Shown here: in pieces, positions 1-63,203 of the stretch | Layout: each line of letters opens with the position of its first letter | Position numbering within the stretch: the first letter of the stretch is position 1 | Source of the DNA: Candidatus Omnitrophota bacterium | GTDB taxonomy: Bacteria > Omnitrophota > Omnitrophia > Omnitrophales > JACROU01 | Assembly: GCA_016214265.1 (NCBI GenBank) | Contig: JACROU010000023.1 | Coordinates: 1 to 63,203, forward strand | Direction of reading: 5' to 3' | DNA length: 63,203 nucleotides | Notes under the pieces: generated by a model | Told to the model about the DNA's origin: nothing | Databases searched by the model: none | The model's input: only the letters and a program-made list of their open reading frames with translations | Made by a program: the position numbers and the translations under genes

Positions 1-813
1 AAGACGCGCATTTATCAACGCGGCGAAGATGGAAAGTACGAACTTCGCCAAACCCTGTCTGAGGCTAGTGACGGGGTCTGGAGTGTTACTTTCAGTAAAG
101 ACGCCGGGACGCTCGCGACGGGAAGTCGTGACAAAGAGACGCGCATTTACCAACGCGGCGAAAATGGAGAGTACGAACTTCGCCAAATCCTGCCTGAGGC
201 TGAAGGCGTTGTCGGGAGTGTTTTCTTGAGTGAAGACGCCGGGACGCTCGCGACGGGAAGTGGTGACAAGAAGACGCGCATTTACCAACGCGGCGAAGAT
301 GGAAAGTACGAACTTCGCCAAACCCTGTCTGGGGCTGGAGGCAATGTCCAGAGTGTTACTTTCAGTGAAGACGCCGGGACGCTCGCGACGGGAAGCGAGG
401 ACAAGAAGGCGCGCATTTACCAACGCGGCGAAGATGGAAAGTACGAACTTCGCCAAACCCTTTCTGAGGCTGGAGACGTGGTCGTGAGTGTTTTCTTAAG
501 TGAAGACGTCGGGACGCTCGCGACGGGAAGTGGTGACAAGAAGACGCGCATTTATCAACGCGGCGAAGATGGAAAGTACGAACTTCGCCAAACCCTGTCT
601 GAGGCTAGTGACGGGGTCTCGAGTGTTTTCTTAAGTGGAGACGCCGGGACGCTCGCGACGGGAAGTGGTGACAAGAAGACGCGCATTTACCAACGCGGCG
701 AAAATGGAAAGTACGAACTTCGCCAAACCCTGCCTGAGGCTCGCGACTGGGTCTTGAGTGTTACTTTCAGTGAAGACGGATCCCGGTTAATCGCGGGGGT
801 TGGAAATGAAAGA
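1..813 (+). repeat. In-frame tandem repeat, period exactly 135 bp, six units (unit starts 4, 139, 274, 409, 544, 679)
   Basis: Counted directly. The codon for the T/A of (T/A)RIYQRG recurs every 135 nt. Nt 1-79 are identical to nt 541-619. Confidence 0.9.
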
Positions 814-1743
814 GGTGACACTGGAACCGGCGGCGTGAGGGTGTACCGGCTCAAGCCCGAAATCGAGGCGCGCCTCCGGGCCGCTCAGGCGAAAGCGCAA
901 GCCCAGTCGCTGGGACAAGCCAATCCGGACTTGATCGCAACGCCGAGCGCAGGAGAGGAAATAAAAGTTCGCTACCATGTGGACGTTTTTGCCGTGACGA
1001 ATCAGGTGACGCTCGATGTGTTTGACCGGTCGGCGATTAGAGCTTCGGACGAGGTGAGACGCCGCGTTGAGCGTTTGCGTTTGTTGCGTTCAGTGATTTC
1101 GGCAGAAAAAAATGACAGGTCCGGCGAGGAGAAAATTAATCAGGCGCTCCGTAAATTTTTCTCTTCGAAAGGAATTCAAATACCACAGGATGCCGCACGG
1201 CGCGTTTCTCTGGTGACCACAGGGGAATATTTGAAGGCCTCTGTTGAAAGAACCCATTCGCTCATCGACGGGCTTGCGTCTCGGGACCAAGTTTGGATTG
1301 TGGATGAAGCGTCCATGTCCGGGGCACATTTATCGCCGTTCGCGAAGCGATTTAGCGATCTGATTTCTCTTGGCCGGAAGAGGCATATTGCCGTAAGTGG
1401 TTTGACGCAGAAATCAGTTGCCAGAAAGCTGGGCCGGCAGCAGTCCGGATTCAGTCTGTTTGATGTGACAGGCGGCGAGCGGCTTGACGTGAATCTGGAC
1501 GGATTTTTAAACATCGTGGTGAATGCTTCTGAATTAAGCGCGGATGCGGCCGGGCAAAAAATATTTATTTCGGCGCTTCGCCTTGCGGCACTTCTTTCAG
1601 GCCGCGACCGCGAACGGGCGCTTCAGGCGATGGGGCTTCTCGGAAATGGAGTTCGCTGGACGGCCGGTTCCCTTACCGCGCAATTTTTGGATTCCCTCGT
1701 GCGCGAGGTTTCAGCCGCAAAACAAATTTCCGTGAATGCTTAA
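1..1743 (+). CDS. WD40-repeat protein, 5'-truncated at the window edge, with a ~300-aa C-terminal domain of unknown family
   Basis: Frame 1 is open from nt 1; the track ORF 226..1743 merely starts at an internal TTG in the same frame. Six 45-aa units of the form TRIYQRGEDGKYELRQTLSEA..V.SV.FSEDAGTLATGSGDKK, plus a degenerate seventh, look like WD40 blades. Stop TAA at 1741-1743. Confidence 0.8.
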   Translation, partial: KTRIYQRGEDGKYELRQTLSEASDGVWSVTFSKDAGTLATGSRDKETRIYQRGENGEYELRQILPEAEGVVGSVFLSEDAGTLATGSGDKKTRIYQRGEDGKYELRQTLSGAGGNVQSVTFSEDAGTLATGSEDKKARIYQRGEDGKYELRQTLSEAGDVVVSVFLSEDVGTLATGSGDKKTRIYQRGEDGKYELRQTLSEASDGVSSVFLSGDAGTLATGSGDKKTRIYQRGENGKYELRQTLPEARDWVLSVTFSEDGSRLIAGVGNERGDTGTGGVRVYRLKPEIEARLRAAQAKAQAQSLGQANPDLIATPSAGEEIKVRYHVDVFAVTNQVTLDVFDRSAIRASDEVRRRVERLRLLRSVISAEKNDRSGEEKINQALRKFFSSKGIQIPQDAARRVSLVTTGEYLKASVERTHSLIDGLASRDQVWIVDEASMSGAHLSPFAKRFSDLISLGRKRHIAVSGLTQKSVARKLGRQQSGFSLFDVTGGERLDVNLDGFLNIVVNASELSADAAGQKIFISALRLAALLSGRDRERALQAMGLLGNGVRWTAGSLTAQFLDSLVREVSAAKQISVNA

Positions 1744-1934
1744 TTGTTGAGCAACGACTGCGTGATCAAAAACCAATTCCACCAAGTTCTACCAAATGGC
1801 CTTGAGGCAGGTCAAAGCGTGTGTTATGATACCGCGATTTAAATGACCCCTAAAGGGAGCGATAAAGCATCGTATAACCGCCCCGGAATGTCCGTTTTTC
1901 AGACTTTTTGGGACGGTTTCTTTGTTTATACCAC

Positions 1935-3445
1935 ATGGATATCTATAAACGACTACTTGCGTATATAAAGCCTTTCCGCTTCCAGCTTGTCATGGCAACG
2001 CTCTGCATGCTGGTGTTTGCCTTGGCCAGCAGCCTTGTTTCTATCACAGTCTACATGCTTGCCAACGGGTTCTTGAATAAGGATTGCGCCTCCTTACCCA
2101 TTCCGAAGTTCCATACGACCCTTTCATTTTCTTCTGCCTGGGTGCCTCTTTTTGTCGTGGCGGTATTTCTTGTTAGAGGCGTTTTTGATTATCTCTCAAA
2201 CTTTTTGATGGCGTCGATCGGCCAGAAAGCCGTGGTGAATGTCCGTAACGAATTGTACGAGCATTTGATCATTCAGGACGTTACTTTTTATTCTAAGGGA
2301 AAAACCGGAGATCTCATTTCCCGAATTATGAATGACGTTGGTCAGATTCAGGGGGGGATTACGGATGTGCTGGTGGACCTGATCAAACAGCCTTTCGTGT
2401 TGTTGATTAACATTCCCATCGTATTTTTCTGGGATGCCAAACTGGCGTTTGTCAGCTTGGTCGTGTTTCCGATGGCCGCAATTCCGATTATTTATTTTGG
2501 CAAAAAATTGCGATCGATCAGCCGCAAGGTGCAGGATAGAACTTCTGAAGTCACCTCAATCCTTCAGGAAACATTCACCGGAATCCGAATCGTCAAAGCC
2601 TTCAACATGGAGAAAAAAGAAGTCTCAAAATTCAAAGCCGTGAATCGTTCGGTGCTCCTATGGATCAGACGCCGAAGATTCAGAATGCTTCAAACGCTTT
2701 GCCGCTCGTCGGGGATATTCAGACTGTAGAATTTGATCGCGTGAATTTTTCATATAATCCGGATACGCCCGTGCTTGAAGATGTTAATTTCAAGGTGAGG
2801 GCGGGGGATGTGATCGCTTTTGTGGGTTCCAGCGGATCCGGTAAGACGACTCTGGTTAATTTAATTCCCCGATTTTATGATCCCGTTTCTGGCTTGATTA
2901 AGGTCAACGGAGTGGATGTTAAAGATCTGACGCTGGAATCCCTGCGTTCCAAAATTGGTTATGTGACGCAAGAAACCATTTTGTTCAATGACTCGGTGCG
3001 CGATAATATCGCCTACGGCCGGGACAACGCCACGCTGGAAGAAATTCAAGAGGCGGCCATTCACGCGCAGGCGCATGATTTTATTTCAGAGCTTCCGAAC
3101 GGTTACGATACGATTATCGGTGAAAAGGGCGTGATGCTCTCCGGCGGTCAAAGACAACGGCTTTCGATTGCCCGCGCGATTTTGAAGAATCCGCCGATTC
3201 TGATTCTTGACGAAGCCACCTCGGCATTGGATACTGAAAGTGAACGGGAAGTGCAGTATGCCATCGAATATTTGATGCAGAATAAAACCGTGTTCGTGAT
3301 TGCACATCGGTTGTCCACGATTCAAAATGCCACTCGAATTCTGGTTCTGGACCAGGGACGGATTGTTCAGATCGGTTCCAGTCAGGAATTGCTCGAGGAA
3401 GAAGGCCCGTATCGAAGGCTTTACGATCTTCAGTTCAGCGTTTAA
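1935..3445 (+). pseudogene. MsbA-like ABC exporter (fused permease plus ATPase), disrupted by an internal deletion and a frameshift
   Basis: The TMD fragment (ATG 1935 to 2729, frame 3) stops making sense after ...KFKAVNRSVLL. The NBD fragment (2660-3445, frame 2) begins MDQTPKIQ...GDIQTVEFDRVNFSY and carries Walker A GSSGSGKTT, signature LSGGQRQR and Walker B ILILDEATSALD. The combined ~500 codons are ~90 aa short of a normal six-TM half-transporter; the TM5-TM6 region is missing. Confidence 0.7.
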
Positions 3446-3457
3446 GAGGAGAATGTT

Positions 3458-4183
3458 ATGCCAAAGGATAAAATTTTTAGTGAAAAAAAGGGACTGATCG
3501 AAAATTTTGATTTCGGCAAAAAAACGGCGGAAGTGTTTGATGACATGCTGGACCGCTCGGTGCCGTTTTATTCAGAAATGCAGAGAATGATCGGCGAAAT
3601 TTCGGCCGACTTTGCGGTGAACGGAACGAATCTTTACGATTTGGGCTGCTCCACGGGAACGAGTTTTCTGGCTATTGATAAATTGGTGCACCCGGGCGTG
3701 ACGTTTGTCGGCGTCGATTCCTCGCAGGAAATGCTCGACAAGGCCAAGCAGAAATTGACGCAAAGCGGTTTCAAGAGAAATCACGATTTGATTTGCCTCG
3801 ATCTGAATCAGTCCCTGCCGGTGATTAACGCTTCCGTCGTGATCATGAATCTGACTTTGCAGTTCGTCCGCCCGCTTCATCGGAGGCGTGTCGTCGAAAG
3901 TATTGCCAGCGGGTTGAATGAGGGCGGATGCCTGATTTTGATCGAGAAAGTTCTGAGTCAGAATTCCACGATTAACCGGCTGTTTATTAAATATTATTAC
4001 GATTTCAAGCGGCGTAACGGTTACAGCGATCTTGAGATTGCTCAGAAAAGGGAAGCCCTTGAAAACGTGTTGGTGCCATATCACTTCGATGAGAATCGGG
4101 AGCTTCTTTTATCCAGTGGTTTCAAAGGCTGTGATATGTTTTTCCGTTGGTATAACTTCTGTGGGATGCTTGCCATTAAATGA
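3458..4183 (+). CDS. cmoA: carboxy-S-adenosyl-L-methionine synthase
   Basis: FDFGKKTAEVFDDMLDRSVPFYSEMQRMI, YDLGCSTG and the C-terminal FKRRNGYSDLEIAQKREALENVL closely resemble E. coli CmoA motifs. GGAG-like RBS upstream. Confidence 0.85.
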   Translation: MPKDKIFSEKKGLIENFDFGKKTAEVFDDMLDRSVPFYSEMQRMIGEISADFAVNGTNLYDLGCSTGTSFLAIDKLVHPGVTFVGVDSSQEMLDKAKQKLTQSGFKRNHDLICLDLNQSLPVINASVVIMNLTLQFVRPLHRRRVVESIASGLNEGGCLILIEKVLSQNSTINRLFIKYYYDFKRRNGYSDLEIAQKREALENVLVPYHFDENRELLLSSGFKGCDMFFRWYNFCGMLAIK

Positions 4184-4932
4184 ACGAGTTTCTTCTAAAA
4201 TCTGGTAATTTCCTTTTCAAATATCGCAACGCCCTCTTTCCCTCCATTTTTGTACTGATGTTTTTTTTCACCCGTCCTGCGCTGTTTCTGAATAATCAGA
4301 CGCTCGATAGTTTGGTGGTTGCCATCGGGATTATCGCTGCCCTGTCCGGACAAATTTTCCGCATGGCGGTGATCGGGTATGCCTACATCAAGCGGGGAGG
4401 GAAGGACGGCAAAGTGTACGCGGACGATTTGGTGATTCGCGGGTTTTATGCGCATACGCGGAATCCGATGTATGTCGGCAATTTTCTGATCGCGGTTGGG
4501 CTCGGGTTGGTTTACGGATCCCCTGCGGTTTATTTTTTTCTGATCCCGTTTTTTATTTACGCCTATCTGGCTATTACCGCCGCCGAAGAGAAATATTTGG
4601 GTGAGAAATTTGGTGATCAATTTACCGAATACACCAAGCGCGTGAATCGTTTCGTCCCGAATTTTAAGGGCTTGAAGCAATCGCTCAGCGGATTTCAGTA
4701 TGATTGGAAAAAATCGCTCCGGAAAGAGTACGGAACTTTATTCGGCACGCTTTTCGGGCTTGTTTTTATTGGGATCTGGAAAATTTATTACGTTTATGGT
4801 TTCTCTGCCGGGAAAAAAGAAATTTTCACACTGACTTTGCTCCTCATTCCCATCGCGGCAGGATATGCGTATACGCGTTATTTGAAAAAGAGCGGTCAAT
4901 TAGCTTCGCCTCAAGGGGACAATGAAAATTAA
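4180..4932 (+). CDS. ICMT/PEMT-family membrane methyltransferase, paralog 1
   Basis: Polytopic hydrophobic protein. Motifs HTRNPMYVGNFLIAVG and AAEEKYLGEKFGDQFTEYTKRVNRFVP. The start overlaps the cmoA stop (ATGA). Confidence 0.7.
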   Translation: MNEFLLKSGNFLFKYRNALFPSIFVLMFFFTRPALFLNNQTLDSLVVAIGIIAALSGQIFRMAVIGYAYIKRGGKDGKVYADDLVIRGFYAHTRNPMYVGNFLIAVGLGLVYGSPAVYFFLIPFFIYAYLAITAAEEKYLGEKFGDQFTEYTKRVNRFVPNFKGLKQSLSGFQYDWKKSLRKEYGTLFGTLFGLVFIGIWKIYYVYGFSAGKKEIFTLTLLLIPIAAGYAYTRYLKKSGQLASPQGDNEN

Positions 4933-5620
4933 TCTTACTGACAGCCCAATGGTTGTCTTTATCAAACAGCGCTTTCAATTCAAAAAGCTGCGGATTATTT
5001 TCGCGTGGTTGGGTGGAGTTATCCTCATCATGAACGCTGATATTAATTCGGATGGTTTTCGCGTTGGTGTTCCGATTGCGATTATTGGTGAATTGATTCG
5101 TCTCTGGGCCTCCGGTTATCTCGAGAAAAAAGGGAGGCTGTTCGCGTGCGGCGGGCCATTCGCGTTTGTGCGTAATCCACTTTATGTCGGCAATTTTCTC
5201 GTTGGTCTTGGCGTTGCGTTTGTGATCGGACGGATTTGGATTCTGGCGTTGTACGTGATCGGCTTTATCGTGCTCTACGCCGGGACGGTTCGGAGCGAAG
5301 AAGAAGAATTGACCGAACGATTTGGCGCACCATATCGAAAATATTTGAAAGAAGTCCCTCGTTTCATTCCGCGCCTGACACCCTACGCGGATCGGCAAAA
5401 GACCTCCTTTAAATGGAAGCTCATTTTGAAGCATCGGGAATACGTCACCATCATTTTTCTTGTCGTCCTGTTTTTGGGGCTTCACCTCTGGCAGGCGCTT
5501 TTCGTGCTGGGTGAGCCGATGACGCAACATGTTCCAGCGCTTATAATTGAAGCGATTTTTTTATCGCTGGCCGTAGTCGAAAAAGTATTCCGGAAGAAAA
5601 TCGATAAGCTCGTTCAGTGA
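4922..5620 (+). CDS. ICMT/PEMT-family membrane methyltransferase, paralog 2
   Basis: Motifs VRNPLYVGNFLVGLG and SEEEELTERFGAPYRKYLKEVPRFIP. Overlaps the upstream paralog by 11 nt. Confidence 0.7.
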   Translation: MKINLTDSPMVVFIKQRFQFKKLRIIFAWLGGVILIMNADINSDGFRVGVPIAIIGELIRLWASGYLEKKGRLFACGGPFAFVRNPLYVGNFLVGLGVAFVIGRIWILALYVIGFIVLYAGTVRSEEEELTERFGAPYRKYLKEVPRFIPRLTPYADRQKTSFKWKLILKHREYVTIIFLVVLFLGLHLWQALFVLGEPMTQHVPALIIEAIFLSLAVVEKVFRKKIDKLVQ

Positions 5621-5643
5621 CATTCGAGTTTGACTTTGGTCGT

Positions 5644-5798
5644 GGGATAGGCTAGAGTTCACTCGCTTTTGACAAAACTCCTTTTAATCTGGTTCTGAGA
5701 AACCAGCAAGGGATACGATGAAAACAAATTACCATACCGCCGAAAGCGGCTTCATATTCGATACGCCTATCACCCAAACGGGGATAGGCCTTTTTTTT
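5644..5798 (+). promoter_or_regulatory. pyr operon leader with alternative terminator/antiterminator pairing (PyrR-type attenuator candidate)
   Basis: The 9-mer GGGATAGGC occurs at 5644-5652 and again at 5781-5789. Both copies can pair with GCCTATC(A)CC at 5765-5774. Hairpin CTGGTT-CTGAGA-AACCAG at 5689-5706 is followed by CCAGCAAGG (5703-5711), which matches the CCAGAGAGG core of PyrR binding loops at 7 of 9 positions. pyrR follows. Confidence 0.5.
5765..5798 (+). terminator. Intrinsic terminator in the pyr leader
   Basis: Stem GCCTATC / GATAGGC, extendable with one bulge, followed by C and T8 (5791-5798). It lies 30 nt upstream of the pyrR start. Confidence 0.7.
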
Positions 5799-5827
5799 GC
5801 CAAAAATCAGTTTGAAAGGGGATTGGG

Positions 5828-6376
5828 ATGCAGCTCGAAGAGGTGAGGAAGATTCTGGATGCCGACGGGGTTGATCGAACGATTACCCGTATCACCCACG
5901 AAATTCTTGAAAAGAACAAAGGCACCGAGGACCTGGTCCTCGTGGGCATCGAGAGCGGCGGGGCTATTTTGGTCGAGCGCTTGCACTCGAAAATTCAAGC
6001 CATCGAGGGTGTGGCCGTCCAAAAAGGCACGCTCGACATTACGCTCTATCGCGATGACATCGACGAAATACAAAACCAGCCGAAGATGCGCGGTACCCGT
6101 CTGGAATTTGATATTACGGGCAAGAAAGTGATTTTGGTGGATGATGTGCTGTATACCGGCCGCACGGTTCGTTCTGCCTTGGATGCCGTGATTGATTTCG
6201 GTCGTCCCAAATGGGTTCAGCTTGCCGTGCTGGTTGATCGGGGGCATCGTGAACTGCCAATACGAGCAGATTATGTCGGAAAAAATATTCCGACGGCTCA
6301 GGACGAAGAGGTCGCCGTGCGCTTGAAAGAAAAAGACGGTTTGGACGAGGTTTGTATCATGCGGAGAGTTGGATGA
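5828..6376 (+). CDS. pyrR: bifunctional pyr operon regulator / uracil phosphoribosyltransferase
   Basis: [23 protein letters not shown] and the PRPP motif [20 protein letters not shown]. Confidence 0.9.
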
Positions 6377-6399
6377 GGGGTGAGGGAGGTGAGGCCGTG

Positions 6400-7350
6400 A
6401 TGGAAGAAAAACGGATCAAGACAGAAATTAATTGGACACGGAAAGATTTGTTGGGGCTCAAAGATTTAAGCCGCGAGGAAATCGAACTCATCATCAAAAC
6501 GGCGGAGTCCTTGAAAGAAGTGTCCACGCGCTCCATCAAAAAAGTACCGACATTGCGCGGACGAACCGTGGTGAATTTTTTTGTCGAACCCAGCACGCGA
6601 ACCCGGGCTTCGTTCGAGCTGGCGGAAAAACGTTTAAGCGCTGACTCGCTGAACTTCTCAGGGTCCTCGTCAAGCCTGGTGAAGGGTGAGACGCTGAAAG
6701 ATACGGCGAAAAATATCGAAGCGCTACAAGTCGATTTGATCGTGATCCGCCATTCTTCCTCCGGAGCGCCACATCGACTGGCCGAATACGTGAAACCTGG
6801 AATCGTCAACGCGGGAGACGGAATTAACGAGCATCCCACACAGGCATTGCTCGATATGTTCACGATGAAAGAGAAAAAAGGAAAGATCGAAGGTCTGAAA
6901 GTTTCGTTCATCGGCGATATTCTTCACAGCCGCGTGGCTCGGTCGAATATTTGGGGCCTCACCAAACTGGGCGCCAAAGTGACGGTTTGCGGCCCCAAGA
7001 CATTGATTCCTTACGATATCGAAAGTTTGGGAGTGCATCGGACTTACAATGTTGAAGAAGCCGTAAAAGACGCGGACGCGATTAATTTGCTCCGGATTCA
7101 GCTGGAGCGGCAGAACGAGCCTTTTTTCCCAAGTCTTGGTGAGTATGCCAAGGGTTATGGCATCAATGCCCAAATGCTGAAACGCGCGAAGAAAGATGTG
7201 CTGATTATGCATCCCGGTCCGGTAAACCGGGGCGTGGAGTTAACTTCTGAAGTGGCGGATGGACCTAATTCTGTAATTCTAGAGCAGGTAACCAATGGAC
7301 TCGCGGTTCGCATGGCGGTTCTGTACCTGCTCAGTTTGGTGAGGAAATAA
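6400..7350 (+). CDS. pyrB: aspartate carbamoyltransferase catalytic subunit
   Basis: [13 protein letters not shown], the HPTQALLD motif and [13 protein letters not shown] 6400 is preceded by GGGAGGTGAGG. The track start at 6352 overlaps pyrR and is less likely. Confidence 0.9.
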
Positions 7351-8642
7351 TGAATATTCTAATCAAAAATGTAAAAGCAATTGATCCAAGACACAAGCTT
7401 AATGAAGTCGTCGATGTGTTGATCGCGGACGGAAAAATTTCCAAAGTCGGTAAAGGCCTCGCCGCGGCATCCACAGAAACGATTGACGGAACGGGAAAAG
7501 TGCTTCTCCCCGGATTTATTGATCTGCACGTTCATTTCCGCGAACCCGGAGGCGGACACAAAGAAAATGTCGCGTCCGGTTCTCTGGCCGCGTTGAAAGG
7601 CGGATTTGTCGGCGCGGTGAGTATGCCGAACACAACCCCTGCGGCGGATAACGCGGCGATTGTAGAATTTATTCTGAAGCGCGCCAGGGAGGCCAATTTC
7701 AATATTTTCCCGTGCGGCACGCTCTCGAAAGCGCGTGAGGGGAAAGAAATTTCATCTATGCTTGAGCTGAAGAATTCCGGATGCGTCGCCGTGAGCGATG
7801 ACGGAAATTATCTCCGGAATCCACTGGTGGCGCGTCACGCGTTTGAATACGCGTCTCAAATCGGACTCATTGTGATGAGCCACGCAGAAATTCCCGAGCT
7901 CACCAAAGGGGGCGTTATTAATGAAGGCTTCGTTTCGACCAAAATGGGACTCAAGGGGATGCCGGGAATTGCGGAAATTATCGCGGTTACGACAGATATT
8001 GAACTCGCCAAAATGACCGGAGTTCGGCTACATATTTCACATTTATCCACCAGAGGTGCGCTGGAAAAGGTGCGGCAGGCGAAGTCCGAAGGCCTTCCCG
8101 TGACGTGCGAGGTGACGCCGCATCACTTGGCGCTCACCGATGAAGCGATTACCAGTTACGACACCAATTTCAAAATGAATCCGCCGCTTCGTTCGGAAGA
8201 TGACCGGAAAGCCATGATCGAGGGCATCAAGGACGGCACGATTGATGTCATCGCGACCGATCACGCGCCGCATCAGATCGAAGAAAAGGATCAGGAATTT
8301 GAGCTCGCGCCTTTCGGTGTGATCGGGCTTGAAACCGCGTTTGCCGTTTCTTACACCGAGCTTTGCCGGAAAGAAAAAGTGTCGCTGGAAACTTTGGTGG
8401 ACCGATTGGCCGGACGTCCGGCCAATTTGCTGGGCCTTAACGGGTTCAACGAGATAAAAGAAGGCTCTCAGGCGAATGTGACGTTGGTCGATTTGGACAA
8501 AAAATGGATCGTAGGGCCGGAAGAGTTTTTGTCAAAGTCCCGGAACTCCTGTTTCATCGGCAGCGAGGTTCAAGGATACGTGGCCGCGACGATTTGTAAT
8601 GGAAAACTTTATTCGTGGACGAAAGCAAAGGCAACAAAATGA
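7350..8642 (+). CDS. pyrC: dihydroorotase
   Basis: LPGFIDLHVHFREPG and ATDHAPH motifs. TAATG overlap with pyrB. Confidence 0.9.
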   Translation: MNILIKNVKAIDPRHKLNEVVDVLIADGKISKVGKGLAAASTETIDGTGKVLLPGFIDLHVHFREPGGGHKENVASGSLAALKGGFVGAVSMPNTTPAADNAAIVEFILKRAREANFNIFPCGTLSKAREGKEISSMLELKNSGCVAVSDDGNYLRNPLVARHAFEYASQIGLIVMSHAEIPELTKGGVINEGFVSTKMGLKGMPGIAEIIAVTTDIELAKMTGVRLHISHLSTRGALEKVRQAKSEGLPVTCEVTPHHLALTDEAITSYDTNFKMNPPLRSEDDRKAMIEGIKDGTIDVIATDHAPHQIEEKDQEFELAPFGVIGLETAFAVSYTELCRKEKVSLETLVDRLAGRPANLLGLNGFNEIKEGSQANVTLVDLDKKWIVGPEEFLSKSRNSCFIGSEVQGYVAATICNGKLYSWTKAKATK

Positions 8643-9775
8643 AAAAAGCACTTTTAGTTTTAGAAGACGGATTGATCTTTGAAGGCGAGAGCTTTGGCGC
8701 CGAAGGTGAGATTTTTGGCGAGGTCGTATTCAACACGTCGATGGTGGGATATCAGGAAATTCTCACCGACCCGTCGTACAAAGGTCAAATCGTTGTCATG
8801 ACGTATCCATTAATAGGTAACTACGGTGTGAATGTTGAGGATGTGGAGTCGGCCAAGCCTCAGGTGGAAGGTTTCGTGATTCGGGAGCTGAGCCCGGTGG
8901 TCAGTAGTTATAGGGGGCAAAAATCGCTTGACGATTATTTAAAGGAAAACAACATTCCCGGCATTCAGGGTATTGATACGCGAAAACTGACGACGCATTT
9001 GCGCGATCACGGCGTCAAGCGAGGCGTGATTTCATCGGTGGATCTGGATCCTAAAAGCCTGCTCAAAAAAGTCATCGCATCGCCGGAAATGACAGGACGT
9101 GATTTGGTGAAAGAAGTGACCGTAAAAAAATCATACTCATTTGATGAGACGCTCGATCCGGAATTTAAATGGCCCACGCTGGAGCAGCAAGCACGTAAAC
9201 CGTTCAATATTGTTTGCGTCGACTCCGGGATAAAACGGAATATTTTAAGAAAATTAAATCAGCACGGATTCAAAGTAAATGTGGTTCCCGCCACGATGAC
9301 CGCGGAAGAAATTTTGTCGCAAAAGCCCGACGGAGTTTTTCTCTCGAACGGTCCCGGCGACCCGGCCGCCTGCACGTATTTGGTTGAGACAACCCGGAAG
9401 CTGGTGGGGCAGGTGCCGATGTTCGGGATTTGTCTAGGGCATCAAATTCTGGGGCTCGCACTCGGCGGGAAAACATTCAAACTAAAATTCGGACACCGGG
9501 GCGGAAACCATCCCGTGATGGATTTGAAAACGAACAAAGTGGAAATCACCGCGCAGAATCACGGTTTTTGCGTGGATCTGGAATCGCTCAAAAATAAAGA
9601 TGTTGTGCTGACGCACATCAATTTGAATGACAAAACGTGTGAGGGAATGGAGCATAAAAAACATCCCGTTTTTTCTGTTCAGTATCATCCCGAAAGTTCA
9701 CCGGGTCCGCACGACAGCGATTATCTTTTCGACCGCTTTTACAAAATGATCGCTCAACATCAGGGAAAGATCTAA
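8639..9775 (+). CDS. carA: carbamoyl-phosphate synthase small (glutaminase) subunit
   Basis: [11 protein letters not shown]...[11 protein letters not shown]-terminus, GICLGHQ catalytic Cys motif and YHPE. ATG 8639 overlaps the pyrC stop (ATGA). Confidence 0.9.
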
Positions 9776-12700
9776 TGCCAAAACGAACGGATATTAAAAA
9801 AATTCTCATCATCGGTTCCGGTCCGATCATCATCGGTCAGGCCTGTGAATTCGACTATTCCGGAACTCAAGCCTGCAAGGCGCTGAAAGAGGAAGGCTAC
9901 GAGGTGGTGCTCATTAATTCCAATCCCGCCACGATTATGACCGACCCCGGAGTCGCGGACCGAACTTACATTGAGCCCGTTACGCCAGAGTTTCTTGAAA
10001 AAGTGATTGAGCGGGAGCGGCCGGACGCGTGTCTTCCGACGATGGGCGGCCAGACCGGTTTGAACGTGGCGATTGAAACCTGGGACAAAGGTATTTTTGA
10101 AAAATATGGAGTTGAGTTGATCGGTGCGGATTACAAAGCGATTAAGAAGGCCGAGAACCGGGAAGAATTTAAAAAGGCGATGAAAAAAATCGGGCTCGAT
10201 CTTCCTCGGAGCCATTTTGCTTACTCGGTCGAAGAGGCGGAGAAAGTCGCGGATCAAATCGGTTATCCCGTCGTGGTGCGCCCCAGCTTCACACTTGGCG
10301 GATCCGGAAGCGGCATCTGTTTTAACCGGGAAGAATTGGCTCGTGTCGCCCGGCTTGGGTTGGAGTACAGCCTGACGCATGAAGTCTTGATCGAAGAATC
10401 CGTGCTTGGCTGGAAAGAGTACGAGATGGAAGTGATGCGCGACACGAAAGACAACGTCGTCATCATCTGCTCGATCGAAAATTTTGATGCGATGGGCATT
10501 CACACGGGTGACTCGATCACGGTCGCGCCGGCGCAGACGCTGACCGATAAAGAATATCAGCGGATGCGGGATGCCTCGATCGCCGTCATTCGGGAAATCG
10601 GTGTGGCGACGGGCGGATCGAATATTCAGTTTGCCGTTGATCCCAAAAATGGGCGCATGGTGGTGATCGAAATGAATCCGCGTGTGTCCAGGTCCAGCGC
10701 GCTGGCGTCGAAAGCAACGGGTTTTCCGATCGCCAAATTTGCCGCCAAACTCGCGGTGGGTTACACGCTCGATGAAATTCCGAACGATATCACCAAATAC
10801 ACGCCGGCCTCGTTTGAGCCGACCATCGATTATTGTGTCGTCAAAATTCCGCGATTTGCCTTCGAGAAATTTGAAGGTGTGGATGATACGCTATCCACGC
10901 AGATGAAGTCGGTCGGCGAGACGATGGCCATCGGGCGGACTTTCAAAGAGGCGTTCCAGAAAGGATTGCGGGGGCTTGAAACAAAACGATTCGGTTTCGG
11001 CGCGGACGGAAAAGATGAGGTGTTTGGGCAAAAGCTTGATACCCGCGAAAAATATCTTCAATTTGTCCGGGACATCAAGACCGATGAGCGATTGAAGGGG
11101 AAAATTCTATCGTTTATCTCGAAACCGAAAGCTGATCGGCCCTTTTATCTAAAGTACGCGCTTCAAGCGGGGCTAACCACCGAACAAATTTTCCAAGCCT
11201 GCTACATCGATCCTTGGTTTCTTGAGAATTTGAGGCAGATTGTTGATTTTGAGTCAGAGCTGATCGGTTTCTCGGAAAAAGGAATTGAGCATCTGGATCA
11301 CTTCATTCTTCGAAAAGCAAAACGGTACGGGTTTTCGGATAAACAGCTGGCGTTTTTATTCCAAACGACGGAACTGAAGGCGCGAAGATTCCGCGAGAAA
11401 ATCGGAATCAAACCGGTTTTTAAGCTGGTGGATACTTGTGCTGCGGAGTTCAAAGCCTACACGCCTTATTTTTACTCCACGTACGAGGAAGACAATGATG
11501 TGGCTCCGTCCACCAAGAAAAAAGTGGTGATTCTTGGCGGAGGGCCGAATCGAATCGGGCAGGGAATTGAATTCGACTACTGCTGCGTTCAGGCCGTGTT
11601 CGCACTCAAAGATATGGGCATAGAAACCATTATGGTGAATTCGAATCCTGAAACCGTGAGTACCGATTATGATACTTCGGACAAACTATATTTTGAACCG
11701 CTCACTCTGGAAGATGTTCTGAATATTGTGGAATACGAAAAACCGATGGGTGTGATTGTTCAATTGGGCGGACAGACACCGCTTAATCTCTGCAAATCGC
11801 TGGAAGAAAACGGTGTCACGATTCTCGGAACTTCGGTGGCTTCCATTGATATTGCGGAAGACCGGGATAAATTTAAAAAATTGCTGCATCACATCAATCT
11901 CAAACAACCCGCCAATGACATCGCGTTTTCCGAAGCGGACGCGATTCGAGCCGCGAATAAAATTGGATATCCGGTGGTGGTTCGGCCGTCGTACGTGCTC
12001 GGCGGGCGGGCGATGGAAATTGCCTATGATGAGGATTTCCTTCTGAAATATATGAAGACCGCGGTCGAAGCCAGTGGCGAACATCCCGTTCTGATCGATA
12101 AATTTCTGGAAAACGCGACGGAAGTCGATGTGGACATGATCGCGGATGGTGAGACTCAGGTGGTGGGCGGAATTTTGGAACACGTCGAAGAGGCGGGCAT
12201 TCATTCGGGCGACAGTGCTTGCTGTATTCCGCCGTTTTCACTTCCGGCGAAATTGGTTGATGAGCTCCGTGAGAAAACCAAACAGCTGGCCAAAGAGCTG
12301 AAGGTTAAAGGTCTGATGAATGTTCAATATGCCATTCAAAACGGGGAGATTTTTTGTCTTGAAGTCAATCCTCGCGCCAGCCGAACGGTTCCTTTTATCA
12401 GCAAAGCCATTGGCGTACCGCTCGCTAAATTGGCGGCAAAGGTGATGGGTGGAGAGTCGCTGAAAGATCTGGGCTTCACACAGGAAGTGACGCCAAAGCA
12501 TTTCTCCGTGAAAGAATCCGTGTTTCCGTTTATCAAATTTCCGGGCGTCGATATTATTTTGTCGCCGGAAATGAAATCGACCGGAGAAGTGATGGGGATT
12601 GATGATGATTTTGGGCAAGCTTTCTATAAATCCCAAGACGCCGCGTCGTCCCGGCTTCCAAGTTCGGGAACTGTATTTATCAGTGTGAAGGATAATGAGA

Positions 12701-13131
12701 AACCGCGCATTTTGCCAATCGCCCGGAAGCTTCATGAATTAGGATTTGAGCTGATTGCCACGAAAGGCACTTGCGCCTTTTTAAATGCGGAGAATGTGCC
12801 GGCAAAGCCTGTCCTGAAACTGGTCGAAGGTCGTCCGAATATCGGAGACACGATTAAAAACGGCGGCGTTCAGCTGATCATCAATCGCCCGATTGGGAAG
12901 GGGCCGATGCTGGACGAGGCGAAGATTCGGTCGCTGGCCGTGTCCTTCAAGATTCCGTGCATCACGACAATTGAAGGCGCGAAATGCGCCATTCTCGCGT
13001 TGGAAAGTGTCCGCACCAAAGGCGTTTCCGTCAGGAGTATTCAGGAATACCATGCCAGTGGCGTTTGTCATTCCCGCGAAGGCGGGAATCCATCTCCCAA
13101 GGTGTTAAAATTGGACCCCCACAATGGCTGA
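9775..13131 (+). CDS. carB: carbamoyl-phosphate synthase large subunit
   Basis: Duplicated ATP-grasp halves ([21 protein letters not shown] and [20 protein letters not shown]) and an MGS-like C-terminus. The last ~23 codons run through a palindromic element and are probably not native C-terminus. Confidence 0.9.
13070..13089. repeat. REP-like perfect palindrome ATTCCCGC-GAAG-GCGGGAAT
   Basis: 8-bp arms and a 4-nt loop, read directly. It lies inside the 3' tail of the carB ORF. Confidence 0.8.
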
Positions 13132-13459
13132 AGTGCGGATAAAGTCATTCAAGAAGTTCTGGCCGGCTTATGTACTGGCTCATCAGGATAAGCGGAATCA
13201 GGCCATGCATTTTTTGGCGATTTTATTCTCGTTTATTCTCGGTGGAGTGTTTACGATAACGCACAACTTTTTATTTTTGGTGGCGTTGCCATTCGTTTCT
13301 TTCGGTCTGGGTATCGTGGGACACCTGATTCAGCAAGGCAGTCTTCCGAAAACGTCGAGGCAGCCTATTTTTTCACTGGTCGCTGATCATAAAATGTTCT
13401 TCCTGATTCTATTCGGAAAAATGGGCCGGGAAGTTGAAAAAGCAAAGCTGTCGGCATAA
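13124..13459 (+). CDS. small membrane protein, DUF962/Mpo1-like
   Basis: [21 protein letters not shown] followed by two to three hydrophobic helices. Overlaps the carB stop. Confidence 0.55.
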
Positions 13460-13472
13460 GAAAAAATCCTTT

Positions 13473-14246
13473 ATGTATGATATCCGGGTAACCGTAAAAC
13501 AAAACAAGCGTGTCTCTGACGGACTTTGGGTGCTTTCCTATCACGCGCCTAAAACGGTCAAGAAAATTCTTCCCGGACAATTCCTTCAATTCCGTCTCAC
13601 GAGTTCCACGGATCCTTTTCTTCGCCGGCCGTTCAGTGCCTACAAAATCAAAGGAGATGTTATCGAAGTGCTCTATGAGCCCGTCGGTGTTGGCACTCGG
13701 CTGATGAGTCAGATGAAGCCCGGAGATGAATTTTGTTCGCTTGGCCCGCTTGGAAATTCGTTTACTCCCGTCAAAAAGAAAAAGGTACTGATGGTGGGCG
13801 GCGGGGTCGGCGCGGCGCCGCTTGTTTTTATGGCTGAGCGTCATGTCTACGACAAAATGCTGCTCGGATTCCGGAATAAATCGGTGGTGCTCCCAAAATC
13901 TGAAGCGCCGGGTTCCAAATCAAATTGGATTTATGCCACCAATGATGGTTCCGTCGGACACAAAGGCTTCGTCACCGAGTTGTTGGAGGGTATATTAAAG
14001 GAAGGCGATCCGAAGCAATATTTTATCTATTCCTGCGGACCTAAGCCGATGTTGTACGAAGTCGCCCGGATTGCCAGAAAATACAAAGTTGACGGGGAAC
14101 TGTCACTGGAAGAACGCATGGGCTGCGGCGTCGGGGCGTGCCTCGGCTGTGTCGTTGAAACCCAGGATGGGTATGTTGCCTCATGCAAATCCGGACCCGT
14201 TTTCTCGATTAAAGATTTGACGTTGGAAGGATTGAAAAGTGAGTAA
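13473..14246 (+). CDS. pyrK: dihydroorotate dehydrogenase (class 1B) electron-transfer subunit
   Basis: RRPFS FAD-binding motif, GGGVGAAP, and the C-terminal 2Fe-2S motif CGVGACLGCVV. ATG 13473 avoids overlap with the upstream ORF. Confidence 0.85.
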   Translation: MYDIRVTVKQNKRVSDGLWVLSYHAPKTVKKILPGQFLQFRLTSSTDPFLRRPFSAYKIKGDVIEVLYEPVGVGTRLMSQMKPGDEFCSLGPLGNSFTPVKKKKVLMVGGGVGAAPLVFMAERHVYDKMLLGFRNKSVVLPKSEAPGSKSNWIYATNDGSVGHKGFVTELLEGILKEGDPKQYFIYSCGPKPMLYEVARIARKYKVDGELSLEERMGCGVGACLGCVVETQDGYVASCKSGPVFSIKDLTLEGLKSE

Positions 14247-15180
14247 GATTAATCTGTCAGTCAAAATTGGTAAGGTGGCCTTCAAAAATCCAGTTACCGT
14301 GGCGTCCGGCACTTTTGGCAATACGAATGAGTATGAGCCGTACGTGGATTTTTCGCGCCTCGGCGCGTTTGTGACGAAGACGATTACGCTCAAGAAGCGC
14401 GTCGGCAATCCGATGCCGCGTATCGCCGAGACTCCGAGCGGCATGCTGAACGCGATCGGACTCGAGAATAAAGGCCTCGAGGATTATGTCGAGAATAAAA
14501 TTCCGTATCTCGCCAAAATCAAAACGCATCTGATTACCAGCATCGCTGCGTCTGGTCCAGAAGAATTTGTTAAAATGGTGAAGGTGCTCGATAAGCAAAA
14601 AGTGGTCACGGCCATTGAACTCAATCTGTCTTGTCCGAATATTCGCGGAAAAGGGATTCAGTTTGCCAAGCACGCCGAAGAAGTCGGGCGGATCGTGAAA
14701 TCCGTGAGGGACAACACGTCTAAATTATTAATCACCAAATTATCGCCTGAAATGGGAAATTTTTTCGAGATTGCCGAAATTACGGTCAAATCCGGAACCC
14801 AAGCGCTGAGCTTGATCAACACGATCAAGGGCATGGCCATCGACGTTTACAAACGCAAACCCCGGATTTCCAATGTAACCGGTGGATTGAGCGGTCCCGC
14901 GATTCGCCCGATTGCACTTCGTTATGTTTATGAAGTAAAACGAATGCTGGATATTCCCGTTATTGGAATGGGGGGCATCGCCAACTGGCAGGACGCTGCG
15001 GAATTTATTATTGCCGGCGCGCACATGGTGGCGACCGGGACGGTCAATTTTGTAACCCCCCGCGCATCGATGGATGTGTTGGAGGGGCTTGAGGATTATA
15101 TGAAACGCACGCGAGTTCATTCGATGGATGAACTTCGTGGAAGTTTAAAACTACCGGAGCATATTTTAAAATATGAATAA
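14239..15180 (+). CDS. pyrD: dihydroorotate dehydrogenase catalytic subunit (class 1B)
   Basis: NPV..ASGTFG, NLSCPN and GGLSGPAIRPIALR motifs. GTG start. Confidence 0.9.
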   Translation: MSKINLSVKIGKVAFKNPVTVASGTFGNTNEYEPYVDFSRLGAFVTKTITLKKRVGNPMPRIAETPSGMLNAIGLENKGLEDYVENKIPYLAKIKTHLITSIAASGPEEFVKMVKVLDKQKVVTAIELNLSCPNIRGKGIQFAKHAEEVGRIVKSVRDNTSKLLITKLSPEMGNFFEIAEITVKSGTQALSLINTIKGMAIDVYKRKPRISNVTGGLSGPAIRPIALRYVYEVKRMLDIPVIGMGGIANWQDAAEFIIAGAHMVATGTVNFVTPRASMDVLEGLEDYMKRTRVHSMDELRGSLKLPEHILKYE

Positions 15181-15901
15181 CTACTCGGATCGCAAAGACC
15201 GCGTCATCGTCGCGCTGGATGTTGACGACATTAAGGATTGCAAACGGATACTTTCCAATTTGGAAGGCCAAATTTCAATTTATAAAATCGGCATGGAATT
15301 GTTCACCGCGTGCGGGCCCAAGGTGGTGGATTTGGTGCATCAAACCGGAGCCAAGGTATTCCTTGATTTGAAATTTCACGATATCCCCAACACCGTTGCT
15401 TCCGCGTGCCGCATGGCAACGCGCCTCGGCGTGTTTATGTTGAATGTTCACGCTACGGGCGGGCTTCAAATGATGAAGTGGGCGGCGGAGCATTCCCGTG
15501 CGGAAGCTGATCGGCTGGGCATCGCACCGCCAATTATTCTGGGGGTCACTATTCTGACCAGTTTGAGTGAGCAAGAAATCCGCGACGAAATCGGCATTAA
15601 CCGGCCAATGGCGGAAGAGGTGTTCCATCTGGCAGAGCTCGCGAAAAAGGCGGGGATGGACGGGGTGGTCGCTAGTCCGCTGGAGCTTGAGGTCATCAAA
15701 AAATATGTAGGCAAAGATTTTATTGTTGTGACGCCGGGAATTCGTCCGGCGTGGTATGTGACGGGCAGTGACCAAAAACGTGTGGTCACTCCCAAAATGG
15801 CATTCGATAAGGGCGCGGATTATATTGTCATCGGCCGGCCGATTGTGCAAGATCCGAAACCCTCAGTAGCCTGCGAAAAAGTGTTTGCCGAAATTCAATA
15901 G
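15173..15901 (+). CDS. pyrF: orotidine-5'-phosphate decarboxylase
   Basis: VALDV, FLDLKFHDIPNTV and VIGRPI motifs. Confidence 0.9.
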   Translation: MNNYSDRKDRVIVALDVDDIKDCKRILSNLEGQISIYKIGMELFTACGPKVVDLVHQTGAKVFLDLKFHDIPNTVASACRMATRLGVFMLNVHATGGLQMMKWAAEHSRAEADRLGIAPPIILGVTILTSLSEQEIRDEIGINRPMAEEVFHLAELAKKAGMDGVVASPLELEVIKKYVGKDFIVVTPGIRPAWYVTGSDQKRVVTPKMAFDKGADYIVIGRPIVQDPKPSVACEKVFAEIQ

Positions 15902-15912
15902 AGGATAACTTG

Positions 15913-16374
15913 ATGCTACAAGACAAAGATATTTTAGAACTTTTTAAAAAATCGGAAGCGTTGCTTTCAGGACATTTCGAGCTCACCTCGGGGCTTCACA
16001 GTAATCAATATTTTCAGTGCGCGCTGGTGCTGCAGTATCCGAATTATTGCGAGCTTCTGGCGAAAGGGTTGAAAGAAAAATTCGCTGACTTCCCAAAGCC
16101 CGACAAAGTGATTGGTCCCGCGCTGGGAGGGGTGACGCTGGCGTACGAACTGGCGCGATCGGTGAAAGAAGTGATCGAGCTGATTAAGCGGGAAGGCGCC
16201 GAAGTGATCGCTGTCGGATCTGTTGTGAACCGAAGCTCGCAATCCGTTGATTTTGGAGTTCCATTCCGTTCCCTCATCAAGATGGAAGTTCAAACGTATC
16301 AACCTTCCAATTGCCCGTTGTGCGAGCAGGGAATCCCTGTTTATAAACCGGGAAGCAAAGCCCTCAAAAAATAA
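15913..16374 (+). CDS. pyrE: orotate phosphoribosyltransferase-like, with an in-frame internal deletion that removes the PRPP loop
   Basis: N-terminal GHFELTSGLHSNQYFQCA, GPALGGVTLAYELARS, then directly VKEVIELIKREGAEVIAVGSVVNRS and CPLC..G.P..KPGS. No (V/I)xxxDDxxTTG motif is present. At 153 aa from ATG 15913 (track ORF from TTG 15910: 154 aa) it is shorter than this OPRTase type usually is. Confidence 0.7.
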   Translation: MLQDKDILELFKKSEALLSGHFELTSGLHSNQYFQCALVLQYPNYCELLAKGLKEKFADFPKPDKVIGPALGGVTLAYELARSVKEVIELIKREGAEVIAVGSVVNRSSQSVDFGVPFRSLIKMEVQTYQPSNCPLCEQGIPVYKPGSKALKK

Positions 16375-16393
16375 TTATTTCCCTGAGGATTTT

Positions 16394-17740
16394 ATGGATC
16401 TATTGATTCTTTCCAGAATTCAATTCGCTTTTACCGTTGCCTTTCATTACATTTACCCGCCCCTCACGATCGGTTTGGGCGTGATTCTGGTGATGATGGA
16501 AGCCCTGTATCTGGCTACCAAGAATTCGCTTTATCAGCAGATGGCAAAATTTTGGACTCGTATTTTTGCGCTGACCTTTGCGATAGGTGTAGCTACGGGA
16601 ATTGTGATGGAGTTTGAGTTTGGCACGAACTGGGCCACGTATTCCCGGTACGTCGGGGATATTTTTGGAAGCGCACTGGCGGCGGAAGGAATTTTCGCAT
16701 TCTTCCTCGAATCGGGATTTCTCGCCATCCTTCTTTTTGGCTGGGATAAAGTCGGACCCCGTATGCATTTTTTTTCCACACTGATGGTGGCTTTGGGTGC
16801 CCATTTCAGCGCTGTTTGGATTGTGGTGGCGAACTCTTGGCAGCAAACACCCGCTGGATTTCATATCGTTGGAGAAGGGGTAAATGCGCGCGCTGAAGTT
16901 ACGGATTTTTGGATGATGGTATTTAATCCCTCTTCGATGGATCGGCTTGCCCATACCTTGATGGGTGCTTGGCAGGCTGGGGCGTTTCTCGTGCTCAGTG
17001 TCAGCGCATACTATTTATTAAAAAGGAAGTATGTTGATTTTGCGAAAACCTCGATGAAGATTGGTTTGATTGTCGCTGTCATTGCTTCTGTTCTTCAATT
17101 GGTGACAGGACATTCATCCGCAGTCGGGGTCAGTAAGAATCAGCCCGCGAAGCTTGCCGCGATGGAGGGGCATTTTACAACCGGACCGGGCGCTCTTCAC
17201 TTATTTGGGGCTGTGAACGAGAAAAAGCAAAAGGTTGACGGCGGGATTCAACTCCCCGGAATGTTGAGTTATTTTATTTATGCTGATGCCACAAAACCGG
17301 TTATGGGACTCGATCAATTTCCAAAGAATGATCGACCGCCTTTGAATTTTACTTATCAAATGTTTCACGGGATGGTCTTAATCGGTTTGGTCTTGATCGG
17401 CTTAAGTCTGCTGGGAGTTTTGTTTTGGTGGCGCGGCATGTTATTCACGAATTCGTGGTTGCTTCATATTTTTGTCTGGTCGGTGTTGGGGCCCCAGTTT
17501 GCCAATCAACTGGGCTGGTTTGCTGCGGAAGTCGGACGCCAGCCGTGGATTGTCTACGGGCTTTTGCGAACATCCGATGCGTTGTCAAAAACAGTGACGA
17601 CGAATATGGTTCTAGCCTCGCTGATTATGTTTTCTATTATTTATTTTCTGTTATTTGCTGTTTTTGTTTTTCTGTTGGATCAGAAAATCAAACACGGACC
17701 AGCGGAAGAAGAACATGAATTCAGCCGGCACTATGCCTGA
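16394..17740 (+). CDS. cydA: cytochrome bd ubiquinol oxidase subunit I
   Basis: [28 protein letters not shown]-terminus and the [12 protein letters not shown] motif. ATG 16394 lies 19 nt after pyrE. Confidence 0.9.
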
Positions 17741-17749
17741 GGTCAAATA

Positions 17750-18772
17750 ATGCATATAGATCTAAATATGATTTGGTTTGGCCTGGTTGGAATTTTGTTC
17801 ACGGGTTACGCCATTCTGGACGGGTTTGATTTAGGTGTGGGGGCTTTGCATCTTCTGACCAAGACAGACGATGAGCGGCGAATTATGCTGAATTCGATAG
17901 GTCCCGTTTGGGACGGCAACGAGGTTTGGTTGGTAACGGGCGGGGGTGCGCTGTTTGCGGCTTTTCCTTCTGTTTATGCCACGGTTTTTTCGGGGTTCTA
18001 CCTTGCTATTTTCCTTCTATTATTTGCCCTCATTTTCCGGGCGGTGGCTATTGAATTCAGAAGTAAACAGCCCATGAAATGGTGGAGAACTATGTGGGAT
18101 ATCAGTTTTAGCGTGGGCAGTATATTCTCGAGTTTTCTGATCGGTGTGGTGCTGGGAAATGTGGCTTGGGGAATTCCGCTTACGGCGGATCATGAATATG
18201 CCGGAAATTTTTTGAGCCTTCTGCATCCGTACGCGCTTCTGATTGGTTTGACTACGGTGGCGCTTTTTATGATGCACGGAGCCATTTACGCCGTGATGAA
18301 GACGGAAGGCGCGCTCCATGACAAAATTTCTTCGTGGGTGAATAATGCTATTATATTTTTTATTATCTGCTACGCAACAGCAACGATGGCGACTTTGCTT
18401 TACGTGCCCCACATGACGGTTTATTTCAAACAACACCCCGTTCTCTTCACTTTGGCATTCGTCAATATGCTTGCTATTGCGAATATTCCGCGTGAAATTC
18501 AAAAGGGAAGGGACTTCTTTGCATTTCTGTCTTCATGTGCGGCTGTTATTACGCTTATGGCTATTTTTGGGATTGGTGTTTTTCCGAATATGGTGGTTTC
18601 AAATCCTAATCCTGAGTACAGCTTGACGATTTACAACTCTGCTTCATCCGCCAAAACCCTTAAAATCATGCTCAACATCGCATTGATGGGCATCCCGCTG
18701 GTTTTAGCTTACACCGTAAGCATCTACTGGATATTCCGCGGCAAAGTCAAACTCGACAAAATGAGCTATTAA
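17750..18772 (+). CDS. cydB: cytochrome bd ubiquinol oxidase subunit II
   Basis: Polytopic protein. The GFDLGVG N-terminal motif is typical of CydB. It follows cydA by 9 nt. Confidence 0.9.
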   Translation: MHIDLNMIWFGLVGILFTGYAILDGFDLGVGALHLLTKTDDERRIMLNSIGPVWDGNEVWLVTGGGALFAAFPSVYATVFSGFYLAIFLLLFALIFRAVAIEFRSKQPMKWWRTMWDISFSVGSIFSSFLIGVVLGNVAWGIPLTADHEYAGNFLSLLHPYALLIGLTTVALFMMHGAIYAVMKTEGALHDKISSWVNNAIIFFIICYATATMATLLYVPHMTVYFKQHPVLFTLAFVNMLAIANIPREIQKGRDFFAFLSSCAAVITLMAIFGIGVFPNMVVSNPNPEYSLTIYNSASSAKTLKIMLNIALMGIPLVLAYTVSIYWIFRGKVKLDKMSY

Positions 18773-18779
18773 TTCTCGC

Positions 18780-18807
18780 TTGACATCAGCATGTCCTATG
18801 TTAAGAT
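18780..18807 (+). promoter_or_regulatory. sigma70-type promoter: TTGACA, 16-nt spacer, TAAGAT
   Basis: TTGACA at 18780-18785 and TAAGAT at 18802-18807, ~55 nt upstream of the fur ATG. Confidence 0.55.
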
Positions 18808-18819
18808 TCTGTCCAATTA

Positions 18820-18840
18820 AGATTTAATCTGAATTAGATT
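18820..18840 (+). promoter_or_regulatory. Overlapping AT-rich palindromes, candidate Fur-family operator
   Basis: AGATT-T-AATCT (18820-18830) overlaps AATCT-GAATT-AGATT (18826-18840). Located just downstream of the -10 element. Confidence 0.45.
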
Positions 18841-18861
18841 TTGTCTGAAACGGAGGTGGGT

Positions 18862-19278
18862 ATGTCTAAAACATTCAAGGCATTGCTGGAGGCGAAAGGG
18901 CTTAAGCTCACCCACGAACGCAGGGTGATTTTTGAGGAAGTGTCGCGCCTTAATGAGCATTTTGACGCCGACAGTCTCTACGACAGGTTCAAGAAAAAAG
19001 GACTTAGGATTTCGCGTGATACTGTTTACCGGACTATCCCACTTCTATTGGAAAGTAATGTTATTCAGAAGTCCGTTGGCGAGGGGAAAAGAGAGTTTTT
19101 TGAACGAACTCCCAGTAAAGGACATCACGATCACATTCTTTGTGTTCAGTGCGGAAAAATTATCGAATTCACTTCGAAGGAAATCGAGTTGCTTCAGGAT
19201 AAGATTTGCGCGAAGTACGGATTTAAATTGACCTTCCACGACCACCGCCTGTTTGGTTATTGCAAGGAATGTCAGTGA
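18862..19278 (+). CDS. fur: Fur-family metalloregulator
   Basis: Winged-helix N-terminus, HHDHILCVQCGKIIEF, and the C-terminal CKEC. GGAGGTG RBS before ATG 18862. Confidence 0.85.
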   Translation: MSKTFKALLEAKGLKLTHERRVIFEEVSRLNEHFDADSLYDRFKKKGLRISRDTVYRTIPLLLESNVIQKSVGEGKREFFERTPSKGHHDHILCVQCGKIIEFTSKEIELLQDKICAKYGFKLTFHDHRLFGYCKECQ

Positions 19279-19310
19279 TCAACTGCCAGCCGAATGAGGT
19301 TAGGTCAGGA

Positions 19311-19430
19311 ATGCGCTTGATTGATTCCAAAAATATTTTTGAAGGAAATCGTGAAGTTTTAATTCAGCATGAGCGCGATGTCTACCGTCTTATCATCACA
19401 AAGTCCGGTAAGCTGGTTTTAAATAAATAG
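19311..19430 (+). CDS. hemP: HemP-family small protein (39 aa)
   Basis: MRLIDSKNIFEGNREVLIQHERDVYRLIITKSGKLVLNK fits the HemP pattern (F.G.REV.I.H....Y.L..T..GKL.L.K). Below the track's size cutoff. AGG..GGA upstream. Confidence 0.6.
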   Translation: MRLIDSKNIFEGNREVLIQHERDVYRLIITKSGKLVLNK

Positions 19431-19499
19431 TCACAAAAACCTTAGCTAGGGATGGGCCACAAGTCAGGTACCCAGCAAACTAAAACGGGAGATGCACCG

Positions 19500-20243
19500 A
19501 TGAAAAAGCTGGGATTGTCTTTTTTTGTTTTGCTATTGATTTTAAGTTTAAATGTGAAGAGTTCGTTTGCGTCTGTTCGTCAATACGTCTGGACGCAGGA
19601 ATATCGCACATTACCAAAAGGGACTGTGGAATTGGAATCTTATACGACATTTAAAGTCCCAAATAGCAAATTTACGAATAGCAACTCGATTGAATACAAG
19701 GGCGAGGTGGAGTATGGACTTACGGATCGTTTAAACCTGGCGCATTACGAAAACTGGCAGACAAATAATCGTCGTGGCCTGGATGACTCCACGGTTTATA
19801 CCGGATTTAAGTTTGAAGGAAAGTATCGCCTGTTGGACAAAGGAAAGCTTCCGGTTGATATTCTGCTTTATTTTGAAATTGAGGACAATGTGCAGAATAA
19901 GAATCATCCGCTTAAGTTGGAAGAGAAACTGATTGTTTCCAAAGATTTTAAAAAACTGAATGTTGTTTATAACCAGATCCTTGAATCGGATTTGGGACAG
20001 GATGGCCGGACTGAGCCGGGATTTTCGTTTGCGACAAAATACGAACTGTTCCCCAGCTTTTATGCAGGCTGTGAATTTTTCGGCAATTATTGGGAGCCCA
20101 GTTCTCATCGCAATAAACTTTCCATTGGTCCTACGATTGCCTGGGAGAACCAATGGTTTTGGGTAACGATGGGCGTTGCATTTGGCGCGAATAATGCGGC
20201 GGATGATTTTCAAGGGCGAGTTATCGTCGGTTTCGAATTTTAG
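19500..20243 (+). CDS. outer-membrane beta-barrel protein, unknown family
   Basis: Signal peptide MKKLGLSFFVLLLILSLNVKSSFA, alternating amphipathic strands, and a C-terminal ...VIVGFEF with terminal Phe. Confidence 0.6.
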   Translation: MKKLGLSFFVLLLILSLNVKSSFASVRQYVWTQEYRTLPKGTVELESYTTFKVPNSKFTNSNSIEYKGEVEYGLTDRLNLAHYENWQTNNRRGLDDSTVYTGFKFEGKYRLLDKGKLPVDILLYFEIEDNVQNKNHPLKLEEKLIVSKDFKKLNVVYNQILESDLGQDGRTEPGFSFATKYELFPSFYAGCEFFGNYWEPSSHRNKLSIGPTIAWENQWFWVTMGVAFGANNAADDFQGRVIVGFEF

Positions 20244-20252
20244 GAGAAGATC

Positions 20253-20483
20253 GTGTTTAAAAATATCGCTTTTGGCATATTATTTTTTACATTGCTCATG
20301 GGCAGTTTTGCATTTGCGCAGGTGGGGAAAAATAGCATTTGTCCTGTGATGCCGGGTGAGTGCACTAAGGACCAGTTTCACGTCGATTATAATGGCGAGA
20401 GGATTTATCTCTGCTGCAAGGCTTGCGTGAAAGGTTTTAAACGGGATCCTGAGAAATATTTCAAAAATTTTAAATCGGAATAA
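20253..20483 (+). CDS. secreted YHS/TRASH-like metal-binding domain protein
   Basis: Signal peptide, then CPVMPGE...Y.GERIYLCCKACVKGFKRDPEKY. GTG start with AGGAGA RBS. Confidence 0.6.
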   Translation: MFKNIAFGILFFTLLMGSFAFAQVGKNSICPVMPGECTKDQFHVDYNGERIYLCCKACVKGFKRDPEKYFKNFKSE

Positions 20484-20508
20484 ATTTCGAAAAAGGATAA
20501 ATTTATTT

Positions 20509-21267
20509 ATGTTGCAAGCATTCATAATCGTACTGAGGGAAGGTTTTGAAGGGTTTTTGATTTCCGCAATAATCCTCGCGTTTCTTCGAAGACTAGGAGA
20601 TCGATGGCTTGAGGCGGCGGTGTATTGGGGAATATTTGTTTCTGTGATTACCAGTGCACTGTTGGGTTACATATTGCGCGACGGACTCAATCAGTCTCTG
20701 TGGGAGGGAATGCTTGCCCTAGCTACTATTGTGATGGTTGGTACATTGGTCATTCAGATGTGGAAAATGGGTCCGCGAATCAAAACCAACGTTGAAAGTA
20801 AACTTGTAGTTCTTTCATCAAATAAATCAAAGTTTGCTGCTTTTTGGGGTGTTTTTATTTTCACGGTTCTTATGATTACTCGGGAAGGTATGGAAACCGC
20901 AGTGATGCTTATTCAGATTCAGGAGGGCCATTTTGTATTCGGAGCAATCCTGGGTATTCTGTCTGCCGCCGCACTCTCTTTTTCTTGGATGCGATTCAGT
21001 TATCTTATCAATGTCAGGCGCTTTTTTCAGGTTACGGGAGTGTTCTTTTTGCTGTTTCTCGCGCAGCTGGCCATTTATTCCATTCATGAATTTGCTGAAG
21101 CCGGAATCCTGCCCAATAGTCCCTTTGTGCATAATTCGACCGAGATGCTGTCTCCGGATGGATATTATGGCAAATGGTTCTCTCTTTTGATTGTTGTTAC
21201 TTGCGCCGTCTGGCTGGTATGGGGATATGTTTCTGACAAATTTCGACAGCCAGTATTCTTAAAGTAA
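20509..21267 (+). CDS. FTR1-family high-affinity iron permease
   Basis: Two REGxE motifs (REGFEG near the N-terminus and REGMET mid-protein) in a ~7-TM protein. Confidence 0.8.
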   Translation: MLQAFIIVLREGFEGFLISAIILAFLRRLGDRWLEAAVYWGIFVSVITSALLGYILRDGLNQSLWEGMLALATIVMVGTLVIQMWKMGPRIKTNVESKLVVLSSNKSKFAAFWGVFIFTVLMITREGMETAVMLIQIQEGHFVFGAILGILSAAALSFSWMRFSYLINVRRFFQVTGVFFLLFLAQLAIYSIHEFAEAGILPNSPFVHNSTEMLSPDGYYGKWFSLLIVVTCAVWLVWGYVSDKFRQPVFLK

Positions 21268-21313
21268 CATCTGTTTTGCCCCAATTTTTTCTCGAAAAAA
21301 CCAAGCCTTTCCC

Positions 21314-21342
21314 TTGACCCAATTTCGCGTATTTGCTAAACT
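21314..21342 (+). promoter_or_regulatory. candidate atp operon promoter: TTGACC, 17-nt spacer, TAAACT
   Basis: Read directly, ~100 nt upstream of the first atp ORF. Confidence 0.35.
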
Positions 21343-21439
21343 TACGCTTCTTTGAGGCATTGTTTTTTGTTGAGTCTCTGCTTGTCGTATTCTGCTGTTA
21401 GGTTTTATCCTGTACCTCTCCAGCGGGGGCATCCTTAAC

Positions 21440-21658
21440 TTGAAAGAAGACAACCCGAACGATTGGCTTTTTTATTTAGGATTAGTGACGCAACTCGGAC
21501 TGGTCGTTGTGGTATGCATTCTCACGGGGTTTTTTGTGGGGCTTTACATTGACAAAAAGTGTTCGAGTTCCCCCATTGCAACTAGTATTTTTACTATCGT
21601 AGGCATTGGAGCGGGACTGATTAACGCCTATCAACTAATTATGCGAAAAATAAAATGA
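21440..21658 (+). CDS. AtpZ/AtpI-family small membrane protein
   Basis: 72 aa with two TM helices (LGLVTQLGLVVVVCILTGFFVGLYIDKK and PIATSIFTIVGIGAGLINAY). TTG start. First gene of the atp operon. Confidence 0.65.
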   Translation: MKEDNPNDWLFYLGLVTQLGLVVVVCILTGFFVGLYIDKKCSSSPIATSIFTIVGIGAGLINAYQLIMRKIK

Positions 21659-22053
21659 ATCCTTCCGAACCACTTGAAATTCAATCCTATCGCCGGCGAA
21701 TCACAGGAATGACCTGGCTTGTCACCGGTATTGCAGGTGCTGTCTTCGCGCTTGTGGGGATGTGGCATTGGACACTGGGATTGATTCTTGGTTTGGCGAT
21801 CGGGATGATTAATTTCTTCCTTCTGTGTCGTCAAACGGCTCGATTGGCCAATGCCGCCCAGGATAAAGCGAAGGGGATTATGATTCTGGGGCACTGGATG
21901 CGGTATCTTCTGATTGGAAGCGTCGTTTACTTGGTTTACAAAAAAGGCTCTGTTTCATTTCCTGCGTTTTTGATTGGCATGATGCTAGTTTATGGCGTAA
22001 TTTTTTTTGATGGAATTTTCGCCTCTCGGGCCCGGAAGGGTATGGAATCATGA
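21655..22053 (+). CDS. atpI: ATP synthase protein I
   Basis: 132-aa, four-TM protein immediately upstream of subunit a. ATGA overlap on both sides. Confidence 0.6.
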   Translation: MNPSEPLEIQSYRRRITGMTWLVTGIAGAVFALVGMWHWTLGLILGLAIGMINFFLLCRQTARLANAAQDKAKGIMILGHWMRYLLIGSVVYLVYKKGSVSFPAFLIGMMLVYGVIFFDGIFASRARKGMES

Positions 22054-22952
22054 AAAAACTGATTATCACCATCGGGCTGATTCTCTTCTTTGCCTGGCAG
22101 TTTCATCTTGCCATGCACATCACTCCGGATCTCTCAGAGGTCGGAAAGCCGCCGCATAAAATTCATGAATTGTTTGGTGTTCACATTCCTTTCGGCGGCA
22201 TTAATGTTCATACGATCCTGACTACCTGGATTGTGATTGGTATTCTGGTGCTGATGAGTCTGTTCTTGCTCGACAAACCGCAGATTGTACCGTCCCGCAC
22301 ACAGGCTTTTCTCGAATTGATTATCGAAGCCTTCTTGAAATTGTGTGAAGATACGCTGGGCTCTAAATTGGGACGGAAGTATTTTCCATACGTCATGACC
22401 GTTTTTCTGTTCATTATCTGCTCAAATTATCTGGCGCTTCTGCCATTTCATCTGTTTGAAGACAAGCCGACTCGTGATCTGAATACAACATTGGGCATGG
22501 GTTTGCTCGCGTTCTTTGTTGCGCATCTTTCCGGAATTAGAATTAAAGGCTTTCTTGGCTATCTCAAGCATTATTTCGAGCCATTTATTAAAATTGGCAA
22601 ATGGGAAATTCCAAATTTTATTTTTGCACCGCTTCACATAGTTGGTGAAGTCGGAAAAGTGGTTTCCCACAGCTTTCGTCTTTTCGGCAACATTACGGGA
22701 GAGACAATCATCATTGTGGTGGTAACGAATTTGGTGCATTTCTGGTTATTGCCTCCGGTGCTAAGTGTTTATTTCATTATGCTGATTGGCGCGATTCAGG
22801 CATTTGTATTTACGATGCTTGCTCTCACATATTTATCGATTCAGATTCGGCATGATGATGAGGAAGAGCATGCGGATGTTATTGATCTGGAAAAAGGGCC
22901 TTTGATTTCGGAACACGAAGCGCATGCGGTTGCTGGTGCGGGGAAACACTAG
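22050..22952 (+). CDS. atpB: F0 ATP synthase subunit a
   Basis: HSFRLFGNITGE (essential Arg) and the QAFVFTMLALTYL motif. Has an acidic/His-rich C-terminal tail of ~35 aa. Confidence 0.9.
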   Translation: MKKLIITIGLILFFAWQFHLAMHITPDLSEVGKPPHKIHELFGVHIPFGGINVHTILTTWIVIGILVLMSLFLLDKPQIVPSRTQAFLELIIEAFLKLCEDTLGSKLGRKYFPYVMTVFLFIICSNYLALLPFHLFEDKPTRDLNTTLGMGLLAFFVAHLSGIRIKGFLGYLKHYFEPFIKIGKWEIPNFIFAPLHIVGEVGKVVSHSFRLFGNITGETIIIVVVTNLVHFWLLPPVLSVYFIMLIGAIQAFVFTMLALTYLSIQIRHDDEEEHADVIDLEKGPLISEHEAHAVAGAGKH

Positions 22953-23672
22953 ATGGATCCTATTTCAGCATTAAAACTTGGATCGTTTGTCGGCGCGGCG
23001 ATTGCTGTTGGGCTGGGTTCACTTGGAGCCGCGATTGGGATTGGTATTGCGACAGCGCGTGCGGTTGAGGCGATGATGCGACAGCCGAAAGCGGCCGGCA
23101 CGATTACCCGGGTACTTTTAATCGGAATTGCTGTGGCCGAGTCGCCCGCGATTTTTGCGCTCGTGGTCGCAATTATTTTGATTTTCAATCCCGGAAATCC
23201 GGGGAATACGGCGCATGTGATGGGACTTTTGGGCGCCGGAATTTCGATTGGAATTGGAACGATTGGTTCCGCGCTCGGTGAGGGATATACCGCGGGGCAT
23301 GCCTGTGAATCAGTGGGGCGTCAGCCTGGAAACGAAGTTAGTGTGGTTCGAACGATGCTGTTGGGGCAGGCGGTCGCGGAATCGCCGGCTATTTTTTCTC
23401 TGGTGGTTGCCATGCTCTTAATTTTTATCAACGTGTCTGATAGCTTTGTTCACATTATTGCGATGTTGTCTGCCGGGTTTTGCATGGGAATCGGTGCTTC
23501 GCCGGCCGGAATTGGCGAAGGCTTCGCTGCCGGGATGGCGTCGAAGAATGTAGCTCGATATCCACAATCGGCAGGGATTATTACCCGTACGATGTTAGTC
23601 GGACAGGCTGTAACAGAATCAACCGCGATTTATTGTTTTGTTGTTGCGATGTGTATTATCTATTTAACTTAA
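22953..23672 (+). CDS. atpE: F0 subunit c, three-hairpin (six-TM) fusion
   Basis: One uninterrupted 239-codon ORF holds three consecutive c-type hairpins, each about 80 aa. Each has a Gly-rich helix 1, a polar loop (RQPKAAG, RQPGNEV, RYPQSAG) and a helix 2 with a carboxylate (IAVAESPAIF, QAVAESPAIF, QAVTESTAIY). Confidence 0.85.
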   Translation: MDPISALKLGSFVGAAIAVGLGSLGAAIGIGIATARAVEAMMRQPKAAGTITRVLLIGIAVAESPAIFALVVAIILIFNPGNPGNTAHVMGLLGAGISIGIGTIGSALGEGYTAGHACESVGRQPGNEVSVVRTMLLGQAVAESPAIFSLVVAMLLIFINVSDSFVHIIAMLSAGFCMGIGASPAGIGEGFAAGMASKNVARYPQSAGIITRTMLVGQAVTESTAIYCFVVAMCIIYLT

Positions 23673-23690
23673 ACCAAGGAGAAATGAATC

Positions 23691-23942
23691 ATGACCATTA
23701 CAGGAGCTGAAATTATCAGAGCAGCCGCAGTGCTGGCGGCAGGATTTTGCATGGGGTTTTCGTGCTTAGGTCCGGGAATCGGCGAAGGTTATGCTTGCGG
23801 AAAAGCAGTTGAGGCTATCGCGAAAGAACCTCAACAGGCTGGGCCGATTACTCGCACGATGTTGGTAGGACAAGCCGTTACTGAATCCCCAGCGATTTAT
23901 GCGCTCGTAATCGCGCTCTTGCTTCTTTTTGTTGTGAAATGA
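23691..23942 (+). CDS. atpE: F0 subunit c, conventional single hairpin
   Basis: 83 aa: GPGIGEGYACGKAVEAIAKEPQQAG...LVGQAVTESPAIYALVIALLLLF. GGAG RBS. Confidence 0.9.
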   Translation: MTITGAEIIRAAAVLAAGFCMGFSCLGPGIGEGYACGKAVEAIAKEPQQAGPITRTMLVGQAVTESPAIYALVIALLLLFVVK

Positions 23943-23976
23943 CACCGCAGGTGTCATCCTGAGCGCAACGAAGGAT
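23940..23976 (+). repeat. Two adjacent small palindromes between the atpE and atpF genes
   Basis: TGACACC-GCA-GGTGTCA (23940-23956) and ATCCT-(11 nt)-AGGAT (23956-23976), read directly. Confidence 0.75.
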
Positions 23977-24020
23977 CTGCTTTATGCTCAAGAAAAAGTG
24001 TCGTCTTGGAGGAATAATTC

Positions 24021-24497
24021 ATGATTGAAATTAGTTTTACCATGATCCTGCAGTGGATCAACTTTGGCATTTTACTTTTCTTTCTGTCCAAGGTTCTCTA
24101 CAAACCATTGTTGAATGTGCTGGATAAGCGCCGTGCGATGGTTGAGGGGGAGATTTCTGAGGCGAAGAAGAAAAAAAATGAAGCCGAGGAGATCTTGCGT
24201 GAGTATCAATCCAGGCTGGATGATTTGAAAGCCGAAGGGCGAAAAATTGTTGAAGACGCCAGGCGTCAGGCTGTGATCGAAAAAGATAAGATTCTTGATT
24301 TGGCCACCTCGGAAGCAAAACTTTCGATCGAAAACGCACGCCTTGAAATCGAGGCGCATTCGCTTGAGGCGCGTGACGAGATTAAACGTCAGGTTGCAGA
24401 TTTAGTTGTGGAGTGCGCTGCGAAAGTGATTGAGCGCGAAGTGCGTGAAGAAGATCATCAAAAATACATCGAAGATTTTATCGCTAGGGTAAAGTAA
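24021..24497 (+). CDS. atpF: F0 subunit b
   Basis: N-terminal TM helix followed by a long charged coiled coil. Position in the operon. Confidence 0.85.
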   Translation: MIEISFTMILQWINFGILLFFLSKVLYKPLLNVLDKRRAMVEGEISEAKKKKNEAEEILREYQSRLDDLKAEGRKIVEDARRQAVIEKDKILDLATSEAKLSIENARLEIEAHSLEARDEIKRQVADLVVECAAKVIEREVREEDHQKYIEDFIARVK

Positions 24498-24499
24498 TC

Positions 24500-25048
24500 A
24501 TGCCGAAAGCCTCAACCTCTAATCCTGGAATTCAGCGATATGCCCTGGCGTTTTTTCACGCAATCAAGGGCGAGCGCATGGATCCGATTATGGCGGAGTA
24601 CCGGATGATTTTGGAACTGTTTCGCGCTTACCCCGATTTAACCCAAGTGCTTAATCATCTGTTGTTAAAGGATGAGGAGAAAGAGCGGATTCTCGCCCGC
24701 GTGTTGGAGACTTGCTCGGTATCCAAAGAGATGGCGAGTTTTTTAAAAACATTGCTTCGTCGGCGGCATATGGATTGGCTAGAGTCAATTTTTGAGGCGT
24801 TGCAAGCGTTGGTTGATAAGGCGCATAACCGTGCTACTGCCTTTGTTAAGGTGGCGGTGAAATTATCTGAAGTGCAGCGTGAAAAGCTGCGCGCCAAATT
24901 GGAACAACTGACTCACAAAAAAATTGATCTGCGAGTGGAATTTGATCCTACGGTGATTGGCGGGATTGTTGCCAAGGTGGGAGACCGGATTTTTGACACC
25001 AGTTTAAAAAACAAACTCAATTTGATTAAAGCAGGAATGGAAAGCTAA
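24500..25048 (+). CDS. atpH: F1 subunit delta (OSCP)
   Basis: C-terminal [28 protein letters not shown] is typical of delta. Confidence 0.85.
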
Positions 25049-25065
25049 AGGGAGAAGTCATAACG

Positions 25066-26580
25066 ATGAAAATTAAATCGGAAGAAATTACATCACTGCT
25101 TCGGGCGGAGATTGAGGAATTCAAAAAGAAACTAGATGTTCGTGACGTCGGCATCGTTATTAAGGTAGGTGACGGTATCGCGACAATTTTTGGACTTGAG
25201 CGTGCCATGTATGGCGAGCTGCTTCAGTTTCCGAACAATGTGTACGGAATGGTGCTGAATCTTGAGGACGAAACCATCGGTGCGGTGCTTTTTGGCTCCG
25301 ACGAGTTGATTAAAGAAGGTGATGAAGTTCGCGGTACGGGACGTGTTGTGGACGTTCCGATAGGGGAGGGGCTTGTGGGGCGTGTGGTGAACGCGCTGGG
25401 ACAGCCGATTGATGGGAAGGGGCCAATCAAATCGACGAAACGTCGCCCAGTTGAAACGATTGCTCCGGGCGTTGTCGAGCGTCAGCCGGTGAAAGAGCCG
25501 CTCCTGACGGGGTTGAAGGCGATCGATTCCATGATTCCTATCGGACGGGGGCAGCGCGAGTTGATTATCGGCGACCGGCAGACGGGCAAAACTGCTGTCG
25601 CTCTAGACACGATCATCAATCAAAAAGGTCAGAATGTGATTTGCATTTATGTTGCGATCGGTCAGAAAAATTCCAGTGTGGCGCAAGTCATCAAAACACT
25701 CGAAGAATTTGACGCGATGAAATACACAATCGTTGTTTCGGCCACCAGTTCTGATTCCGCCCCGCTTCAATATCTGGCTCCGTATGCCGGCTGTTCGATT
25801 GGTGAAGATTTTCGCGATAACGGACAGCATGCGCTTGTGATATACGATGACTTGTCCAAACACGCTGCGGCTTATCGCCAGCTGTCACTCCTCTTGCGTC
25901 GTCCGCCGGGCCGCGAAGCGTTTCCTGGCGATATATTCTACGCGCACTCGCGTCTTCTCGAACGCGCCGCGAAAATGAATGAACAGCATGGCGGTGGATC
26001 GCTCACTGCACTTCCGATTATTGAAACGCAGGCGGGTGACGTTTCAGCATATATTCCTACCAATGTGATTTCGATTACGGATGGTCAAATTTATCTGGAA
26101 GCCGATTTGTTTTATCAGGGCATTCGCCCAGCCGTGAACGTGGGACTTTCAGTATCGCGTGTCGGCGGCAACGCACAGTTCAAAGCCATGCGGCAAGTGG
26201 CAGGACGTTTGCGTCTCGACTTGGCTCAGTACCGGGAAATGGAAGCCTTTGCTCGTTTCGGTACAGAATTGGATGACGCCACAAAACAGCAGTTGGAGCG
26301 TGGCAGGCGGCTGGTGGAAATTCTGAAGCAGAATCAGTATGTTCCTATGCGGCTCGGACTTCAGGTCATCATTATTTATACCGGTGTGAATGGATATCTG
26401 GATGATTTACCGGTGCAGGACATCCGGAAATTTGAGGCGAGATTTTCGCAATATCTTGAATCTGAAAAGAAGGGCCTCCTCGATAAAATTGAAGCCTCCC
26501 GTGAAATTACGGAAGAAATCAAACAAACTATCGAGGATGAAATTCGGTTTTTCAAAAAAGATTACGCGATTAAGGCTTAA
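25066..26580 (+). CDS. atpA: F1 subunit alpha
   Basis: GDRQTGKT P-loop and overall alpha-subunit sequence. Confidence 0.95.
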
Positions 26581-26586
26581 TCCAAA

Positions 26587-27462
26587 ATGGCAACTCTTCG
26601 GGAAATTAAGCGCCGTTTGACCGGTGTTAAAAATACGCAAAAGATTACCAAGGCCATGAAAATTGTGGCCGCGACGAAGTTGAAACGCTGGGAAAAAGAC
26701 GCGATTGGGTCGCGCCCATATTTCGAGCACATTGAAAATATGGTCAAGGACCTCATAGTGACTGTTGGCAGCGTTGAACACCCTTATCTTGACGTGAGGA
26801 AGGGTAAAAAACTTTTGATTGTCGTGGTGACTTCCGACCGGTGACTTTGCGGTGCATTTAACTCAAATCTGAATCGCAAAGTTTATGAGCTTGCGAAATC
26901 AGAACGCGCGAAGGGGAAGGAAGTCAGTTTTTATATTTTGGGGTCCAAAGGCATTCGGTTTTTTACCGCAAAAGGAGAGCCTCTTTTTAAAAGCATCCTC
27001 GCGGTTGAGCGGCACAAAAAACAAGAACTGGCTAAAGAGATTACCCGCGAATTGGATGAATTGTTCGTGGGGCAGAAGTTTGACGAAATTATTCTGGCGT
27101 ATAACGGATTTATCAATCGCTCCAGTTATGTTTCGCGTATTCAGCCGTACCTTCCGGTAGCGTTTAATCAACAGGTAATTGCTGCTGAGACCTCTGAGGC
27201 AAAAGGGTTTTATGCGTTTGAACCTTCATCTGAAGGGGTGCTTGCGGTTCTTTTTCCAATGTTTCTTGAATCAAAAATTTTCCGTTCTCTCGTGGAATCC
27301 AAAACGGCTGAAGAAGCCGCGCGCATGCTCGCGATGGATTATGCCACTGAGAACGCCAGTGAGATTGTGAGTGAGTTAACGTTGCTTTATAACCGTGTCC
27401 GCCAATCGGGAATCACGAAAGAAATTTCTGAAATTGTCGGCGGTGCGGAAGCGCTTAAATGA
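26587..27462 (+). pseudogene. atpG: F1 subunit gamma, interrupted by a single in-frame TGA (26842-26844)
   Basis: Track ORFs 26587..26844 and 26938..27462 are in the same frame with no other stop between them. The readthrough sequence VVVTSDR*LCGAFNSNLNRK puts the TGA exactly where gamma subunits have the Gly of DRGLCG. Total 292 codons, a normal gamma length. Confidence 0.85.
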
Positions 27463-27474
27463 CAGAGGAGATAA

Positions 27475-28889
<1,415 letters not shown>

Positions 28890-28890
<1 letters not shown>

Positions 28891-29138
28891 TGATTCCGGA
28901 AATACTAAAACTCAGCATCATCGGCTACGATCGGGTGATTTACCAGGGCGAGGCGGAGTTTGTGGTGCTTCCGACCCAATGGGGGGAGATGGGCGTTCTG
29001 CCTGGTCACACCAAGCTGTTCGCACTTCTGGCGCCTGGAAAAGTCAGGGTGAAGAATAAGGGCAAGGAAGAAGTTTTTTCTGTCCGCGATGGTGTGATTA
29101 AAGTTAAACCCGATGAAGTTGAAGTGCTGAGCGCTTGA
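28890..29138 (+). CDS. atpC: F1 subunit epsilon, short form (beta-sandwich domain only)
   Basis: 82 aa. G.MGVLPGH motif. No C-terminal helical hairpin is encoded before the stop at 29136-29138. Confidence 0.8.
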
Positions 29139-29146
29139 CTCTTGTC

Positions 29147-29841
29147 ATGAAACCCTCGTCATCAGGGACTTTGTTTGTGGTGAGTACCCCGATTGGAAAT
29201 TTGAAAGATATTTCGCATCGCGCTTTGGAAGTGCTTGGAGCGGTAGATATGATTCTCGCCGAAGATACCCGTCAGACGTCAAAACTGCTTTTCCATTTCA
29301 ATCTGAAGACCCCGCGTATTAGTTTTCACGATTTTTCATCCGATAAAAAGCTCGATTCATTAATTTGCCAGCTTGAGGCTGGGAAGAATATGGCGCTTGT
29401 CTCTGACAGCGGTACGCCGCTTCTGTCAGATCCCGGATTTAACTTGGTCCGTGAGGCGATTGCCAAGAACATTCCGATTGTGCCGGTTCCGGGCGCATCC
29501 GCGCTTTTAGCTTCAATTGTCGCCAGTGGTGTTCCGATGGACCGTTTTGTTTTCGAAGGATTTTTGCCGCAAAAGGGGAGTTCGCGCAAAGAACGCTTGG
29601 AAAACATCGCTAAGGCAGAGGCGACGCAGATTTTGTATGAATCGCCGTATCACGTGACCAAACTTCTCGAGTCGCTGAAAGAGATTTTCGGTGGAGGACG
29701 GCCTCTCGTGATTGGCCGGGAACTGACCAAGATTCACGAAGAATTTTTGCGTGGGACTGTCGATGAATTGATCGCTCATTTTTCAAAAGTCACGCCGCGC
29801 GGCGAATTCGTCGTGATCATCCCAAAAGAGGCGAAAAAATC

Positions 29842-29845
<4 letters not shown>
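29147..29845 (+). CDS. rsmI: 16S rRNA (cytidine1402-2'-O)-methyltransferase
   Basis: GTLFVVSTPIGNLKDISHRALEVL...ILAEDTRQTSKLL. Confidence 0.85.
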
Positions 29846-31804
<1,959 letters not shown>

Positions 31805-32092
31805 ATGTCGCGGCATTTATACGCCATTCTGTTTTTTGCAGCGGTCGTTGCTTTTTTGGCTATTATTTATCTTCCTAGTTATACGAAATATCAAGAATTG
31901 AAACAGGAAGATGAGAAAATTGCCGAACATATTCAAGAGCTTCAGACTCAAAATGATCAATTGCGTGAAGAAGCGCGACTGCTGCAAACTGATGTGAAAT
32001 ATTTGGAAAAAGTTCTCCGCGAAGAGCTTGGCTTGGTCAAGCCCGGAGAAGTTGTTTACAAATTCGTAAAGGATGAGAAGAAAAAGTCGTAA
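31805..32092 (+). CDS. ftsB: septum formation initiator (FtsB/DivIC family)
   Basis: 95 aa: one TM helix, a coiled coil, and EELGLVKPGEVVY. Confidence 0.7.
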   Translation: MSRHLYAILFFAAVVAFLAIIYLPSYTKYQELKQEDEKIAEHIQELQTQNDQLREEARLLQTDVKYLEKVLREELGLVKPGEVVYKFVKDEKKKS

Positions 32093-32182
32093 TAGTTATA
32101 ACATTATTAGGTATGAAGCACGGATTTTCCCTCTTGTTTTTTCTCCAGCAGGCTTCTGTTATTCTTTAATTAGGAAAATATT

Positions 32183-33289
32183 ATGAATGACGATGTTGTG
32201 TTTCGAGAACTTCTTGAGGCGATTCCTGACACGATTATTATCGTCAATCAGGCCGGAAAAATTGTTGTGGTTAATGGTCATACAGAGAAGATGTTTGGTT
32301 ATAAAAAAGATGAACTTATTGGGCAGTCCATTGAAATAATTATTCCTGAGCGTTTCAGAACGAGGCATGTCGACGATAGGATGCGCTACCAGTCAAATCC
32401 TTACAGAAGACCCATGGCTAGTGGTCGTGATCTTCACGCACTCCGGAAAGACGGGACGGAATTTCCCGCGGATATCAGTCTCAGTCCTATTAAACTAAAT
32501 GACGAGCTTTTTGTTATCAGCTCTGTCCGTGACATTACAGATTTCAAGAGAGCACAGCAGGAGATCGTGGAAAGTGCTGTTGACGCCGAGCGCGCAAAGG
32601 CTGAGAGCGAACAATTAGAGTTATTTGCCTATGTCGTATCGCACGACTTGCAGGAACCATTTCAAAATATTTTGGCCCTCAACGAACTTCTTGAATTGCA
32701 CTGCGGAAAACAAATTGATGAGAAGGGACGTAACTATTTAGAAAGAATTAATAATGCAACGCTAAGAATTAGTCGTCTGATTTCAGATTTGCTTCGTTTT
32801 TCACGAGTGACACGCCGACAGGTTGATTTTGAGATTGTGGATTTGAACGAGGTCTTAAACAGCGTCCTTAAGGATCTTGAATCGCTAATCTCAAAATCAA
32901 ACGCTGATATTGCTATAAGCAGGCTTCCCGAAGTTTTCTCCTCAAAGATTTATATGCACGAACTGTTTTTAAACTTGGTCAGTAACGCCATCAAGTTTCA
33001 TAAAAGCACTGAGCCGCCTCGAGTGACGGTTACCGGTGAGCGGTTAGAGAATAAAGCAGTTCAGATTAAAATTCAGGACAACGGTATAGGTTTTGATCAG
33101 GATGAAATCGAGAATATTTTTAAGCCTTTTGTGCGATTGAAGACGGGCAAAGAATTCGAAGGTAGCGGCATCGGGCTTACGATATGCCAAAGAATTGTAC
33201 TGGAAAACAGCGGTAAGATCTCAGTCGAGAGCGCTCCGGATAAAGGTACATTATTTACCGTGGTGCTGCCTTCAGAACCCTGGCTTTAG
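32183..33289 (+). CDS. cytoplasmic PAS-domain sensor histidine kinase (orphan)
   Basis: PAS fold (IIIVNQAGKIVVVNGHTEKMFGY), H-box FAYVVSHDLQEP, N-box NAIKF and G-box GSGIGL. No TM segment and no adjacent response regulator. Confidence 0.85.
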   Translation: MNDDVVFRELLEAIPDTIIIVNQAGKIVVVNGHTEKMFGYKKDELIGQSIEIIIPERFRTRHVDDRMRYQSNPYRRPMASGRDLHALRKDGTEFPADISLSPIKLNDELFVISSVRDITDFKRAQQEIVESAVDAERAKAESEQLELFAYVVSHDLQEPFQNILALNELLELHCGKQIDEKGRNYLERINNATLRISRLISDLLRFSRVTRRQVDFEIVDLNEVLNSVLKDLESLISKSNADIAISRLPEVFSSKIYMHELFLNLVSNAIKFHKSTEPPRVTVTGERLENKAVQIKIQDNGIGFDQDEIENIFKPFVRLKTGKEFEGSGIGLTICQRIVLENSGKISVESAPDKGTLFTVVLPSEPWL

Positions 33290-33293
33290 TCTG

Positions 33294-34490
33294 TTAAACG
33301 ACAACAATTTTTGCGGGGGAGAATCCGTTGAAATTTGCTACGGCGCTGGCGGCGGAGTAAGCGCCAATATTTTTTGTGTAGACGACATCATTGACATACA
33401 GTTCCGGAATTTCCACATCCAGTGAAAGCGTATCAAACGAGTCGCAGGTAGGTCCGGCCAAAGCGCTTAAAAATGTTTGCCCGCGGCGTAACGTTTTAAA
33501 TTCATACTTGCAGTGATCAAAAACCATCCCTGAAAAATCGCCATAAATTCCATCATTCAAATAGTAATAATTTTTATTATTGCGAAAAGTTCTTCCGATA
33601 ACCTGTGTCACAAGGATTCCGGCGGGCCCCACTAAAAATCGGCCGGGTTCAGCAATGAACTGAACTTTTTTATCGAAAAGAAGGCGGATTTGCTTGCGAA
33701 TCTGACTGGCCATACGCTCAAAATTAACCCCGATTTCGTTGTCAAAATGTTGAATCGGGAAGCCGCCGCCAATATCTAAAACTTTAAGCGGCATATCATG
33801 TTCTTTAGCTTTTTCGAATATTTTTGCGGAAATTTCAAGAGCCTGCAGATAGTTTTCGACATTCTTGGATTGACTGCCAACGTGAAAGCTGAGCCCCATA
33901 GGAACCAGCCCGAGTGACTGAGCTTTACGTAAAATTAAATAGGCATTTTCGGGATCAGCGCCGAATTTGAGGGAAAGATTGACGACACTGCCTTCGTTTT
34001 CCACTTTAATTCGAAGCAGAACATGCGCGCCTGGATAATGTTCCGAAATTTTATATAGTTCCGGTTCGTTATCGAAAGTCATCAGACGCACTCGGCGTCG
34101 TCTGGCAGTGATAATGTCTTCGACAGATTTAATGGTGTTGGCGAAAATAATCCGGTTAGGCGATGCTCCAAGGGACAGAACGTGTTTCATTTCCCACGCA
34201 CTGGCGACGTCGAAATTTGCCCCCAGTTTGATGAACGTTTTAATGATTTTTGGGTGCGGATTGGCCTTGATGGCGTAATAAGGTGTGACTTCAGGCAAGC
34301 ATTTCCGGAAACGCTGGAATTGCTTCTCGAGCACGCTTTGCCGAATCAGCATAAACGGAGTGCGATGTTTTTTTATCATCGCACGAATTAAGTTTTCGAC
34401 TCCGCTTGTGTCAGACTTAGATTTTGACTGCTTCGCGCTTGTCAGCACTTTGGGTGACGGTATGGGCACGTTTTCTCTCCGCGTGATCAA
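33294..34490 (-). CDS. alanine-racemase-fold PLP-dependent decarboxylase (ornithine/lysine decarboxylase-like)
   Basis: YAIKANPH (PLP Lys), DIGGGFP and GPTCDSFD motifs. The start is uncertain: ATG 34490 overlaps hss by 74 nt, and an alternative ATG at 34379 leaves a very short N-terminus. Confidence 0.8.
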   Translation of the reverse strand: MITRRENVPIPSPKVLTSAKQSKSKSDTSGVENLIRAMIKKHRTPFMLIRQSVLEKQFQRFRKCLPEVTPYYAIKANPHPKIIKTFIKLGANFDVASAWEMKHVLSLGASPNRIIFANTIKSVEDIITARRRRVRLMTFDNEPELYKISEHYPGAHVLLRIKVENEGSVVNLSLKFGADPENAYLILRKAQSLGLVPMGLSFHVGSQSKNVENYLQALEISAKIFEKAKEHDMPLKVLDIGGGFPIQHFDNEIGVNFERMASQIRKQIRLLFDKKVQFIAEPGRFLVGPAGILVTQVIGRTFRNNKNYYYLNDGIYGDFSGMVFDHCKYEFKTLRRGQTFLSALAGPTCDSFDTLSLDVEIPELYVNDVVYTKNIGAYSAASAVANFNGFSPAKIVVV

Positions 34491-35931
34491 CTAAAAATGT
34501 GGTGAACTGCCAGGTATCCGCCTCGACCGGGCGGGGAATATCGTATTTGGTAAACTGGGTGTTCAGATTTTTTAGAGGGGTCCAGTCAACTGGCTCCGAA
34601 ATTACCGGGCTGATGTACGGGATGCTGATTTTCAATATTTCTTCGTGGTCGATGTCGTCCGGAAGGCAAACGCCGCTTTTTGGATTTTTGATCATCCATG
34701 TAGCCGCTGCCACAACAGAGATAGCGACCTGAAGTGTGGTGGCCTGCTGATGAGGAACGTGTTTTCGGGCATCGTGAATGCTCAATAGACTACCGCACCA
34801 CCATGATTTGAAATCGTGTCCCATCAAAAGAACTCCGAGTTGATCCTCTCCATCAATAATTTCATCGTTCATGATGCGCTGTTTCTCCTGCAGCTTAAAC
34901 TGGCGCATTTCCAGTTCATGAAGCGAATTGATAGCGACATCAGCAGGGCAGTAGGCGTAATGAACCGTGGGGCGATAGACGGCATTTTCGTTTTCCCAAA
35001 CCGTGAGACGGTCAGAAATGCTGAAAGCTTCACCGTGGCGAAAGACCATCCCTATGATTTCACCGCAGGGGACCCACGAGCGCACCCATGTTTTCATGCC
35101 GATGGTGGATAGACAAATTTGATTTTTGGGCCCGGTTTTGTGAAAGAAAGCATTCTCCGGAATGTAGCGTTCATGAGTGCCCCAGCCCAATTCAGCCGGT
35201 GCCACGCCTTCCTCAAAAAATCCTTCGATGCTCCATGTATTGACGAATTCGTTAACTTGTTTAGGTTTGTCTGTGATTTGAGTATCCCGCTCGCTGATAT
35301 GAATCACTTTGACGCCTTCCAGCTGTGCGAGTTTGGAAAAACTTTTATCCGCAAGGGCTTTTTCCAGTTGGGGAAGTCGCTTGGGATCGCCCGTCTTTTC
35401 ATTAAGTATTTTTTTGGCGATATCAATAAGCGCCATTTTAGTGAAGTGCGATACAAGCCCAGGATTGGCGCCGTGATCAACAACTGCCGTTGTTCCTTTG
35501 TTATCGCCCCATTGTTCGATTCTTTTCCGGATTTCCATGTGACGGGTGTAGAGTGTGTATTTTGTCGGATCGTTTCGCTGAGTATCTTTGTAGGGATTCC
35601 ATTCTTCAACAGAGGTATTCACATACAAGATTTGATTATCCCGGCACCATTGAAGGATAGCGGTACATTCAATATTCCAGGCAAGGTCGATGATCATATC
35701 TCCGGAGCCGACATGCTTGGGTAACAACTGCTTGAAGTTATCTTCAGTGACCCGCTCAAAAACATAATTAACGCCTCGATCGATAACCTCTTTTACACGG
35801 GAGCGGTTATCAACAAAATCCATAATAGTGATATTCTTTGCGGGCATTTCGATCAGCTTTAGAACGAGCGGCATAGCACATTGCGATACAGCCCCGCAGC
35901 CAATGACAAGTAGTTTTCCACCAAACTTCAT
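34417..35931 (-). CDS. hss: homospermidine synthase
   Basis: Long stretches match bacterial Hss as I recall it from Blastochloris viridis: DHGANPGLVSHF, ISERDTQ, FVNTWSIEGF, PAELGWGTHER, VYRPTVHYAY and DWTPL...WQF. Confidence 0.85.
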   Translation of the reverse strand: MKFGGKLLVIGCGAVSQCAMPLVLKLIEMPAKNITIMDFVDNRSRVKEVIDRGVNYVFERVTEDNFKQLLPKHVGSGDMIIDLAWNIECTAILQWCRDNQILYVNTSVEEWNPYKDTQRNDPTKYTLYTRHMEIRKRIEQWGDNKGTTAVVDHGANPGLVSHFTKMALIDIAKKILNEKTGDPKRLPQLEKALADKSFSKLAQLEGVKVIHISERDTQITDKPKQVNEFVNTWSIEGFFEEGVAPAELGWGTHERYIPENAFFHKTGPKNQICLSTIGMKTWVRSWVPCGEIIGMVFRHGEAFSISDRLTVWENENAVYRPTVHYAYCPADVAINSLHELEMRQFKLQEKQRIMNDEIIDGEDQLGVLLMGHDFKSWWCGSLLSIHDARKHVPHQQATTLQVAISVVAAATWMIKNPKSGVCLPDDIDHEEILKISIPYISPVISEPVDWTPLKNLNTQFTKYDIPRPVEADTWQFTTFLVDHAERKRAHTVTQSADKREAVKI

Positions 35932-35999
35932 TGTGTTGTCTCCATTTAAATTGTCGTGAATTGAGATTGATTATTGTAGCGAGCGTCAACTCAATCGGC

Positions 36000-36037
36000 A
36001 TTCTAACATAATTTCATTTCAGGTCAAAAATTATGTT
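36000..36037 (-). promoter_or_regulatory. candidate hss promoter (TTGACC, 16-nt spacer, TAGAAT on the minus strand) embraced by a 10-bp inverted repeat
   Basis: On the plus strand: ATTCTA at 36000-36005, GGTCAA at 36022-36027, and perfect inverted repeat arms AACATAATTT (36005-36014) and AAATTATGTT (36028-36037). Confidence 0.45.
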
Positions 36038-36182
36038 GTCTCTGCGGAATTTTCGCGGTGGTTGGAGGTAATCAAAAATGAAGATGCGGCTCAAATTATA
36101 AACATATCGCTTAAGGAGCGAGCGCACTGTGAAGCAGATTTGCCTGGCTGTAATTAAAAATGATAGGTATAATTCTGCGCAG

Positions 36183-36215
36183 AAAAAAAGCCATCGGAAA
36201 TAAATTCCAATGGCT
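36183..36215 (-). terminator. Intrinsic terminator downstream of the tRNA
   Basis: Minus-strand stem AGCCAT...ATGGCT (plus-strand 36189-36194 and 36210-36215) followed by a U7 run (plus-strand A-run 36183-36189). Confidence 0.65.
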
Positions 36216-36228
36216 AGGAATTTTAAAT

Positions 36229-36305
<77 letters not shown>

Positions 36306-36338
36306 ATGTGTAAAATTGATTGGAAGTTAAAAAACTGG

Positions 36339-36367
36339 ATTATAGACCCGGCCTATCAGCGTGTCAA
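36339..36367 (-). promoter_or_regulatory. consensus sigma70 promoter for the tRNA (TTGACA, 17-nt spacer, TATAAT)
   Basis: On the plus strand, ATTATA at 36339-36344 and TGTCAA at 36362-36367. The -10 element lies ~34 nt upstream of the tRNA 5' end. Confidence 0.7.
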
Positions 36368-36402
36368 ACTATTTACCCCCGGGAAATAACATAACTTATT
36401 GT

Positions 36403-37287
36403 ATGCCAAAAAGTTACCCTCTTGAAAATGTCGTTTGTGATTTCTGTGGCAGCGCGAAAGCGAAGTCGTTCATTCCCAGTCTACACATTGTGGAGTGCGG
36501 CGGATGCGGTTTGATTTACACGAATGAGCGTTTGCCTCAAGAGGCTCTTAAAGAAATTTATTCGAAGGATTATTTTCAAAGCCCGGCGTCAAAGGAACTT
36601 GGTTACGACGATTATGAGTTGACGCGCCCTGAGATTCGGCGCACGTTTATCAAACGTCTCAAGATGCTCGAGAAATATTTGCGCGGGGCGAAGGGGCGAG
36701 CTTTGGATGTCGGATGTGCGATGGGATTTTTTGTAGAAACTGCGCAGGAAAACGATTGGCAGCCGGAGGGAATTGATATTTCAGGCTTTTGCGTAAAGTA
36801 CGGGAAAATGCGCGGCCTTAATTTGTACGAGTCGACACTTCGGGAATTTAATGGCCGGTCTGAAAATTATGATCTCATCACGATGTGGGATTACATCGAG
36901 CATTCGCCGACGCCGATGAATGATCTCAAAAAAACGTACGCGATGCTCAAACCGGGCGGCGTGTTAGCTCTCGCAACGCCTGATATTGCCAGTTGGCCGG
37001 CGAAAATCTTCAAAGAAAATTGGATGGGGTTTAAAGAGCACGAGCATCTTTATTATTTTTCAGGAAGTGTGTTAAAGCGAATGCTCGTGTCGCAGGGGTT
37101 TGAGATTCTGCGCGAGCAATATGCAGGTAAATATGTTTCACTGGAGTTTTTTGCTCGCCGCCTTGGGCTTTATTTCCCCCAAATATCCAAATGGCTCAGA
37201 TTTCTTCTGTCTAAAAACTGGCTGCCCAATTTTTACTTCTACTGCAATCCATTTGATATCACTTTGATTGTTGCCCGTAAACGATAG
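36403..37287 (+). CDS. class I SAM-dependent methyltransferase with an N-terminal Zn-ribbon
   Basis: CDFCGS...CGGCGLIY, the SAM motif LDVGCAMGFF, and YDLITMWDYIEHSPTP...LKPGGVLALATP. ATG 36403 is preferred because GTG 36361 lies inside the tRNA promoter. Confidence 0.8.
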   Translation: MPKSYPLENVVCDFCGSAKAKSFIPSLHIVECGGCGLIYTNERLPQEALKEIYSKDYFQSPASKELGYDDYELTRPEIRRTFIKRLKMLEKYLRGAKGRALDVGCAMGFFVETAQENDWQPEGIDISGFCVKYGKMRGLNLYESTLREFNGRSENYDLITMWDYIEHSPTPMNDLKKTYAMLKPGGVLALATPDIASWPAKIFKENWMGFKEHEHLYYFSGSVLKRMLVSQGFEILREQYAGKYVSLEFFARRLGLYFPQISKWLRFLLSKNWLPNFYFYCNPFDITLIVARKR

Positions 37288-37301
37288 AGGATGTTTTTTC
37301 T

Positions 37302-37850
37302 TTAAGCATCCAGAATTGAAATGGTAACTCGAGGCGTGATAGTTTGATATTCCAGATCTTTCTCGGCGGTTGCCTTGAAAGTGATAGAGAGTTTTCCTCG
37401 CACAACTTTTCCAGAGCCCTCATCCGGTTGATTATCCGCAAGCCGTGCAGGAGTCGTAGATAAGGGAACGGCTCCACTGCCAGCCGGTACCAGATGAGCA
37501 TTGCCGCCTTCTTTCGAAAAACCGTTGACGTCAGCCGTTACGACCACACCCGGAATTTCCGATTGCAGAGTGCCCTGCAGAACGCCCTCATTTTTTGACA
37601 GATCATTCGCTTGGACCGTGTAATAAACGGTTTTCGAATCTGACTGAGAGCCCTTTTTGTTATCCGAAAATTTGAGAACGATATTGTCCATGTCGGATTC
37701 AATCATCATGACGCGGGGGATTTCAATAATGATTTGCTGATTCACATGATTGGTTTGGGCGGAAAGGTAGGGGCATGGGAAAAGCGCAAAAGCTGTGATG
37801 AGTATTCCCACTAAGAATTTCAGTATTGACTCTTGTTGAAGCTGTTTCAT
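37302..37850 (-). CDS. hypothetical secreted protein
   Basis: Signal-like N-terminus (ILKFLVGILITAFALF...AQ) and a beta-rich, Ser/Thr/Gly-rich body. No family recognised. Confidence 0.6.
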   Translation of the reverse strand: MKQLQQESILKFLVGILITAFALFPCPYLSAQTNHVNQQIIIEIPRVMMIESDMDNIVLKFSDNKKGSQSDSKTVYYTVQANDLSKNEGVLQGTLQSEIPGVVVTADVNGFSKEGGNAHLVPAGSGAVPLSTTPARLADNQPDEGSGKVVRGKLSITFKATAEKDLEYQTITPRVTISILDA

Positions 37851-37955
37851 GGCTGATCCCTTCCTTAATTACAGCTGAAGTATCGTATGATGCCTTAAAC
37901 TTTGGATTAAGAAAAGATGTAAAGATGTTAATGTGTGAAGCCTTGTGGGGAGGGC

Positions 37956-39524
37956 TTAAGCAGCGATTTTGTAAATATAAAACTTTTTCACAGTCTTCTT
38001 TTTTATTTTCGACAGGAGCTTCGTGTAGAGACTATTGTTGCCAGTATCTGATACGGCGAGGGCGGTGGGAAACAGTTTGTCCTTGAAGGAGAGTACGTAA
38101 GCCGTTTTCCATTTATCGGCGACTTTCTTCACCGAAGCGGGGTCGGCCGGGATGGAGGAATCCCACTCTTTAATCCGGATTTCGTGAAATTCACCATTGG
38201 GGTTGCGGTAGAATTTGTCGAGTGCTGGCCACGCGGGATCGATGCCATAACGATCCTTCAGTATTAAACCGCTTGCTTTCCAATCGGCAATATTGATGCC
38301 GTCATAAAAATTCCTCATGAATATATCGTGATCGAAATTGTACTGAATCGGAATCAGCGTGAGTACCGTTAAAACTCCGTATAGTATTTTTGAAGTGATC
38401 GAACCCAGTTGGTTCAGGGCAAGACCAAATACAGAAAATACAAGTACGGTCGCGGGTACCAGCACAACGGTGATGTAGCGCTCGTTATCTTCCAGGTGAA
38501 ATCCCATGCAGGTTCCTGCCAGGGCAAGACCGAACCAGACGAGAAAATAGGTAATCGCGGGATTACGCTTAAACACAATCCAGAGCGTCAGGATGGCGGC
38601 CAGAATGAAGAGCGGCCATTGAAAGGTGTGCGCCAAATCGGCCGGCGTGTGGCTGGACATTGGGTTGGACCAGAGGATCAATTTGAGATTTGAGAGGTTA
38701 AAATGCCGGGTGGCCTGTTGGGCGCGCTCATCAAGAACAGAAGCGCTTGTGTGAGCAAAAGGGATGACGGTAAAAAGCAAAACGACAAGAATCAGTGTGA
38801 GCGCCAAGTTTTGCTTTAGCCACTCCCAAATTTTAAAATTCTGATCGAGCGTGATAAAGCCCAGGGTAAAAAAGGGAAACAGCCGGCCGGTTTCTTTGAC
38901 TTTCATTCCGATCCAATAGCTTAATACCATCAAAACGAGAAAAGCGATTTTATGCTTGGTTTTTCTCGAATAAATTTGAAGGAAACAGTAAACGGCAAAT
39001 ATGGTTCCAAGCTGGGCAAGGATTTCCAGATCGGCGATCCAGGCGATGCCCCGGTACAGGGGGCTGGCCACGAGGAAAAAGATGGCTCCCAAAATCGAGA
39101 TTAAATTTCGATCGGTTGTTTGGCGGATTAACAAATACATCAGCGCAGAAACCAGGCCCATCGAGGCGGCTTTCACAATCCAGAAGGCGTTTGGCGCATA
39201 TCCGAAGATTGAATAAATTCCGCGGAACAGGAGTGGTTCAAACGCCCGGGTCGACTCGAGGCTTGCCATACCGTGAACGTAAAGAGCCGGACTGACGGGA
39301 TTGATGAAGGCAAGGATCAGGTCATGCCAGGTTTTATGGTTGGCAAAAAAAATGACGTTCAGATCGTCTCCAAAAGTGAACGGGAGATTTTGGAGGAAGA
39401 ACATCCAGAATGCAGTACCAGCGAAGAATATCAAGATGGCTATTTTTTTGATGGACATAAAGGCTTTCGGGTTAAATTCCATATCCAGGATTTTATTATT
39501 GTCGTCAAAATATGAAAAGGCCAA
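37956..39524 (-). CDS. polytopic membrane protein, GT-C-like glycosyltransferase candidate
   Basis: More than 10 predicted TM helices. An acidic motif lies in the first loop (LPFTFGDDLNVIF), and there is a soluble C-terminal ~110 aa. The start may be ATG 39458 (MSIKKIAIL...) rather than 39524. Confidence 0.55.
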   Translation of the reverse strand: MAFSYFDDNNKILDMEFNPKAFMSIKKIAILIFFAGTAFWMFFLQNLPFTFGDDLNVIFFANHKTWHDLILAFINPVSPALYVHGMASLESTRAFEPLLFRGIYSIFGYAPNAFWIVKAASMGLVSALMYLLIRQTTDRNLISILGAIFFLVASPLYRGIAWIADLEILAQLGTIFAVYCFLQIYSRKTKHKIAFLVLMVLSYWIGMKVKETGRLFPFFTLGFITLDQNFKIWEWLKQNLALTLILVVLLFTVIPFAHTSASVLDERAQQATRHFNLSNLKLILWSNPMSSHTPADLAHTFQWPLFILAAILTLWIVFKRNPAITYFLVWFGLALAGTCMGFHLEDNERYITVVLVPATVLVFSVFGLALNQLGSITSKILYGVLTVLTLIPIQYNFDHDIFMRNFYDGINIADWKASGLILKDRYGIDPAWPALDKFYRNPNGEFHEIRIKEWDSSIPADPASVKKVADKWKTAYVLSFKDKLFPTALAVSDTGNNSLYTKLLSKIKKKTVKKFYIYKIAA

Positions 39525-40348
39525 AGAGGCTTATTGCTGATATGTGGTCCGCGAAATTTTGAGAGGATTTTTTCTTTGGTGCTTCGGGGCGCTGCCTGAA
39601 TCCAGTCATTGAACCAGGCGTAATTTAAAAGTCCGAACACGAGATATTTTGCGTAAAGTTTCCAGGATAGTTCATGCGGAAACCGGGGGATTCCGCGAAG
39701 TTTGCGAAGCGCGTACAAGCAATTGCGAATTTGGAGATAATAAGTTTTTTCGTTATCTTCACGAATTAATCGATCCCGATGAATTGCGATCGCCTCGGGG
39801 ATGAATTTGAATTTCAGTCCGTAGTTTCTCATGCGGATAAAAAAGTCCGTATCTTCAAAGAAAATCGCATAAGACTCATCGAATAGAATATTGAGCTTCT
39901 CGATGGCGGATTTGCGGATTCCAAGGCAAGCAGTAACACCAGCATATTGCGCCGCCTCGGGAAACTCGGGATAAAATTCGCCTTGAGTTTCGTAACGAAT
40001 AGTGGGGGCTATCAGGCCGATTCCGGGGTTTTGATCAAATACTTTTAGAACTAATTCTGCAGTATCCGGTTCAAGCCGAACGTCAGAGTCGAGAAGAATG
40101 ATGATTTCACCGTGGCTTTCTCGAACCCCGAGATTTCGGGAATAGGCAGCACCGCGATTTGCTGGATTCCTGAGGATTCGAATTTTTCCGGATACACCTA
40201 GATCAGAAAGAATGGATGGTGTTTTGTCCGTGGATGCATCATCAATTACCAGGATTTCACCTGGAGTGTTAATTGATTGAATAGTCTGCAAAATTGTCGC
40301 TTCAGAATTGTAGACAGGAATAACGAAAGAAACGCGGGACGCTATCAT
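39440..40348 (-). CDS. family 2 glycosyltransferase
   Basis: VSFVIPVYNSEATI, VIDDASTD and LLDSDV (DxD) motifs. ATG 40348 overlaps the radical-SAM stop (ATGA). The longer track ORF from 40486 is unlikely. Confidence 0.8.
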   Translation of the reverse strand: MIASRVSFVIPVYNSEATILQTIQSINTPGEILVIDDASTDKTPSILSDLGVSGKIRILRNPANRGAAYSRNLGVRESHGEIIILLDSDVRLEPDTAELVLKVFDQNPGIGLIAPTIRYETQGEFYPEFPEAAQYAGVTACLGIRKSAIEKLNILFDESYAIFFEDTDFFIRMRNYGLKFKFIPEAIAIHRDRLIREDNEKTYYLQIRNCLYALRKLRGIPRFPHELSWKLYAKYLVFGLLNYAWFNDWIQAAPRSTKEKILSKFRGPHISNKPLWPFHILTTIIKSWIWNLTRKPLCPSKK

Positions 40349-41466
40349 TTGCCTAGTGCGTATTGAAGACTTTGTCCGAGAAAAGTGGGGACATCGTATT
40401 TGGTGCTCTGTTGAAGATAACAACCTTGCGGGCAAAAGCAGCCTTTCACTTGTTGTTTGATTGTTTGTGCCGCTTCTGAATGCCAAAGCTTTGCAAAATC
40501 CAGATTATGGTTTCTGACATTGCCCATGCTTGTCAAAAGCTCACAAACACTGACTTCACCTTCCGGATAGAGCACGCCGAAAAGATTTCCGGCAAGGCAG
40601 GGGACAATCGATTTATTCTGTTTTAAACTCTCAAGCACTGTTTCGAATCCGGTGTAGGGAAGGCGGTAGCTGGGTGAAAAAGCCCGATAGTATTTCCGTT
40701 CAAAACGGTAATGTGCTTCGAGGCGGGGCTTTAACCACTCCAAATCTTCGACCGTAAGGAATATATCATCTTCTTTCGGAGAGGATTTTTGATTGATCAC
40801 ACTGTTATTCATCGCTTGAGCCTCAAGATATTGACGTCCGCGAATGATTTCGAATCCCTGGCGTACGTTCAAATCTTCATTCACGAATTTTGCGATAGCT
40901 TCCATGTCTCTGAAATTCTTTTTGTTCAGAACAGTCAGGACGCTAATTTCAAACAAAGGGAACCGGTTTTTCCAGTCCTTTAATGCGTGAATTGTTTCAC
41001 AGGCTTTTTGAAATGATTTCGAGTTGCGGCGGATGGCGTTATGAGTCGCCTCAAGGCCATCCAGCGAGATTTGAACATCAATTTGTGTTCCGTGCGAGTT
41101 GGCGTAGGGGAGAGTCTTCTCGAGCTTATCTTTCATGACATCAAGATAAAAGCCGTTAGAGGCAATAATGATATTCGGGGTGCTGGTGATGTCGATGTAT
41201 AGCTTGACGATTTCGTCGATGTCTTTACGAAGGAAGGACTCGCCGCCCGTGAGAATAACCCCACGAAGGGGATTCTTCAGTGATTTCAGGACCTTCTCTA
41301 TTTCCTGCAAGGAAAGCTCATTCACCTTGGTGTTCAGATCTACCCAATAAAAACAATGCTCACAGGAAAGATTGCAACGGTTTGAGATGAAGTGGGTTAG
41401 GTAATACGGAGTTTCCAGACCGTCTTGAACTTTTTTGACATCATTCAGCCAGCGAATGGGTTTCAT
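40345..41466 (-). CDS. radical SAM protein with a SPASM-type C-terminal Cys cluster
   Basis: CNLSCEHCFYW (CxxxCxxC), GGESFL, and the C-terminal CLAGN...VSVCE...CFCPQGC. Confidence 0.8.
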   Translation of the reverse strand: MKPIRWLNDVKKVQDGLETPYYLTHFISNRCNLSCEHCFYWVDLNTKVNELSLQEIEKVLKSLKNPLRGVILTGGESFLRKDIDEIVKLYIDITSTPNIIIASNGFYLDVMKDKLEKTLPYANSHGTQIDVQISLDGLEATHNAIRRNSKSFQKACETIHALKDWKNRFPLFEISVLTVLNKKNFRDMEAIAKFVNEDLNVRQGFEIIRGRQYLEAQAMNNSVINQKSSPKEDDIFLTVEDLEWLKPRLEAHYRFERKYYRAFSPSYRLPYTGFETVLESLKQNKSIVPCLAGNLFGVLYPEGEVSVCELLTSMGNVRNHNLDFAKLWHSEAAQTIKQQVKGCFCPQGCYLQQSTKYDVPTFLGQSLQYALGK

Positions 41467-41504
41467 TTGTGTTGGATGTCCTCTCTTTAAAATCGAAGAA
41501 TTAT

Positions 41505-42428
41505 ATGATATACAAGCGTCCTATGCAAACCGCAAAAGACATTCAATGGTGTCAAAGGGAGGTGTGCCCCGCCTGTTCCGGCGGTAACTGGAGTAAGCTT
41601 TTCAGCTTCCGGCAGATTCATGTCTATCAGTGTTTGGAGTGCGGCCTGAAATTTTTAAATCCCTGTCTCAACGAATTGTCTACGGCGGCAATTTATCAAA
41701 CGTCGGATAGTTTGAAGGAAGTTAATCCGCTTCTCGAGCATTATTATGAGGAATCGCCCGAAAAAATCTGGGCAGGGATTACAGGGCGGGATTTTCAGAA
41801 AGCGCTGGAATGGCTTACGTCACGAGTTTCCGGGCGCAATATTTTAGACGTTGCATCAGGTAATGGAATTTTTCTGGGCTACGCGAAAAAACAGGGTTGG
41901 AATCCGGAGGGGGTAGATCCCAGCTGGAAGAATGCTGAATCCGTGAGAAAGAACTATCAAGTCGACGTTACGGTTAGCGGATTTTTAGAATATGACAAGT
42001 TTGAACCCAAATTTGATGTGATTACTTTCTGGGATTTCATTGAACATCCCCCAAAACCAAGCTTGTACATTCAAAAAGTAAAAAATCACCTGAAGCCCGG
42101 CGGAATTTTTGTGCTTGCCACACCGAACATTGACAATCTTCTGTATCATACGGCGGAAGCATTGTATCGAATAAGTAGCAGAAATTTTTCAGGGCCACTA
42201 GCCAAAATGTATACGATAGAGCATGCCTGTTATTTCAATTTAAAAACATTGACCCGGTTGCTTGAAAAAAACGGCTTCAAAGTCGTTCATTATTTTCAGA
42301 CCGAGTCCCATTTGGAGCGTTATACATTACCGCTTTATCAGAAGCTCGGAATTAAGACATTCTTTTACCTTAATCGACTAATCGGTAAACAGAACCGAAT
42401 CGTGGTTTTTGCGGAACGTGTGTCATGA
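41505..42428 (+). CDS. class I SAM-dependent methyltransferase with a Zn-ribbon, paralog of 36403-37287
   Basis: CPACSG...CLECGLKF, LDVASGNGIF and FDVITFWDFIEHPPKP...LKPGGIFVLATP. Start uncertain (41469 GTG, 41505 ATG or 41523 ATG). Confidence 0.75.
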   Translation: MIYKRPMQTAKDIQWCQREVCPACSGGNWSKLFSFRQIHVYQCLECGLKFLNPCLNELSTAAIYQTSDSLKEVNPLLEHYYEESPEKIWAGITGRDFQKALEWLTSRVSGRNILDVASGNGIFLGYAKKQGWNPEGVDPSWKNAESVRKNYQVDVTVSGFLEYDKFEPKFDVITFWDFIEHPPKPSLYIQKVKNHLKPGGIFVLATPNIDNLLYHTAEALYRISSRNFSGPLAKMYTIEHACYFNLKTLTRLLEKNGFKVVHYFQTESHLERYTLPLYQKLGIKTFFYLNRLIGKQNRIVVFAERVS

Positions 42429-43582
42429 ACAAAACCATCCCGTATGGCAAACATTGGATTAATGAGAGTGACATTCAGAGTGTGGTCAGAGTTCTTCGTG
42501 GTGACTGGATTACGCAGGGGCCTTTCGTTTCGCAGTTCGAAAATCAATTTGCAAGACAAGTTAAGGCGTCCTGGGCAGTTGCTGTTTCCAGCGGAACGGC
42601 AGGCCTTCATTTGGCTGTGCTTGCCCAAAATCTCAAACGGACTGACGAGGTGCTTGTTCCCGCAATCACTTTTGTTGCAACAGCCAATGCGGTTTTTTAT
42701 GCCGGTGCCAAACCACGAATTGTCGATGTGGATCCGCAAACAGGAAATATTTCGATCGAAGATTTGAAGAGGAAAATCAACAAGAATACTCGAGGGATTA
42801 TCCCGGTTCATTTTGCCGGAAATCCTGTTGACCTGAAAACGATTCGCAAAATTGCCCGCAAGCACAAAATGTTTGTGATTGAAGATTGTTGTCATGCGCT
42901 CGGAGCGGAATATGATCGGGTGCCGGTTGGTTCTTCTGAATATTCCGATTTGAGTGTTTTTAGTTTTCATCCGGTTAAACACATCACGACAGGCGAGGGA
43001 GGGATGATTACGGGAAACTCGAAGTTGATTCAAGACAGGTTTCTTAAGTTTCGCAGCCACGGAATTACGCGTAATCCGAAGCAGTTTTTAAATGGAGAGT
43101 CAGGTGCTTGGTATTATGAACAGCAGGAATTAGGATTTAATTATCGGATCACAGATTTTCAATGCGCGCTTGGAATGTCTCAGCTTAAGCGGTTGAAAAG
43201 TTTTGTTGCGAAACGTAGACGGATCGCAGAAAAATACCGGATGGCATTTCGGGACTGGCCGGAAATTGAATGTCTTTCAGAAAATCCTGACGGAAAATCT
43301 TCTTATCATCTATTCGTTGTCCGGGTTAGTTCCGGAAGGGGGGGCGTTTTTGAGGAGCTTAGAAAACGTGGAATCGGAGTCCAGGTTCATTACATCCCTC
43401 TGCATTATCACCCTTATTTCAAAAAACGGCTTGCCTTAAAAATGGGGCAGCTTCCGGGCGCTGAAAGTTTTTATGAAGAGATTATTTCGCTTCCGATTTA
43501 CCCCCAACTTTCTTCCTTTGAACAAGACCGGGTAATTCAGACACTCCGTTATGTTCTAACTCAATATCAGAAAAGAAGATAG
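42425..43582 (+). CDS. DegT/DnrJ/EryC1/StrS-family sugar aminotransferase (PseC/ArnB-like)
   Basis: IPYGKHWINESDIQSVVRVLRGDWITQGPFVSQFE, and the PLP Lys in SFHPVKHITTGEGG. Confidence 0.8.
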   Translation: MNKTIPYGKHWINESDIQSVVRVLRGDWITQGPFVSQFENQFARQVKASWAVAVSSGTAGLHLAVLAQNLKRTDEVLVPAITFVATANAVFYAGAKPRIVDVDPQTGNISIEDLKRKINKNTRGIIPVHFAGNPVDLKTIRKIARKHKMFVIEDCCHALGAEYDRVPVGSSEYSDLSVFSFHPVKHITTGEGGMITGNSKLIQDRFLKFRSHGITRNPKQFLNGESGAWYYEQQELGFNYRITDFQCALGMSQLKRLKSFVAKRRRIAEKYRMAFRDWPEIECLSENPDGKSSYHLFVVRVSSGRGGVFEELRKRGIGVQVHYIPLHYHPYFKKRLALKMGQLPGAESFYEEIISLPIYPQLSSFEQDRVIQTLRYVLTQYQKRR

Positions 43583-43678
43583 TTCTTCTCGGTTTCTCTC
43601 CAGGTTTCCCTTTACAAATAGATGTTTTGTCCTAGAATATACAGCTTTGAGCCTATTCCAAAGGAGAGATCTGCACGG

Positions 43679-44521
43679 ATGAACAACGTTGTCCTTCTGA
43701 TATTCGACAGCTGCCGTTTTGATGTATTTCAGGCGGCTAAAAAGCGCTGGATTTCCCGTCTTGGAGAGGCGGAAAAGCGCTATTCCTATTCCAGTTGGAC
43801 CTATCCCAGCCACACTACTTATTTAATGGGAATGAGTCCCCACCGCAATCCTAAAAAGGTTTTTGCCTCAAATGTATATCGTGATGATTTTCTGCTCTGG
43901 AATGATCGCTTGGGGATCGGTAACCTGGAATTTAAAAAGTTTGTCCCTACATTATCCCTCCCGTTTCTTCTTAAAGAATACGGCTATCGAAATGTTGGAT
44001 ACGTTTCGCTTCCGGTTCTGAACGAAAGCACGATTTTTAGCAAATATTTTGATGAATATCAGCTCATGACCAGCCATAACGATTTCGGAGCGATGCTGGA
44101 TCGGATGACTTTTTCGCGTGATGTGCCCAGCTTTTATTTTTTAAATATTGGCGAAACGCATTACCCTTATGCGACGCTGGAGTCGGAAAAAAACAATCTG
44201 CCGAGAATCAGCGGGGTGCATGGCGTTTTTAAAAATCTGGATGATTTTGTCGTGCGGGGTTGAGTTCGCAAAGAGGACGTTGACAAGGAAGGGTTTTTTA
44301 CCAACGAACAAATGCGAGAGTTGAAAAACAAACAGTTAGATGCGGTGGAGTACCTTGATCGTTTGTTCGAAAAACTTTATGACATCACACCACCGAATAC
44401 TCATTTTATCGTGACGGCTGATCACGGAGAGCTTTTCGGCGAAGACGATTTCTTCGGTCACGGCCCGATTATTCATGAAAAAGTTTTTGAAATCCCGTTT
44501 CTTGAAGGAAAGTTAAAATGA
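43679..44521 (+). pseudogene. alkaline-phosphatase-superfamily (sulfatase-like) enzyme, interrupted by a single in-frame TGA (44261-44263)
   Basis: Track ORFs 43622..44263 and 44312..44521 share a frame with no other stop between them. The N-terminal part has VVLLIFDSCRFD and WTYPSHTTYLMG. The C-terminal part has the second metal site TADHGELFG...GHG. Together they form one AP-fold domain. Confidence 0.7.
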
Positions 44522-45039
44522 ATTCAAAAAAAATAGCGGCGATTTTATTTACCGGAGATTCTTGCGTCGAAAAAGCATCTTACGTTCGGGCGCTTCAAGA
44601 AGTACTTAGTACTAATGGATTGAATCCTGTCGTGATAGAGGAAGTAAATTTTCCTTTCCTGAGCGCTCAACTTGAGCCGGAATGGTCCCGCGGAGTTCTG
44701 CAAACGGCTTTTGTTTTGACACAACGTGGTTATTTCGTATTGCTTCCTATTCAATTAAATGATGCCGAGAGTGTTGAGAGGGCACGGGGAACCTTCCCGT
44801 GTTTTAAAGAAGTTTATTTCAAGACTGGACAAGAAGGTGCGGGTTTGAGAAAACCCAAGCTGCCGGAATTGATGATTCAGTCCGATTTTGGTGATTTTGA
44901 TAAAAATCTTAAACAGATTTTGGATTGGATGGAAAAACAAAAAATGATCGAAAAACGCGCTGAGATGGTTGCCTCAAGTGTTTCATCTCAAGAAGCGGAT
45001 GTTATTCGTGAGAAGTTAAAGAGTCTCGGTTATCTTTGA
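44518..45039 (+). CDS. APS-kinase-like protein with a degenerate P-loop
   Basis: Its length and layout resemble adenylylsulfate kinase, but the P-loop region reads FTGDSCVEKAS instead of GxxGxGK(S/T). ATGA overlap with the upstream gene. Weak call. Confidence 0.35.
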   Translation: MNSKKIAAILFTGDSCVEKASYVRALQEVLSTNGLNPVVIEEVNFPFLSAQLEPEWSRGVLQTAFVLTQRGYFVLLPIQLNDAESVERARGTFPCFKEVYFKTGQEGAGLRKPKLPELMIQSDFGDFDKNLKQILDWMEKQKMIEKRAEMVASSVSSQEADVIREKLKSLGYL

Positions 45040-45040
45040 G

Positions 45041-47239
45041 ATGAATATTTTTAAGTTTCTTTATATTTTTTTATTAACGTATGTTCTTTTGACCGGACCT
45101 GCTTGGGCGTATATCGATCCCGGTTCGGGCATGCAGTTTTTTTCAATATTCGGACTGATTATCGGATTTCTGGCTACGCTTTTTGCACCTCTTATCATTT
45201 TTGCAAAGCGTATTTGGAAATTTATCCGAGTTATGTTTAAGCTAACGCCAAAGTGGTTGAGGTTTGGAATTGCAGGACTCGCGGCTGTCGCATTGATCTT
45301 CGGAATTTCCACTTTGTTTTCATTTGGAGGAAAGACGGTAATGACTGATACGAAAGTAATCGTGCTTGGGATGGACGGGCTTGATCCAAATTTACTCGAA
45401 CAGTTTGCTAAAGACGGCGACATGCCGCACTTCAGAAAATTGATGGATGAGGAAACTTTTTCCCGGCTTGGAACTACTAATCCACCGCAATCTTCGGTGG
45501 CTTGGTCGACATTTGCCACGGGGGCGAATCCTGGAAAACACGGGGTTTTTGATTTTATCTGGCGCGATCCCCAAAATTATGGTCTTAGTCTTTCTCTTAC
45601 TGAAACTGAGGCGCCAAGAACGGTGGATATTGGAAATGTCCGGATTCCTGTTGGCGTGCCGAAAATCAAACCACGCCGTAAGGGAGAACCTTTTTGGGAG
45701 ACTTTGAGGAAGCGTAATATTCATGCCACTATAGTTAATTTGCCGAACACATTTCCGACTGAGAAACTGGAAGGGAGGATGCTTTCGGGAATGGGAACCC
45801 CGGATATTCGTGGAACTCAGGGAACATTTTCTTTTTACACGAGCGAGCCGGTTGATCATTCGAAAGAAGTCGGCGGAAAAGTTTATGAAGTGAAATTTAA
45901 TAGCCCAACGGTAAATGCTCGATTGTACGGTCCAATTGAAATGACGGCCAGAGGAATTAAGGAGCATTCCATTCCGCTCAATTTGGAGGTATTGAAGGAT
46001 GAAAAATCTCTCAAGATTAAATTGCCTGAGAAAGAATTTACTTTAAAAGAAGGGGGCTGGAGCGACTGGATTGAAGTAAAATTTCCGGTTAATTGGTTTA
46101 AAAAAATCGATGGCATCGTCCGCTTTCATGTCAATCAAGTGAGCCCGCTCAAGCTCTATGTTTCTCCTGTCAACTTTGATCCCAACAAGCCCGCAATGCC
46201 TATTTCGTATCCCAATAATTATGCCAAAGAAATTGCGCATGAGATTGGTCTTTATCATACGCTCGGTATGCCGCATGATACTTGGGCGCTCAATGAGGGC
46301 CGCATCGACGATCTTACATTTTTGGAACAAGCCAAAACTATTCAATCTGAAAAAGAAGGAATTTTAAAAAAAGAACTTGGCCGGTTCAAATCCGGGCTTT
46401 TGATTATGTATTTCGGATCATCAGACATTCTGAGTCATATGTTCTGGAGAGCGGTTGATAAAAAGCATCCGCTTTATAACGATCAAGAAGCAAAAATGTT
46501 CGGCAATGTAATTCGCCGGTATTACAAACGTATGGACGAAGTTGTTGGCGAAATTATGAAATCGCTTGATGATAAAACCGTTTTGCTCATTCTATCCGAC
46601 CATGGTTTTAATACCTTCCGTCGCGCTGTGCATGTAAATGCGTGGCTGCGTGATCAAGGCTTCCTCGTCCTAAAAGACAATACTCAGAAAGAAGGACGTG
46701 AACTTTTGGCAGATGTGGATTGGTCAAAAACGCGCGCTTACAGCGTCGGTTTTGGCGGAATCTATATCAATCAAATCGGCCGTGAAAAGGAAGGGATTGT
46801 TTCCCCGGGGCCTGAATCGGAAAAACTGAGAGACGAGCTTATACAAAAACTTGCGGGATTTAAAGATCCTATGACGCAGCATCCAGTGGTCAAACACATT
46901 TACAAAAAAGAGGAAGTGTTTTGGGGGCCGTATGCGGAAATTGGGCCCGATCTTTTCATTGGATTTGATGCTGGCTACCGATCTTCCTGGCAAACTGCTC
47001 TTGGAGCCGTGCCCGCTATTACCATGGAAAACAATTTAAAGAAATGGAGTGGAGACCATTTGTGCGATCCTTCGCTTGTACCGGGAGTGTTTTTGGTAAA
47101 TCGAAATGTGCGCATTAATAATCCCGCGATGGTGGATATGGCTCCCACAATTCTCGCGCTGTTTGGGATCGCTAAACCTGAAGAAATGGACGGGAAGGCT
47201 TTAAATCTTGAAGAACAGAAAGTGAATGTAGCGTCATGA
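45041..47239 (+). CDS. membrane-anchored type I phosphodiesterase/nucleotide pyrophosphatase-family (AP superfamily) protein
   Basis: Three N-terminal TM helices, then VIVLGMDGLDPN...PPQSSVAWSTFATGANPGKHG and LSDHGF. Confidence 0.75.
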   Translation: MNIFKFLYIFLLTYVLLTGPAWAYIDPGSGMQFFSIFGLIIGFLATLFAPLIIFAKRIWKFIRVMFKLTPKWLRFGIAGLAAVALIFGISTLFSFGGKTVMTDTKVIVLGMDGLDPNLLEQFAKDGDMPHFRKLMDEETFSRLGTTNPPQSSVAWSTFATGANPGKHGVFDFIWRDPQNYGLSLSLTETEAPRTVDIGNVRIPVGVPKIKPRRKGEPFWETLRKRNIHATIVNLPNTFPTEKLEGRMLSGMGTPDIRGTQGTFSFYTSEPVDHSKEVGGKVYEVKFNSPTVNARLYGPIEMTARGIKEHSIPLNLEVLKDEKSLKIKLPEKEFTLKEGGWSDWIEVKFPVNWFKKIDGIVRFHVNQVSPLKLYVSPVNFDPNKPAMPISYPNNYAKEIAHEIGLYHTLGMPHDTWALNEGRIDDLTFLEQAKTIQSEKEGILKKELGRFKSGLLIMYFGSSDILSHMFWRAVDKKHPLYNDQEAKMFGNVIRRYYKRMDEVVGEIMKSLDDKTVLLILSDHGFNTFRRAVHVNAWLRDQGFLVLKDNTQKEGRELLADVDWSKTRAYSVGFGGIYINQIGREKEGIVSPGPESEKLRDELIQKLAGFKDPMTQHPVVKHIYKKEEVFWGPYAEIGPDLFIGFDAGYRSSWQTALGAVPAITMENNLKKWSGDHLCDPSLVPGVFLVNRNVRINNPAMVDMAPTILALFGIAKPEEMDGKALNLEEQKVNVAS

Positions 47240-48258
47240 TTATCGCTCGCACGCCGTTGCGTATTTGCCTTGGTGGCGGCGGCACCGATGTGAAGGAATA
47301 CTATTCTAAACACGGCGGCTATCTGATCAGCGCGGCGATCAATCAGTACATTTACATCGTAATTCACAAACATTTTGAGAAGAATATTCGACTCTGCTAT
47401 TCTCAACGCGAAATTGTTCAGACCTCGGAAGAGGTGCGACATCCGCTGGTTCATGAAGCTATGAAGATGTTTAATATCAAGGGGGGGGGCATCGAGATTA
47501 TATCTTTTGCTGACATTCCCTCTGACACCGGGTTAGGAACGTCTTCTAGTTTTTTGGTTGGACTCATCACGGTTTTGGCCGCGTATAAGAAAATTGAACT
47601 AACGCGTCATGAAATTGCCCAAATGGCCGTAAGAATCGAGCGCGAAATTTTAAAAGAAGCCGGTGGTAAACAGGATCAATATATTGCCTCATTCGGCGGA
47701 ATACAGTGCTTGATGTTCGAGAAAAATGGCCGCGTCATTCCGACCCCTCTCAACATCACAAATGAAAATGTGAAAACGCTGGAAAAAAGCGCGCTCATTT
47801 TTTACACGAATGTCCGGAGAAATTCCCCGAATGTTCAGACAAAACTGATCGAGGGAATACGCAAAAAGCAGGCAACGCTTTCAAGTTTGCATTACATCAA
47901 ACAGCTCGGTTTTCGTACCGAAGAGGTTCTTTGCAACGGCAATATTCATGAATACGGCGATTTGCTGGATGAACATTGGGAAGCTAAGAAGAAACTTTCG
48001 GACAAAATTTCAAATTCCAAAACTAATGAATTGTATGAACGCGCGCAAAAAATGGGTGCGACCGGAGGTAAGCTGATCGGTGCCGGAGGCGGAGGGTATT
48101 TGCTGCTTTATTGTTCGACAGAAAAAGCCCGCGCAAATGTCCGGAGTATGATGAAAAAAGAAAGTTGCGAGGAAATGCGTTACAAGTTTGAATTTGAAGG
48201 CACCAAAGTTCTGATCGATGACACGGCAGATGAGAAATATTACTCAATTACGAAATAA
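47236..48258 (+). CDS. hddA: GHMP kinase, D-glycero-alpha-D-manno-heptose-7-phosphate kinase-like
   Basis: MIIARTPLRICLGGGGTD N-terminus, the GLGTSSS GHMP motif and GAGGGGYL. Context with gmhA, gmhB and hddC. Confidence 0.7.
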   Translation: MIIARTPLRICLGGGGTDVKEYYSKHGGYLISAAINQYIYIVIHKHFEKNIRLCYSQREIVQTSEEVRHPLVHEAMKMFNIKGGGIEIISFADIPSDTGLGTSSSFLVGLITVLAAYKKIELTRHEIAQMAVRIEREILKEAGGKQDQYIASFGGIQCLMFEKNGRVIPTPLNITNENVKTLEKSALIFYTNVRRNSPNVQTKLIEGIRKKQATLSSLHYIKQLGFRTEEVLCNGNIHEYGDLLDEHWEAKKKLSDKISNSKTNELYERAQKMGATGGKLIGAGGGGYLLLYCSTEKARANVRSMMKKESCEEMRYKFEFEGTKVLIDDTADEKYYSITK

Positions 48259-48271
48259 AAAGGAGAAAGTA

Positions 48272-48892
48272 ATGAAAACAGCAGAAGCCAAAATGTCGAC
48301 TCGTGAATATATCAGTTGGTACATGGATGCGATGAAACAGTCGGCGGATCAGATAGATTATGGTGTGATCGAAAAAATTACGGACGCGCTTTTTAAAGTG
48401 TGGCAGAACGGCGGAACTGTTTATCTGATGGGAAACGGCGGATCGGCTTCTAACGCGTCGCATATCGTCAATGACATGGGCAAATGCACGGTTGTGCCGG
48501 GAAAAAAGCGGCTTAAAGTTCTTGGATTCACAGACAATCCATCGCTTATCACGGCTCTTGTGAATGATAATGGATTCGACAATCTTTATTCCGAGCAGCT
48601 GCTGAACTTCGTAAAACCGGGTGATGCGCTTATTGGTTTCAGCGTACACGGCGGTTCAGGACGCGATAAAGCCGGGCTTTGGTCACAGAATCTTCTGAAG
48701 GCTTTCAATATAGCCAAGGAAAATGGCTGCGTCACGATTGGTTTTAGCGGCTTCGATGGCGGCGCCATGAAAGAAATTTGCGATATTTGCTCGGTCGTGC
48801 CGTTTCCAAACACGCAGATTGTGGAATCATGGCATTTAGCGCTGGCCCAGTTAGTCTGCAATGGCTTGCTTGAAAAAATTAAAAATAGCTGA
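48272..48892 (+). CDS. gmhA: SIS-domain phosphoheptose isomerase
   Basis: LMGNGGSASNASHIVNDM and FSVHGGSG. AGGAGA RBS before ATG 48272. Confidence 0.7.
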   Translation: MKTAEAKMSTREYISWYMDAMKQSADQIDYGVIEKITDALFKVWQNGGTVYLMGNGGSASNASHIVNDMGKCTVVPGKKRLKVLGFTDNPSLITALVNDNGFDNLYSEQLLNFVKPGDALIGFSVHGGSGRDKAGLWSQNLLKAFNIAKENGCVTIGFSGFDGGAMKEICDICSVVPFPNTQIVESWHLALAQLVCNGLLEKIKNS

Positions 48893-48907
48893 GGAAAGGG
48901 GATCTTC

Positions 48908-49396
48908 ATGGATCTTTTTATTGATACAGCAAATCTGAAAGAAATTGAGGAAATCGCGCAGTGGGGCGTTGTCAAAGGCGTTACGACAAACCCGAAAATA
49001 TTTTCTCAGGAAGAAGGCGCTGACCTTAAGACACGGGTGTTTGAGATTCTCAAGCTTGTTCCGGGTCCGCTCAGTGTTGAAGTCACGACCAATGATTTTG
49101 AGGAAATGGTCGAGGAAGCGTCTGTTTATGCCGCCTGGAGTCCTTACGTTGTGGTGAAACTTCCCATGAATGAAAATGGATTACGGGCACTAAAGGTGCT
49201 CAAAGGGTATTCCACAAAAATTATTGTCGGAAGTATTCGCCATCTTCAGCACATCAATCAAGCGGCGGAAGCGGGCGCCCATATCACCACGGTGCCTTAT
49301 AAATTCTTCCGCGAGATGGCACGTCATCCTCAAACCGACAAAACCATCGACGAGTTTTTGGAAGCCTGGAATAAAATTAAGGTTCCGATCGCTTAA
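48908..49396 (+). CDS. Fsa/TalC-type transaldolase-like protein with an in-frame internal deletion
   Basis: MDLFIDTANLKEIEE...GVTTNP and the Schiff-base Lys context VVVKLP are present. After LKVLKGY the sequence jumps to the STKIIVGSIRH...AGAHITTVPYKFF region. At 162 aa it is shorter than I expect for this family. Confidence 0.6.
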   Translation: MDLFIDTANLKEIEEIAQWGVVKGVTTNPKIFSQEEGADLKTRVFEILKLVPGPLSVEVTTNDFEEMVEEASVYAAWSPYVVVKLPMNENGLRALKVLKGYSTKIIVGSIRHLQHINQAAEAGAHITTVPYKFFREMARHPQTDKTIDEFLEAWNKIKVPIA

Positions 49397-49401
49397 TTTC
49401 G

Positions 49402-50094
49402 ATGCAAGCGCTTATCCTGGCGGGAGGATTGGGAACGCGGCTCAGGCCGATCACGTATTCCGTTTCGAAGTGCATGGTTCCGGTGGCGGGGAAACCGTTT
49501 GTCGAGCACCTGATTTCAAGACTTGTAAAGTCAGGGGTTCGTGATTTTATTCTTGCGGTCGGTTACCTCGCCGGTCAAGTGCAGGCATATTTGGGTGATG
49601 GCTCGAAATGGCAATGCCGAATCCGTTATTCGATAGAAGATCCGCCTCGCGGAACCGGAGGTGCGCTGGATCAGGCGAAAGATTTGTTGTCGGACGAGTT
49701 TCTTTTCCTAAACGGGGATAATCTGGTTCATCTAGATTATTTGAGTTTTATACAGTTCTTTCACAAACATCCTGATTGGATCGGCGCCATGACCGTTTTT
49801 TCTGACGATTACGGAAAATTCAGAAAGAATGCCGCTTGGGACCAAAAGCTTCCTGTCATTCAGGCTTATGATTATGAAAACCCAGCAGGAAAGAATTTCG
49901 TGGATTCGGGCGCCAAAATTTTTAGGAAAGCTGTTTTGAAATATCTTCCGAAGAAGCAGGATTTTTCATTGGAAAAAGAGGTTTTGTCCCTGCTGGCTAA
50001 GGAAGGTAAGCTGGGTGCGTATCAGGTTCAGTTTGCCCCGCTTGAAATTGGAAATCATGACCAGCTTAAAGAAGCCGAAGAAGCGTTGAAATGA
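49402..50094 (+). CDS. hddC: sugar-1-phosphate nucleotidyltransferase, heptose-1-phosphate guanylyltransferase-like
   Basis: MQALILAGGLGTRLRPIT..SKCMVPVAGKP. Context. Confidence 0.65.
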   Translation: MQALILAGGLGTRLRPITYSVSKCMVPVAGKPFVEHLISRLVKSGVRDFILAVGYLAGQVQAYLGDGSKWQCRIRYSIEDPPRGTGGALDQAKDLLSDEFLFLNGDNLVHLDYLSFIQFFHKHPDWIGAMTVFSDDYGKFRKNAAWDQKLPVIQAYDYENPAGKNFVDSGAKIFRKAVLKYLPKKQDFSLEKEVLSLLAKEGKLGAYQVQFAPLEIGNHDQLKEAEEALK

Positions 50095-50696
50095 ATAATT
50101 GCAGCAATCAAAGAGCCGTCTTTCTCGACCGGGACGGAGTGATTAATGAGATATTGTTTTTCGAAGATCTTGGGATTCTAGAAACACCGTTTCATCCAAA
50201 GCACTTGAAGCTATTGCCGCACGTTCCCAAGGCAATCAAAAGATTGAATCGGGCGGGATTTAAGGTGCTTGTGGTTTCGAATCAGCCCGGCGTTGGTATG
50301 GGGCATTTTTCAGAAGAAATGTTGCTTAAAATTAACCACAAAATGCTGAATTTGATTGAAAAACAAGGCGCAAGGATTGACGGCGTTTTTTATTGTCTGC
50401 ATCATCCCGAAAAGGGACGAGGGATCTATCGCAAAAAATGCCGCTGTAGAAAGCCAAAGCCCGGCCTTTTAGATCTCGCTAAAAAGGAATTCAATGTGAA
50501 TCTTGCGCAGTCCTATTTGATTGGGGACAGTATTTCTGATGTGCAGGCAGGGCGGGCGCGTAAAGTGAAAACGATTTTGTTGGGCAGGAGAAAATGCGAT
50601 CTTTGTGATCTCATGTCAAGAAAAGGAATCAAACCCAACTGGATGGCCAAGAATTTACTTGAGGCCGTAAGACAGATTGAAAGGCTTGAAAAATAA
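50091..50696 (+). CDS. gmhB: HAD-IIIA D,D-heptose-1,7-bisphosphate phosphatase
   Basis: AVFLDRDGVIN, SNQPGV, the Zn-loop CLHHPE...CRCRKPKPGLL, and GDSISD. Confidence 0.8.
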   Translation: MNNCSNQRAVFLDRDGVINEILFFEDLGILETPFHPKHLKLLPHVPKAIKRLNRAGFKVLVVSNQPGVGMGHFSEEMLLKINHKMLNLIEKQGARIDGVFYCLHHPEKGRGIYRKKCRCRKPKPGLLDLAKKEFNVNLAQSYLIGDSISDVQAGRARKVKTILLGRRKCDLCDLMSRKGIKPNWMAKNLLEAVRQIERLEK

Positions 50697-50697
50697 A

Positions 50698-51426
50698 ATG
50701 TTATCCGTGGCGATTCCGTTTTACAACGAGGAAGAGAACGTGGACAGGGTTATACGGGGAATCGTAAGGGTTTTTAACGATGCGGCCCTTGAGGATTACG
50801 AAATATTGGCGGTTAATAATGGATCCTGGGACAAAACCGGCGAGATCTTAACTGATCTGAACGCGAATAATCCTCGTATTCGAATTGTCCATGTAATGAA
50901 AAACAAAGGCCTTGGCTGGGGGATTCTTCAAGGACTTGCGCAGGCAAGAGGCGAATACCTTTGTATTCAATGCGGTGATGGGCAGACAGAACCTGACGAA
51001 ATCATTCGCGTTTTTGAAACCTTAAAGAAATATCAACTGGATTTATGTAAAGTCCGGCGTGTTGTTCGAGGGGATGGACCGTTTCGGGCTTTTATTTCTT
51101 GGGTTTTTAATGCGCTTTCTACAATTATGTTTTCAGTCAAGACAGATGATGTCAACGGTTTACCTAAAGTGATGACCCGAAAAGCCTATGAGGATTTATC
51201 GCTTCGGTCATCGGATTGGTTTATTGATGCCGAAATTATGATAAAGGCTGCCCGTCTTCGGCTTAAGCAGGGTGAGGTTGAAACCGAGTTTCTTAAACGT
51301 GAAGGCGGAAGCTCTAACGTCAATTGGAAAACGGTGATGGAATTTATCAAAAACATGATTAAATATCGAATCAAGGGATTTGAAACTGAAAAATGTTTAA
51401 AACAAACAATTCACTCAAGGTCGTAA
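50698..51426 (+). CDS. GT2 polyprenyl-phosphate sugar synthase-like (DPM1/ArnC/CsbB type)
   Basis: LSVAIPFYNEEENV, AVNNGSWDKTGE and IQCGDGQ. ATG 50698 lies 1 nt after the gmhB stop. Confidence 0.7.
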   Translation: MLSVAIPFYNEEENVDRVIRGIVRVFNDAALEDYEILAVNNGSWDKTGEILTDLNANNPRIRIVHVMKNKGLGWGILQGLAQARGEYLCIQCGDGQTEPDEIIRVFETLKKYQLDLCKVRRVVRGDGPFRAFISWVFNALSTIMFSVKTDDVNGLPKVMTRKAYEDLSLRSSDWFIDAEIMIKAARLRLKQGEVETEFLKREGGSSNVNWKTVMEFIKNMIKYRIKGFETEKCLKQTIHSRS

Positions 51427-52190
51427 TTCTCTGCGGGGGGGCCGGTACCCGACTGAAGGAAGAAACGGATTTCCGACCGAAACCCCTTGTTGAAGTAGGC
51501 ACCCGCCCGATATTGTGGCACATCATGAAGATTTTTTCACATTTTGGATTCAACGATTTCATACTCTGTTTGGGGCATAAAGGGCACATGATCAAAGAAT
51601 ATTTTATGAATTATGTGATCCGGAATAATGATTTCACCATTAATTTAGACAAGCCCGGAGAAATTAAATTCCACGGTGATCACAATGAGGGGCATTGGAA
51701 AATTACTTTGGTGGATACGGGGCTTAACACGATGACGGGGGGGCGCATCAAGAGGGTTCAGCGTTATGTAGACACGGATCCATTTCTTGTAACCTACGGG
51801 GACGGCGTGGCGGATGTTGATATTCTGAAATTGCTCGAATATCACAAAAAACAGAATACGATCGCGACGGTTACGGGTGTTCAGCCGCTGTCCCAATTTG
51901 GCATTATCGAAATGGAACGGGAAGGGAAGGCCATGGGATTCAAGGAAAAACCCAAGCTGGATTCTTGGGTTAACGGCGGATTCTTCGTCTTTCAGAATAA
52001 ATTTTTCGATTATTTAACAGATGATTCTGTGCTTGAGCAAGAGCCTCTTAAAAAGTTGGCTAGCGAGAAGCAACTTGCTATTTATCCGCATCAGGGGTTT
52101 TGGCAATGTATGGATACATTCAAAGATGTGGAGGGTTTAAATCAATTGTGGCAGGAAAAACGGGCGGAGTGGAAAGTTTGGAAGGAATAG
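51393..52190 (+). CDS. rfbF: glucose-1-phosphate cytidylyltransferase
   Basis: VVILCGGAGTRLKEETDFRPKPLVEVGTRPILWHIMKIFSHFGFNDFILCLGHKGHMIKEYF is typical of RfbF. Confidence 0.85.
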   Translation: MFKTNNSLKVVILCGGAGTRLKEETDFRPKPLVEVGTRPILWHIMKIFSHFGFNDFILCLGHKGHMIKEYFMNYVIRNNDFTINLDKPGEIKFHGDHNEGHWKITLVDTGLNTMTGGRIKRVQRYVDTDPFLVTYGDGVADVDILKLLEYHKKQNTIATVTGVQPLSQFGIIEMEREGKAMGFKEKPKLDSWVNGGFFVFQNKFFDYLTDDSVLEQEPLKKLASEKQLAIYPHQGFWQCMDTFKDVEGLNQLWQEKRAEWKVWKE

Positions 52191-52195
52191 CGTCT

Positions 52196-53215
52196 ATGAC
52201 AGAAAATAAGTGGAAAAATCAGTCCATCTGCGTCACCGGAGCGACCGGATTAGTGGGGGCCTGGCTCGTCGATCGGCTCATAGGCGAGGGCGCGCGCGTG
52301 GTCGTGCTTATCCGAGATGAGGTGATGGATTCCGCGCTTAAATTTTCAGGAAATATTGAAAAAGTGAACCGGGTTCACGGGGGCCTGGAGGATATTAAAT
52401 TACTCGAAAGAATTTTCGTTGATTATGATGTAGAGCATCTGTTCCATCTGGCGGCGCAAACGATTGTCGGCGTGGCCAACGGATCGCCCGTTTCCACGTT
52501 CGAAACCAATATCCGGGGAACCTGGAATATTCTTGAGGCCGCGCGGGTTTACGGAAAACTGAAATCCATCGTGGTTGCCTCAAGCGATAAGGCTTACGGT
52601 AATCAACCGTCTCCGTATGATGAATCTACTCCGCTGGCAGGTAAATATCCGTACGACGTGTCGAAATCGTGTACGGATTTGATTGCACAATCATATGCTG
52701 TGAGTTTTGATCTCCCAATTGGAATTACGCGGTCAGGGAATATTTATGGAGGCGGAGATTTTAATTATTCGCGGATCATTCCCGGTTCTATCCAAATGAT
52801 ACTGGAAGGGAAAGATCCGATTATTCGAAGCGATGGCTCGCATCTTCGCGATTATTTGTATGTTCAGGATGTAGTCGACGGATACCTCGCGATTGCCGAA
52901 GCGATTCGAGAAGGAAAATGCAACGGTGAAGCTTTTAATTTCGGACACAAGGAACCCGTGAGTGTGCTGGAAATTGTCAATCTGCTCATTAAAGTTTCCG
53001 GAAGAAAAGGTTTGAAGCCGGATGTTCGCGGAAAATCAAAAGCCGCAAGAGAGATTGATGCCCAGTGGTTGGCTACGGATAAAGCCCAGAGATTGCTGGG
53101 GTGGACGCCGAAAATTTCGCTGGAGGACGGGCTTCGCGCTACGTTTACCTGGTATGAAAATTATTTCCTTTCCACAACAAAAAATGCGCCAAAAATCCAA
53201 TTCGCTAGAGTCTGA
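52196..53215 (+). CDS. SDR-family nucleotide-sugar 4,6-dehydratase/epimerase (CDP-glucose 4,6-dehydratase candidate, by context)
   Basis: VTGATGLVGAWLV Rossmann motif, SSDKAYG and YDVSKSC (YxxxK). Immediately follows rfbF. Confidence 0.65.
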   Translation: MTENKWKNQSICVTGATGLVGAWLVDRLIGEGARVVVLIRDEVMDSALKFSGNIEKVNRVHGGLEDIKLLERIFVDYDVEHLFHLAAQTIVGVANGSPVSTFETNIRGTWNILEAARVYGKLKSIVVASSDKAYGNQPSPYDESTPLAGKYPYDVSKSCTDLIAQSYAVSFDLPIGITRSGNIYGGGDFNYSRIIPGSIQMILEGKDPIIRSDGSHLRDYLYVQDVVDGYLAIAEAIREGKCNGEAFNFGHKEPVSVLEIVNLLIKVSGRKGLKPDVRGKSKAAREIDAQWLATDKAQRLLGWTPKISLEDGLRATFTWYENYFLSTTKNAPKIQFARV

Positions 53216-54866
53216 AATTTTCTCCCGAATTAATGAAAAGCATCTTGTCTTCGCAGTTCTCACACTTGCTTTCATTCTGAGGATCATCGGAATTGGATAT
53301 GGCCTGCCATTCAACTATCACGCCGACGAACAACTTGAAATTAATCAGACGATGGGGTTTGGCACGGGTGATCTCAATCCTCATTTCTTTAAATTACCCC
53401 CCCTGGTGACCTATCTTCTTTTTCCATTCTACGGACTCTTCTACGCAATCGGTCATGTTCTTGGTTGGTTTTCGAGCCCAGAAGCGTTTCTTGGATATTA
53501 TCTGAAAGATTCCACAGTTTTTTATCTCATCGCGCGGATCATTTTCGGGGCCTTGCTCGGAACACTGGGGGTCTTTCTCGTCTTTCGACTCGCGCGACGC
53601 TTCTTCGGCGAGAGAACGGCGTTTGCCGCCTCATTCCTGCTCGCCGTGAATTTTCTTCATGTTCGGGACAGTCATTTCTTTTATCTCGACTTGCCGCTAC
53701 TGGCGATTTTGACGGGAGGGATGTATTTCGTTCTCTCAGTTCTAGAAGAAGGAAAACCCGGTGATTATTTGTGGTGCGGATTTTTTGTGGGGCTGGCTAC
53801 GGCAATGAAATATAACGGTGTGTGGCTCGCTGTGCCTTATCTTGCCGCGCATCTCATCAGAAATTGGAAAAATTTTATAAACGCGATTTTTTTCTGGCCG
53901 TTATGGTTGTCCGGAGTTATTTGCATCTTATCCTTTTTTGCGATGAATCCTTTTGCTGTATCGGACTGGAATTTCTTTTTGAAAGAAGGGCTTGGCCAGC
54001 TAAGCGCCGAAGGTTCTTCGGGGTTTTGGCATCATTTCGTGTATTCGCTCAATAATGGTTTGGGGTGGGGACTGACCGTTTTATCGTTGATCGGTATCGG
54101 TCTTGGTTTTTTCCTTCGTAATCCGAGGATTTGGATTTTCTCCGTCTGGATTGTGAGCTATTACCTTTTGCTTGCGAAGGGGAGTCAGCCTCATGACCGG
54201 TATGTTCTGCCGCTTATTCCGTTCATGATTTTGACGGCGGCGTGGGCTCTTGATCAGTTGAGGGTGCGAGGGGCGGTTTTTGCGGCGATAATTTGTCTTG
54301 TAGCTGCTTCTAATTTTGTTAAATCGTCTCTGCTTGATTATTTGCTTCTCCAGAAAGATTCCCGGACTGTGGCGCGGGAAGCGTTGATCACGCGGCTGCC
54401 TACGGATGCCGAGGTGGCTATTGGAGAGCCTTATTTCTTCGCGCCTCGTCTGCCGCGCTCAAAAAGTCAGCTGGGGGCACTTTCAAGCCGGGCGCTCGAC
54501 GAAGGTGTGGATCCCGTTAAAATGAAGCGACTGATGAAAATGGCGGAAAGCGCTTCAGAAAAAGGATTTCAGCTGTATTTTCTTAATGAAGTTCCGGAAA
54601 ATAAATCCAGCTATTTCTCAACACGCCCGCAGATTGGCTATAACGAATTAAAGAAAAACAATATTAGTTTCATTGTCCTGCCAAGATTAAAGAGGTATGA
54701 ACTCAAAGAAGATGCCCGGCTTATAACGAGGTTTAGCCCTTATTGGGATGATCGTGTGAAGCAGGCTCTTGATCCCGCGATTCGCACATCAACTCCCAGT
54801 TCGTGGAAAGAGTTATTGGCGCGCAAATCTTTTGGAGAGATTATTGATGTCTATGAAATTAGATAA
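53184..54866 (+). CDS. GT-C (ArnT/PMT-like) membrane glycosyltransferase
   Basis: Polytopic. The first periplasmic loop GLPFNYHADEQ carries the acidic DE motif. Alternative start at 53154; both overlap the upstream gene. Confidence 0.65.
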   Translation: MRQKSNSLESEIFSRINEKHLVFAVLTLAFILRIIGIGYGLPFNYHADEQLEINQTMGFGTGDLNPHFFKLPPLVTYLLFPFYGLFYAIGHVLGWFSSPEAFLGYYLKDSTVFYLIARIIFGALLGTLGVFLVFRLARRFFGERTAFAASFLLAVNFLHVRDSHFFYLDLPLLAILTGGMYFVLSVLEEGKPGDYLWCGFFVGLATAMKYNGVWLAVPYLAAHLIRNWKNFINAIFFWPLWLSGVICILSFFAMNPFAVSDWNFFLKEGLGQLSAEGSSGFWHHFVYSLNNGLGWGLTVLSLIGIGLGFFLRNPRIWIFSVWIVSYYLLLAKGSQPHDRYVLPLIPFMILTAAWALDQLRVRGAVFAAIICLVAASNFVKSSLLDYLLLQKDSRTVAREALITRLPTDAEVAIGEPYFFAPRLPRSKSQLGALSSRALDEGVDPVKMKRLMKMAESASEKGFQLYFLNEVPENKSSYFSTRPQIGYNELKKNNISFIVLPRLKRYELKEDARLITRFSPYWDDRVKQALDPAIRTSTPSSWKELLARKSFGEIIDVYEIR

Positions 54867-57084
54867 GACAAAGAAGCTAGGCGCCATTCTCCGGGGTGAC
54901 CTGGGATTTGTGCTCCTCCTGTGCGGCGTAATTTTTGTATACCTGTTTGACTTGTTCACGCTCCGTTATGGATTTTTAAGCGGAGATCATCTGGCTCAGC
55001 ATTATCCGTGGGCGAGTTTTCTTTGGGACGAAATCCATCACTTGCGCTTGCCTTGGTGGTGCCCATTCAATCAATGCGGATTTCCGCTGCTGGCTGAGGG
55101 GCAGGTGGGGGCGTTTTATCCGCCGAACCTGATTTTTTTGGGACTTTTACCGTTCGATATCGCCTATAACTACGAGGTTCTGTTTCATTATCTTGTTGCG
55201 GGTGTCGGATTTTATTTTTATGTACGCCGTATCGGCTTGCGCAGTGTGGCAGCATTGTTGGGGGCTGTCATATTTTTGTTCGGTTCAGCCCAGGGGGGCT
55301 TTTCCTATAATATAACCTCGCAAAGGGTATTAGCATGGTTTCCGATCTGCCTGCTTTTGATTGATTGTATGCTTGAGAATCCCCGGCCGGTTTATTGCGG
55401 GCTTTTGGCTCTGGTTTTGGCGCTCCAGGCCGTAGCAGGTTATCAGCAATTCTCAATTTATTTTTATGGGTTCGCTTGTTTCTATTTCATTTTTCTTTTA
55501 TTCAAGGGGCCTTACGAGCAGAAATTTAAATCGTTCTTATCGTTCGCGTTGGCCGTGTTTCTTTCGATCGGGCTTAGTCTACCGCAGTGGATCCCGTTTT
55601 TAGAGCTGAGCCAGTTTTCTTCCAGAGTGAATTCGGTTGAGGCATTGGCGTATGTCGGATCTCTGAATCCTTTCGGATTCGCAACGCTTTATTTTCCATC
55701 GTGGCATGGCTTTTTGGGAACGGATTTTTACGTCAGTGTCCTTGGAGTTTTTCTGGCGATCAGTGGATTGGCGGGGAGGAAAAACTGCCATACTTGGGCC
55801 GTTTTAGCTTTGTTGGTAGTCAGTCTTTTGTACGCACTTGGGAAATTCGATCCACTCTACGTGGCCTTTATCAAGTCAACCCATTTTTATGCGTTTAGAG
55901 TTCCCGCAAAAGTTCTTTTCTTTTCTTCGTTATGCCTGTCGATTTTGGCGGCTATGGGATTCGATAAGGTTCTCTCCGGCGGGGAAGATCAATCGGTAAA
56001 ACGTACTCGTAACATTTTCTTTTGGCTGAGTGCGATTGTTCTTTTGGGATTTGCTGCGTCCGGTATCCTTCTTCGAGCCGGAAAAGACGTTATTTATCCG
56101 ATTGCGGAGCAGTATGTAAAAAGTCATTTTGGCGGATCCGTGATTCATCCTTATTCCATAGAGGTATACCTTGCTAAGCTAAAGTCGGTTTATGACGTCC
56201 TTTTATTGCAGACCGATATTTTTAATCCGAGAATTATTACGGCTGTCTCAGCGATAATCGTTTCGGTTTTTGCCACGTTCTGGATTAAAAGGATTTCTCC
56301 CTGGGTTTTTATTCTGATTATTTCCGTTGATCTTTTTTTGTTTGGCTTGATTAGTGTGAAAGGAAATTATGAATCCTTCGCCGTTACCAGGCCGAAATCG
56401 AAAATCCTGGATATGATCAAGCATGACAAGGCGCGTTTTCGTGTGCTTACTTTCATGAACGAAGCCGACGCTCAAAAGGGAAGACAATACCCCTCGTTCC
56501 CCAATTTTAATGTCTATCCTCGGATTGAGGATGTTGGCATTTACTCTCCTTTCGCGATGAAATTGTATAAACAATTTTTAGGCGGTTTGGGTTCTGTTAA
56601 TGATTCGTTATTTTTATCAGCGGGATCCCGGAAAGCTCTGTTCGAGAAACGGGAATTGCTTAATTTCTTAAGTGTCAAATACATAGTTTCGGGCGAGCCG
56701 CTTTCCGATTTTTCTCTTATTTGTGAAGAAAACGGGTTTTATTTATATGAAAATAGGGATTGGCATTCTCGCTACTCGGGAATTGATGATGTCAAGGAAG
56801 TGGAAAGGAAGTCTGGCCGGGTTTTACTTCAAGCAAATGCAAAAGAAAGCGGTGAATTAGTAGTCTCCGAAATTAATTATCCGGGTTGGAAGTCTTTTAT
56901 TGACGGAAAAGAAGTTGTGATCAAACCGTATCAAGGCCTTTTCAGAAGTGTCGACGTTCCCATGGGGGCCCATCAAATTGAATTTCGATATACCGTATCC
57001 CGTTTTAACTGGACCTTTGTGGTGGCGGGATTAATGCTGGGAGTTTGCTTCTTATGTATTCTTTCCTATTCGCGCTTATCCTAG
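54847..57084 (+). CDS. YfhO-family GT-C membrane glycosyltransferase
   Basis: More than 12 TM helices. The C-terminal SEINYPGWKSFIDGKEVVIKPYQGLFRSVDVPMGAHQIEFRY and a final TM helix are characteristic of YfhO proteins. Confidence 0.7.
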   Translation: MSMKLDKTKKLGAILRGDLGFVLLLCGVIFVYLFDLFTLRYGFLSGDHLAQHYPWASFLWDEIHHLRLPWWCPFNQCGFPLLAEGQVGAFYPPNLIFLGLLPFDIAYNYEVLFHYLVAGVGFYFYVRRIGLRSVAALLGAVIFLFGSAQGGFSYNITSQRVLAWFPICLLLIDCMLENPRPVYCGLLALVLALQAVAGYQQFSIYFYGFACFYFIFLLFKGPYEQKFKSFLSFALAVFLSIGLSLPQWIPFLELSQFSSRVNSVEALAYVGSLNPFGFATLYFPSWHGFLGTDFYVSVLGVFLAISGLAGRKNCHTWAVLALLVVSLLYALGKFDPLYVAFIKSTHFYAFRVPAKVLFFSSLCLSILAAMGFDKVLSGGEDQSVKRTRNIFFWLSAIVLLGFAASGILLRAGKDVIYPIAEQYVKSHFGGSVIHPYSIEVYLAKLKSVYDVLLLQTDIFNPRIITAVSAIIVSVFATFWIKRISPWVFILIISVDLFLFGLISVKGNYESFAVTRPKSKILDMIKHDKARFRVLTFMNEADAQKGRQYPSFPNFNVYPRIEDVGIYSPFAMKLYKQFLGGLGSVNDSLFLSAGSRKALFEKRELLNFLSVKYIVSGEPLSDFSLICEENGFYLYENRDWHSRYSGIDDVKEVERKSGRVLLQANAKESGELVVSEINYPGWKSFIDGKEVVIKPYQGLFRSVDVPMGAHQIEFRYTVSRFNWTFVVAGLMLGVCFLCILSYSRLS

Positions 57085-58544
57085 TCTATAGCTTTCTGAC
57101 AAAAATCTGGGGACTTTCGCGCCCATTTCTTGGGAATTTCGCGTCCTATCAATTGATGACGGTAGATGTGGCCAAGTTTATTCTAATGAAGGGTCCGTCA
57201 GCGGTTTTCTTGCCGATGACGTTTTGCTCCGCCTCCGGCGAACCGGGACTCATCTTATTAAATTTTTGGGCTCCCGCAGTTGTTGCCGCGACGCTCTTCA
57301 AATTGTTTGGAGTGAGCATTGTTTTCTGGGGCCGGTTTCAGATGGTTGTGTTCGCTGTTTTGGCGACATGGGTGCTCTATCTTTTTGTGAAAGAGAGGTG
57401 GGGAGAACGGGTCGCTCTGTGGAGCGCGTTTATTTTTAATTTGTCTCCGCTCACAACTATTTACGGCCAAAGCTTCATGAACGATATGCCGGCGCTATTC
57501 CTTACGCTTCTGGCGTTTTATCTAGCGGGGAAGAGTGGTCAAAAAGACTTTGCTGCCGGAATCGTAACGGGAATCTTGATTACTTTAAGAATTCATCTCG
57601 GCGTACTTCTCCTGCCGCTTGGATTTCTCGCTAAAAAAAATCGTTTATGGTTTTTGCTGCCGGCGGTATTAACGCCGCTGGCCTGGTATGGCTGGATTTA
57701 CTGGGTTACCCGGCACAGTGATAATGTGTTTATGTCCATGTTTCCGCAAATTGAAATGTACGGACAGGGCAGCCCGTTTCATCTTTTTATGACTCTTGGG
57801 TTTTACAAACAGATTATTTATTATTTCGTCCGTTATTTGCTAACCCCGATCGGCGTTATCATTTTGCCGTTTGCGTTATGGAATTCCTGGAAAAAGAAAG
57901 AGGATAAAGTTCTTTGGCTCTGGCTATTGGCTCTGGCTGTTAGTATGGTGGTGCTTCCGCGGAAGTATCATGATCATAATTTTTATCTTTGGCATTGGAT
58001 CGCGCCCCTTGCGATTATTCTAGGCGGGTATTTTGACGGGGTCTTTGAGAAAACAAAAAAATTCCGGCCCGTTTGGATTTGTCTGGGCTTCACGGCTATT
58101 TTTTTAAATTCATTTTTAGCATTTAAGCCGGCTTTTGTGACGCCTCGCGCTGATGAAAAAATCGTGCCTTTGTCGAAGGCCATTCAGAGAATGGCTTTGC
58201 CGGAGGACCGAATTATTGTGGCAACGCATGAGGCCCGTCCTGAATATATTCCGCTTTCAGAAAGAATTGGATGGCCGTTCGAGCTTGACTCAACTCGAGA
58301 AGATTTGCCGCTTTATTTTCATTTCAAATCTTTGAATAACCTATCGGACGAAGAACGGTCGCAAAGAGATTCTGCTTTTCGCGATCCGATTCGATGGATT
58401 GAGTATCTTAAATCGAAAGGTGCGAAGTATTTTTTTGTAGTCAATCCTCAGGACATTCAGTCAAAAAGAGCGCTTTTTGAATATTTAGAGAAGCTGCCAA
58501 AATCTGTTGATGCTGAAACAGGTCTAATCCGTTACAAAATATGA
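57054..58544 (+). CDS. GT-C (family 39-like) membrane glycosyltransferase
   Basis: Polytopic N-terminal ~370 aa plus a soluble C-terminal domain. Overlaps the upstream gene by 31 nt. Confidence 0.6.
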   Translation: MYSFLFALILVYSFLTKIWGLSRPFLGNFASYQLMTVDVAKFILMKGPSAVFLPMTFCSASGEPGLILLNFWAPAVVAATLFKLFGVSIVFWGRFQMVVFAVLATWVLYLFVKERWGERVALWSAFIFNLSPLTTIYGQSFMNDMPALFLTLLAFYLAGKSGQKDFAAGIVTGILITLRIHLGVLLLPLGFLAKKNRLWFLLPAVLTPLAWYGWIYWVTRHSDNVFMSMFPQIEMYGQGSPFHLFMTLGFYKQIIYYFVRYLLTPIGVIILPFALWNSWKKKEDKVLWLWLLALAVSMVVLPRKYHDHNFYLWHWIAPLAIILGGYFDGVFEKTKKFRPVWICLGFTAIFLNSFLAFKPAFVTPRADEKIVPLSKAIQRMALPEDRIIVATHEARPEYIPLSERIGWPFELDSTREDLPLYFHFKSLNNLSDEERSQRDSAFRDPIRWIEYLKSKGAKYFFVVNPQDIQSKRALFEYLEKLPKSVDAETGLIRYKI

Positions 58545-58582
58545 TTTTGTTTTAGGCGTAGTAGCGTCGCAGAAAAACAGTT

Positions 58583-60457
58583 TTATAAATAGCCGAAGCT
58601 TTTCAGCTGTTCCAGAGAGGTTTTGTCGATATCCGCATTTTCAAATTGTTTTGCGCCGCGGTCATTCGAGCGGTTCTTTTTTAAGCCTTCATCCAGCCAA
58701 TTCACCAATTTATCTTTCAAGCGGTTAGCCTCCGCCGGGAATTTATCGATCACATTGCGAATTTCTTTTTTGTCTTCGGTAAAGTGATAGAGAGCAAACG
58801 GGCCGATCCCGAGCGCTTTTTGATCGGTCGGATCCGGTGCGAAAACCAGTTTCCACTCCTTATCACGCACGGTCCGTTGATATTTCTCCGAATCGCCGGA
58901 TTCGATGAACTGGTACTGAAACTGGCCTGACGTCAAATTTTGTCCCTGAAACGGGGCGTTTGTGACAGAGATATTCGCTAACGATAACACCGTCGGAAGG
59001 ATGTCGATGAGTGAGACAGGTGTCTGAACTATCGCGGATTTAGAGAGGTGCTTAGGATCCCGAATAATCAGGGGAACGTGAGCGCAATCCTCAAAGGGGT
59101 ATTTTCCGTGATCGAAAAAGAAATCGTGGTTTCCGAAGCTTTCTCCGTGATCCGAGGTGAAAATAACAATTGTGTTCTTGTCGAGACCAAAATTCTTCAG
59201 GGCCTGAAAAAGTTTTCCGATCTGATCATCCGTAAAACGGATTTCTCCGTCATATTGTGAGACGTAGTAATCGGGGTCGTTATGATCGCCAAGCCGTGCA
59301 TGTTCGCTGATTTTTCCGAGCGGGACAGGCGCGTAATCGTTCCCCAGGCCATCATTGACAAACATAGAGTTATACGGCGCCGGGGGAGTGTACGGGGCGT
59401 GAGGATCGACGATATGGGTCCAGACAAAAAATCGTTTCCCCCTATTTTTTTTGATCCAATCAATCGTACGATTAACGACTAAATCGGACCGGAACCAACC
59501 CATCTCACGCGCCGGACCAGATTGTTTGTGCCAAAGTTCTTCGTACGTGTCAAATCCGCTATCAAAATCAAAATATTTTGCCAGATTTGCGTTGCTTTGA
59601 AATGCGGCTGTTTTGTATCCGGCATTGGAAAAGATTTCAGACATAAGCAGGTTTTTGGCTGGCAGGCGAGTGGCGACATTGATGGGGATGCCGGTTTGAT
59701 AAAAATAGGTTCCGGTGAGCATGGAAGCAAAACTCTGGCTGGTTTTCGGCCATTGGCAGACGGCGCTCGTGAAAGTGACATTTTCTTTTCCGAATTGATC
59801 TATCGTAGGACTGGTGTTTCGCTTGTAGCCGTAAAGTCCAAGATGATCCGCGCGCATCGTATCGACAGTCAGAAGGAGAACGTTCGGCGCGTCTGATTTG
59901 TTCAAATTTGTTTGCAGGGTTTTTTTCCACGCAAAGTTGAAAACGACAATTCCGGCGATGAGAACGACAGAGATCGGAATAAAAACTCGTGACAGGAAAA
60001 GAAAAAAATCTCTGCTTCGAACGACGAAGGGGGTAAGAACTGAAAAAAGTATCAGAGTCACTAGGAGGAAATTCAGATGAGCCTTGATCCATTGATTTAC
60101 ACTAAAAGCGAAATAAACAAGGTCTCCTGGTAAAAAGTCCAATGAATACCGTTTGATAGTCACGCAGACACCAAGAAGCAGGATGACCAAAATTCCCTCT
60201 ATGTATAAAGTCAGTGTTTTGCCAACGGATTGAGGAAGGAGCATTGACACAATTCCGAGGGCTCCACCTATTACTATCGAATAGACAAGGGTGGTTATCG
60301 TGATGTGTTGGGCTGTTTCAAGGCCAATTCCATATAAGTGGAAAGTAAAATAGTTTTGTTCACAGAGAACGCGAAGCGTTTCGTGAATGGAGTAGATGAT
60401 CCCTATAACTGCTGCTATTTGAAGGGATAAGGTCAATCGTTCGCGGCGCAAAGTCAT
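58583..60457 (-). CDS. membrane-anchored sulfatase-family protein (LtaS-like architecture)
   Basis: About six N-terminal TM helices, then LLLTVDTMRADHLGLYGYKRNTSP...VCQWPKTSQSFASMLTG...SDHGESFG. Ends ...LEQLKSFGYL. Confidence 0.75.
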   Translation of the reverse strand: MTLRRERLTLSLQIAAVIGIIYSIHETLRVLCEQNYFTFHLYGIGLETAQHITITTLVYSIVIGGALGIVSMLLPQSVGKTLTLYIEGILVILLLGVCVTIKRYSLDFLPGDLVYFAFSVNQWIKAHLNFLLVTLILFSVLTPFVVRSRDFFLFLSRVFIPISVVLIAGIVVFNFAWKKTLQTNLNKSDAPNVLLLTVDTMRADHLGLYGYKRNTSPTIDQFGKENVTFTSAVCQWPKTSQSFASMLTGTYFYQTGIPINVATRLPAKNLLMSEIFSNAGYKTAAFQSNANLAKYFDFDSGFDTYEELWHKQSGPAREMGWFRSDLVVNRTIDWIKKNRGKRFFVWTHIVDPHAPYTPPAPYNSMFVNDGLGNDYAPVPLGKISEHARLGDHNDPDYYVSQYDGEIRFTDDQIGKLFQALKNFGLDKNTIVIFTSDHGESFGNHDFFFDHGKYPFEDCAHVPLIIRDPKHLSKSAIVQTPVSLIDILPTVLSLANISVTNAPFQGQNLTSGQFQYQFIESGDSEKYQRTVRDKEWKLVFAPDPTDQKALGIGPFALYHFTEDKKEIRNVIDKFPAEANRLKDKLVNWLDEGLKKNRSNDRGAKQFENADIDKTSLEQLKSFGYL

Positions 60458-60519
60458 GATGTTTTCCTCATAAAATGCCGTATAATATAGCCCTATATTT
60501 CAAATTCAAAGGAGAATTT

Positions 60520-61317
60520 ATGAAGGCGGTTGTCCTCATCGCAACTTACAACGAAGTTTTGAACATGGAGCGTGTTCTTGACGGCATTCAATCTTCTGTG
60601 GCGTCAACTTCGCATGATGTGCATGTGCTGGTTGTTGACGATGATTCTCCGGACGGAACCGGGAAACTTCTGGATGAGCTCAAGGATCGGTATCCGGGTA
60701 AGCTGCACGTTATTCACCGAAAAAACCAGCGTGGTTGCGGATCGGCGCGGCGTCTTGGTTTTCGAGAGGCGTTGAAACTTAAACCCGATTGCGTCATTGA
60801 AATGGACGGCGATGGTTCGCATAATCCCCGGTATTTGCCGCTGTTTCTCAATCTCATTCAGAACTACGATGTTGTTATTGGCTCCCGGTACGTGGAGGGC
60901 GGCGCTGTGGTGCATTGGCCACTAAAACGAAAAATTATCAGCCTGATCGCCAATCAAATTTACCGGACAATTCTTGGTTCTAAAATTCACGATTTAAGTG
61001 GCGGATTCAAAGCCTACCGGTACGAGATGTTGCAGCAACTGCCGTTTGAGGAGTTTCTGTCAAATGGATATTCCATTGGGATTGAAACCATTTTCCGCTG
61101 CTACAAGAAAGGCGCGAGCTTTCTTGAGGTTCCGGTTGTTTTCGCGAATAGGGAAAAGGGGAACTCAAAATTCCGGTGGAAGGAAGCGTTTGAAGCGCTT
61201 CGTATTCTGATTACTCTGGTGCTTCGATTCGGCCGGGCGATTCGGATTTTTGATTTTGAGCAGGTCGATTCTGCAAGCAGAATTACCCCCGGAAAAAAGC
61301 ATGAAATCCAAAAATAA
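60520..61317 (+). CDS. GT2 polyprenyl-phosphate mannose/glucose synthase-like (Ppm1/DPM1 type)
   Basis: VVLIATYNEVLNM, VVDDDSPDGTG, EMDGDGSH and GGFKAYR. AAAGGAGAA RBS before ATG 60520. Confidence 0.8.
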   Translation: MKAVVLIATYNEVLNMERVLDGIQSSVASTSHDVHVLVVDDDSPDGTGKLLDELKDRYPGKLHVIHRKNQRGCGSARRLGFREALKLKPDCVIEMDGDGSHNPRYLPLFLNLIQNYDVVIGSRYVEGGAVVHWPLKRKIISLIANQIYRTILGSKIHDLSGGFKAYRYEMLQQLPFEEFLSNGYSIGIETIFRCYKKGASFLEVPVVFANREKGNSKFRWKEAFEALRILITLVLRFGRAIRIFDFEQVDSASRITPGKKHEIQK

Positions 61318-61417
61318 TCCGATCGGATTTATTTTATTTTTTATTTTTTTGGGTTGGAGTGCATTTGTACTGACTTCATACCTGTATCTCGTAATTATCC
61401 CAAAACTCCATGTTTGA
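61301..61417 (+). CDS. possible 38-aa single-TM peptide, or a frameshifted N-terminus of the downstream GT-C gene
   Basis: ATG 61301: MKSKNNPIGFILFFIFLGWSAFVLTSYLYLVIIPKLHV, stop at 61415-61417. Overlaps both neighbours. No RBS evident. Confidence 0.2.
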   Translation: MKSKNNPIGFILFFIFLGWSAFVLTSYLYLVIIPKLHV

Positions 61418-63203
61418 AATCATCCTGTCGCTGGGTTTTGTTTTTATGGGCCTTGGTATCGGCGAGTGTTTTTCCCGCGTAATTCGTTTGCGTTACGACT
61501 CCGTTTTCGAGGAAATAGTTTTTTCCGCCTGGATCGGCTGGGGATGGATGGGGACGATTGCGTTTTGGACCGGACTTGCGGGTTTTTGGCATCCGCGCGA
61601 GCTTGCCGAACTGAGCGTTTTCTTTGCCATTCTTGGCGCCTTCGGATGCGGGCTCGTTCTTAATAAGCTCAAACAGTTGGATTGGAAATTCATCTTAAAT
61701 AATTTTCAATGGAATGCGATCGCGTTCCTTGTCATCTTTCTTGTTTCCCTTTCTGTAATTTCTTCAACTCTGATTGCGCTCGCGCCCCCAATCGCAACGG
61801 ATGAATTGTCTTATCATTTAGCCCTTCCAAAGATATTTCTTGCTGAAAACAGAATTGTTTATCTGCCCTATCATGTGAACAGTTTATTCCCATTATGGAC
61901 GGAGATGCTTTACGGCTTAGGACTGCATTGGAAAGGTGAGATTCTGGCAAGGTTGATGCATGTCTGGATCGGGTTGTGGGGATCTCTCGGAATATGGCTT
62001 TTGGTGAGGCGATTTTTGAAGGAATATGCGATTTGCGCAATTATTGCTGCGGCTGTTTTTTTGACGGTGCCCGGAATCAGCAATCAGATGTCGCTGGCAT
62101 ACAACGATGTTGCTTTAAGTGTTTCAATTCTTTTTTCGTTTTTAGCTTTCTTGAAATGGAAGGATGAGCCTAACTTCCCAAACGCGCTGGTTCTGGGGAT
62201 TTTTCTGGGCGTTGTTCTAAGCATTAAATATTTAGGAGTCATTACCGTTGGGTTGATAGGATTCTTGGCTTTGATCGATTTGCTTTATCAAAAGAATAAG
62301 AGGCAGTATTTAGTCACGGTAACTTTTATTGCTCTTGGAGCGCTAGTGATCTCGGGTGGATGGTATCTGAGAAATTGGTTTGTAATCGGAAATCCATTTT
62401 ATCCTTACTTTCAAAAAATGTTCGGAGGCCTTGGTCTCGGGTCTGAAGCGAAATTACAGGCCTATGGGACCGGAAAGAGCCTCCTCGATTTACTGGCCTT
62501 GCCCTGGAATCTGACATTTCATCAAGAGCTTTTTGGCGGGTGGGGAAATCAACTGGGCCCTATTTTTTTGGTGTTCCTGCCATTTTTCTTTCTGATCAAG
62601 AATAAAACGCGCGATTTTCTGTACATGATTCTCTTTCTCGTTTTTTACGTACTCGCGTGGTTTTTCATGAAACAAAACACCCGTTTTCTTTTTCCGGCGA
62701 TTCCGTTTCTGGCCATATTAATCGCTTTTTGTGTTTACGCATTACGCAGCAGATCGGCTGTTTTAGTTGTTTTGATATTTTCGGCTTTGGCCTCGAGTAT
62801 TAATGTTTATCACCTCAAGGAGTATGCAAGATTACTGTTAGGTAGAGAAACTCGGGAAATGTTTATTTCAAGGCATGTCGGCATATTTCCGATGGCTGGT
62901 TTTGTTAATTTATCGCTGCCGAAAAATGCCCATCTTTTGACTCAGGATCATCGAGGATATTATTTTGACAGGAGGTATACGCGGGAGAGGGCTTGGAGGC
63001 GGACGACTCATTACCCGGATAAATTTCATGACCCTAGATTGCTAAGAGCGGACCTCATAAGTGAGGGGTTTACTCATTTGGTGCTTGTTAGAGTTAAAAA
63101 TGAGGGTTCCAACGCGACGCCCATTCTGAACGAACTATCTAAGTTGCCCGAGTGTAAGACGTTAAAGACCTATGAGTTTAAGGATCTCGATTCGGGTAGT
63201 CTC
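61410..63203 (+). CDS. GT-C (ArnT/PMT-like) membrane glycosyltransferase, 3'-truncated by the window edge
   Basis: I translated frame 3 codon by codon from ATG 61410 to nt 63203: 598 sense codons and no stop. It is absent from the track because it has no stop in the window. Polytopic, with loop motif PPIATDELSYHLALPKIF. Confidence 0.8.
   Translation, partial: MFEIILSLGFVFMGLGIGECFSRVIRLRYDSVFEEIVFSAWIGWGWMGTIAFWTGLAGFWHPRELAELSVFFAILGAFGCGLVLNKLKQLDWKFILNNFQWNAIAFLVIFLVSLSVISSTLIALAPPIATDELSYHLALPKIFLAENRIVYLPYHVNSLFPLWTEMLYGLGLHWKGEILARLMHVWIGLWGSLGIWLLVRRFLKEYAICAIIAAAVFLTVPGISNQMSLAYNDVALSVSILFSFLAFLKWKDEPNFPNALVLGIFLGVVLSIKYLGVITVGLIGFLALIDLLYQKNKRQYLVTVTFIALGALVISGGWYLRNWFVIGNPFYPYFQKMFGGLGLGSEAKLQAYGTGKSLLDLLALPWNLTFHQELFGGWGNQLGPIFLVFLPFFFLIKNKTRDFLYMILFLVFYVLAWFFMKQNTRFLFPAIPFLAILIAFCVYALRSRSAVLVVLIFSALASSINVYHLKEYARLLLGRETREMFISRHVGIFPMAGFVNLSLPKNAHLLTQDHRGYYFDRRYTRERAWRRTTHYPDKFHDPRLLRADLISEGFTHLVLVRVKNEGSNATPILNELSKLPECKTLKTYEFKDLDSGSL

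Follow-up and report, generated by a model that had tools for sequence, protein, structure and literature searches.

The 63,203-nucleotide stretch of DNA analysed here (contig JACROU010000023.1 of a Candidatus Omnitrophota bacterium, hereafter the window) carries an F-type ATP synthase operon in which three complete c-subunit hairpins, each with its helix-2 glutamate intact, are fused in a single polypeptide (c3) and are followed by a separate single-hairpin c subunit (c1). The number of ion-binding hairpins in a c-ring sets the ion/ATP ratio, a quantity central to cellular energetics. c3 is a real, old and conserved natural variant of the mixed-rotor design of Acetobacterium woodii. On the evidence of sequence and analogy, the two proteins probably form a mixed ring, with c1 as its bulk, c3 in low copy and every hairpin carrying an ion.

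The c3 reading frame (22953-23672, on the forward strand like all genes described here) runs from ATG to TAA and encodes 239 residues and six transmembrane helices, with no internal stop. A preliminary description of this DNA had proposed three complete hairpins in one uninterrupted frame, a carboxylate in helix 2 of each, and a normal 83-residue c gene 18 nt downstream, and the analysis bears all of this out. PF00137 (ATP-synt_C) matches c3 in three stretches (135.7 bits, E = 6.2e-40, cut-off 24) and c1 with 67.1 bits, and TIGR01260 matches c3 with 105.6 bits (cut-off 43.95). The helix-2 motifs are AVAES (Glu63, codon 23139-23141), AVAES (Glu143, codon 23379-23381) and AVTES (Glu222, codon 23616-23618), and the three glutamates are invariant across the Omnitrophota-type relatives. 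Structure prediction had also been suggested as a check, and AlphaFold2 gave a confident c-ring-like model (pLDDT 95.4, pTM 0.89) with six helices (residues 3-43, 45-77, 86-123, 125-158, 165-202 and 204-238) and short periplasmic linkers.

The three hairpins differ in detail. Hairpin 1 (residues 1-80; 22953-23192) has the loop RQP and the pattern S-P-x-x-F after its glutamate; it is E. coli-like (GAAIGIGI), with Ile rather than a polar residue at the position of Ilyobacter tartaricus Gln32. Its nearest single-hairpin relatives are 75-residue c subunits with 52-59% identity; when hairpin 1 was the sole query, a word-indexed search gave just four proteins without recovering c3 itself, and so says little about distribution. 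Hairpin 2 (residues 81-160; 23193-23432) also has the loop RQP and S-P-x-x-F, together with a second glutamate, Glu110, and the motif GEGYTAGH. Hairpin 3 (residues 161-239; 23433-23669) has the loop RYP, Glu189 in addition to Glu222, and S-T-x-x-Y. It is the c3 hairpin most similar to the single c subunit (51% protein and 56% DNA identity) and groups with it in an NJ tree, with 42% bootstrap.

The surrounding genes form a canonical F-type operon in the order atpZ, atpI, a, c3, c, b, delta, alpha, gamma, beta, epsilon. The first encodes an atpZ-like small membrane protein (ATPase_gene1; 21440-21658; PF09527, 54.6 bits), which holds the same position in the operons of three relatives (loci L001, L005 and L021), and the second is atpI, of the c-ring assembly factor family (21655-22053; PF03899, 47.5 bits). 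Subunit a (300 residues; 22050-22952; PF00119, 157.4 bits) ends in a TAG stop (22950-22952), immediately followed in frame by the c3 start codon. Downstream of c1 lie the genes for subunit b (24021-24497; PF00430, 97.2 bits), delta (OSCP; 24500-25048), alpha (25066-26580), gamma (26587-27462), beta (27481-28890) and a short epsilon of 82 residues (28890-29138). Four of these are listed open reading frames assigned through relatives: the L001 orthologue of delta carries PF00213 and shares 61-71% identity with the window's delta, alpha shares 82-90% identity with its counterparts in L001, L006 and L007, beta is 89% identical to that of L001, and epsilon 63% identical to a PF02823-bearing gene of L001. 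Rfam and tRNA scans gave no relevant match, and a promoter and terminator scan of the operon gave nothing above shuffled expectation, including between c3 and c1.

The position of c3 between a and b, in one operon with delta, alpha, gamma, beta and epsilon, identifies it as an F-type c subunit. The F-type assignment of the preliminary description thus holds, by gene content and because all sequence matches to solved structures are F-type c subunits. We rejected a V/A-type enzyme: the operon is F-type in content, V-type K models in NCBIfam score c3 far under their cut-off (best 54.6 bits, cut-off 211), and no V/A-type chain occurs among the PDB sequence matches to c3 at E <= 0.001. An N-ATPase, defined by the order beta-epsilon-X-X-a-c-b-alpha-gamma without a separate delta, was likewise rejected, because the gene order is canonical and a delta (OSCP) gene is present. 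The N-type models are also under cut-off, both for the single c (TIGR03322, 71.9 bits, cut-off 130.85) and for subunit a (TIGR03306, 95.2 bits, cut-off 302.1).

c1 (83 residues; 23691-23942) is separated from c3 by 18 nt (23673-23690). Its site residues are Glu32, Glu65 (codon 23883-23885), Ser66, Pro67 and Tyr70, and its loop is KEP. Within the spacer lies a Shine-Dalgarno motif, AAGGAG (23676-23681), the strongest in the Fo part of the operon. Such motifs precede only c1, b, alpha and beta, which are the multi-copy subunits, and none was found upstream of a, c3, delta, gamma or epsilon. The anti-SD duplex of c1 is calculated at -8.5 kcal/mol against -5.7 kcal/mol for c3, and at 16 of 18 loci the single c has a stronger duplex than its multi-hairpin neighbour; the two exceptions are L020 and L009, the latter with a doubtful called start. 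c3 could be translationally coupled to the directly preceding subunit a.

The preliminary description had also held that the fusion is old rather than an assembly collapse. Among themselves the c3 hairpins have 37-42% protein identity and 49-51% DNA identity, synonymous sites are saturated between relatives, and the longest direct DNA repeat within 22900-24000 is 25 nt at 80% identity; the lack of long repeats excludes a collapsed or misjoined tandem array. A survey of relatives, proposed as a further check, found the c3 and c1 pair in at least six distinct Omnitrophota-type sequences of 45-92% identity. An uninterrupted c3 gene followed by a single c occurs in separate assemblies (P0002, P0003/L006, P0005/L001/L002, L007 and P0144/L020). 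We therefore rejected assembly collapse and three separate genes, as there are no stops or long repeats and the gene is kept in independent assemblies. The three carboxylates and the I/E/E pattern at the Gln32 position do not vary among the window, L001, L002, L006, L007 and L020. Compared with L001, each hairpin has 0.12-0.22 non-synonymous (pN) and 0.63-0.81 synonymous (pS) differences per site, and pN so far below pS indicates purifying selection on all three.

The window gamma gene contains an in-frame TGA (26842-26844), with PF00231 matching each half. The codon takes the place of the Gly in SDRGLCG, encoded by GGN in 14 of 14 relatives. A code in which UGA is read as Gly was rejected: TGA is the stop codon of c1, the c1 orthologues stop at that same point, and no further split genes were evident. 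If the gamma TGA is real, this copy of the genome may lack a working enzyme.

To our knowledge, a multi-hairpin c subunit has so far been characterised in F-type enzymes only from A. woodii and close acetogens; there the fused subunit has two hairpins, one with a dead site. The Na+ F1Fo of A. woodii (c1 plus c2/c3, PDB 4BEM) is encoded in an F-type operon with the multi-hairpin c gene right after a and a single c next, as in the window, so that both place a multi-hairpin and a single c in one operon. The best solved match to the window c3 is the A. woodii c1 chain 4bem_J, part of a mixed ring (sequence E = 1.8e-24; fold TM 0.82 on the target). At the Tyr70 position the first hairpin of A. woodii c1 has Phe and the last Tyr, and the same is true of the window c3. 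However, A. woodii c1 has two hairpins where c3 has three, and in the second of them Gln replaces the carboxylate, leaving one site per four helices, whereas c3 keeps all three glutamates. The pattern in c3 is thus EEE against E then Q, without carboxylate loss of the V-type kind. A. woodii also has a full Na+ motif, which is incomplete in the window. In a hairpin tree both hairpins of A. woodii c1 form their own clade with A. woodii c2 (90% bootstrap), which indicates that the A. woodii fusion arose independently, and a shared origin with c3 was rejected. Clostridium aceticum has the same F/V-hybrid rotor design as A. woodii (PMC7911925).

Other parallels are engineered or archaeal. Archaeal A1Ao c subunits, presumably including those of Methanocaldococcus jannaschii, Pyrococcus and Methanopyrus kandleri, also have the hairpin multiplied in one polypeptide, but they belong to A/V-type enzymes and usually have fewer ion sites than hairpins, whereas c3 is F-type with a Glu in every hairpin. 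They contain 2, 3 or 13 hairpins (PMC9171764). Functional fusions of c have been engineered: c2 and c3 for E. coli (Jones and Fillingame 1998) and, for Bacillus PS3, c10 (Mitome 2004), both cited in PMC8809890; for the E. coli trimers, function is as given in the title of Jones and Fillingame 1998. They resemble c3 in their C-terminus-to-N-terminus joins on the periplasmic side, short linkers and retention of all carboxylates. They are, however, artificial, with identical repeats, designed linkers and no partner single c, in contrast to the window hairpins, which are about 40% identical and differ in site and loop residues.

The preliminary description knew of no described F-type c subunit with three intact hairpins. 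This stands insofar as we found no published description, but the window protein is not unique, having numerous unannotated relatives. Database searches returned numerous F-type c subunits with 2-13 hairpins, usually followed by a single c; their annotation says no more than 'ATP synthase F0 subunit C'. At 18 loci in at least five phyla the gene order runs a, multi-hairpin c, single c. The forms include c4/c5 in Desulfobacterales, c3 in Cloacimonadota and Armatimonadota and c2 in DG_23, all sharing the Omnitrophota gene order. Their first hairpin shares the GEGYTAGH of window hairpin 2, and S-T-x-x-Y marks their last hairpin, which is similar to the single c, as in Omnitrophota. The Omnitrophota form differs from them in its extra E. 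coli-like first hairpin (GAAIGIGI) and in its EEE pattern. Gln replaces Glu in inner hairpins in Desulfobacterales, Cloacimonadota and Armatimonadota, and in these other-phylum forms often in the last as well (EQE, EQQE, EQQQ, EQQQQ). Judged from their sequences, the Omnitrophota form and a few others keep every carboxylate; further all-carboxylate three- and five-hairpin c subunits occur in F-type operons, and one three-hairpin gene of this kind (P0191, locus L023) has no single c after it. An NJ topology from 71 columns, with bootstrap values of only 9-19%, tentatively places first hairpins with Omnitrophota hairpin 2, inner Gln hairpins together, and last hairpins with single c subunits. 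Beyond that topology, the one support for hairpin 2 as the counterpart of the other forms' first hairpin is the rare GEGYTAGH motif.

Taken together, multi-hairpin F-type c subunits form a large set that has apparently gone undescribed. A full-text literature search, whose coverage did not extend to the key review (Brandt and Mueller 2015, PMID 25838297), found no account of F-type c subunits having at least three hairpins. In ProAD (PMC11738941), c/K subunits of 'two or more hairpins' are mentioned, but the c logos displayed cover one- and two-hairpin forms only. A preprint on c-ring stoichiometry discarded sequences longer than 250 residues and does not discuss fusions.

The residues around the carboxylates leave ion specificity ambiguous. 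The two-carboxylate Glu32/Glu65 arrangement is known from the Na+ enzyme of Fusobacterium nucleatum (PMC3692424), yet equivalents of Thr67 and Tyr70 are absent at most interfaces in the window proteins. Under the ProAD rule for the Na+ motif (Q/E...E-S/T-S/T/Q-x-x-Y), hairpin 1 lacks the Q/E residue, hairpins 1 and 2 have S-P-x-x-F and c1 has S-P-x-x-Y. The motif would be complete at only one possible interface, hairpin 3 followed by c1, which makes H+ more likely than Na+ as the coupling ion.

We consider it probable that the rotor ring of this canonical F1Fo ATP synthase is built from two kinds of c subunit. c1 would be the bulk component, and c3 would occupy three adjacent positions, probably in low copy and perhaps once per ring, like the two-hairpin c1 of A. 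woodii; the low copy number is suggested by Shine-Dalgarno strength together with that precedent. Co-assembly would give a ring of 3n+m hairpins, as we infer. At the a/c interface each c3 hairpin would take up one ion and release it again. Since every hairpin keeps its Glu, one ion per hairpin is expected, and the fusion alone would not lower the ion/ATP ratio. Its effect would instead be a permanent non-equivalence among three adjacent ion sites and among three cytoplasmic loops, together with a covalently fixed three-hairpin arc. For the path from single-hairpin c subunits to V-type proteolipids, a stage of duplication before site loss has been postulated. A bolder and rather doubtful extension is that c3 is a single-copy, built-in breaker of rotor symmetry, serving as a docking platform for gamma and epsilon (its RQP loops against the unusual KEP of the bulk c1) and as an assembly nucleus, with ring size 3+n, and that the Omnitrophota EEE form with its EQE, EQQE and EQQQQ relatives is a living intermediate of that stage.

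The sites are complete in both proteins, P0191 has no adjoining single c, and engineered fused c subunits can by themselves form functional rings (PMC8809890). These observations would suit unmixed rings, either of c3 only (9, 12 or 15 hairpins) or of c1 only, giving two ion/ATP ratios from one operon. We regard this as unlikely, because the two genes are 18 nt apart and the intervening DNA shows no promoter or terminator signal beyond chance, so that independent regulation would need to be translational; moreover, the pairing is kept across phyla, and the ring of A. woodii (4BEM), the one precedent with a solved structure, is mixed. A ring made mainly or solely of c3, with c1 as a minor filler tuning the hairpin number off multiples of three, could reach any size (3k+m) with few single hairpins, and c3 is well placed for coupling to subunit a. 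Coupling to a single-copy subunit argues instead for low c3 output, however, and the Shine-Dalgarno asymmetry in favour of the single c, here and at 16 of the 18 loci, makes this arrangement distinctly unlikely. That c3 is no working rotor subunit at all, being a decaying duplicate, an assembly artefact or a scaffold not retained in the ring, finds some encouragement in the premature stop of the window gamma gene, which allows for some operon decay. It is hardly credible beside the recurrence of the uninterrupted gene in separate assemblies (at least six distinct sequences), the low pN relative to pS in every hairpin, the invariance of all functional residues, the lack of long DNA repeats and the confident c-ring-like model. 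The mixed c3/c1 ring is thus the reading that we favour.

A natural three-hairpin c subunit with all sites intact is a counterpart of the engineered c3 fusions for probing ring stoichiometry. In the accepted scenario for the origin of V-type proteolipids, c3 also supplies the step at which hairpins have multiplied and no site is lost. The F-type operons of several anaerobic phyla together offer a graded natural series (EE, EEE, EEEEE, EQE, EQQE, EQQQQ), which makes that scenario directly testable. Two further questions become testable: how carboxylate-free ring positions are tolerated, when a single E-to-Q change inactivates the Bacillus PS3 enzyme, and what determines the size of the ring.

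The gene at 22953-23672 on the forward strand (c3) runs from ATG to TAA without an internal stop and encodes 239 residues, in which Pfam model PF00137 (ATP-synt_C) finds three complete stretches (135.7 bits, E 6.2e-40, gathering cut-off 24); the NCBIfam F0F1 subunit C models likewise give three matching stretches. These are the three hairpins (H1 to H3) of the preliminary description, which proved right about c3 in every detail. The helix-2 motifs, AVAES, AVAES and AVTES, keep all three carboxylates (Glu63, Glu143 and Glu222), and after a spacer of 18 nt comes an ordinary 83-aa single-hairpin c gene (c1, 23691-23942, forward strand; PF00137, 67.1 bits). The c3 hairpins are well diverged, as had been claimed at the nucleotide level, with pairwise identities of 37-42% in protein and 49-51% in DNA, and H3 is most like the neighbouring single c (51% protein identity, or 56% over trimmed columns, and 56% DNA identity). 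The AlphaFold2 model of c3 has six long helices (pLDDT 95.4, pTM 0.89), with short linkers at residues 78-85 and 159-164 joining helices. Foldseek with this model returned the two-hairpin c1 of Acetobacterium woodii (4bem_J) first and two-hairpin V-type proteolipids next, and found no solved chain covering all three c3 hairpins.

The fused gene is real and not an artefact: the longest direct DNA repeat in the c3/c1 region is 25 nt at 80%, and a survey of related genomes found the same pair kept in independent relatives. The closest database proteins to c3 have 239-240 residues and are 79-92% identical, one being labelled Candidatus Omnitrophica. Protein P0005 (loci L001 and L002) is encoded on a contig of 2.17 Mb, its operon being syntenic and having the c3 and c1 pair and the same downstream genes, and two Omnitrophota MAGs with the pair (L006 and L007) came from a scan that took one genome for each GTDB species. 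In a more distant relative, 45% identical to c3 (P0144, L020), the order is again c3, c1, b, delta, alpha. The ion-site residues are I/E/S/P/F in H1, E/E/S/P/F in H2, E/E/S/T/Y in H3 and E/E/S/P/Y in the single c, both in the window and in all Omnitrophota-type relatives with the pair. In a hairpin-by-hairpin comparison with L001, pN (non-synonymous differences per site) is 0.12-0.22 and pS (synonymous) 0.63-0.81, values which imply purifying selection on all three hairpins and an old split between the two genomes.

The surrounding genes form a canonical F-type operon, namely an atpZ-like gene (21440-21658, PF09527), atpI (21655-22053), a (22050-22952), c3, c1, b (24021-24497), delta (24500-25048), alpha (25066-26580), gamma (26587-27462), beta (27481-28890) and epsilon (28890-29138). 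Genes for cytochrome bd subunit II, a Fur-family regulator, a 263-aa protein with no Pfam match, a YHS-domain protein and FTR1 iron permease lie directly before it (17750-21267); TP_methylase, formyltransferase and enolase genes follow. A V/A-type enzyme, for which multi-hairpin proteolipids would be usual, is ruled out: the operon has no A, B or I subunits, c3 scores far under the cut-off on V-type K models, and its sequence matches in the PDB are F-type c chains only. An N-ATPase is likewise ruled out by the canonical gene order, the delta gene and sub-cut-off scores for c1 on TIGR03322 and for subunit a on TIGR03306. c3 is an intact F-type c protein under selection, with an ion-carrying carboxylate in each of its three hairpins, and stands beside a single c in an F1Fo operon, and the F-type assignment made from the sequence holds.

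Some local features of the operon were also recorded. The TAG stop of subunit a abuts the c3 ATG in the same frame (22950-22955) with no Shine-Dalgarno motif before it, which suggests that translation of c3 is coupled to that of the single-copy subunit a; this abutment is not kept in L001, whose two genes lie 100 nt apart. The c1 stop codon is overlapped by a stem-loop with a perfect 6-bp stem, GACACC-gca-GGTGTC (23941-23955), which lacks a T-tract and is not among the results of the terminator scan; it might act on the stability of the mRNA or on its processing downstream of c1. The gamma gene carries an in-frame TGA (26842-26844) precisely at the invariant Gly of SDRGLCG, a codon that is GGN in 14/14 related loci. 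A code with UGA read as Gly is ruled out, as c1 ends in TGA where its orthologues end; the TGA in gamma may reflect a sequencing error or read-through, or be a genuine nonsense mutation.

The function of c3 we can only infer. By analogy with A. woodii, whose ring holds one c1 and nine c2/3 subunits, or 11 hairpins (PMC9171764; PDB 4BEM), c3 and the single c would co-assemble in one ring. In the operon of the window, the genes with a Shine-Dalgarno motif are just those of the multi-copy subunits, namely c1 (AAGGAG), b, alpha and beta, and none was found before a, c3, delta, gamma or epsilon; the single c has a stronger anti-SD duplex than the multi-hairpin c in 16 of 18 loci. This asymmetry points to c3 as probably the minority component of the ring, possibly with one copy per ring. 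Unlike the A. woodii, V-type and Desulfobacterales forms, c3 loses no carboxylate, so the fusion would not lower the number of ions per turn; such full retention would fit the finding that a single E56Q abolishes activity in Bacillus PS3 (PMC8809890). What the fusion would create is a fixed non-equivalence of three different sites and three different loops, the cytoplasmic-side loops being RQP (H1), RQP (H2) and RYP (H3) versus KEP in c1. Speculatively, this non-equivalence could serve ring nucleation, the setting of ring size or docking of gamma/epsilon. By the ProAD rule, a full Na+ motif arises only where H3 is followed by c1, all other interfaces lacking Thr/Tyr or the ligand at the Q32 position. 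The cytochrome bd oxidase encoded nearby would agree with proton coupling, and from the site residues we lean towards H+ as the coupling ion.

c3 belongs to a far larger unannotated diversity. Searched exhaustively with HMMER (E <= 0.001), 1.84 billion cluster representatives gave 1949 matches, and among the best 150 of these the hairpin number ranges from 2 to 13. The best 120 word-index matches include 83 four-hairpin and 33 five-hairpin proteins, mainly from Desulfobacterales and Thermodesulfobacteriota, and the GTDB scan added three-hairpin proteins from Cloacimonadota and Armatimonadota and a two-hairpin protein from 'Planctomycetes bacterium DG_23'. Among loci with enough context, the multi-hairpin c stands immediately after subunit a and before a single c in L001-L015, L020-L022 and L024, with L023 the sole exception and L025 (protein P0136) set aside.

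The carboxylate patterns vary between groups. The Desulfobacterales proteins with four or five hairpins (for example L003/L004 8001-9215, L005 8001-8975, L012 3995-4969 and L014 1051-2265) show EQQE, EQQQ, EQEE, EQQQE or EQQQQ, Gln replacing the carboxylate in inner hairpins and often in the last too, so that some forms have as few as one ion site in five hairpins. An RQP loop is present in the second hairpin of 81/83 four-hairpin proteins and is less frequent in other Gln hairpins, and the single c after each of these Desulfobacterales genes has the full E...ESTxxY Na+-type motif. The EQE proteins of Cloacimonadota and Armatimonadota (three hairpins, 250 aa; L008-L011, L013) and the two-hairpin EQ protein of DG_23 (L015 3321-3815) are encoded directly before a single c in F-type operons. 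All-Glu forms comprise the three-hairpin EEE proteins of Omnitrophota, P0145 (L021 6001-6708) and P0149 (L022 222-959), and the five-hairpin EEEEE protein P0126 (L024 5566-6870), the last three also in F-type operons. The EEE protein P0191 (L023 309-998), whose gene is followed by no single c at that locus, is a young triplication, its hairpins sharing 80-83% identity. From this range of hairpin numbers, patterns and ages it follows that the F-type hairpin has multiplied repeatedly, at different times; the window c3 is one of the old versions without site loss.

Two further sets were noted. An 'EQED' class of four-hairpin proteins (~318 aa) comprises 35 clusters at 50% identity, including P0182 (L026 490-1446); its members are only 27-31% identical to the window c3, and on one short contig examined the gene directly follows an F-type a gene (PF00119). 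P0136 (L025 7001-9907; 968 aa, 13 hairpins), recorded beside an ATP-synt_A gene, and P0248 (1139 aa, 12 hairpins) have Glu throughout and may each hold an entire ring in one polypeptide; the L025 DNA does not translate to P0136 under table 11, perhaps because of a different genetic code or an error in the coordinates.

In a neighbour-joining hairpin tree, both hairpins of A. woodii c1 cluster with its c2 (90% bootstrap), which makes the A. woodii fusion independent of the c3 family. The topology also groups first hairpins with Omnitrophota H2, the inner Gln hairpins together, and last hairpins with single c, at only 9-19% bootstrap, which does not establish which hairpin positions correspond across phyla. 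The H2 octapeptide GEGYTAGH is rare (59 stretches in the GTDB collection match either it or M[LI][SA]AGFCM); the 10 confirmed relatives among these matches are all multi-hairpin c genes, and outside Omnitrophota GEGYTAGH lies in the first hairpin, an independent hint that H2 may correspond to the first hairpins of other phyla. H1 differs in having an E. coli-like GAAIGIGI and in lacking a polar residue at Q32; the single-hairpin proteins nearest to it are c subunits of 75 aa from ordinary operons of organisms further removed, with alpha subunits that share just 52-55% identity with that of the window. A plausible course of events, though an unproven one, is the addition of an N-terminal hairpin to a two-hairpin ancestor (H2 and H3).

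Multi-hairpin c subunits are textbook knowledge for V- and A-type enzymes. Archaeal forms have 1, 2, 3 or 13 hairpins (PMC9171764), and for F-type enzymes the literature describes a c1 with two hairpins and one site, in A. woodii and C. aceticum (PMC7911925), and artificial fusions (PMC8809890). ProAD states that c/K subunits may have 'two or more hairpins', its figures giving two-hairpin F-type c, one with two sites, and none larger; a recent study of Desulfatiglans-related bacteria goes no further than 'two to four atpE copies'. Our full-text search found no account of F-type c subunits with more than two hairpins, of which a mention in the hybrid-rotor distribution review (Brandt and Mueller 2015) is possible. 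This agrees with the preliminary remark that a described three-hairpin F-type c with every site intact is not known, and unannotated relatives are numerous in the databases.

The preliminary reading of c3 is therefore supported. Heteromeric F-type c-rings with a multi-hairpin subunit are already known in kind, and what is new in c3 is three hairpins with every ion site kept. c3 is no singleton and belongs to a broad family that deserves description; the surprise for the specialist lies in the breadth of that family and in its all-intact forms, a natural series that makes the duplication-then-site-loss model of proteolipid evolution testable.

Follow-up and report, generated by a model that had tools for sequence, protein, structure and literature searches.

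The closest described counterparts of the locus analyzed here are the GDP-heptose pathway of capsule and S-layer systems, the polyprenyl-phosphate mannose synthases (DPM1, Ppm1 and PfDPMS; PDB 5MLZ/5MM0) and the ArnC/ArnT, GtrB/GtrA/GtrC and CsbB/GtcA/YfhO systems, in which a cytoplasmic-face GT2 enzyme loads polyprenyl phosphate and a polytopic GT-C protein (PMT_2, YfhO) transfers the sugar outside. The window (the entire analyzed stretch of 63,203 nucleotides from an uncultured groundwater Candidatus Omnitrophota bacterium) contains an envelope-glycosylation island of ~25 kb (about 36.3-61.3 kb, starting after tRNA-Met), which includes the heptose/GT2 region, and for which we propose the same general scheme. 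Sugar nucleotides would come from two supply modules, and two polyprenyl-phosphate sugar synthases (GT2a and GT2b) would act at the cytoplasmic face and three GT-C transferases at the periplasmic face. Like those of the Arn pathway, the sugar-nucleotide tailoring genes share an operon with a GT2 gene. In contrast to the Arn, Gtr and CsbB systems, the predicted donor modules are for CDP-hexose and NDP-heptose rather than for UDP-sugars, and three GT-C proteins and two GT2 proteins occur in one island. Unlike ArnC and GtrB, both GT2 proteins are devoid of C-terminal transmembrane (TM) helices, and no flippase gene, whether GtrA-like or ArnE/F-like, was found.

In the reading that we favor, with about equal measures of confidence and doubt, the heptose module supplies an NDP-heptose to GT2b, GT2a forms a separate CDP-hexose module with RfbF and RfbG, and the adjacency of gmhB and GT2a reflects a local fusion. 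The first-pass annotation, which had coupled the heptose genes to GT2a, is partly supported as an interpretation, and its underlying observation is confirmed.

The heptose cassette

All genes of the cassette (47236-50696), as well as GT2a, were found on the + strand, and family matches bear out the gene series hddA-gmhA-(tal)-hddC-gmhB that had been named there. The first gene (47236-48258) encodes an HddA-like GHMP kinase (D-glycero-D-manno-heptose-7-phosphate 1-kinase of the alpha route), matching NF049969 over its full length (204 bits, E 5e-60; runner-up fucokinase, 116 bits) and, among solved structures, the heptose-7-phosphate kinases 4N3O and 4USK/WcbL (171 bits vs. 79 bits for fucokinase); on the alpha vs. 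HldE question raised at first pass, these matches support the alpha type. It is followed by a gmhA-like SIS sedoheptulose-7-phosphate isomerase (48272-48892; PF13580 (SIS_2), top match gmhA TIGR00441, 81 bits), for which the ORF opens at 48218 and the likely start is ATG 48272, and by an Fsa/TalC-type transaldolase (TAL_FSA; 48908-49396; TIGR00875 fsa_talC, 141 bits). The hddC-like sugar-1-phosphate nucleotidyltransferase (49402-50094; PF00483 NTP_transferase) is probably a guanylyltransferase, its best matches being of this type: the Rv mannose-1-phosphate guanylyltransferase model (118 bits), HddC NF049965 (95 bits), human GMPPB (93 bits) and Yersinia HddC (5XHW/6JQ8, 77 bits). The last gene (50091-50696) encodes a GmhB-like HAD-IIIA heptose-1,7-bisphosphate 7-phosphatase (NF006506, 148 bits; TIGR00213, 120 bits).

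Since every heptose-enzyme score is below the NCBI equivalog cut-off (e.g., 178 bits for NF006506 and 600 bits for HddA), these assignments are made at the family level, and they are reinforced by co-clustering. Indeed, 80 metagenome loci identified via the kinase contain an HddC-like gene in 67 cases, SIS in 47, GmhB in 42 and Tal in 24. Comparison with the known GDP-heptose pathway reveals the same four enzyme families clustered together, with the kinase grouping with HddA/WcbL structures and the nucleotidyltransferase with guanylyltransferases including Yersinia HddC, and the pathway logic matches a published description (PMC10680097). The differences are the distance of the sequences, exemplified by the HddA score given above, and the transaldolase gene inside the cassette, as in the 24 related loci; furthermore, the nucleotide sugar is apparently consumed by polyprenyl-phosphate and GT-C machinery, whereas the capsule and S-layer systems use cytoplasmic glycosyltransferases.

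Overall, a complete alpha-route pathway for NDP-D-glycero-D-manno-heptose, with a GHMP rather than an HldE/PfkB kinase, is supported by these family matches. The first-pass claim of a complete GDP-heptose route holds at this level, GDP itself being suggested by the guanylyltransferase-like HddC. Sedoheptulose-7-phosphate would be converted to NDP-heptose through GmhA, HddA, GmhB and HddC, and the transaldolase would top up sedoheptulose-7-phosphate. The tal gene of the window is short (162 aa) owing to an assembly omission of 168 bp: a contig of the source metagenome (X1, depth 60) has 168 additional letters in tal, the gap (56 codons, at 49204/49205) is seen in an alignment (A3), and a loose end (X3) reads the KNIKTNVTA segment absent from the window. 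With these nucleotides restored, the real tal product would have ~218 aa.

GT2b as a candidate heptose-loading enzyme

The second synthase gene, GT2b (60475-61317, + strand; likely start ATG 60520, 265 aa), encodes the real DPM1/Ppm1 homologue of the locus. Its profile score is 124 bits for PfDPMS vs. 35 bits for ArnC, and its three top Foldseek matches are all PfDPMS (33-35% identity over the catalytic domain, rmsd of 2.0 Å or slightly more); it has no TM domain, similarly to eukaryotic DPM1 and the Ppm1 catalytic domain. In PfDPMS, Asp39 reads the guanine and Asp89 and His94 are ligands of mannose O2 and O3; mannose O4/O6 is bonded by Lys178, and a part in discriminating between sugars is ascribed to Leu69 and Phe177 (PMC5526996). 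All mannose, GDP and catalytic ligands of DPMS are retained in GT2b, with D38, D39, D89, D91, S93, H94, R117, R131, S135, E182, R202 and K208 invariant or nearly so. At the same time, the GT2b subclade differs from ordinary Ppm1-like proteins, toward which scores fall from at least 257 to at most 216 bits, by changes that are fixed around the donor-sugar site (L69 to R/C, A142 to Y, T156 to S, F179 to I, Q180 to G and M183 to T), of which those at positions 179-183 flank Phe177 and Lys178.

The genomic context of GT2b links it to heptose rather than to mannose genes. Alpha-heptose genes adjoin genes of the GT2b clade in all nine related loci that were examined, and this association persists through several rearrangements: both are in the same operon in three loci (L001, L171, L172), divergent in three (L166, L167, L169), convergent in two (L168, L170) and 5-10 kb apart in L173. 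Eight further contig-length matches were found between the kinase and GT2b match lists. A search of the loci examined revealed no genes for GDP-mannose synthesis next to GT2b, and the adjacent nucleotidyltransferases are HddC-like. A PMT-type GT-C gene is near GT2b in seven of the nine loci. Some observations run against a heptose link: in the window, GT2b and the cassette are 9.8 kb apart, and the gene preceding GT2b has the opposite orientation; in L168 and L170, GT2b closes an operon of UDP-sugar genes (for a UDP-sugar dehydrogenase, a GFO/IDH/MocA oxidoreductase and two SDRs of the epimerase family); and HddC is absent from the cassettes of L001 and L168. Moreover, the linked loci represent one lineage (probably Omnitrophota relatives throughout, with HddA identities of 57% or more), and large glycan islands are rich in sugar genes, so shared ancestry or island co-location could also produce the association.

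Of the alternatives, the one that survives best, which we regard as unlikely yet a serious contender, is that neither GT2 uses heptose. In that case a cytoplasmic (Leloir) heptosyltransferase would consume the NDP-heptose for an Und-PP-linked or other glycan, and GT2b would be a plain polyprenyl-phosphate-mannose synthase feeding the GT-C proteins. To our knowledge, all characterized enzymes that use GDP-heptose are cytoplasmic glycosyltransferases (those of the Campylobacter capsule and the Aneurinibacillus S-layer glycan), which counts in favor of this alternative, as do the retained ligands, the names given to GT2b homologues by NCBI and JGI (polyprenol monophosphomannose synthase, dolichol-phosphate mannosyltransferase), another GT2 gene in the island (39440-40486) and the absence of GT2b from 78 of the 80 loci with the wider heptose cassette. 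The separation of the GT2b subclade, its substitutions around the donor-sugar site, its persistence beside heptose genes and the lack of GDP-mannose synthesis genes beside it argue against this alternative.

We thus retain GT2b, rather than GT2a, as the better candidate polyprenyl-phosphate-heptose synthase; the carrier suggested at first pass survives as a hypothesis for GT2b and is disfavored for GT2a. The heptose nucleotide would most likely go to GT2b, and the resulting polyprenyl-phosphate-heptose would serve the co-conserved PMT_2-type GT-C 3 (57045-58544, + strand; PF13231, 25.4 bits, just under the cut-off), a step suggested only by recurrent gene neighborhood. In relatives, proteins of this type are encoded next to GT2b and the heptose cassette; five loci (L166, L167, L169, L171, L172) have homologues 27-31% identical, which are recorded as PMT_2, albeit weakly in L171 and L172. 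If true, this would be a never-described lipid-linked heptose.

GT2a and the CDP-glucose genes

GT2a (50698-51426; 242 aa, no TM segments) is followed on the + strand by rfbF (glucose-1-phosphate cytidylyltransferase, 51393-52190; TIGR02623, 336 bits, passing the cut-off of 300) and an rfbG-like CDP-glucose 4,6-dehydratase gene (52196-53215; ORF opening at 52100), for which TIGR02622 is the best SDR model (209 bits, under the 278-bit cut-off). The identification of GT2a as a polyprenyl-phosphate-sugar-synthase type holds: profile scores are 115 bits for ArnC (the best solved match), 108 for PfDPMS and 94 for GtrB, and the AF2 model (pLDDT 92), with all 22 top Foldseek matches being ArnC, GtrB or DPMS, predicts the polyprenyl-phosphate glycosyltransferase fold (ArnC/GtrB/DPMS). 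This fold is all that it shares with DPMS, and its description as DPM1-like is not upheld. It has Asn41 at the position of Asp39 (Asn in 28 of 29 family members) and no equivalents of Asp89 and His94.

A census of GT2a homologues in 80 genomes/loci from many phyla, with the 80 kinase-centered loci as a control, revealed RfbF within 3 kb in 37 loci (usually with an RfbG-like dehydratase) vs. 1 of 80 in the control, and heptose genes beside GT2a homologues in none of the 80. In 24 loci, from both bacteria and archaea, RfbF is directly downstream on the same strand. The GT2a-RfbF(-RfbG) arrangement is kept in Desulforamulus, Anaerolineae, Methanocellaceae, Melainabacteria, Nitrospinota, Woesearchaeota and others, and in Desulforamulus reducens heptose genes are absent within 10 kb on each side of GT2a-RfbF-RfbG. 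Based on this neighborhood and on the missing guanine and mannose ligands, the donor of GT2a is likely a CDP-hexose, and GT2a appears to belong with the downstream genes as a conserved unit (50698-53215) rather than with the heptose cassette. RfbF would produce CDP-glucose and RfbG CDP-4-keto-6-deoxyglucose, and GT2a would load a CDP-hexose-derived sugar onto polyprenyl phosphate. Two observations count against this donor assignment: 43 of 80 GT2a loci have no RfbF within 3 kb (several are short contigs), and no reductase gene follows RfbG in the window.

A role for GT2a as an ordinary UDP-sugar-dependent enzyme of the GtrB/CsbB type, making Und-P-glucose or Und-P-GlcNAc, with rfbF and rfbG merely co-located in glycan islands, is in our estimate decidedly unlikely. 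UDP-dependent ArnC and GtrB are among its closest solved relatives, the 43 loci mentioned above fit such a role, and no description of a CDP-dependent polyprenyl-phosphate glycosyltransferase was found in the literature searched; but the immediate same-strand GT2a-RfbF order spans bacteria and archaea, and in the GT2a family a near-invariant Asn takes the place of the base-contacting Asp found in UDP- and GDP-dependent relatives.

As reported at first pass, a single nucleotide separates the gmhB stop from the GT2a start codon (...AAAAA TAA A ATG TTA..., stop 50694-50696, ATG 50698), but tight spacing or overlap is the rule throughout this operon (genes overlap by 4 nt at 47236 and at 50091, and GT2a and rfbF by 34 nt), so the gap does not single out this pair. 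The adjacency is seen only in the window and its nearest relative (L165, with identical gene order); in L001, with a 55% identical GT2a, the heptose genes are on the opposite strand and end with GT2b. The adjacency appears to reflect two modules that were joined locally in a single operon rather than a functional pairing. That GT2a itself consumes GDP-heptose to make polyprenyl-phosphate-heptose is very improbable: the shared operon, the L165 gene order, the polyprenyl-phosphate glycosyltransferase fold and the GT-C genes after GT2a would suit it, but the census, the L001 and D. reducens arrangements and the lost ligands oppose it.

GT-C proteins and flanking genes

Three GT-C proteins follow GT2a, in line with the GT-C enzymes invoked at first pass. 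Besides GT-C 3, these are, both on the + strand, GT-C 1 (PMT_2, 53022-54866; PF13231, 61.5 bits), with at least 7 TM-like segments by hydropathy, and a YfhO-like GT-C (54769-57084; PF09586, 28.8 bits), with 12 TM-like segments and homologues in L001 (39% identity) and L172 (30%). Between GT-C 3 and GT2b, a sulfatase-family protein is encoded on the - strand (58583-60457; PF00884, 181 bits); its four N-terminal TM-like segments and weak EptA and LtaS matches indicate a membrane-anchored, EptA/LtaS-like architecture. Upstream of the cassette, and given here as context, an alkaline-phosphatase-superfamily protein (Phosphodiest; 45041-47239, + strand; PF01663, 129 bits; 732 aa) is predicted to be membrane-anchored via three N-terminal TM-like segments, and its ORF accounts for the 4-nt overlap with hddA.

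The heptose cassette

Between 45041 and 53215 the window carries nine closely spaced + strand genes followed by three polytopic membrane proteins, and the heptose-type gene set that the first-pass annotation had recognized among them (47236-50696) is borne out by Pfam and NCBIfam matches. Its first gene (47236-48258, + strand) encodes a GHMP kinase with PF00288 and PF08544 domains (Pfam), which matches the HddA model NF049969 over the full length (204 bits, E = 5e-60, below the equivalog cut-off of 600 bits), the next model being fucokinase (116 bits); against solved structures, the heptose-7-P kinases 4N3O and WcbL 4USK score 171 bits and fucokinase 79 bits. Of the cluster ORFs scanned (39.4-61.3 kb), none showed a PfkB or HldE domain. 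By these comparisons the kinase is a GHMP enzyme (HddA/WcbL) and not a PfkB/HldE enzyme of the ADP-heptose route; the first-pass annotation had set HddA against HldE, regarding an ADP-heptose route as contrary to its proposal, and the GHMP class of the kinase places the cassette on the alpha route.

The following SIS_2 isomerase (48272-48892, + strand) has gmhA as its top NCBIfam match at 81 bits, under the cut-off of 209, and its GmhA-like assignment is supported by conserved co-clustering, a SIS gene adjoining the kinase in 47 of 80 loci among the matches listed. Next come an Fsa/TalC transaldolase (tal, 48908-49396, + strand, 141 bits) and an NTP_transferase (49402-50094, + strand), which scores 118 bits with the Rv mannose-1-P guanylyltransferase model and 95 bits with HddC and, against solved structures, 93 bits with GMPPB and 77 bits with Yersinia HddC; MurU and archaeal GlmU models score close to the guanylyltransferase ones, and nucleotide specificity is not readable from these scores. 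The HAD-IIIA protein at 50091-50696 (+ strand) is assignable by profile to GmhB at the family level: it exceeds the cut-offs of TIGR01656 and TIGR01662 and falls slightly under the equivalog thresholds (NF006506, 148 vs. 178 bits; TIGR00213, 120 vs. 150 bits).

A kinase-profile scan of metagenomes recovered at least 80 loci, with relatives at 41-50% identity only and the close clade of the window kinase not among them. The recurrence of the cassette in these loci, where the kinase is accompanied by HddC-like (67/80), GmhB (42/80) and transaldolase (24/80) genes among the matches listed, argues that it is not a chance arrangement. Of the complete GDP-heptose pathway claimed initially, the presence of the four enzyme families stands; the heptose enzymes are distant from the curated equivalogs, and the HddC homologue is a putative guanylyltransferase. 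The cassette is a new, remote member of a known pathway.

The best protein matches are to Candidatus Omnitrophica/Omnitrophota MAGs (67-80% identity), and the sequence is present in four groundwater-metagenome runs. A 52-kb contig of the deepest run (X1, depth 60) is collinear with window positions 44000-62000 save 7 SNPs and 168 nt, the latter being extra nucleotides exactly at 49204/49205, inside tal, whose window version lacks 56 codons. These 168 nt restore 56 residues (KNIKTNVTA...) common to all relatives, and a loose end in X3, likewise from the source metagenome, also reads the missing KNIKTNVTA segment. Since the X1 nucleotides restore residues that all relatives have, the shortness of tal reflects an omission of the window and not biology, whether lost in assembly or present as a minor variant. 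The 168 nt in the source-metagenome contigs rule out an in-frame-deleted pseudogene as the origin of the 162-aa tal. Upstream, an alkaline-phosphatase/STM4013-like hydrolase seems to be split over two ORFs in the same frame (43622-44263 and 44312-44521); X1 has G for T at 44261, abolishing the stop at 44261-44263, and with this base 43622-44521 would probably read as one gene of ~299 aa.

The GT2 gene adjoining gmhB

The GT2 gene next to the cassette (GT2a, 50698-51426, + strand) opens, as the junction sequence confirms, with an ATG one base past the gmhB TAA and encodes a 242-aa protein with no TM segments. Its 29-sequence profile scores ArnC at 115, PfDPMS (the structure reference for the DPM1/Ppm1 class) at 108 and GtrB at 94 bits across the whole catalytic domain, and the top 22 Foldseek matches of its AlphaFold model (pLDDT 92) are ArnC, GtrB or DPMS structures (TM-score 0.61-0.82); the profile and structural matches agree with its initial assignment to the polyprenyl-phosphate-sugar-synthase class. 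Residues D94, Q96 and R121, invariant or almost so in the family, occupy the positions of the PfDPMS metal ligands (D94 and Q96) and acceptor-phosphate ligand (R121) (PMC5526996). GT2a is a polyprenyl-phosphate GT2 of the DPMS/GtrB/ArnC type in which the metal Asp, the Gln and the acceptor-phosphate Arg are kept.

In PfDPMS, Asp39 hydrogen-bonds guanine N1/N2, and Asp89 and His94 are ligands of mannose O2 and O3, respectively (PMC5526996). In the alignment of GT2a to PfDPMS (mafft --keeplength, trustworthy only to about residue 120, with later rows discarded), the guanine-reading Asp and both mannose ligands are absent: Asp39 corresponds to Asn41 in 28/29 family members (ArnC has Asp there), Asp89 to Cys92 of the window protein with variable residues across the family, and His94 to Thr97 of the window protein with Val, Ile or Met across the family. 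The ArnC paper gave no usable information on residues that contact the base.

Downstream of GT2a lie a glucose-1-P cytidylyltransferase gene (RfbF, 51393-52190, + strand; 336 bits, exceeding the cut-off of 300) and a CDP-glucose 4,6-dehydratase-like SDR (RfbG-like, 52196-53215, + strand; 209 bits, under the cut-off of 278). A census of 80 genomes with GT2a homologues (36-50% identical; taxa including Anaerolineae, Desulforamulus, Methanocellaceae, Melainabacteria, Nitrospinota, Planctomycetota and Woesearchaeota) placed an RfbF homologue (at least 40% identity) within 3 kb of GT2a in 37 genomes, as the next gene downstream in the same orientation in 24, and an RfbG homologue close by in 23; homologues of HddA, GmhA or Tal within 10 kb were found in none of the 80. 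As a control, RfbF appears in 1/80 kinase-centred loci among the matches listed. In Desulforamulus reducens MI-1, GT2a-RfbF-RfbG-SDR stands beside an MptA/B-family GT-C (a polytopic, periplasm-facing transferase), and the 10 kb flanking it on each side contain no heptose genes. GT2a follows gmhB only in the window and in its nearest relative (L165, a 7-kb contig); in another relative (L001) GT2a is 55% identical and the heptose genes are on the opposite strand.

The first-pass proposal that GT2a uses GDP-heptose as donor is supported neither by these neighbourhoods (RfbF in 37/80, heptose genes in 0/80) nor by its residues, given the loss of the Asp39, Asp89 and His94 ligands. Close gene adjacency in a long operon may thus mislead without comparative context. 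GT2a probably belongs instead to a CDP-hexose module, and Asn in place of the base-reading Asp would be a plausible match for cytosine. The GT2a-RfbF-RfbG module is spread over numerous phyla of bacteria and archaea, with the cultivable D. reducens MI-1 among its carriers, and may represent a CDP-sugar-dependent branch of polyprenyl-phosphate glycosyltransferases.

No reductase was found beside RfbG in the window. An aminotransferase (42425-43582) exceeds the PseC equivalog cut-off (487 vs. 423 bits). A PseB-type dehydratase is absent from its window neighbourhood, and the 4,6-dehydratase closest to it is the RfbG-like gene. It is conceivable, though no more than that in view of its PseC-level score, that this aminotransferase partners RfbG in an ArnB-like amination of the CDP-4-keto sugar.

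The second GT2 gene and its neighbourhoods

The DPM1-like label initially given to the GT2 next to gmhB belongs to a second gene, GT2b (60475-61317, + strand; likely start 60520), with the DPM1-like motif MDGDGSHNP. GT2b scores 124 bits with PfDPMS vs. 35 bits with ArnC, and the top three structural matches of its model (pLDDT 90) are PfDPMS at 33-35% identity and an rmsd of 2.0 Å or slightly more. In the GT2b clade Asp39, Asp89 and His94, as well as R117, R131, S135, R202 and K208, are invariant or almost so, and every PfDPMS residue that binds GDP, metal, mannose or acceptor is kept. Judged by sequence and fold, GT2b is a real DPM1/Ppm1 homologue, with mannose and heptose donors not separable by these comparisons.

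The matches of GT2b split into a close clade (identity of 50% or more, scores of 257 bits or more) and ordinary Ppm1-like proteins (at most 47%, at most 216 bits), from which the clade proteins depart at fixed positions: L69 to R/C, A142 to Y, T156 to S, F179 to I, Q180 to G, M183 to T and M209 to F. GDP-manno-heptose is GDP-mannose with one more carbon at C6. Positions 179-183 flank Phe177 and Lys178, and several of the clade changes are to smaller residues, which would fit a GDP-manno-heptose donor, a fit that is not proof. In PfDPMS, Leu69 and Phe177 have been implicated in telling sugars apart, and Lys178 forms bonds with O4/O6 of mannose (PMC5526996).

A hydropathy scan for a C-terminal TM anchor found no TM-like segment in GT2a or GT2b. 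The catalytic subunits of DPM1 and Ppm1 are likewise without TM helices. Since the PfDPMS truncation 230-352 is, in addition, active and still membrane-targeted (PMC5526996), the missing anchor does not disqualify either protein.

Within the close kinase clade (at least 57% identity, sampled via 12 exact-protein look-ups), a GT2b-type gene directly adjoins the cassette in every locus with sufficient context. It closes a single operon HddA-GmhA-Tal-GmhB-GT2b in L001 (GT2b 63% identical), heads a divergent GT2b-methyltransferase-PMT_2 GT-C arrangement in L166, L167 and L169, and abuts gmhB convergently in L168 and L170. Three loci found from GT2b-clade proteins instead of the kinase read HddC-GmhB-GT2b (65% identical) followed by convergent GT-C and methyltransferase genes (L171), YfhO-methyltransferase-GT-C-GT2b (55% identical)-HddC-like-HddA-like (L172), and PMT_2-GT2b (50% identical)-PMT_2 (L173), the last with a GHMP kinase, GmhA, an SDR, an HddC::GmhB fusion, an RmlC-like gene and a second SDR 5-10 kb off. 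Overall, the GT2b clade and heptose genes occur together in 9/9 loci with differing gene orders, and eight further pairs of GT2b and kinase matches lie on contigs of identical size; a GT2b-like gene was seen in 2/80 of the wider cassette loci among the matches listed, both weak.

The association is weakened by its origin in one lineage, inside large glycan islands, by the position of GT2b as the last gene of a UDP-sugar operon in L168 and L170, by the absence of HddC from the L001 and L168 cassettes, and by the 9.8 kb between GT2b and the cassette in the window. A serious rival, if on balance a less likely one, is that GT2b, whose homologues are publicly named polyprenol monophosphomannose synthase, is a plain mannose enzyme and that the heptose is consumed by a cytoplasmic glycosyltransferase.

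HddA-GmhA-Tal-GmhB operons without an HddC-like gene, abutted by GT2b, are present in L001 (14840-17787) and L168 (2909-6130). The GmhB-like phosphatase takes part in fusions and pairings: L170 encodes a GT2::HAD fusion (5452-6771, 439 aa), L173 the HddC::GmhB fusion (14934-16184, 416 aa), and in L004 a GT2 is directly followed by a HAD gene (18830-20189); the GT2-HAD fusion and pairing hint at a functional tie of a GT2 to the heptose phosphatase step. A Methyltransf_23-type methyltransferase recurs beside GT2b and the PMT_2 GT-C (L001, L166-L169, L171 and L172), two such genes lie in the window island (41469-42428 and 36361-37287), and these enzymes may methylate the sugar.

Proposed lipid donors and the surrounding island

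Built on the observed enzyme families, folds and conserved neighbourhoods, our working model has two branches. GT2b would move heptose onto polyprenyl phosphate, and the product would be flipped and its heptose passed to an acceptor by the PMT_2-type GT-C (57045-58544). RfbF and RfbG would provide CDP-glucose and CDP-4-keto-6-deoxyglucose, and GT2a would put a CDP-derived hexose on polyprenyl phosphate for the GT-C at 53022-54866 or the YfhO-like one at 54769-57084. That at least one of two lipid donors is made here, polyprenyl-phosphate-heptose or a polyprenyl-phosphate hexose/6-deoxyhexose derived from a CDP-sugar via the GT2a family, is a tentative proposal to which we give not quite even chances.

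Few lipid-phosphate sugars are known; they carry Man, Glc, GlcNAc, Gal, L-Ara4N and arabino- or ribofuranose-type residues. To our knowledge, lipid-phosphate-linked monosaccharides are the sole sugar donors outside the cytoplasmic membrane, and heptose transfer is so far known in the cytoplasm only, from ADP- or GDP-heptose. Polyprenyl-phosphate-heptose would be a new donor and, if real, would imply extracytoplasmic heptosylation by a new route to periplasmic or surface heptose; the GT2a family would, if the model holds, comprise the first CDP-dependent polyprenyl-phosphate glycosyltransferases. The literature searched, an incomplete body in which absence is no proof of novelty, contained no mention of polyprenyl-, undecaprenyl- or dolichyl-phosphate heptose or of a CDP-sugar-dependent polyprenyl-phosphate glycosyltransferase, and nothing relevant on heptose with three-component or GT-C systems or on Omnitrophota heptose. 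The polyprenyl-phosphate-heptose idea would be moderately surprising and attaches to GT2b, not to the first-proposed GT2a. Both proteins, being small and without TM segments, should be easily assayed.

With two GT2s and three GT-Cs, the island is a new variant of the polyprenyl-phosphate plus GT-C glycosylation theme. A three-component extracytoplasmic system combines a GT2 synthase, a small flippase (GtrA, GtcA or ArnE/F) and a GT-C; a crude hydropathy scan of 36-62 kb found no small ORF with at least three hydrophobic segments as a flippase candidate. The GT-C assignments are Pfam-based, and PDB sequence searches with two of the GT-C proteins returned nothing useful. A 522-aa protein inside the glycan island (37956-39524, - strand; at least nine TM-like segments, no Pfam match) may represent another GT-C, a polymerase or the flippase that the scan did not find. 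The island also encodes two membrane-anchored alkaline-phosphatase-superfamily proteins (45041-47239 and 58583-60457). A promoter and terminator scan of 44-62 kb gave counts equal or close to those expected from shuffled sequence (23 vs. 26.9 and 30 vs. 23.2) and is uninformative on operon limits.

In the last 1.9 kb (61318-63203) no ORF exceeds 102 aa, and neither Rfam matches nor significant repeats were found. Housekeeping genes (pyrimidine synthesis, cytochrome bd, ATP synthase) make up the remainder of the window; among them, the ATP synthase c-subunit ORF (22953-23672, 239 aa) has three ATP-synt_C matches and may encode, within an F-type operon, a triplicated-hairpin c subunit, unusual if so.
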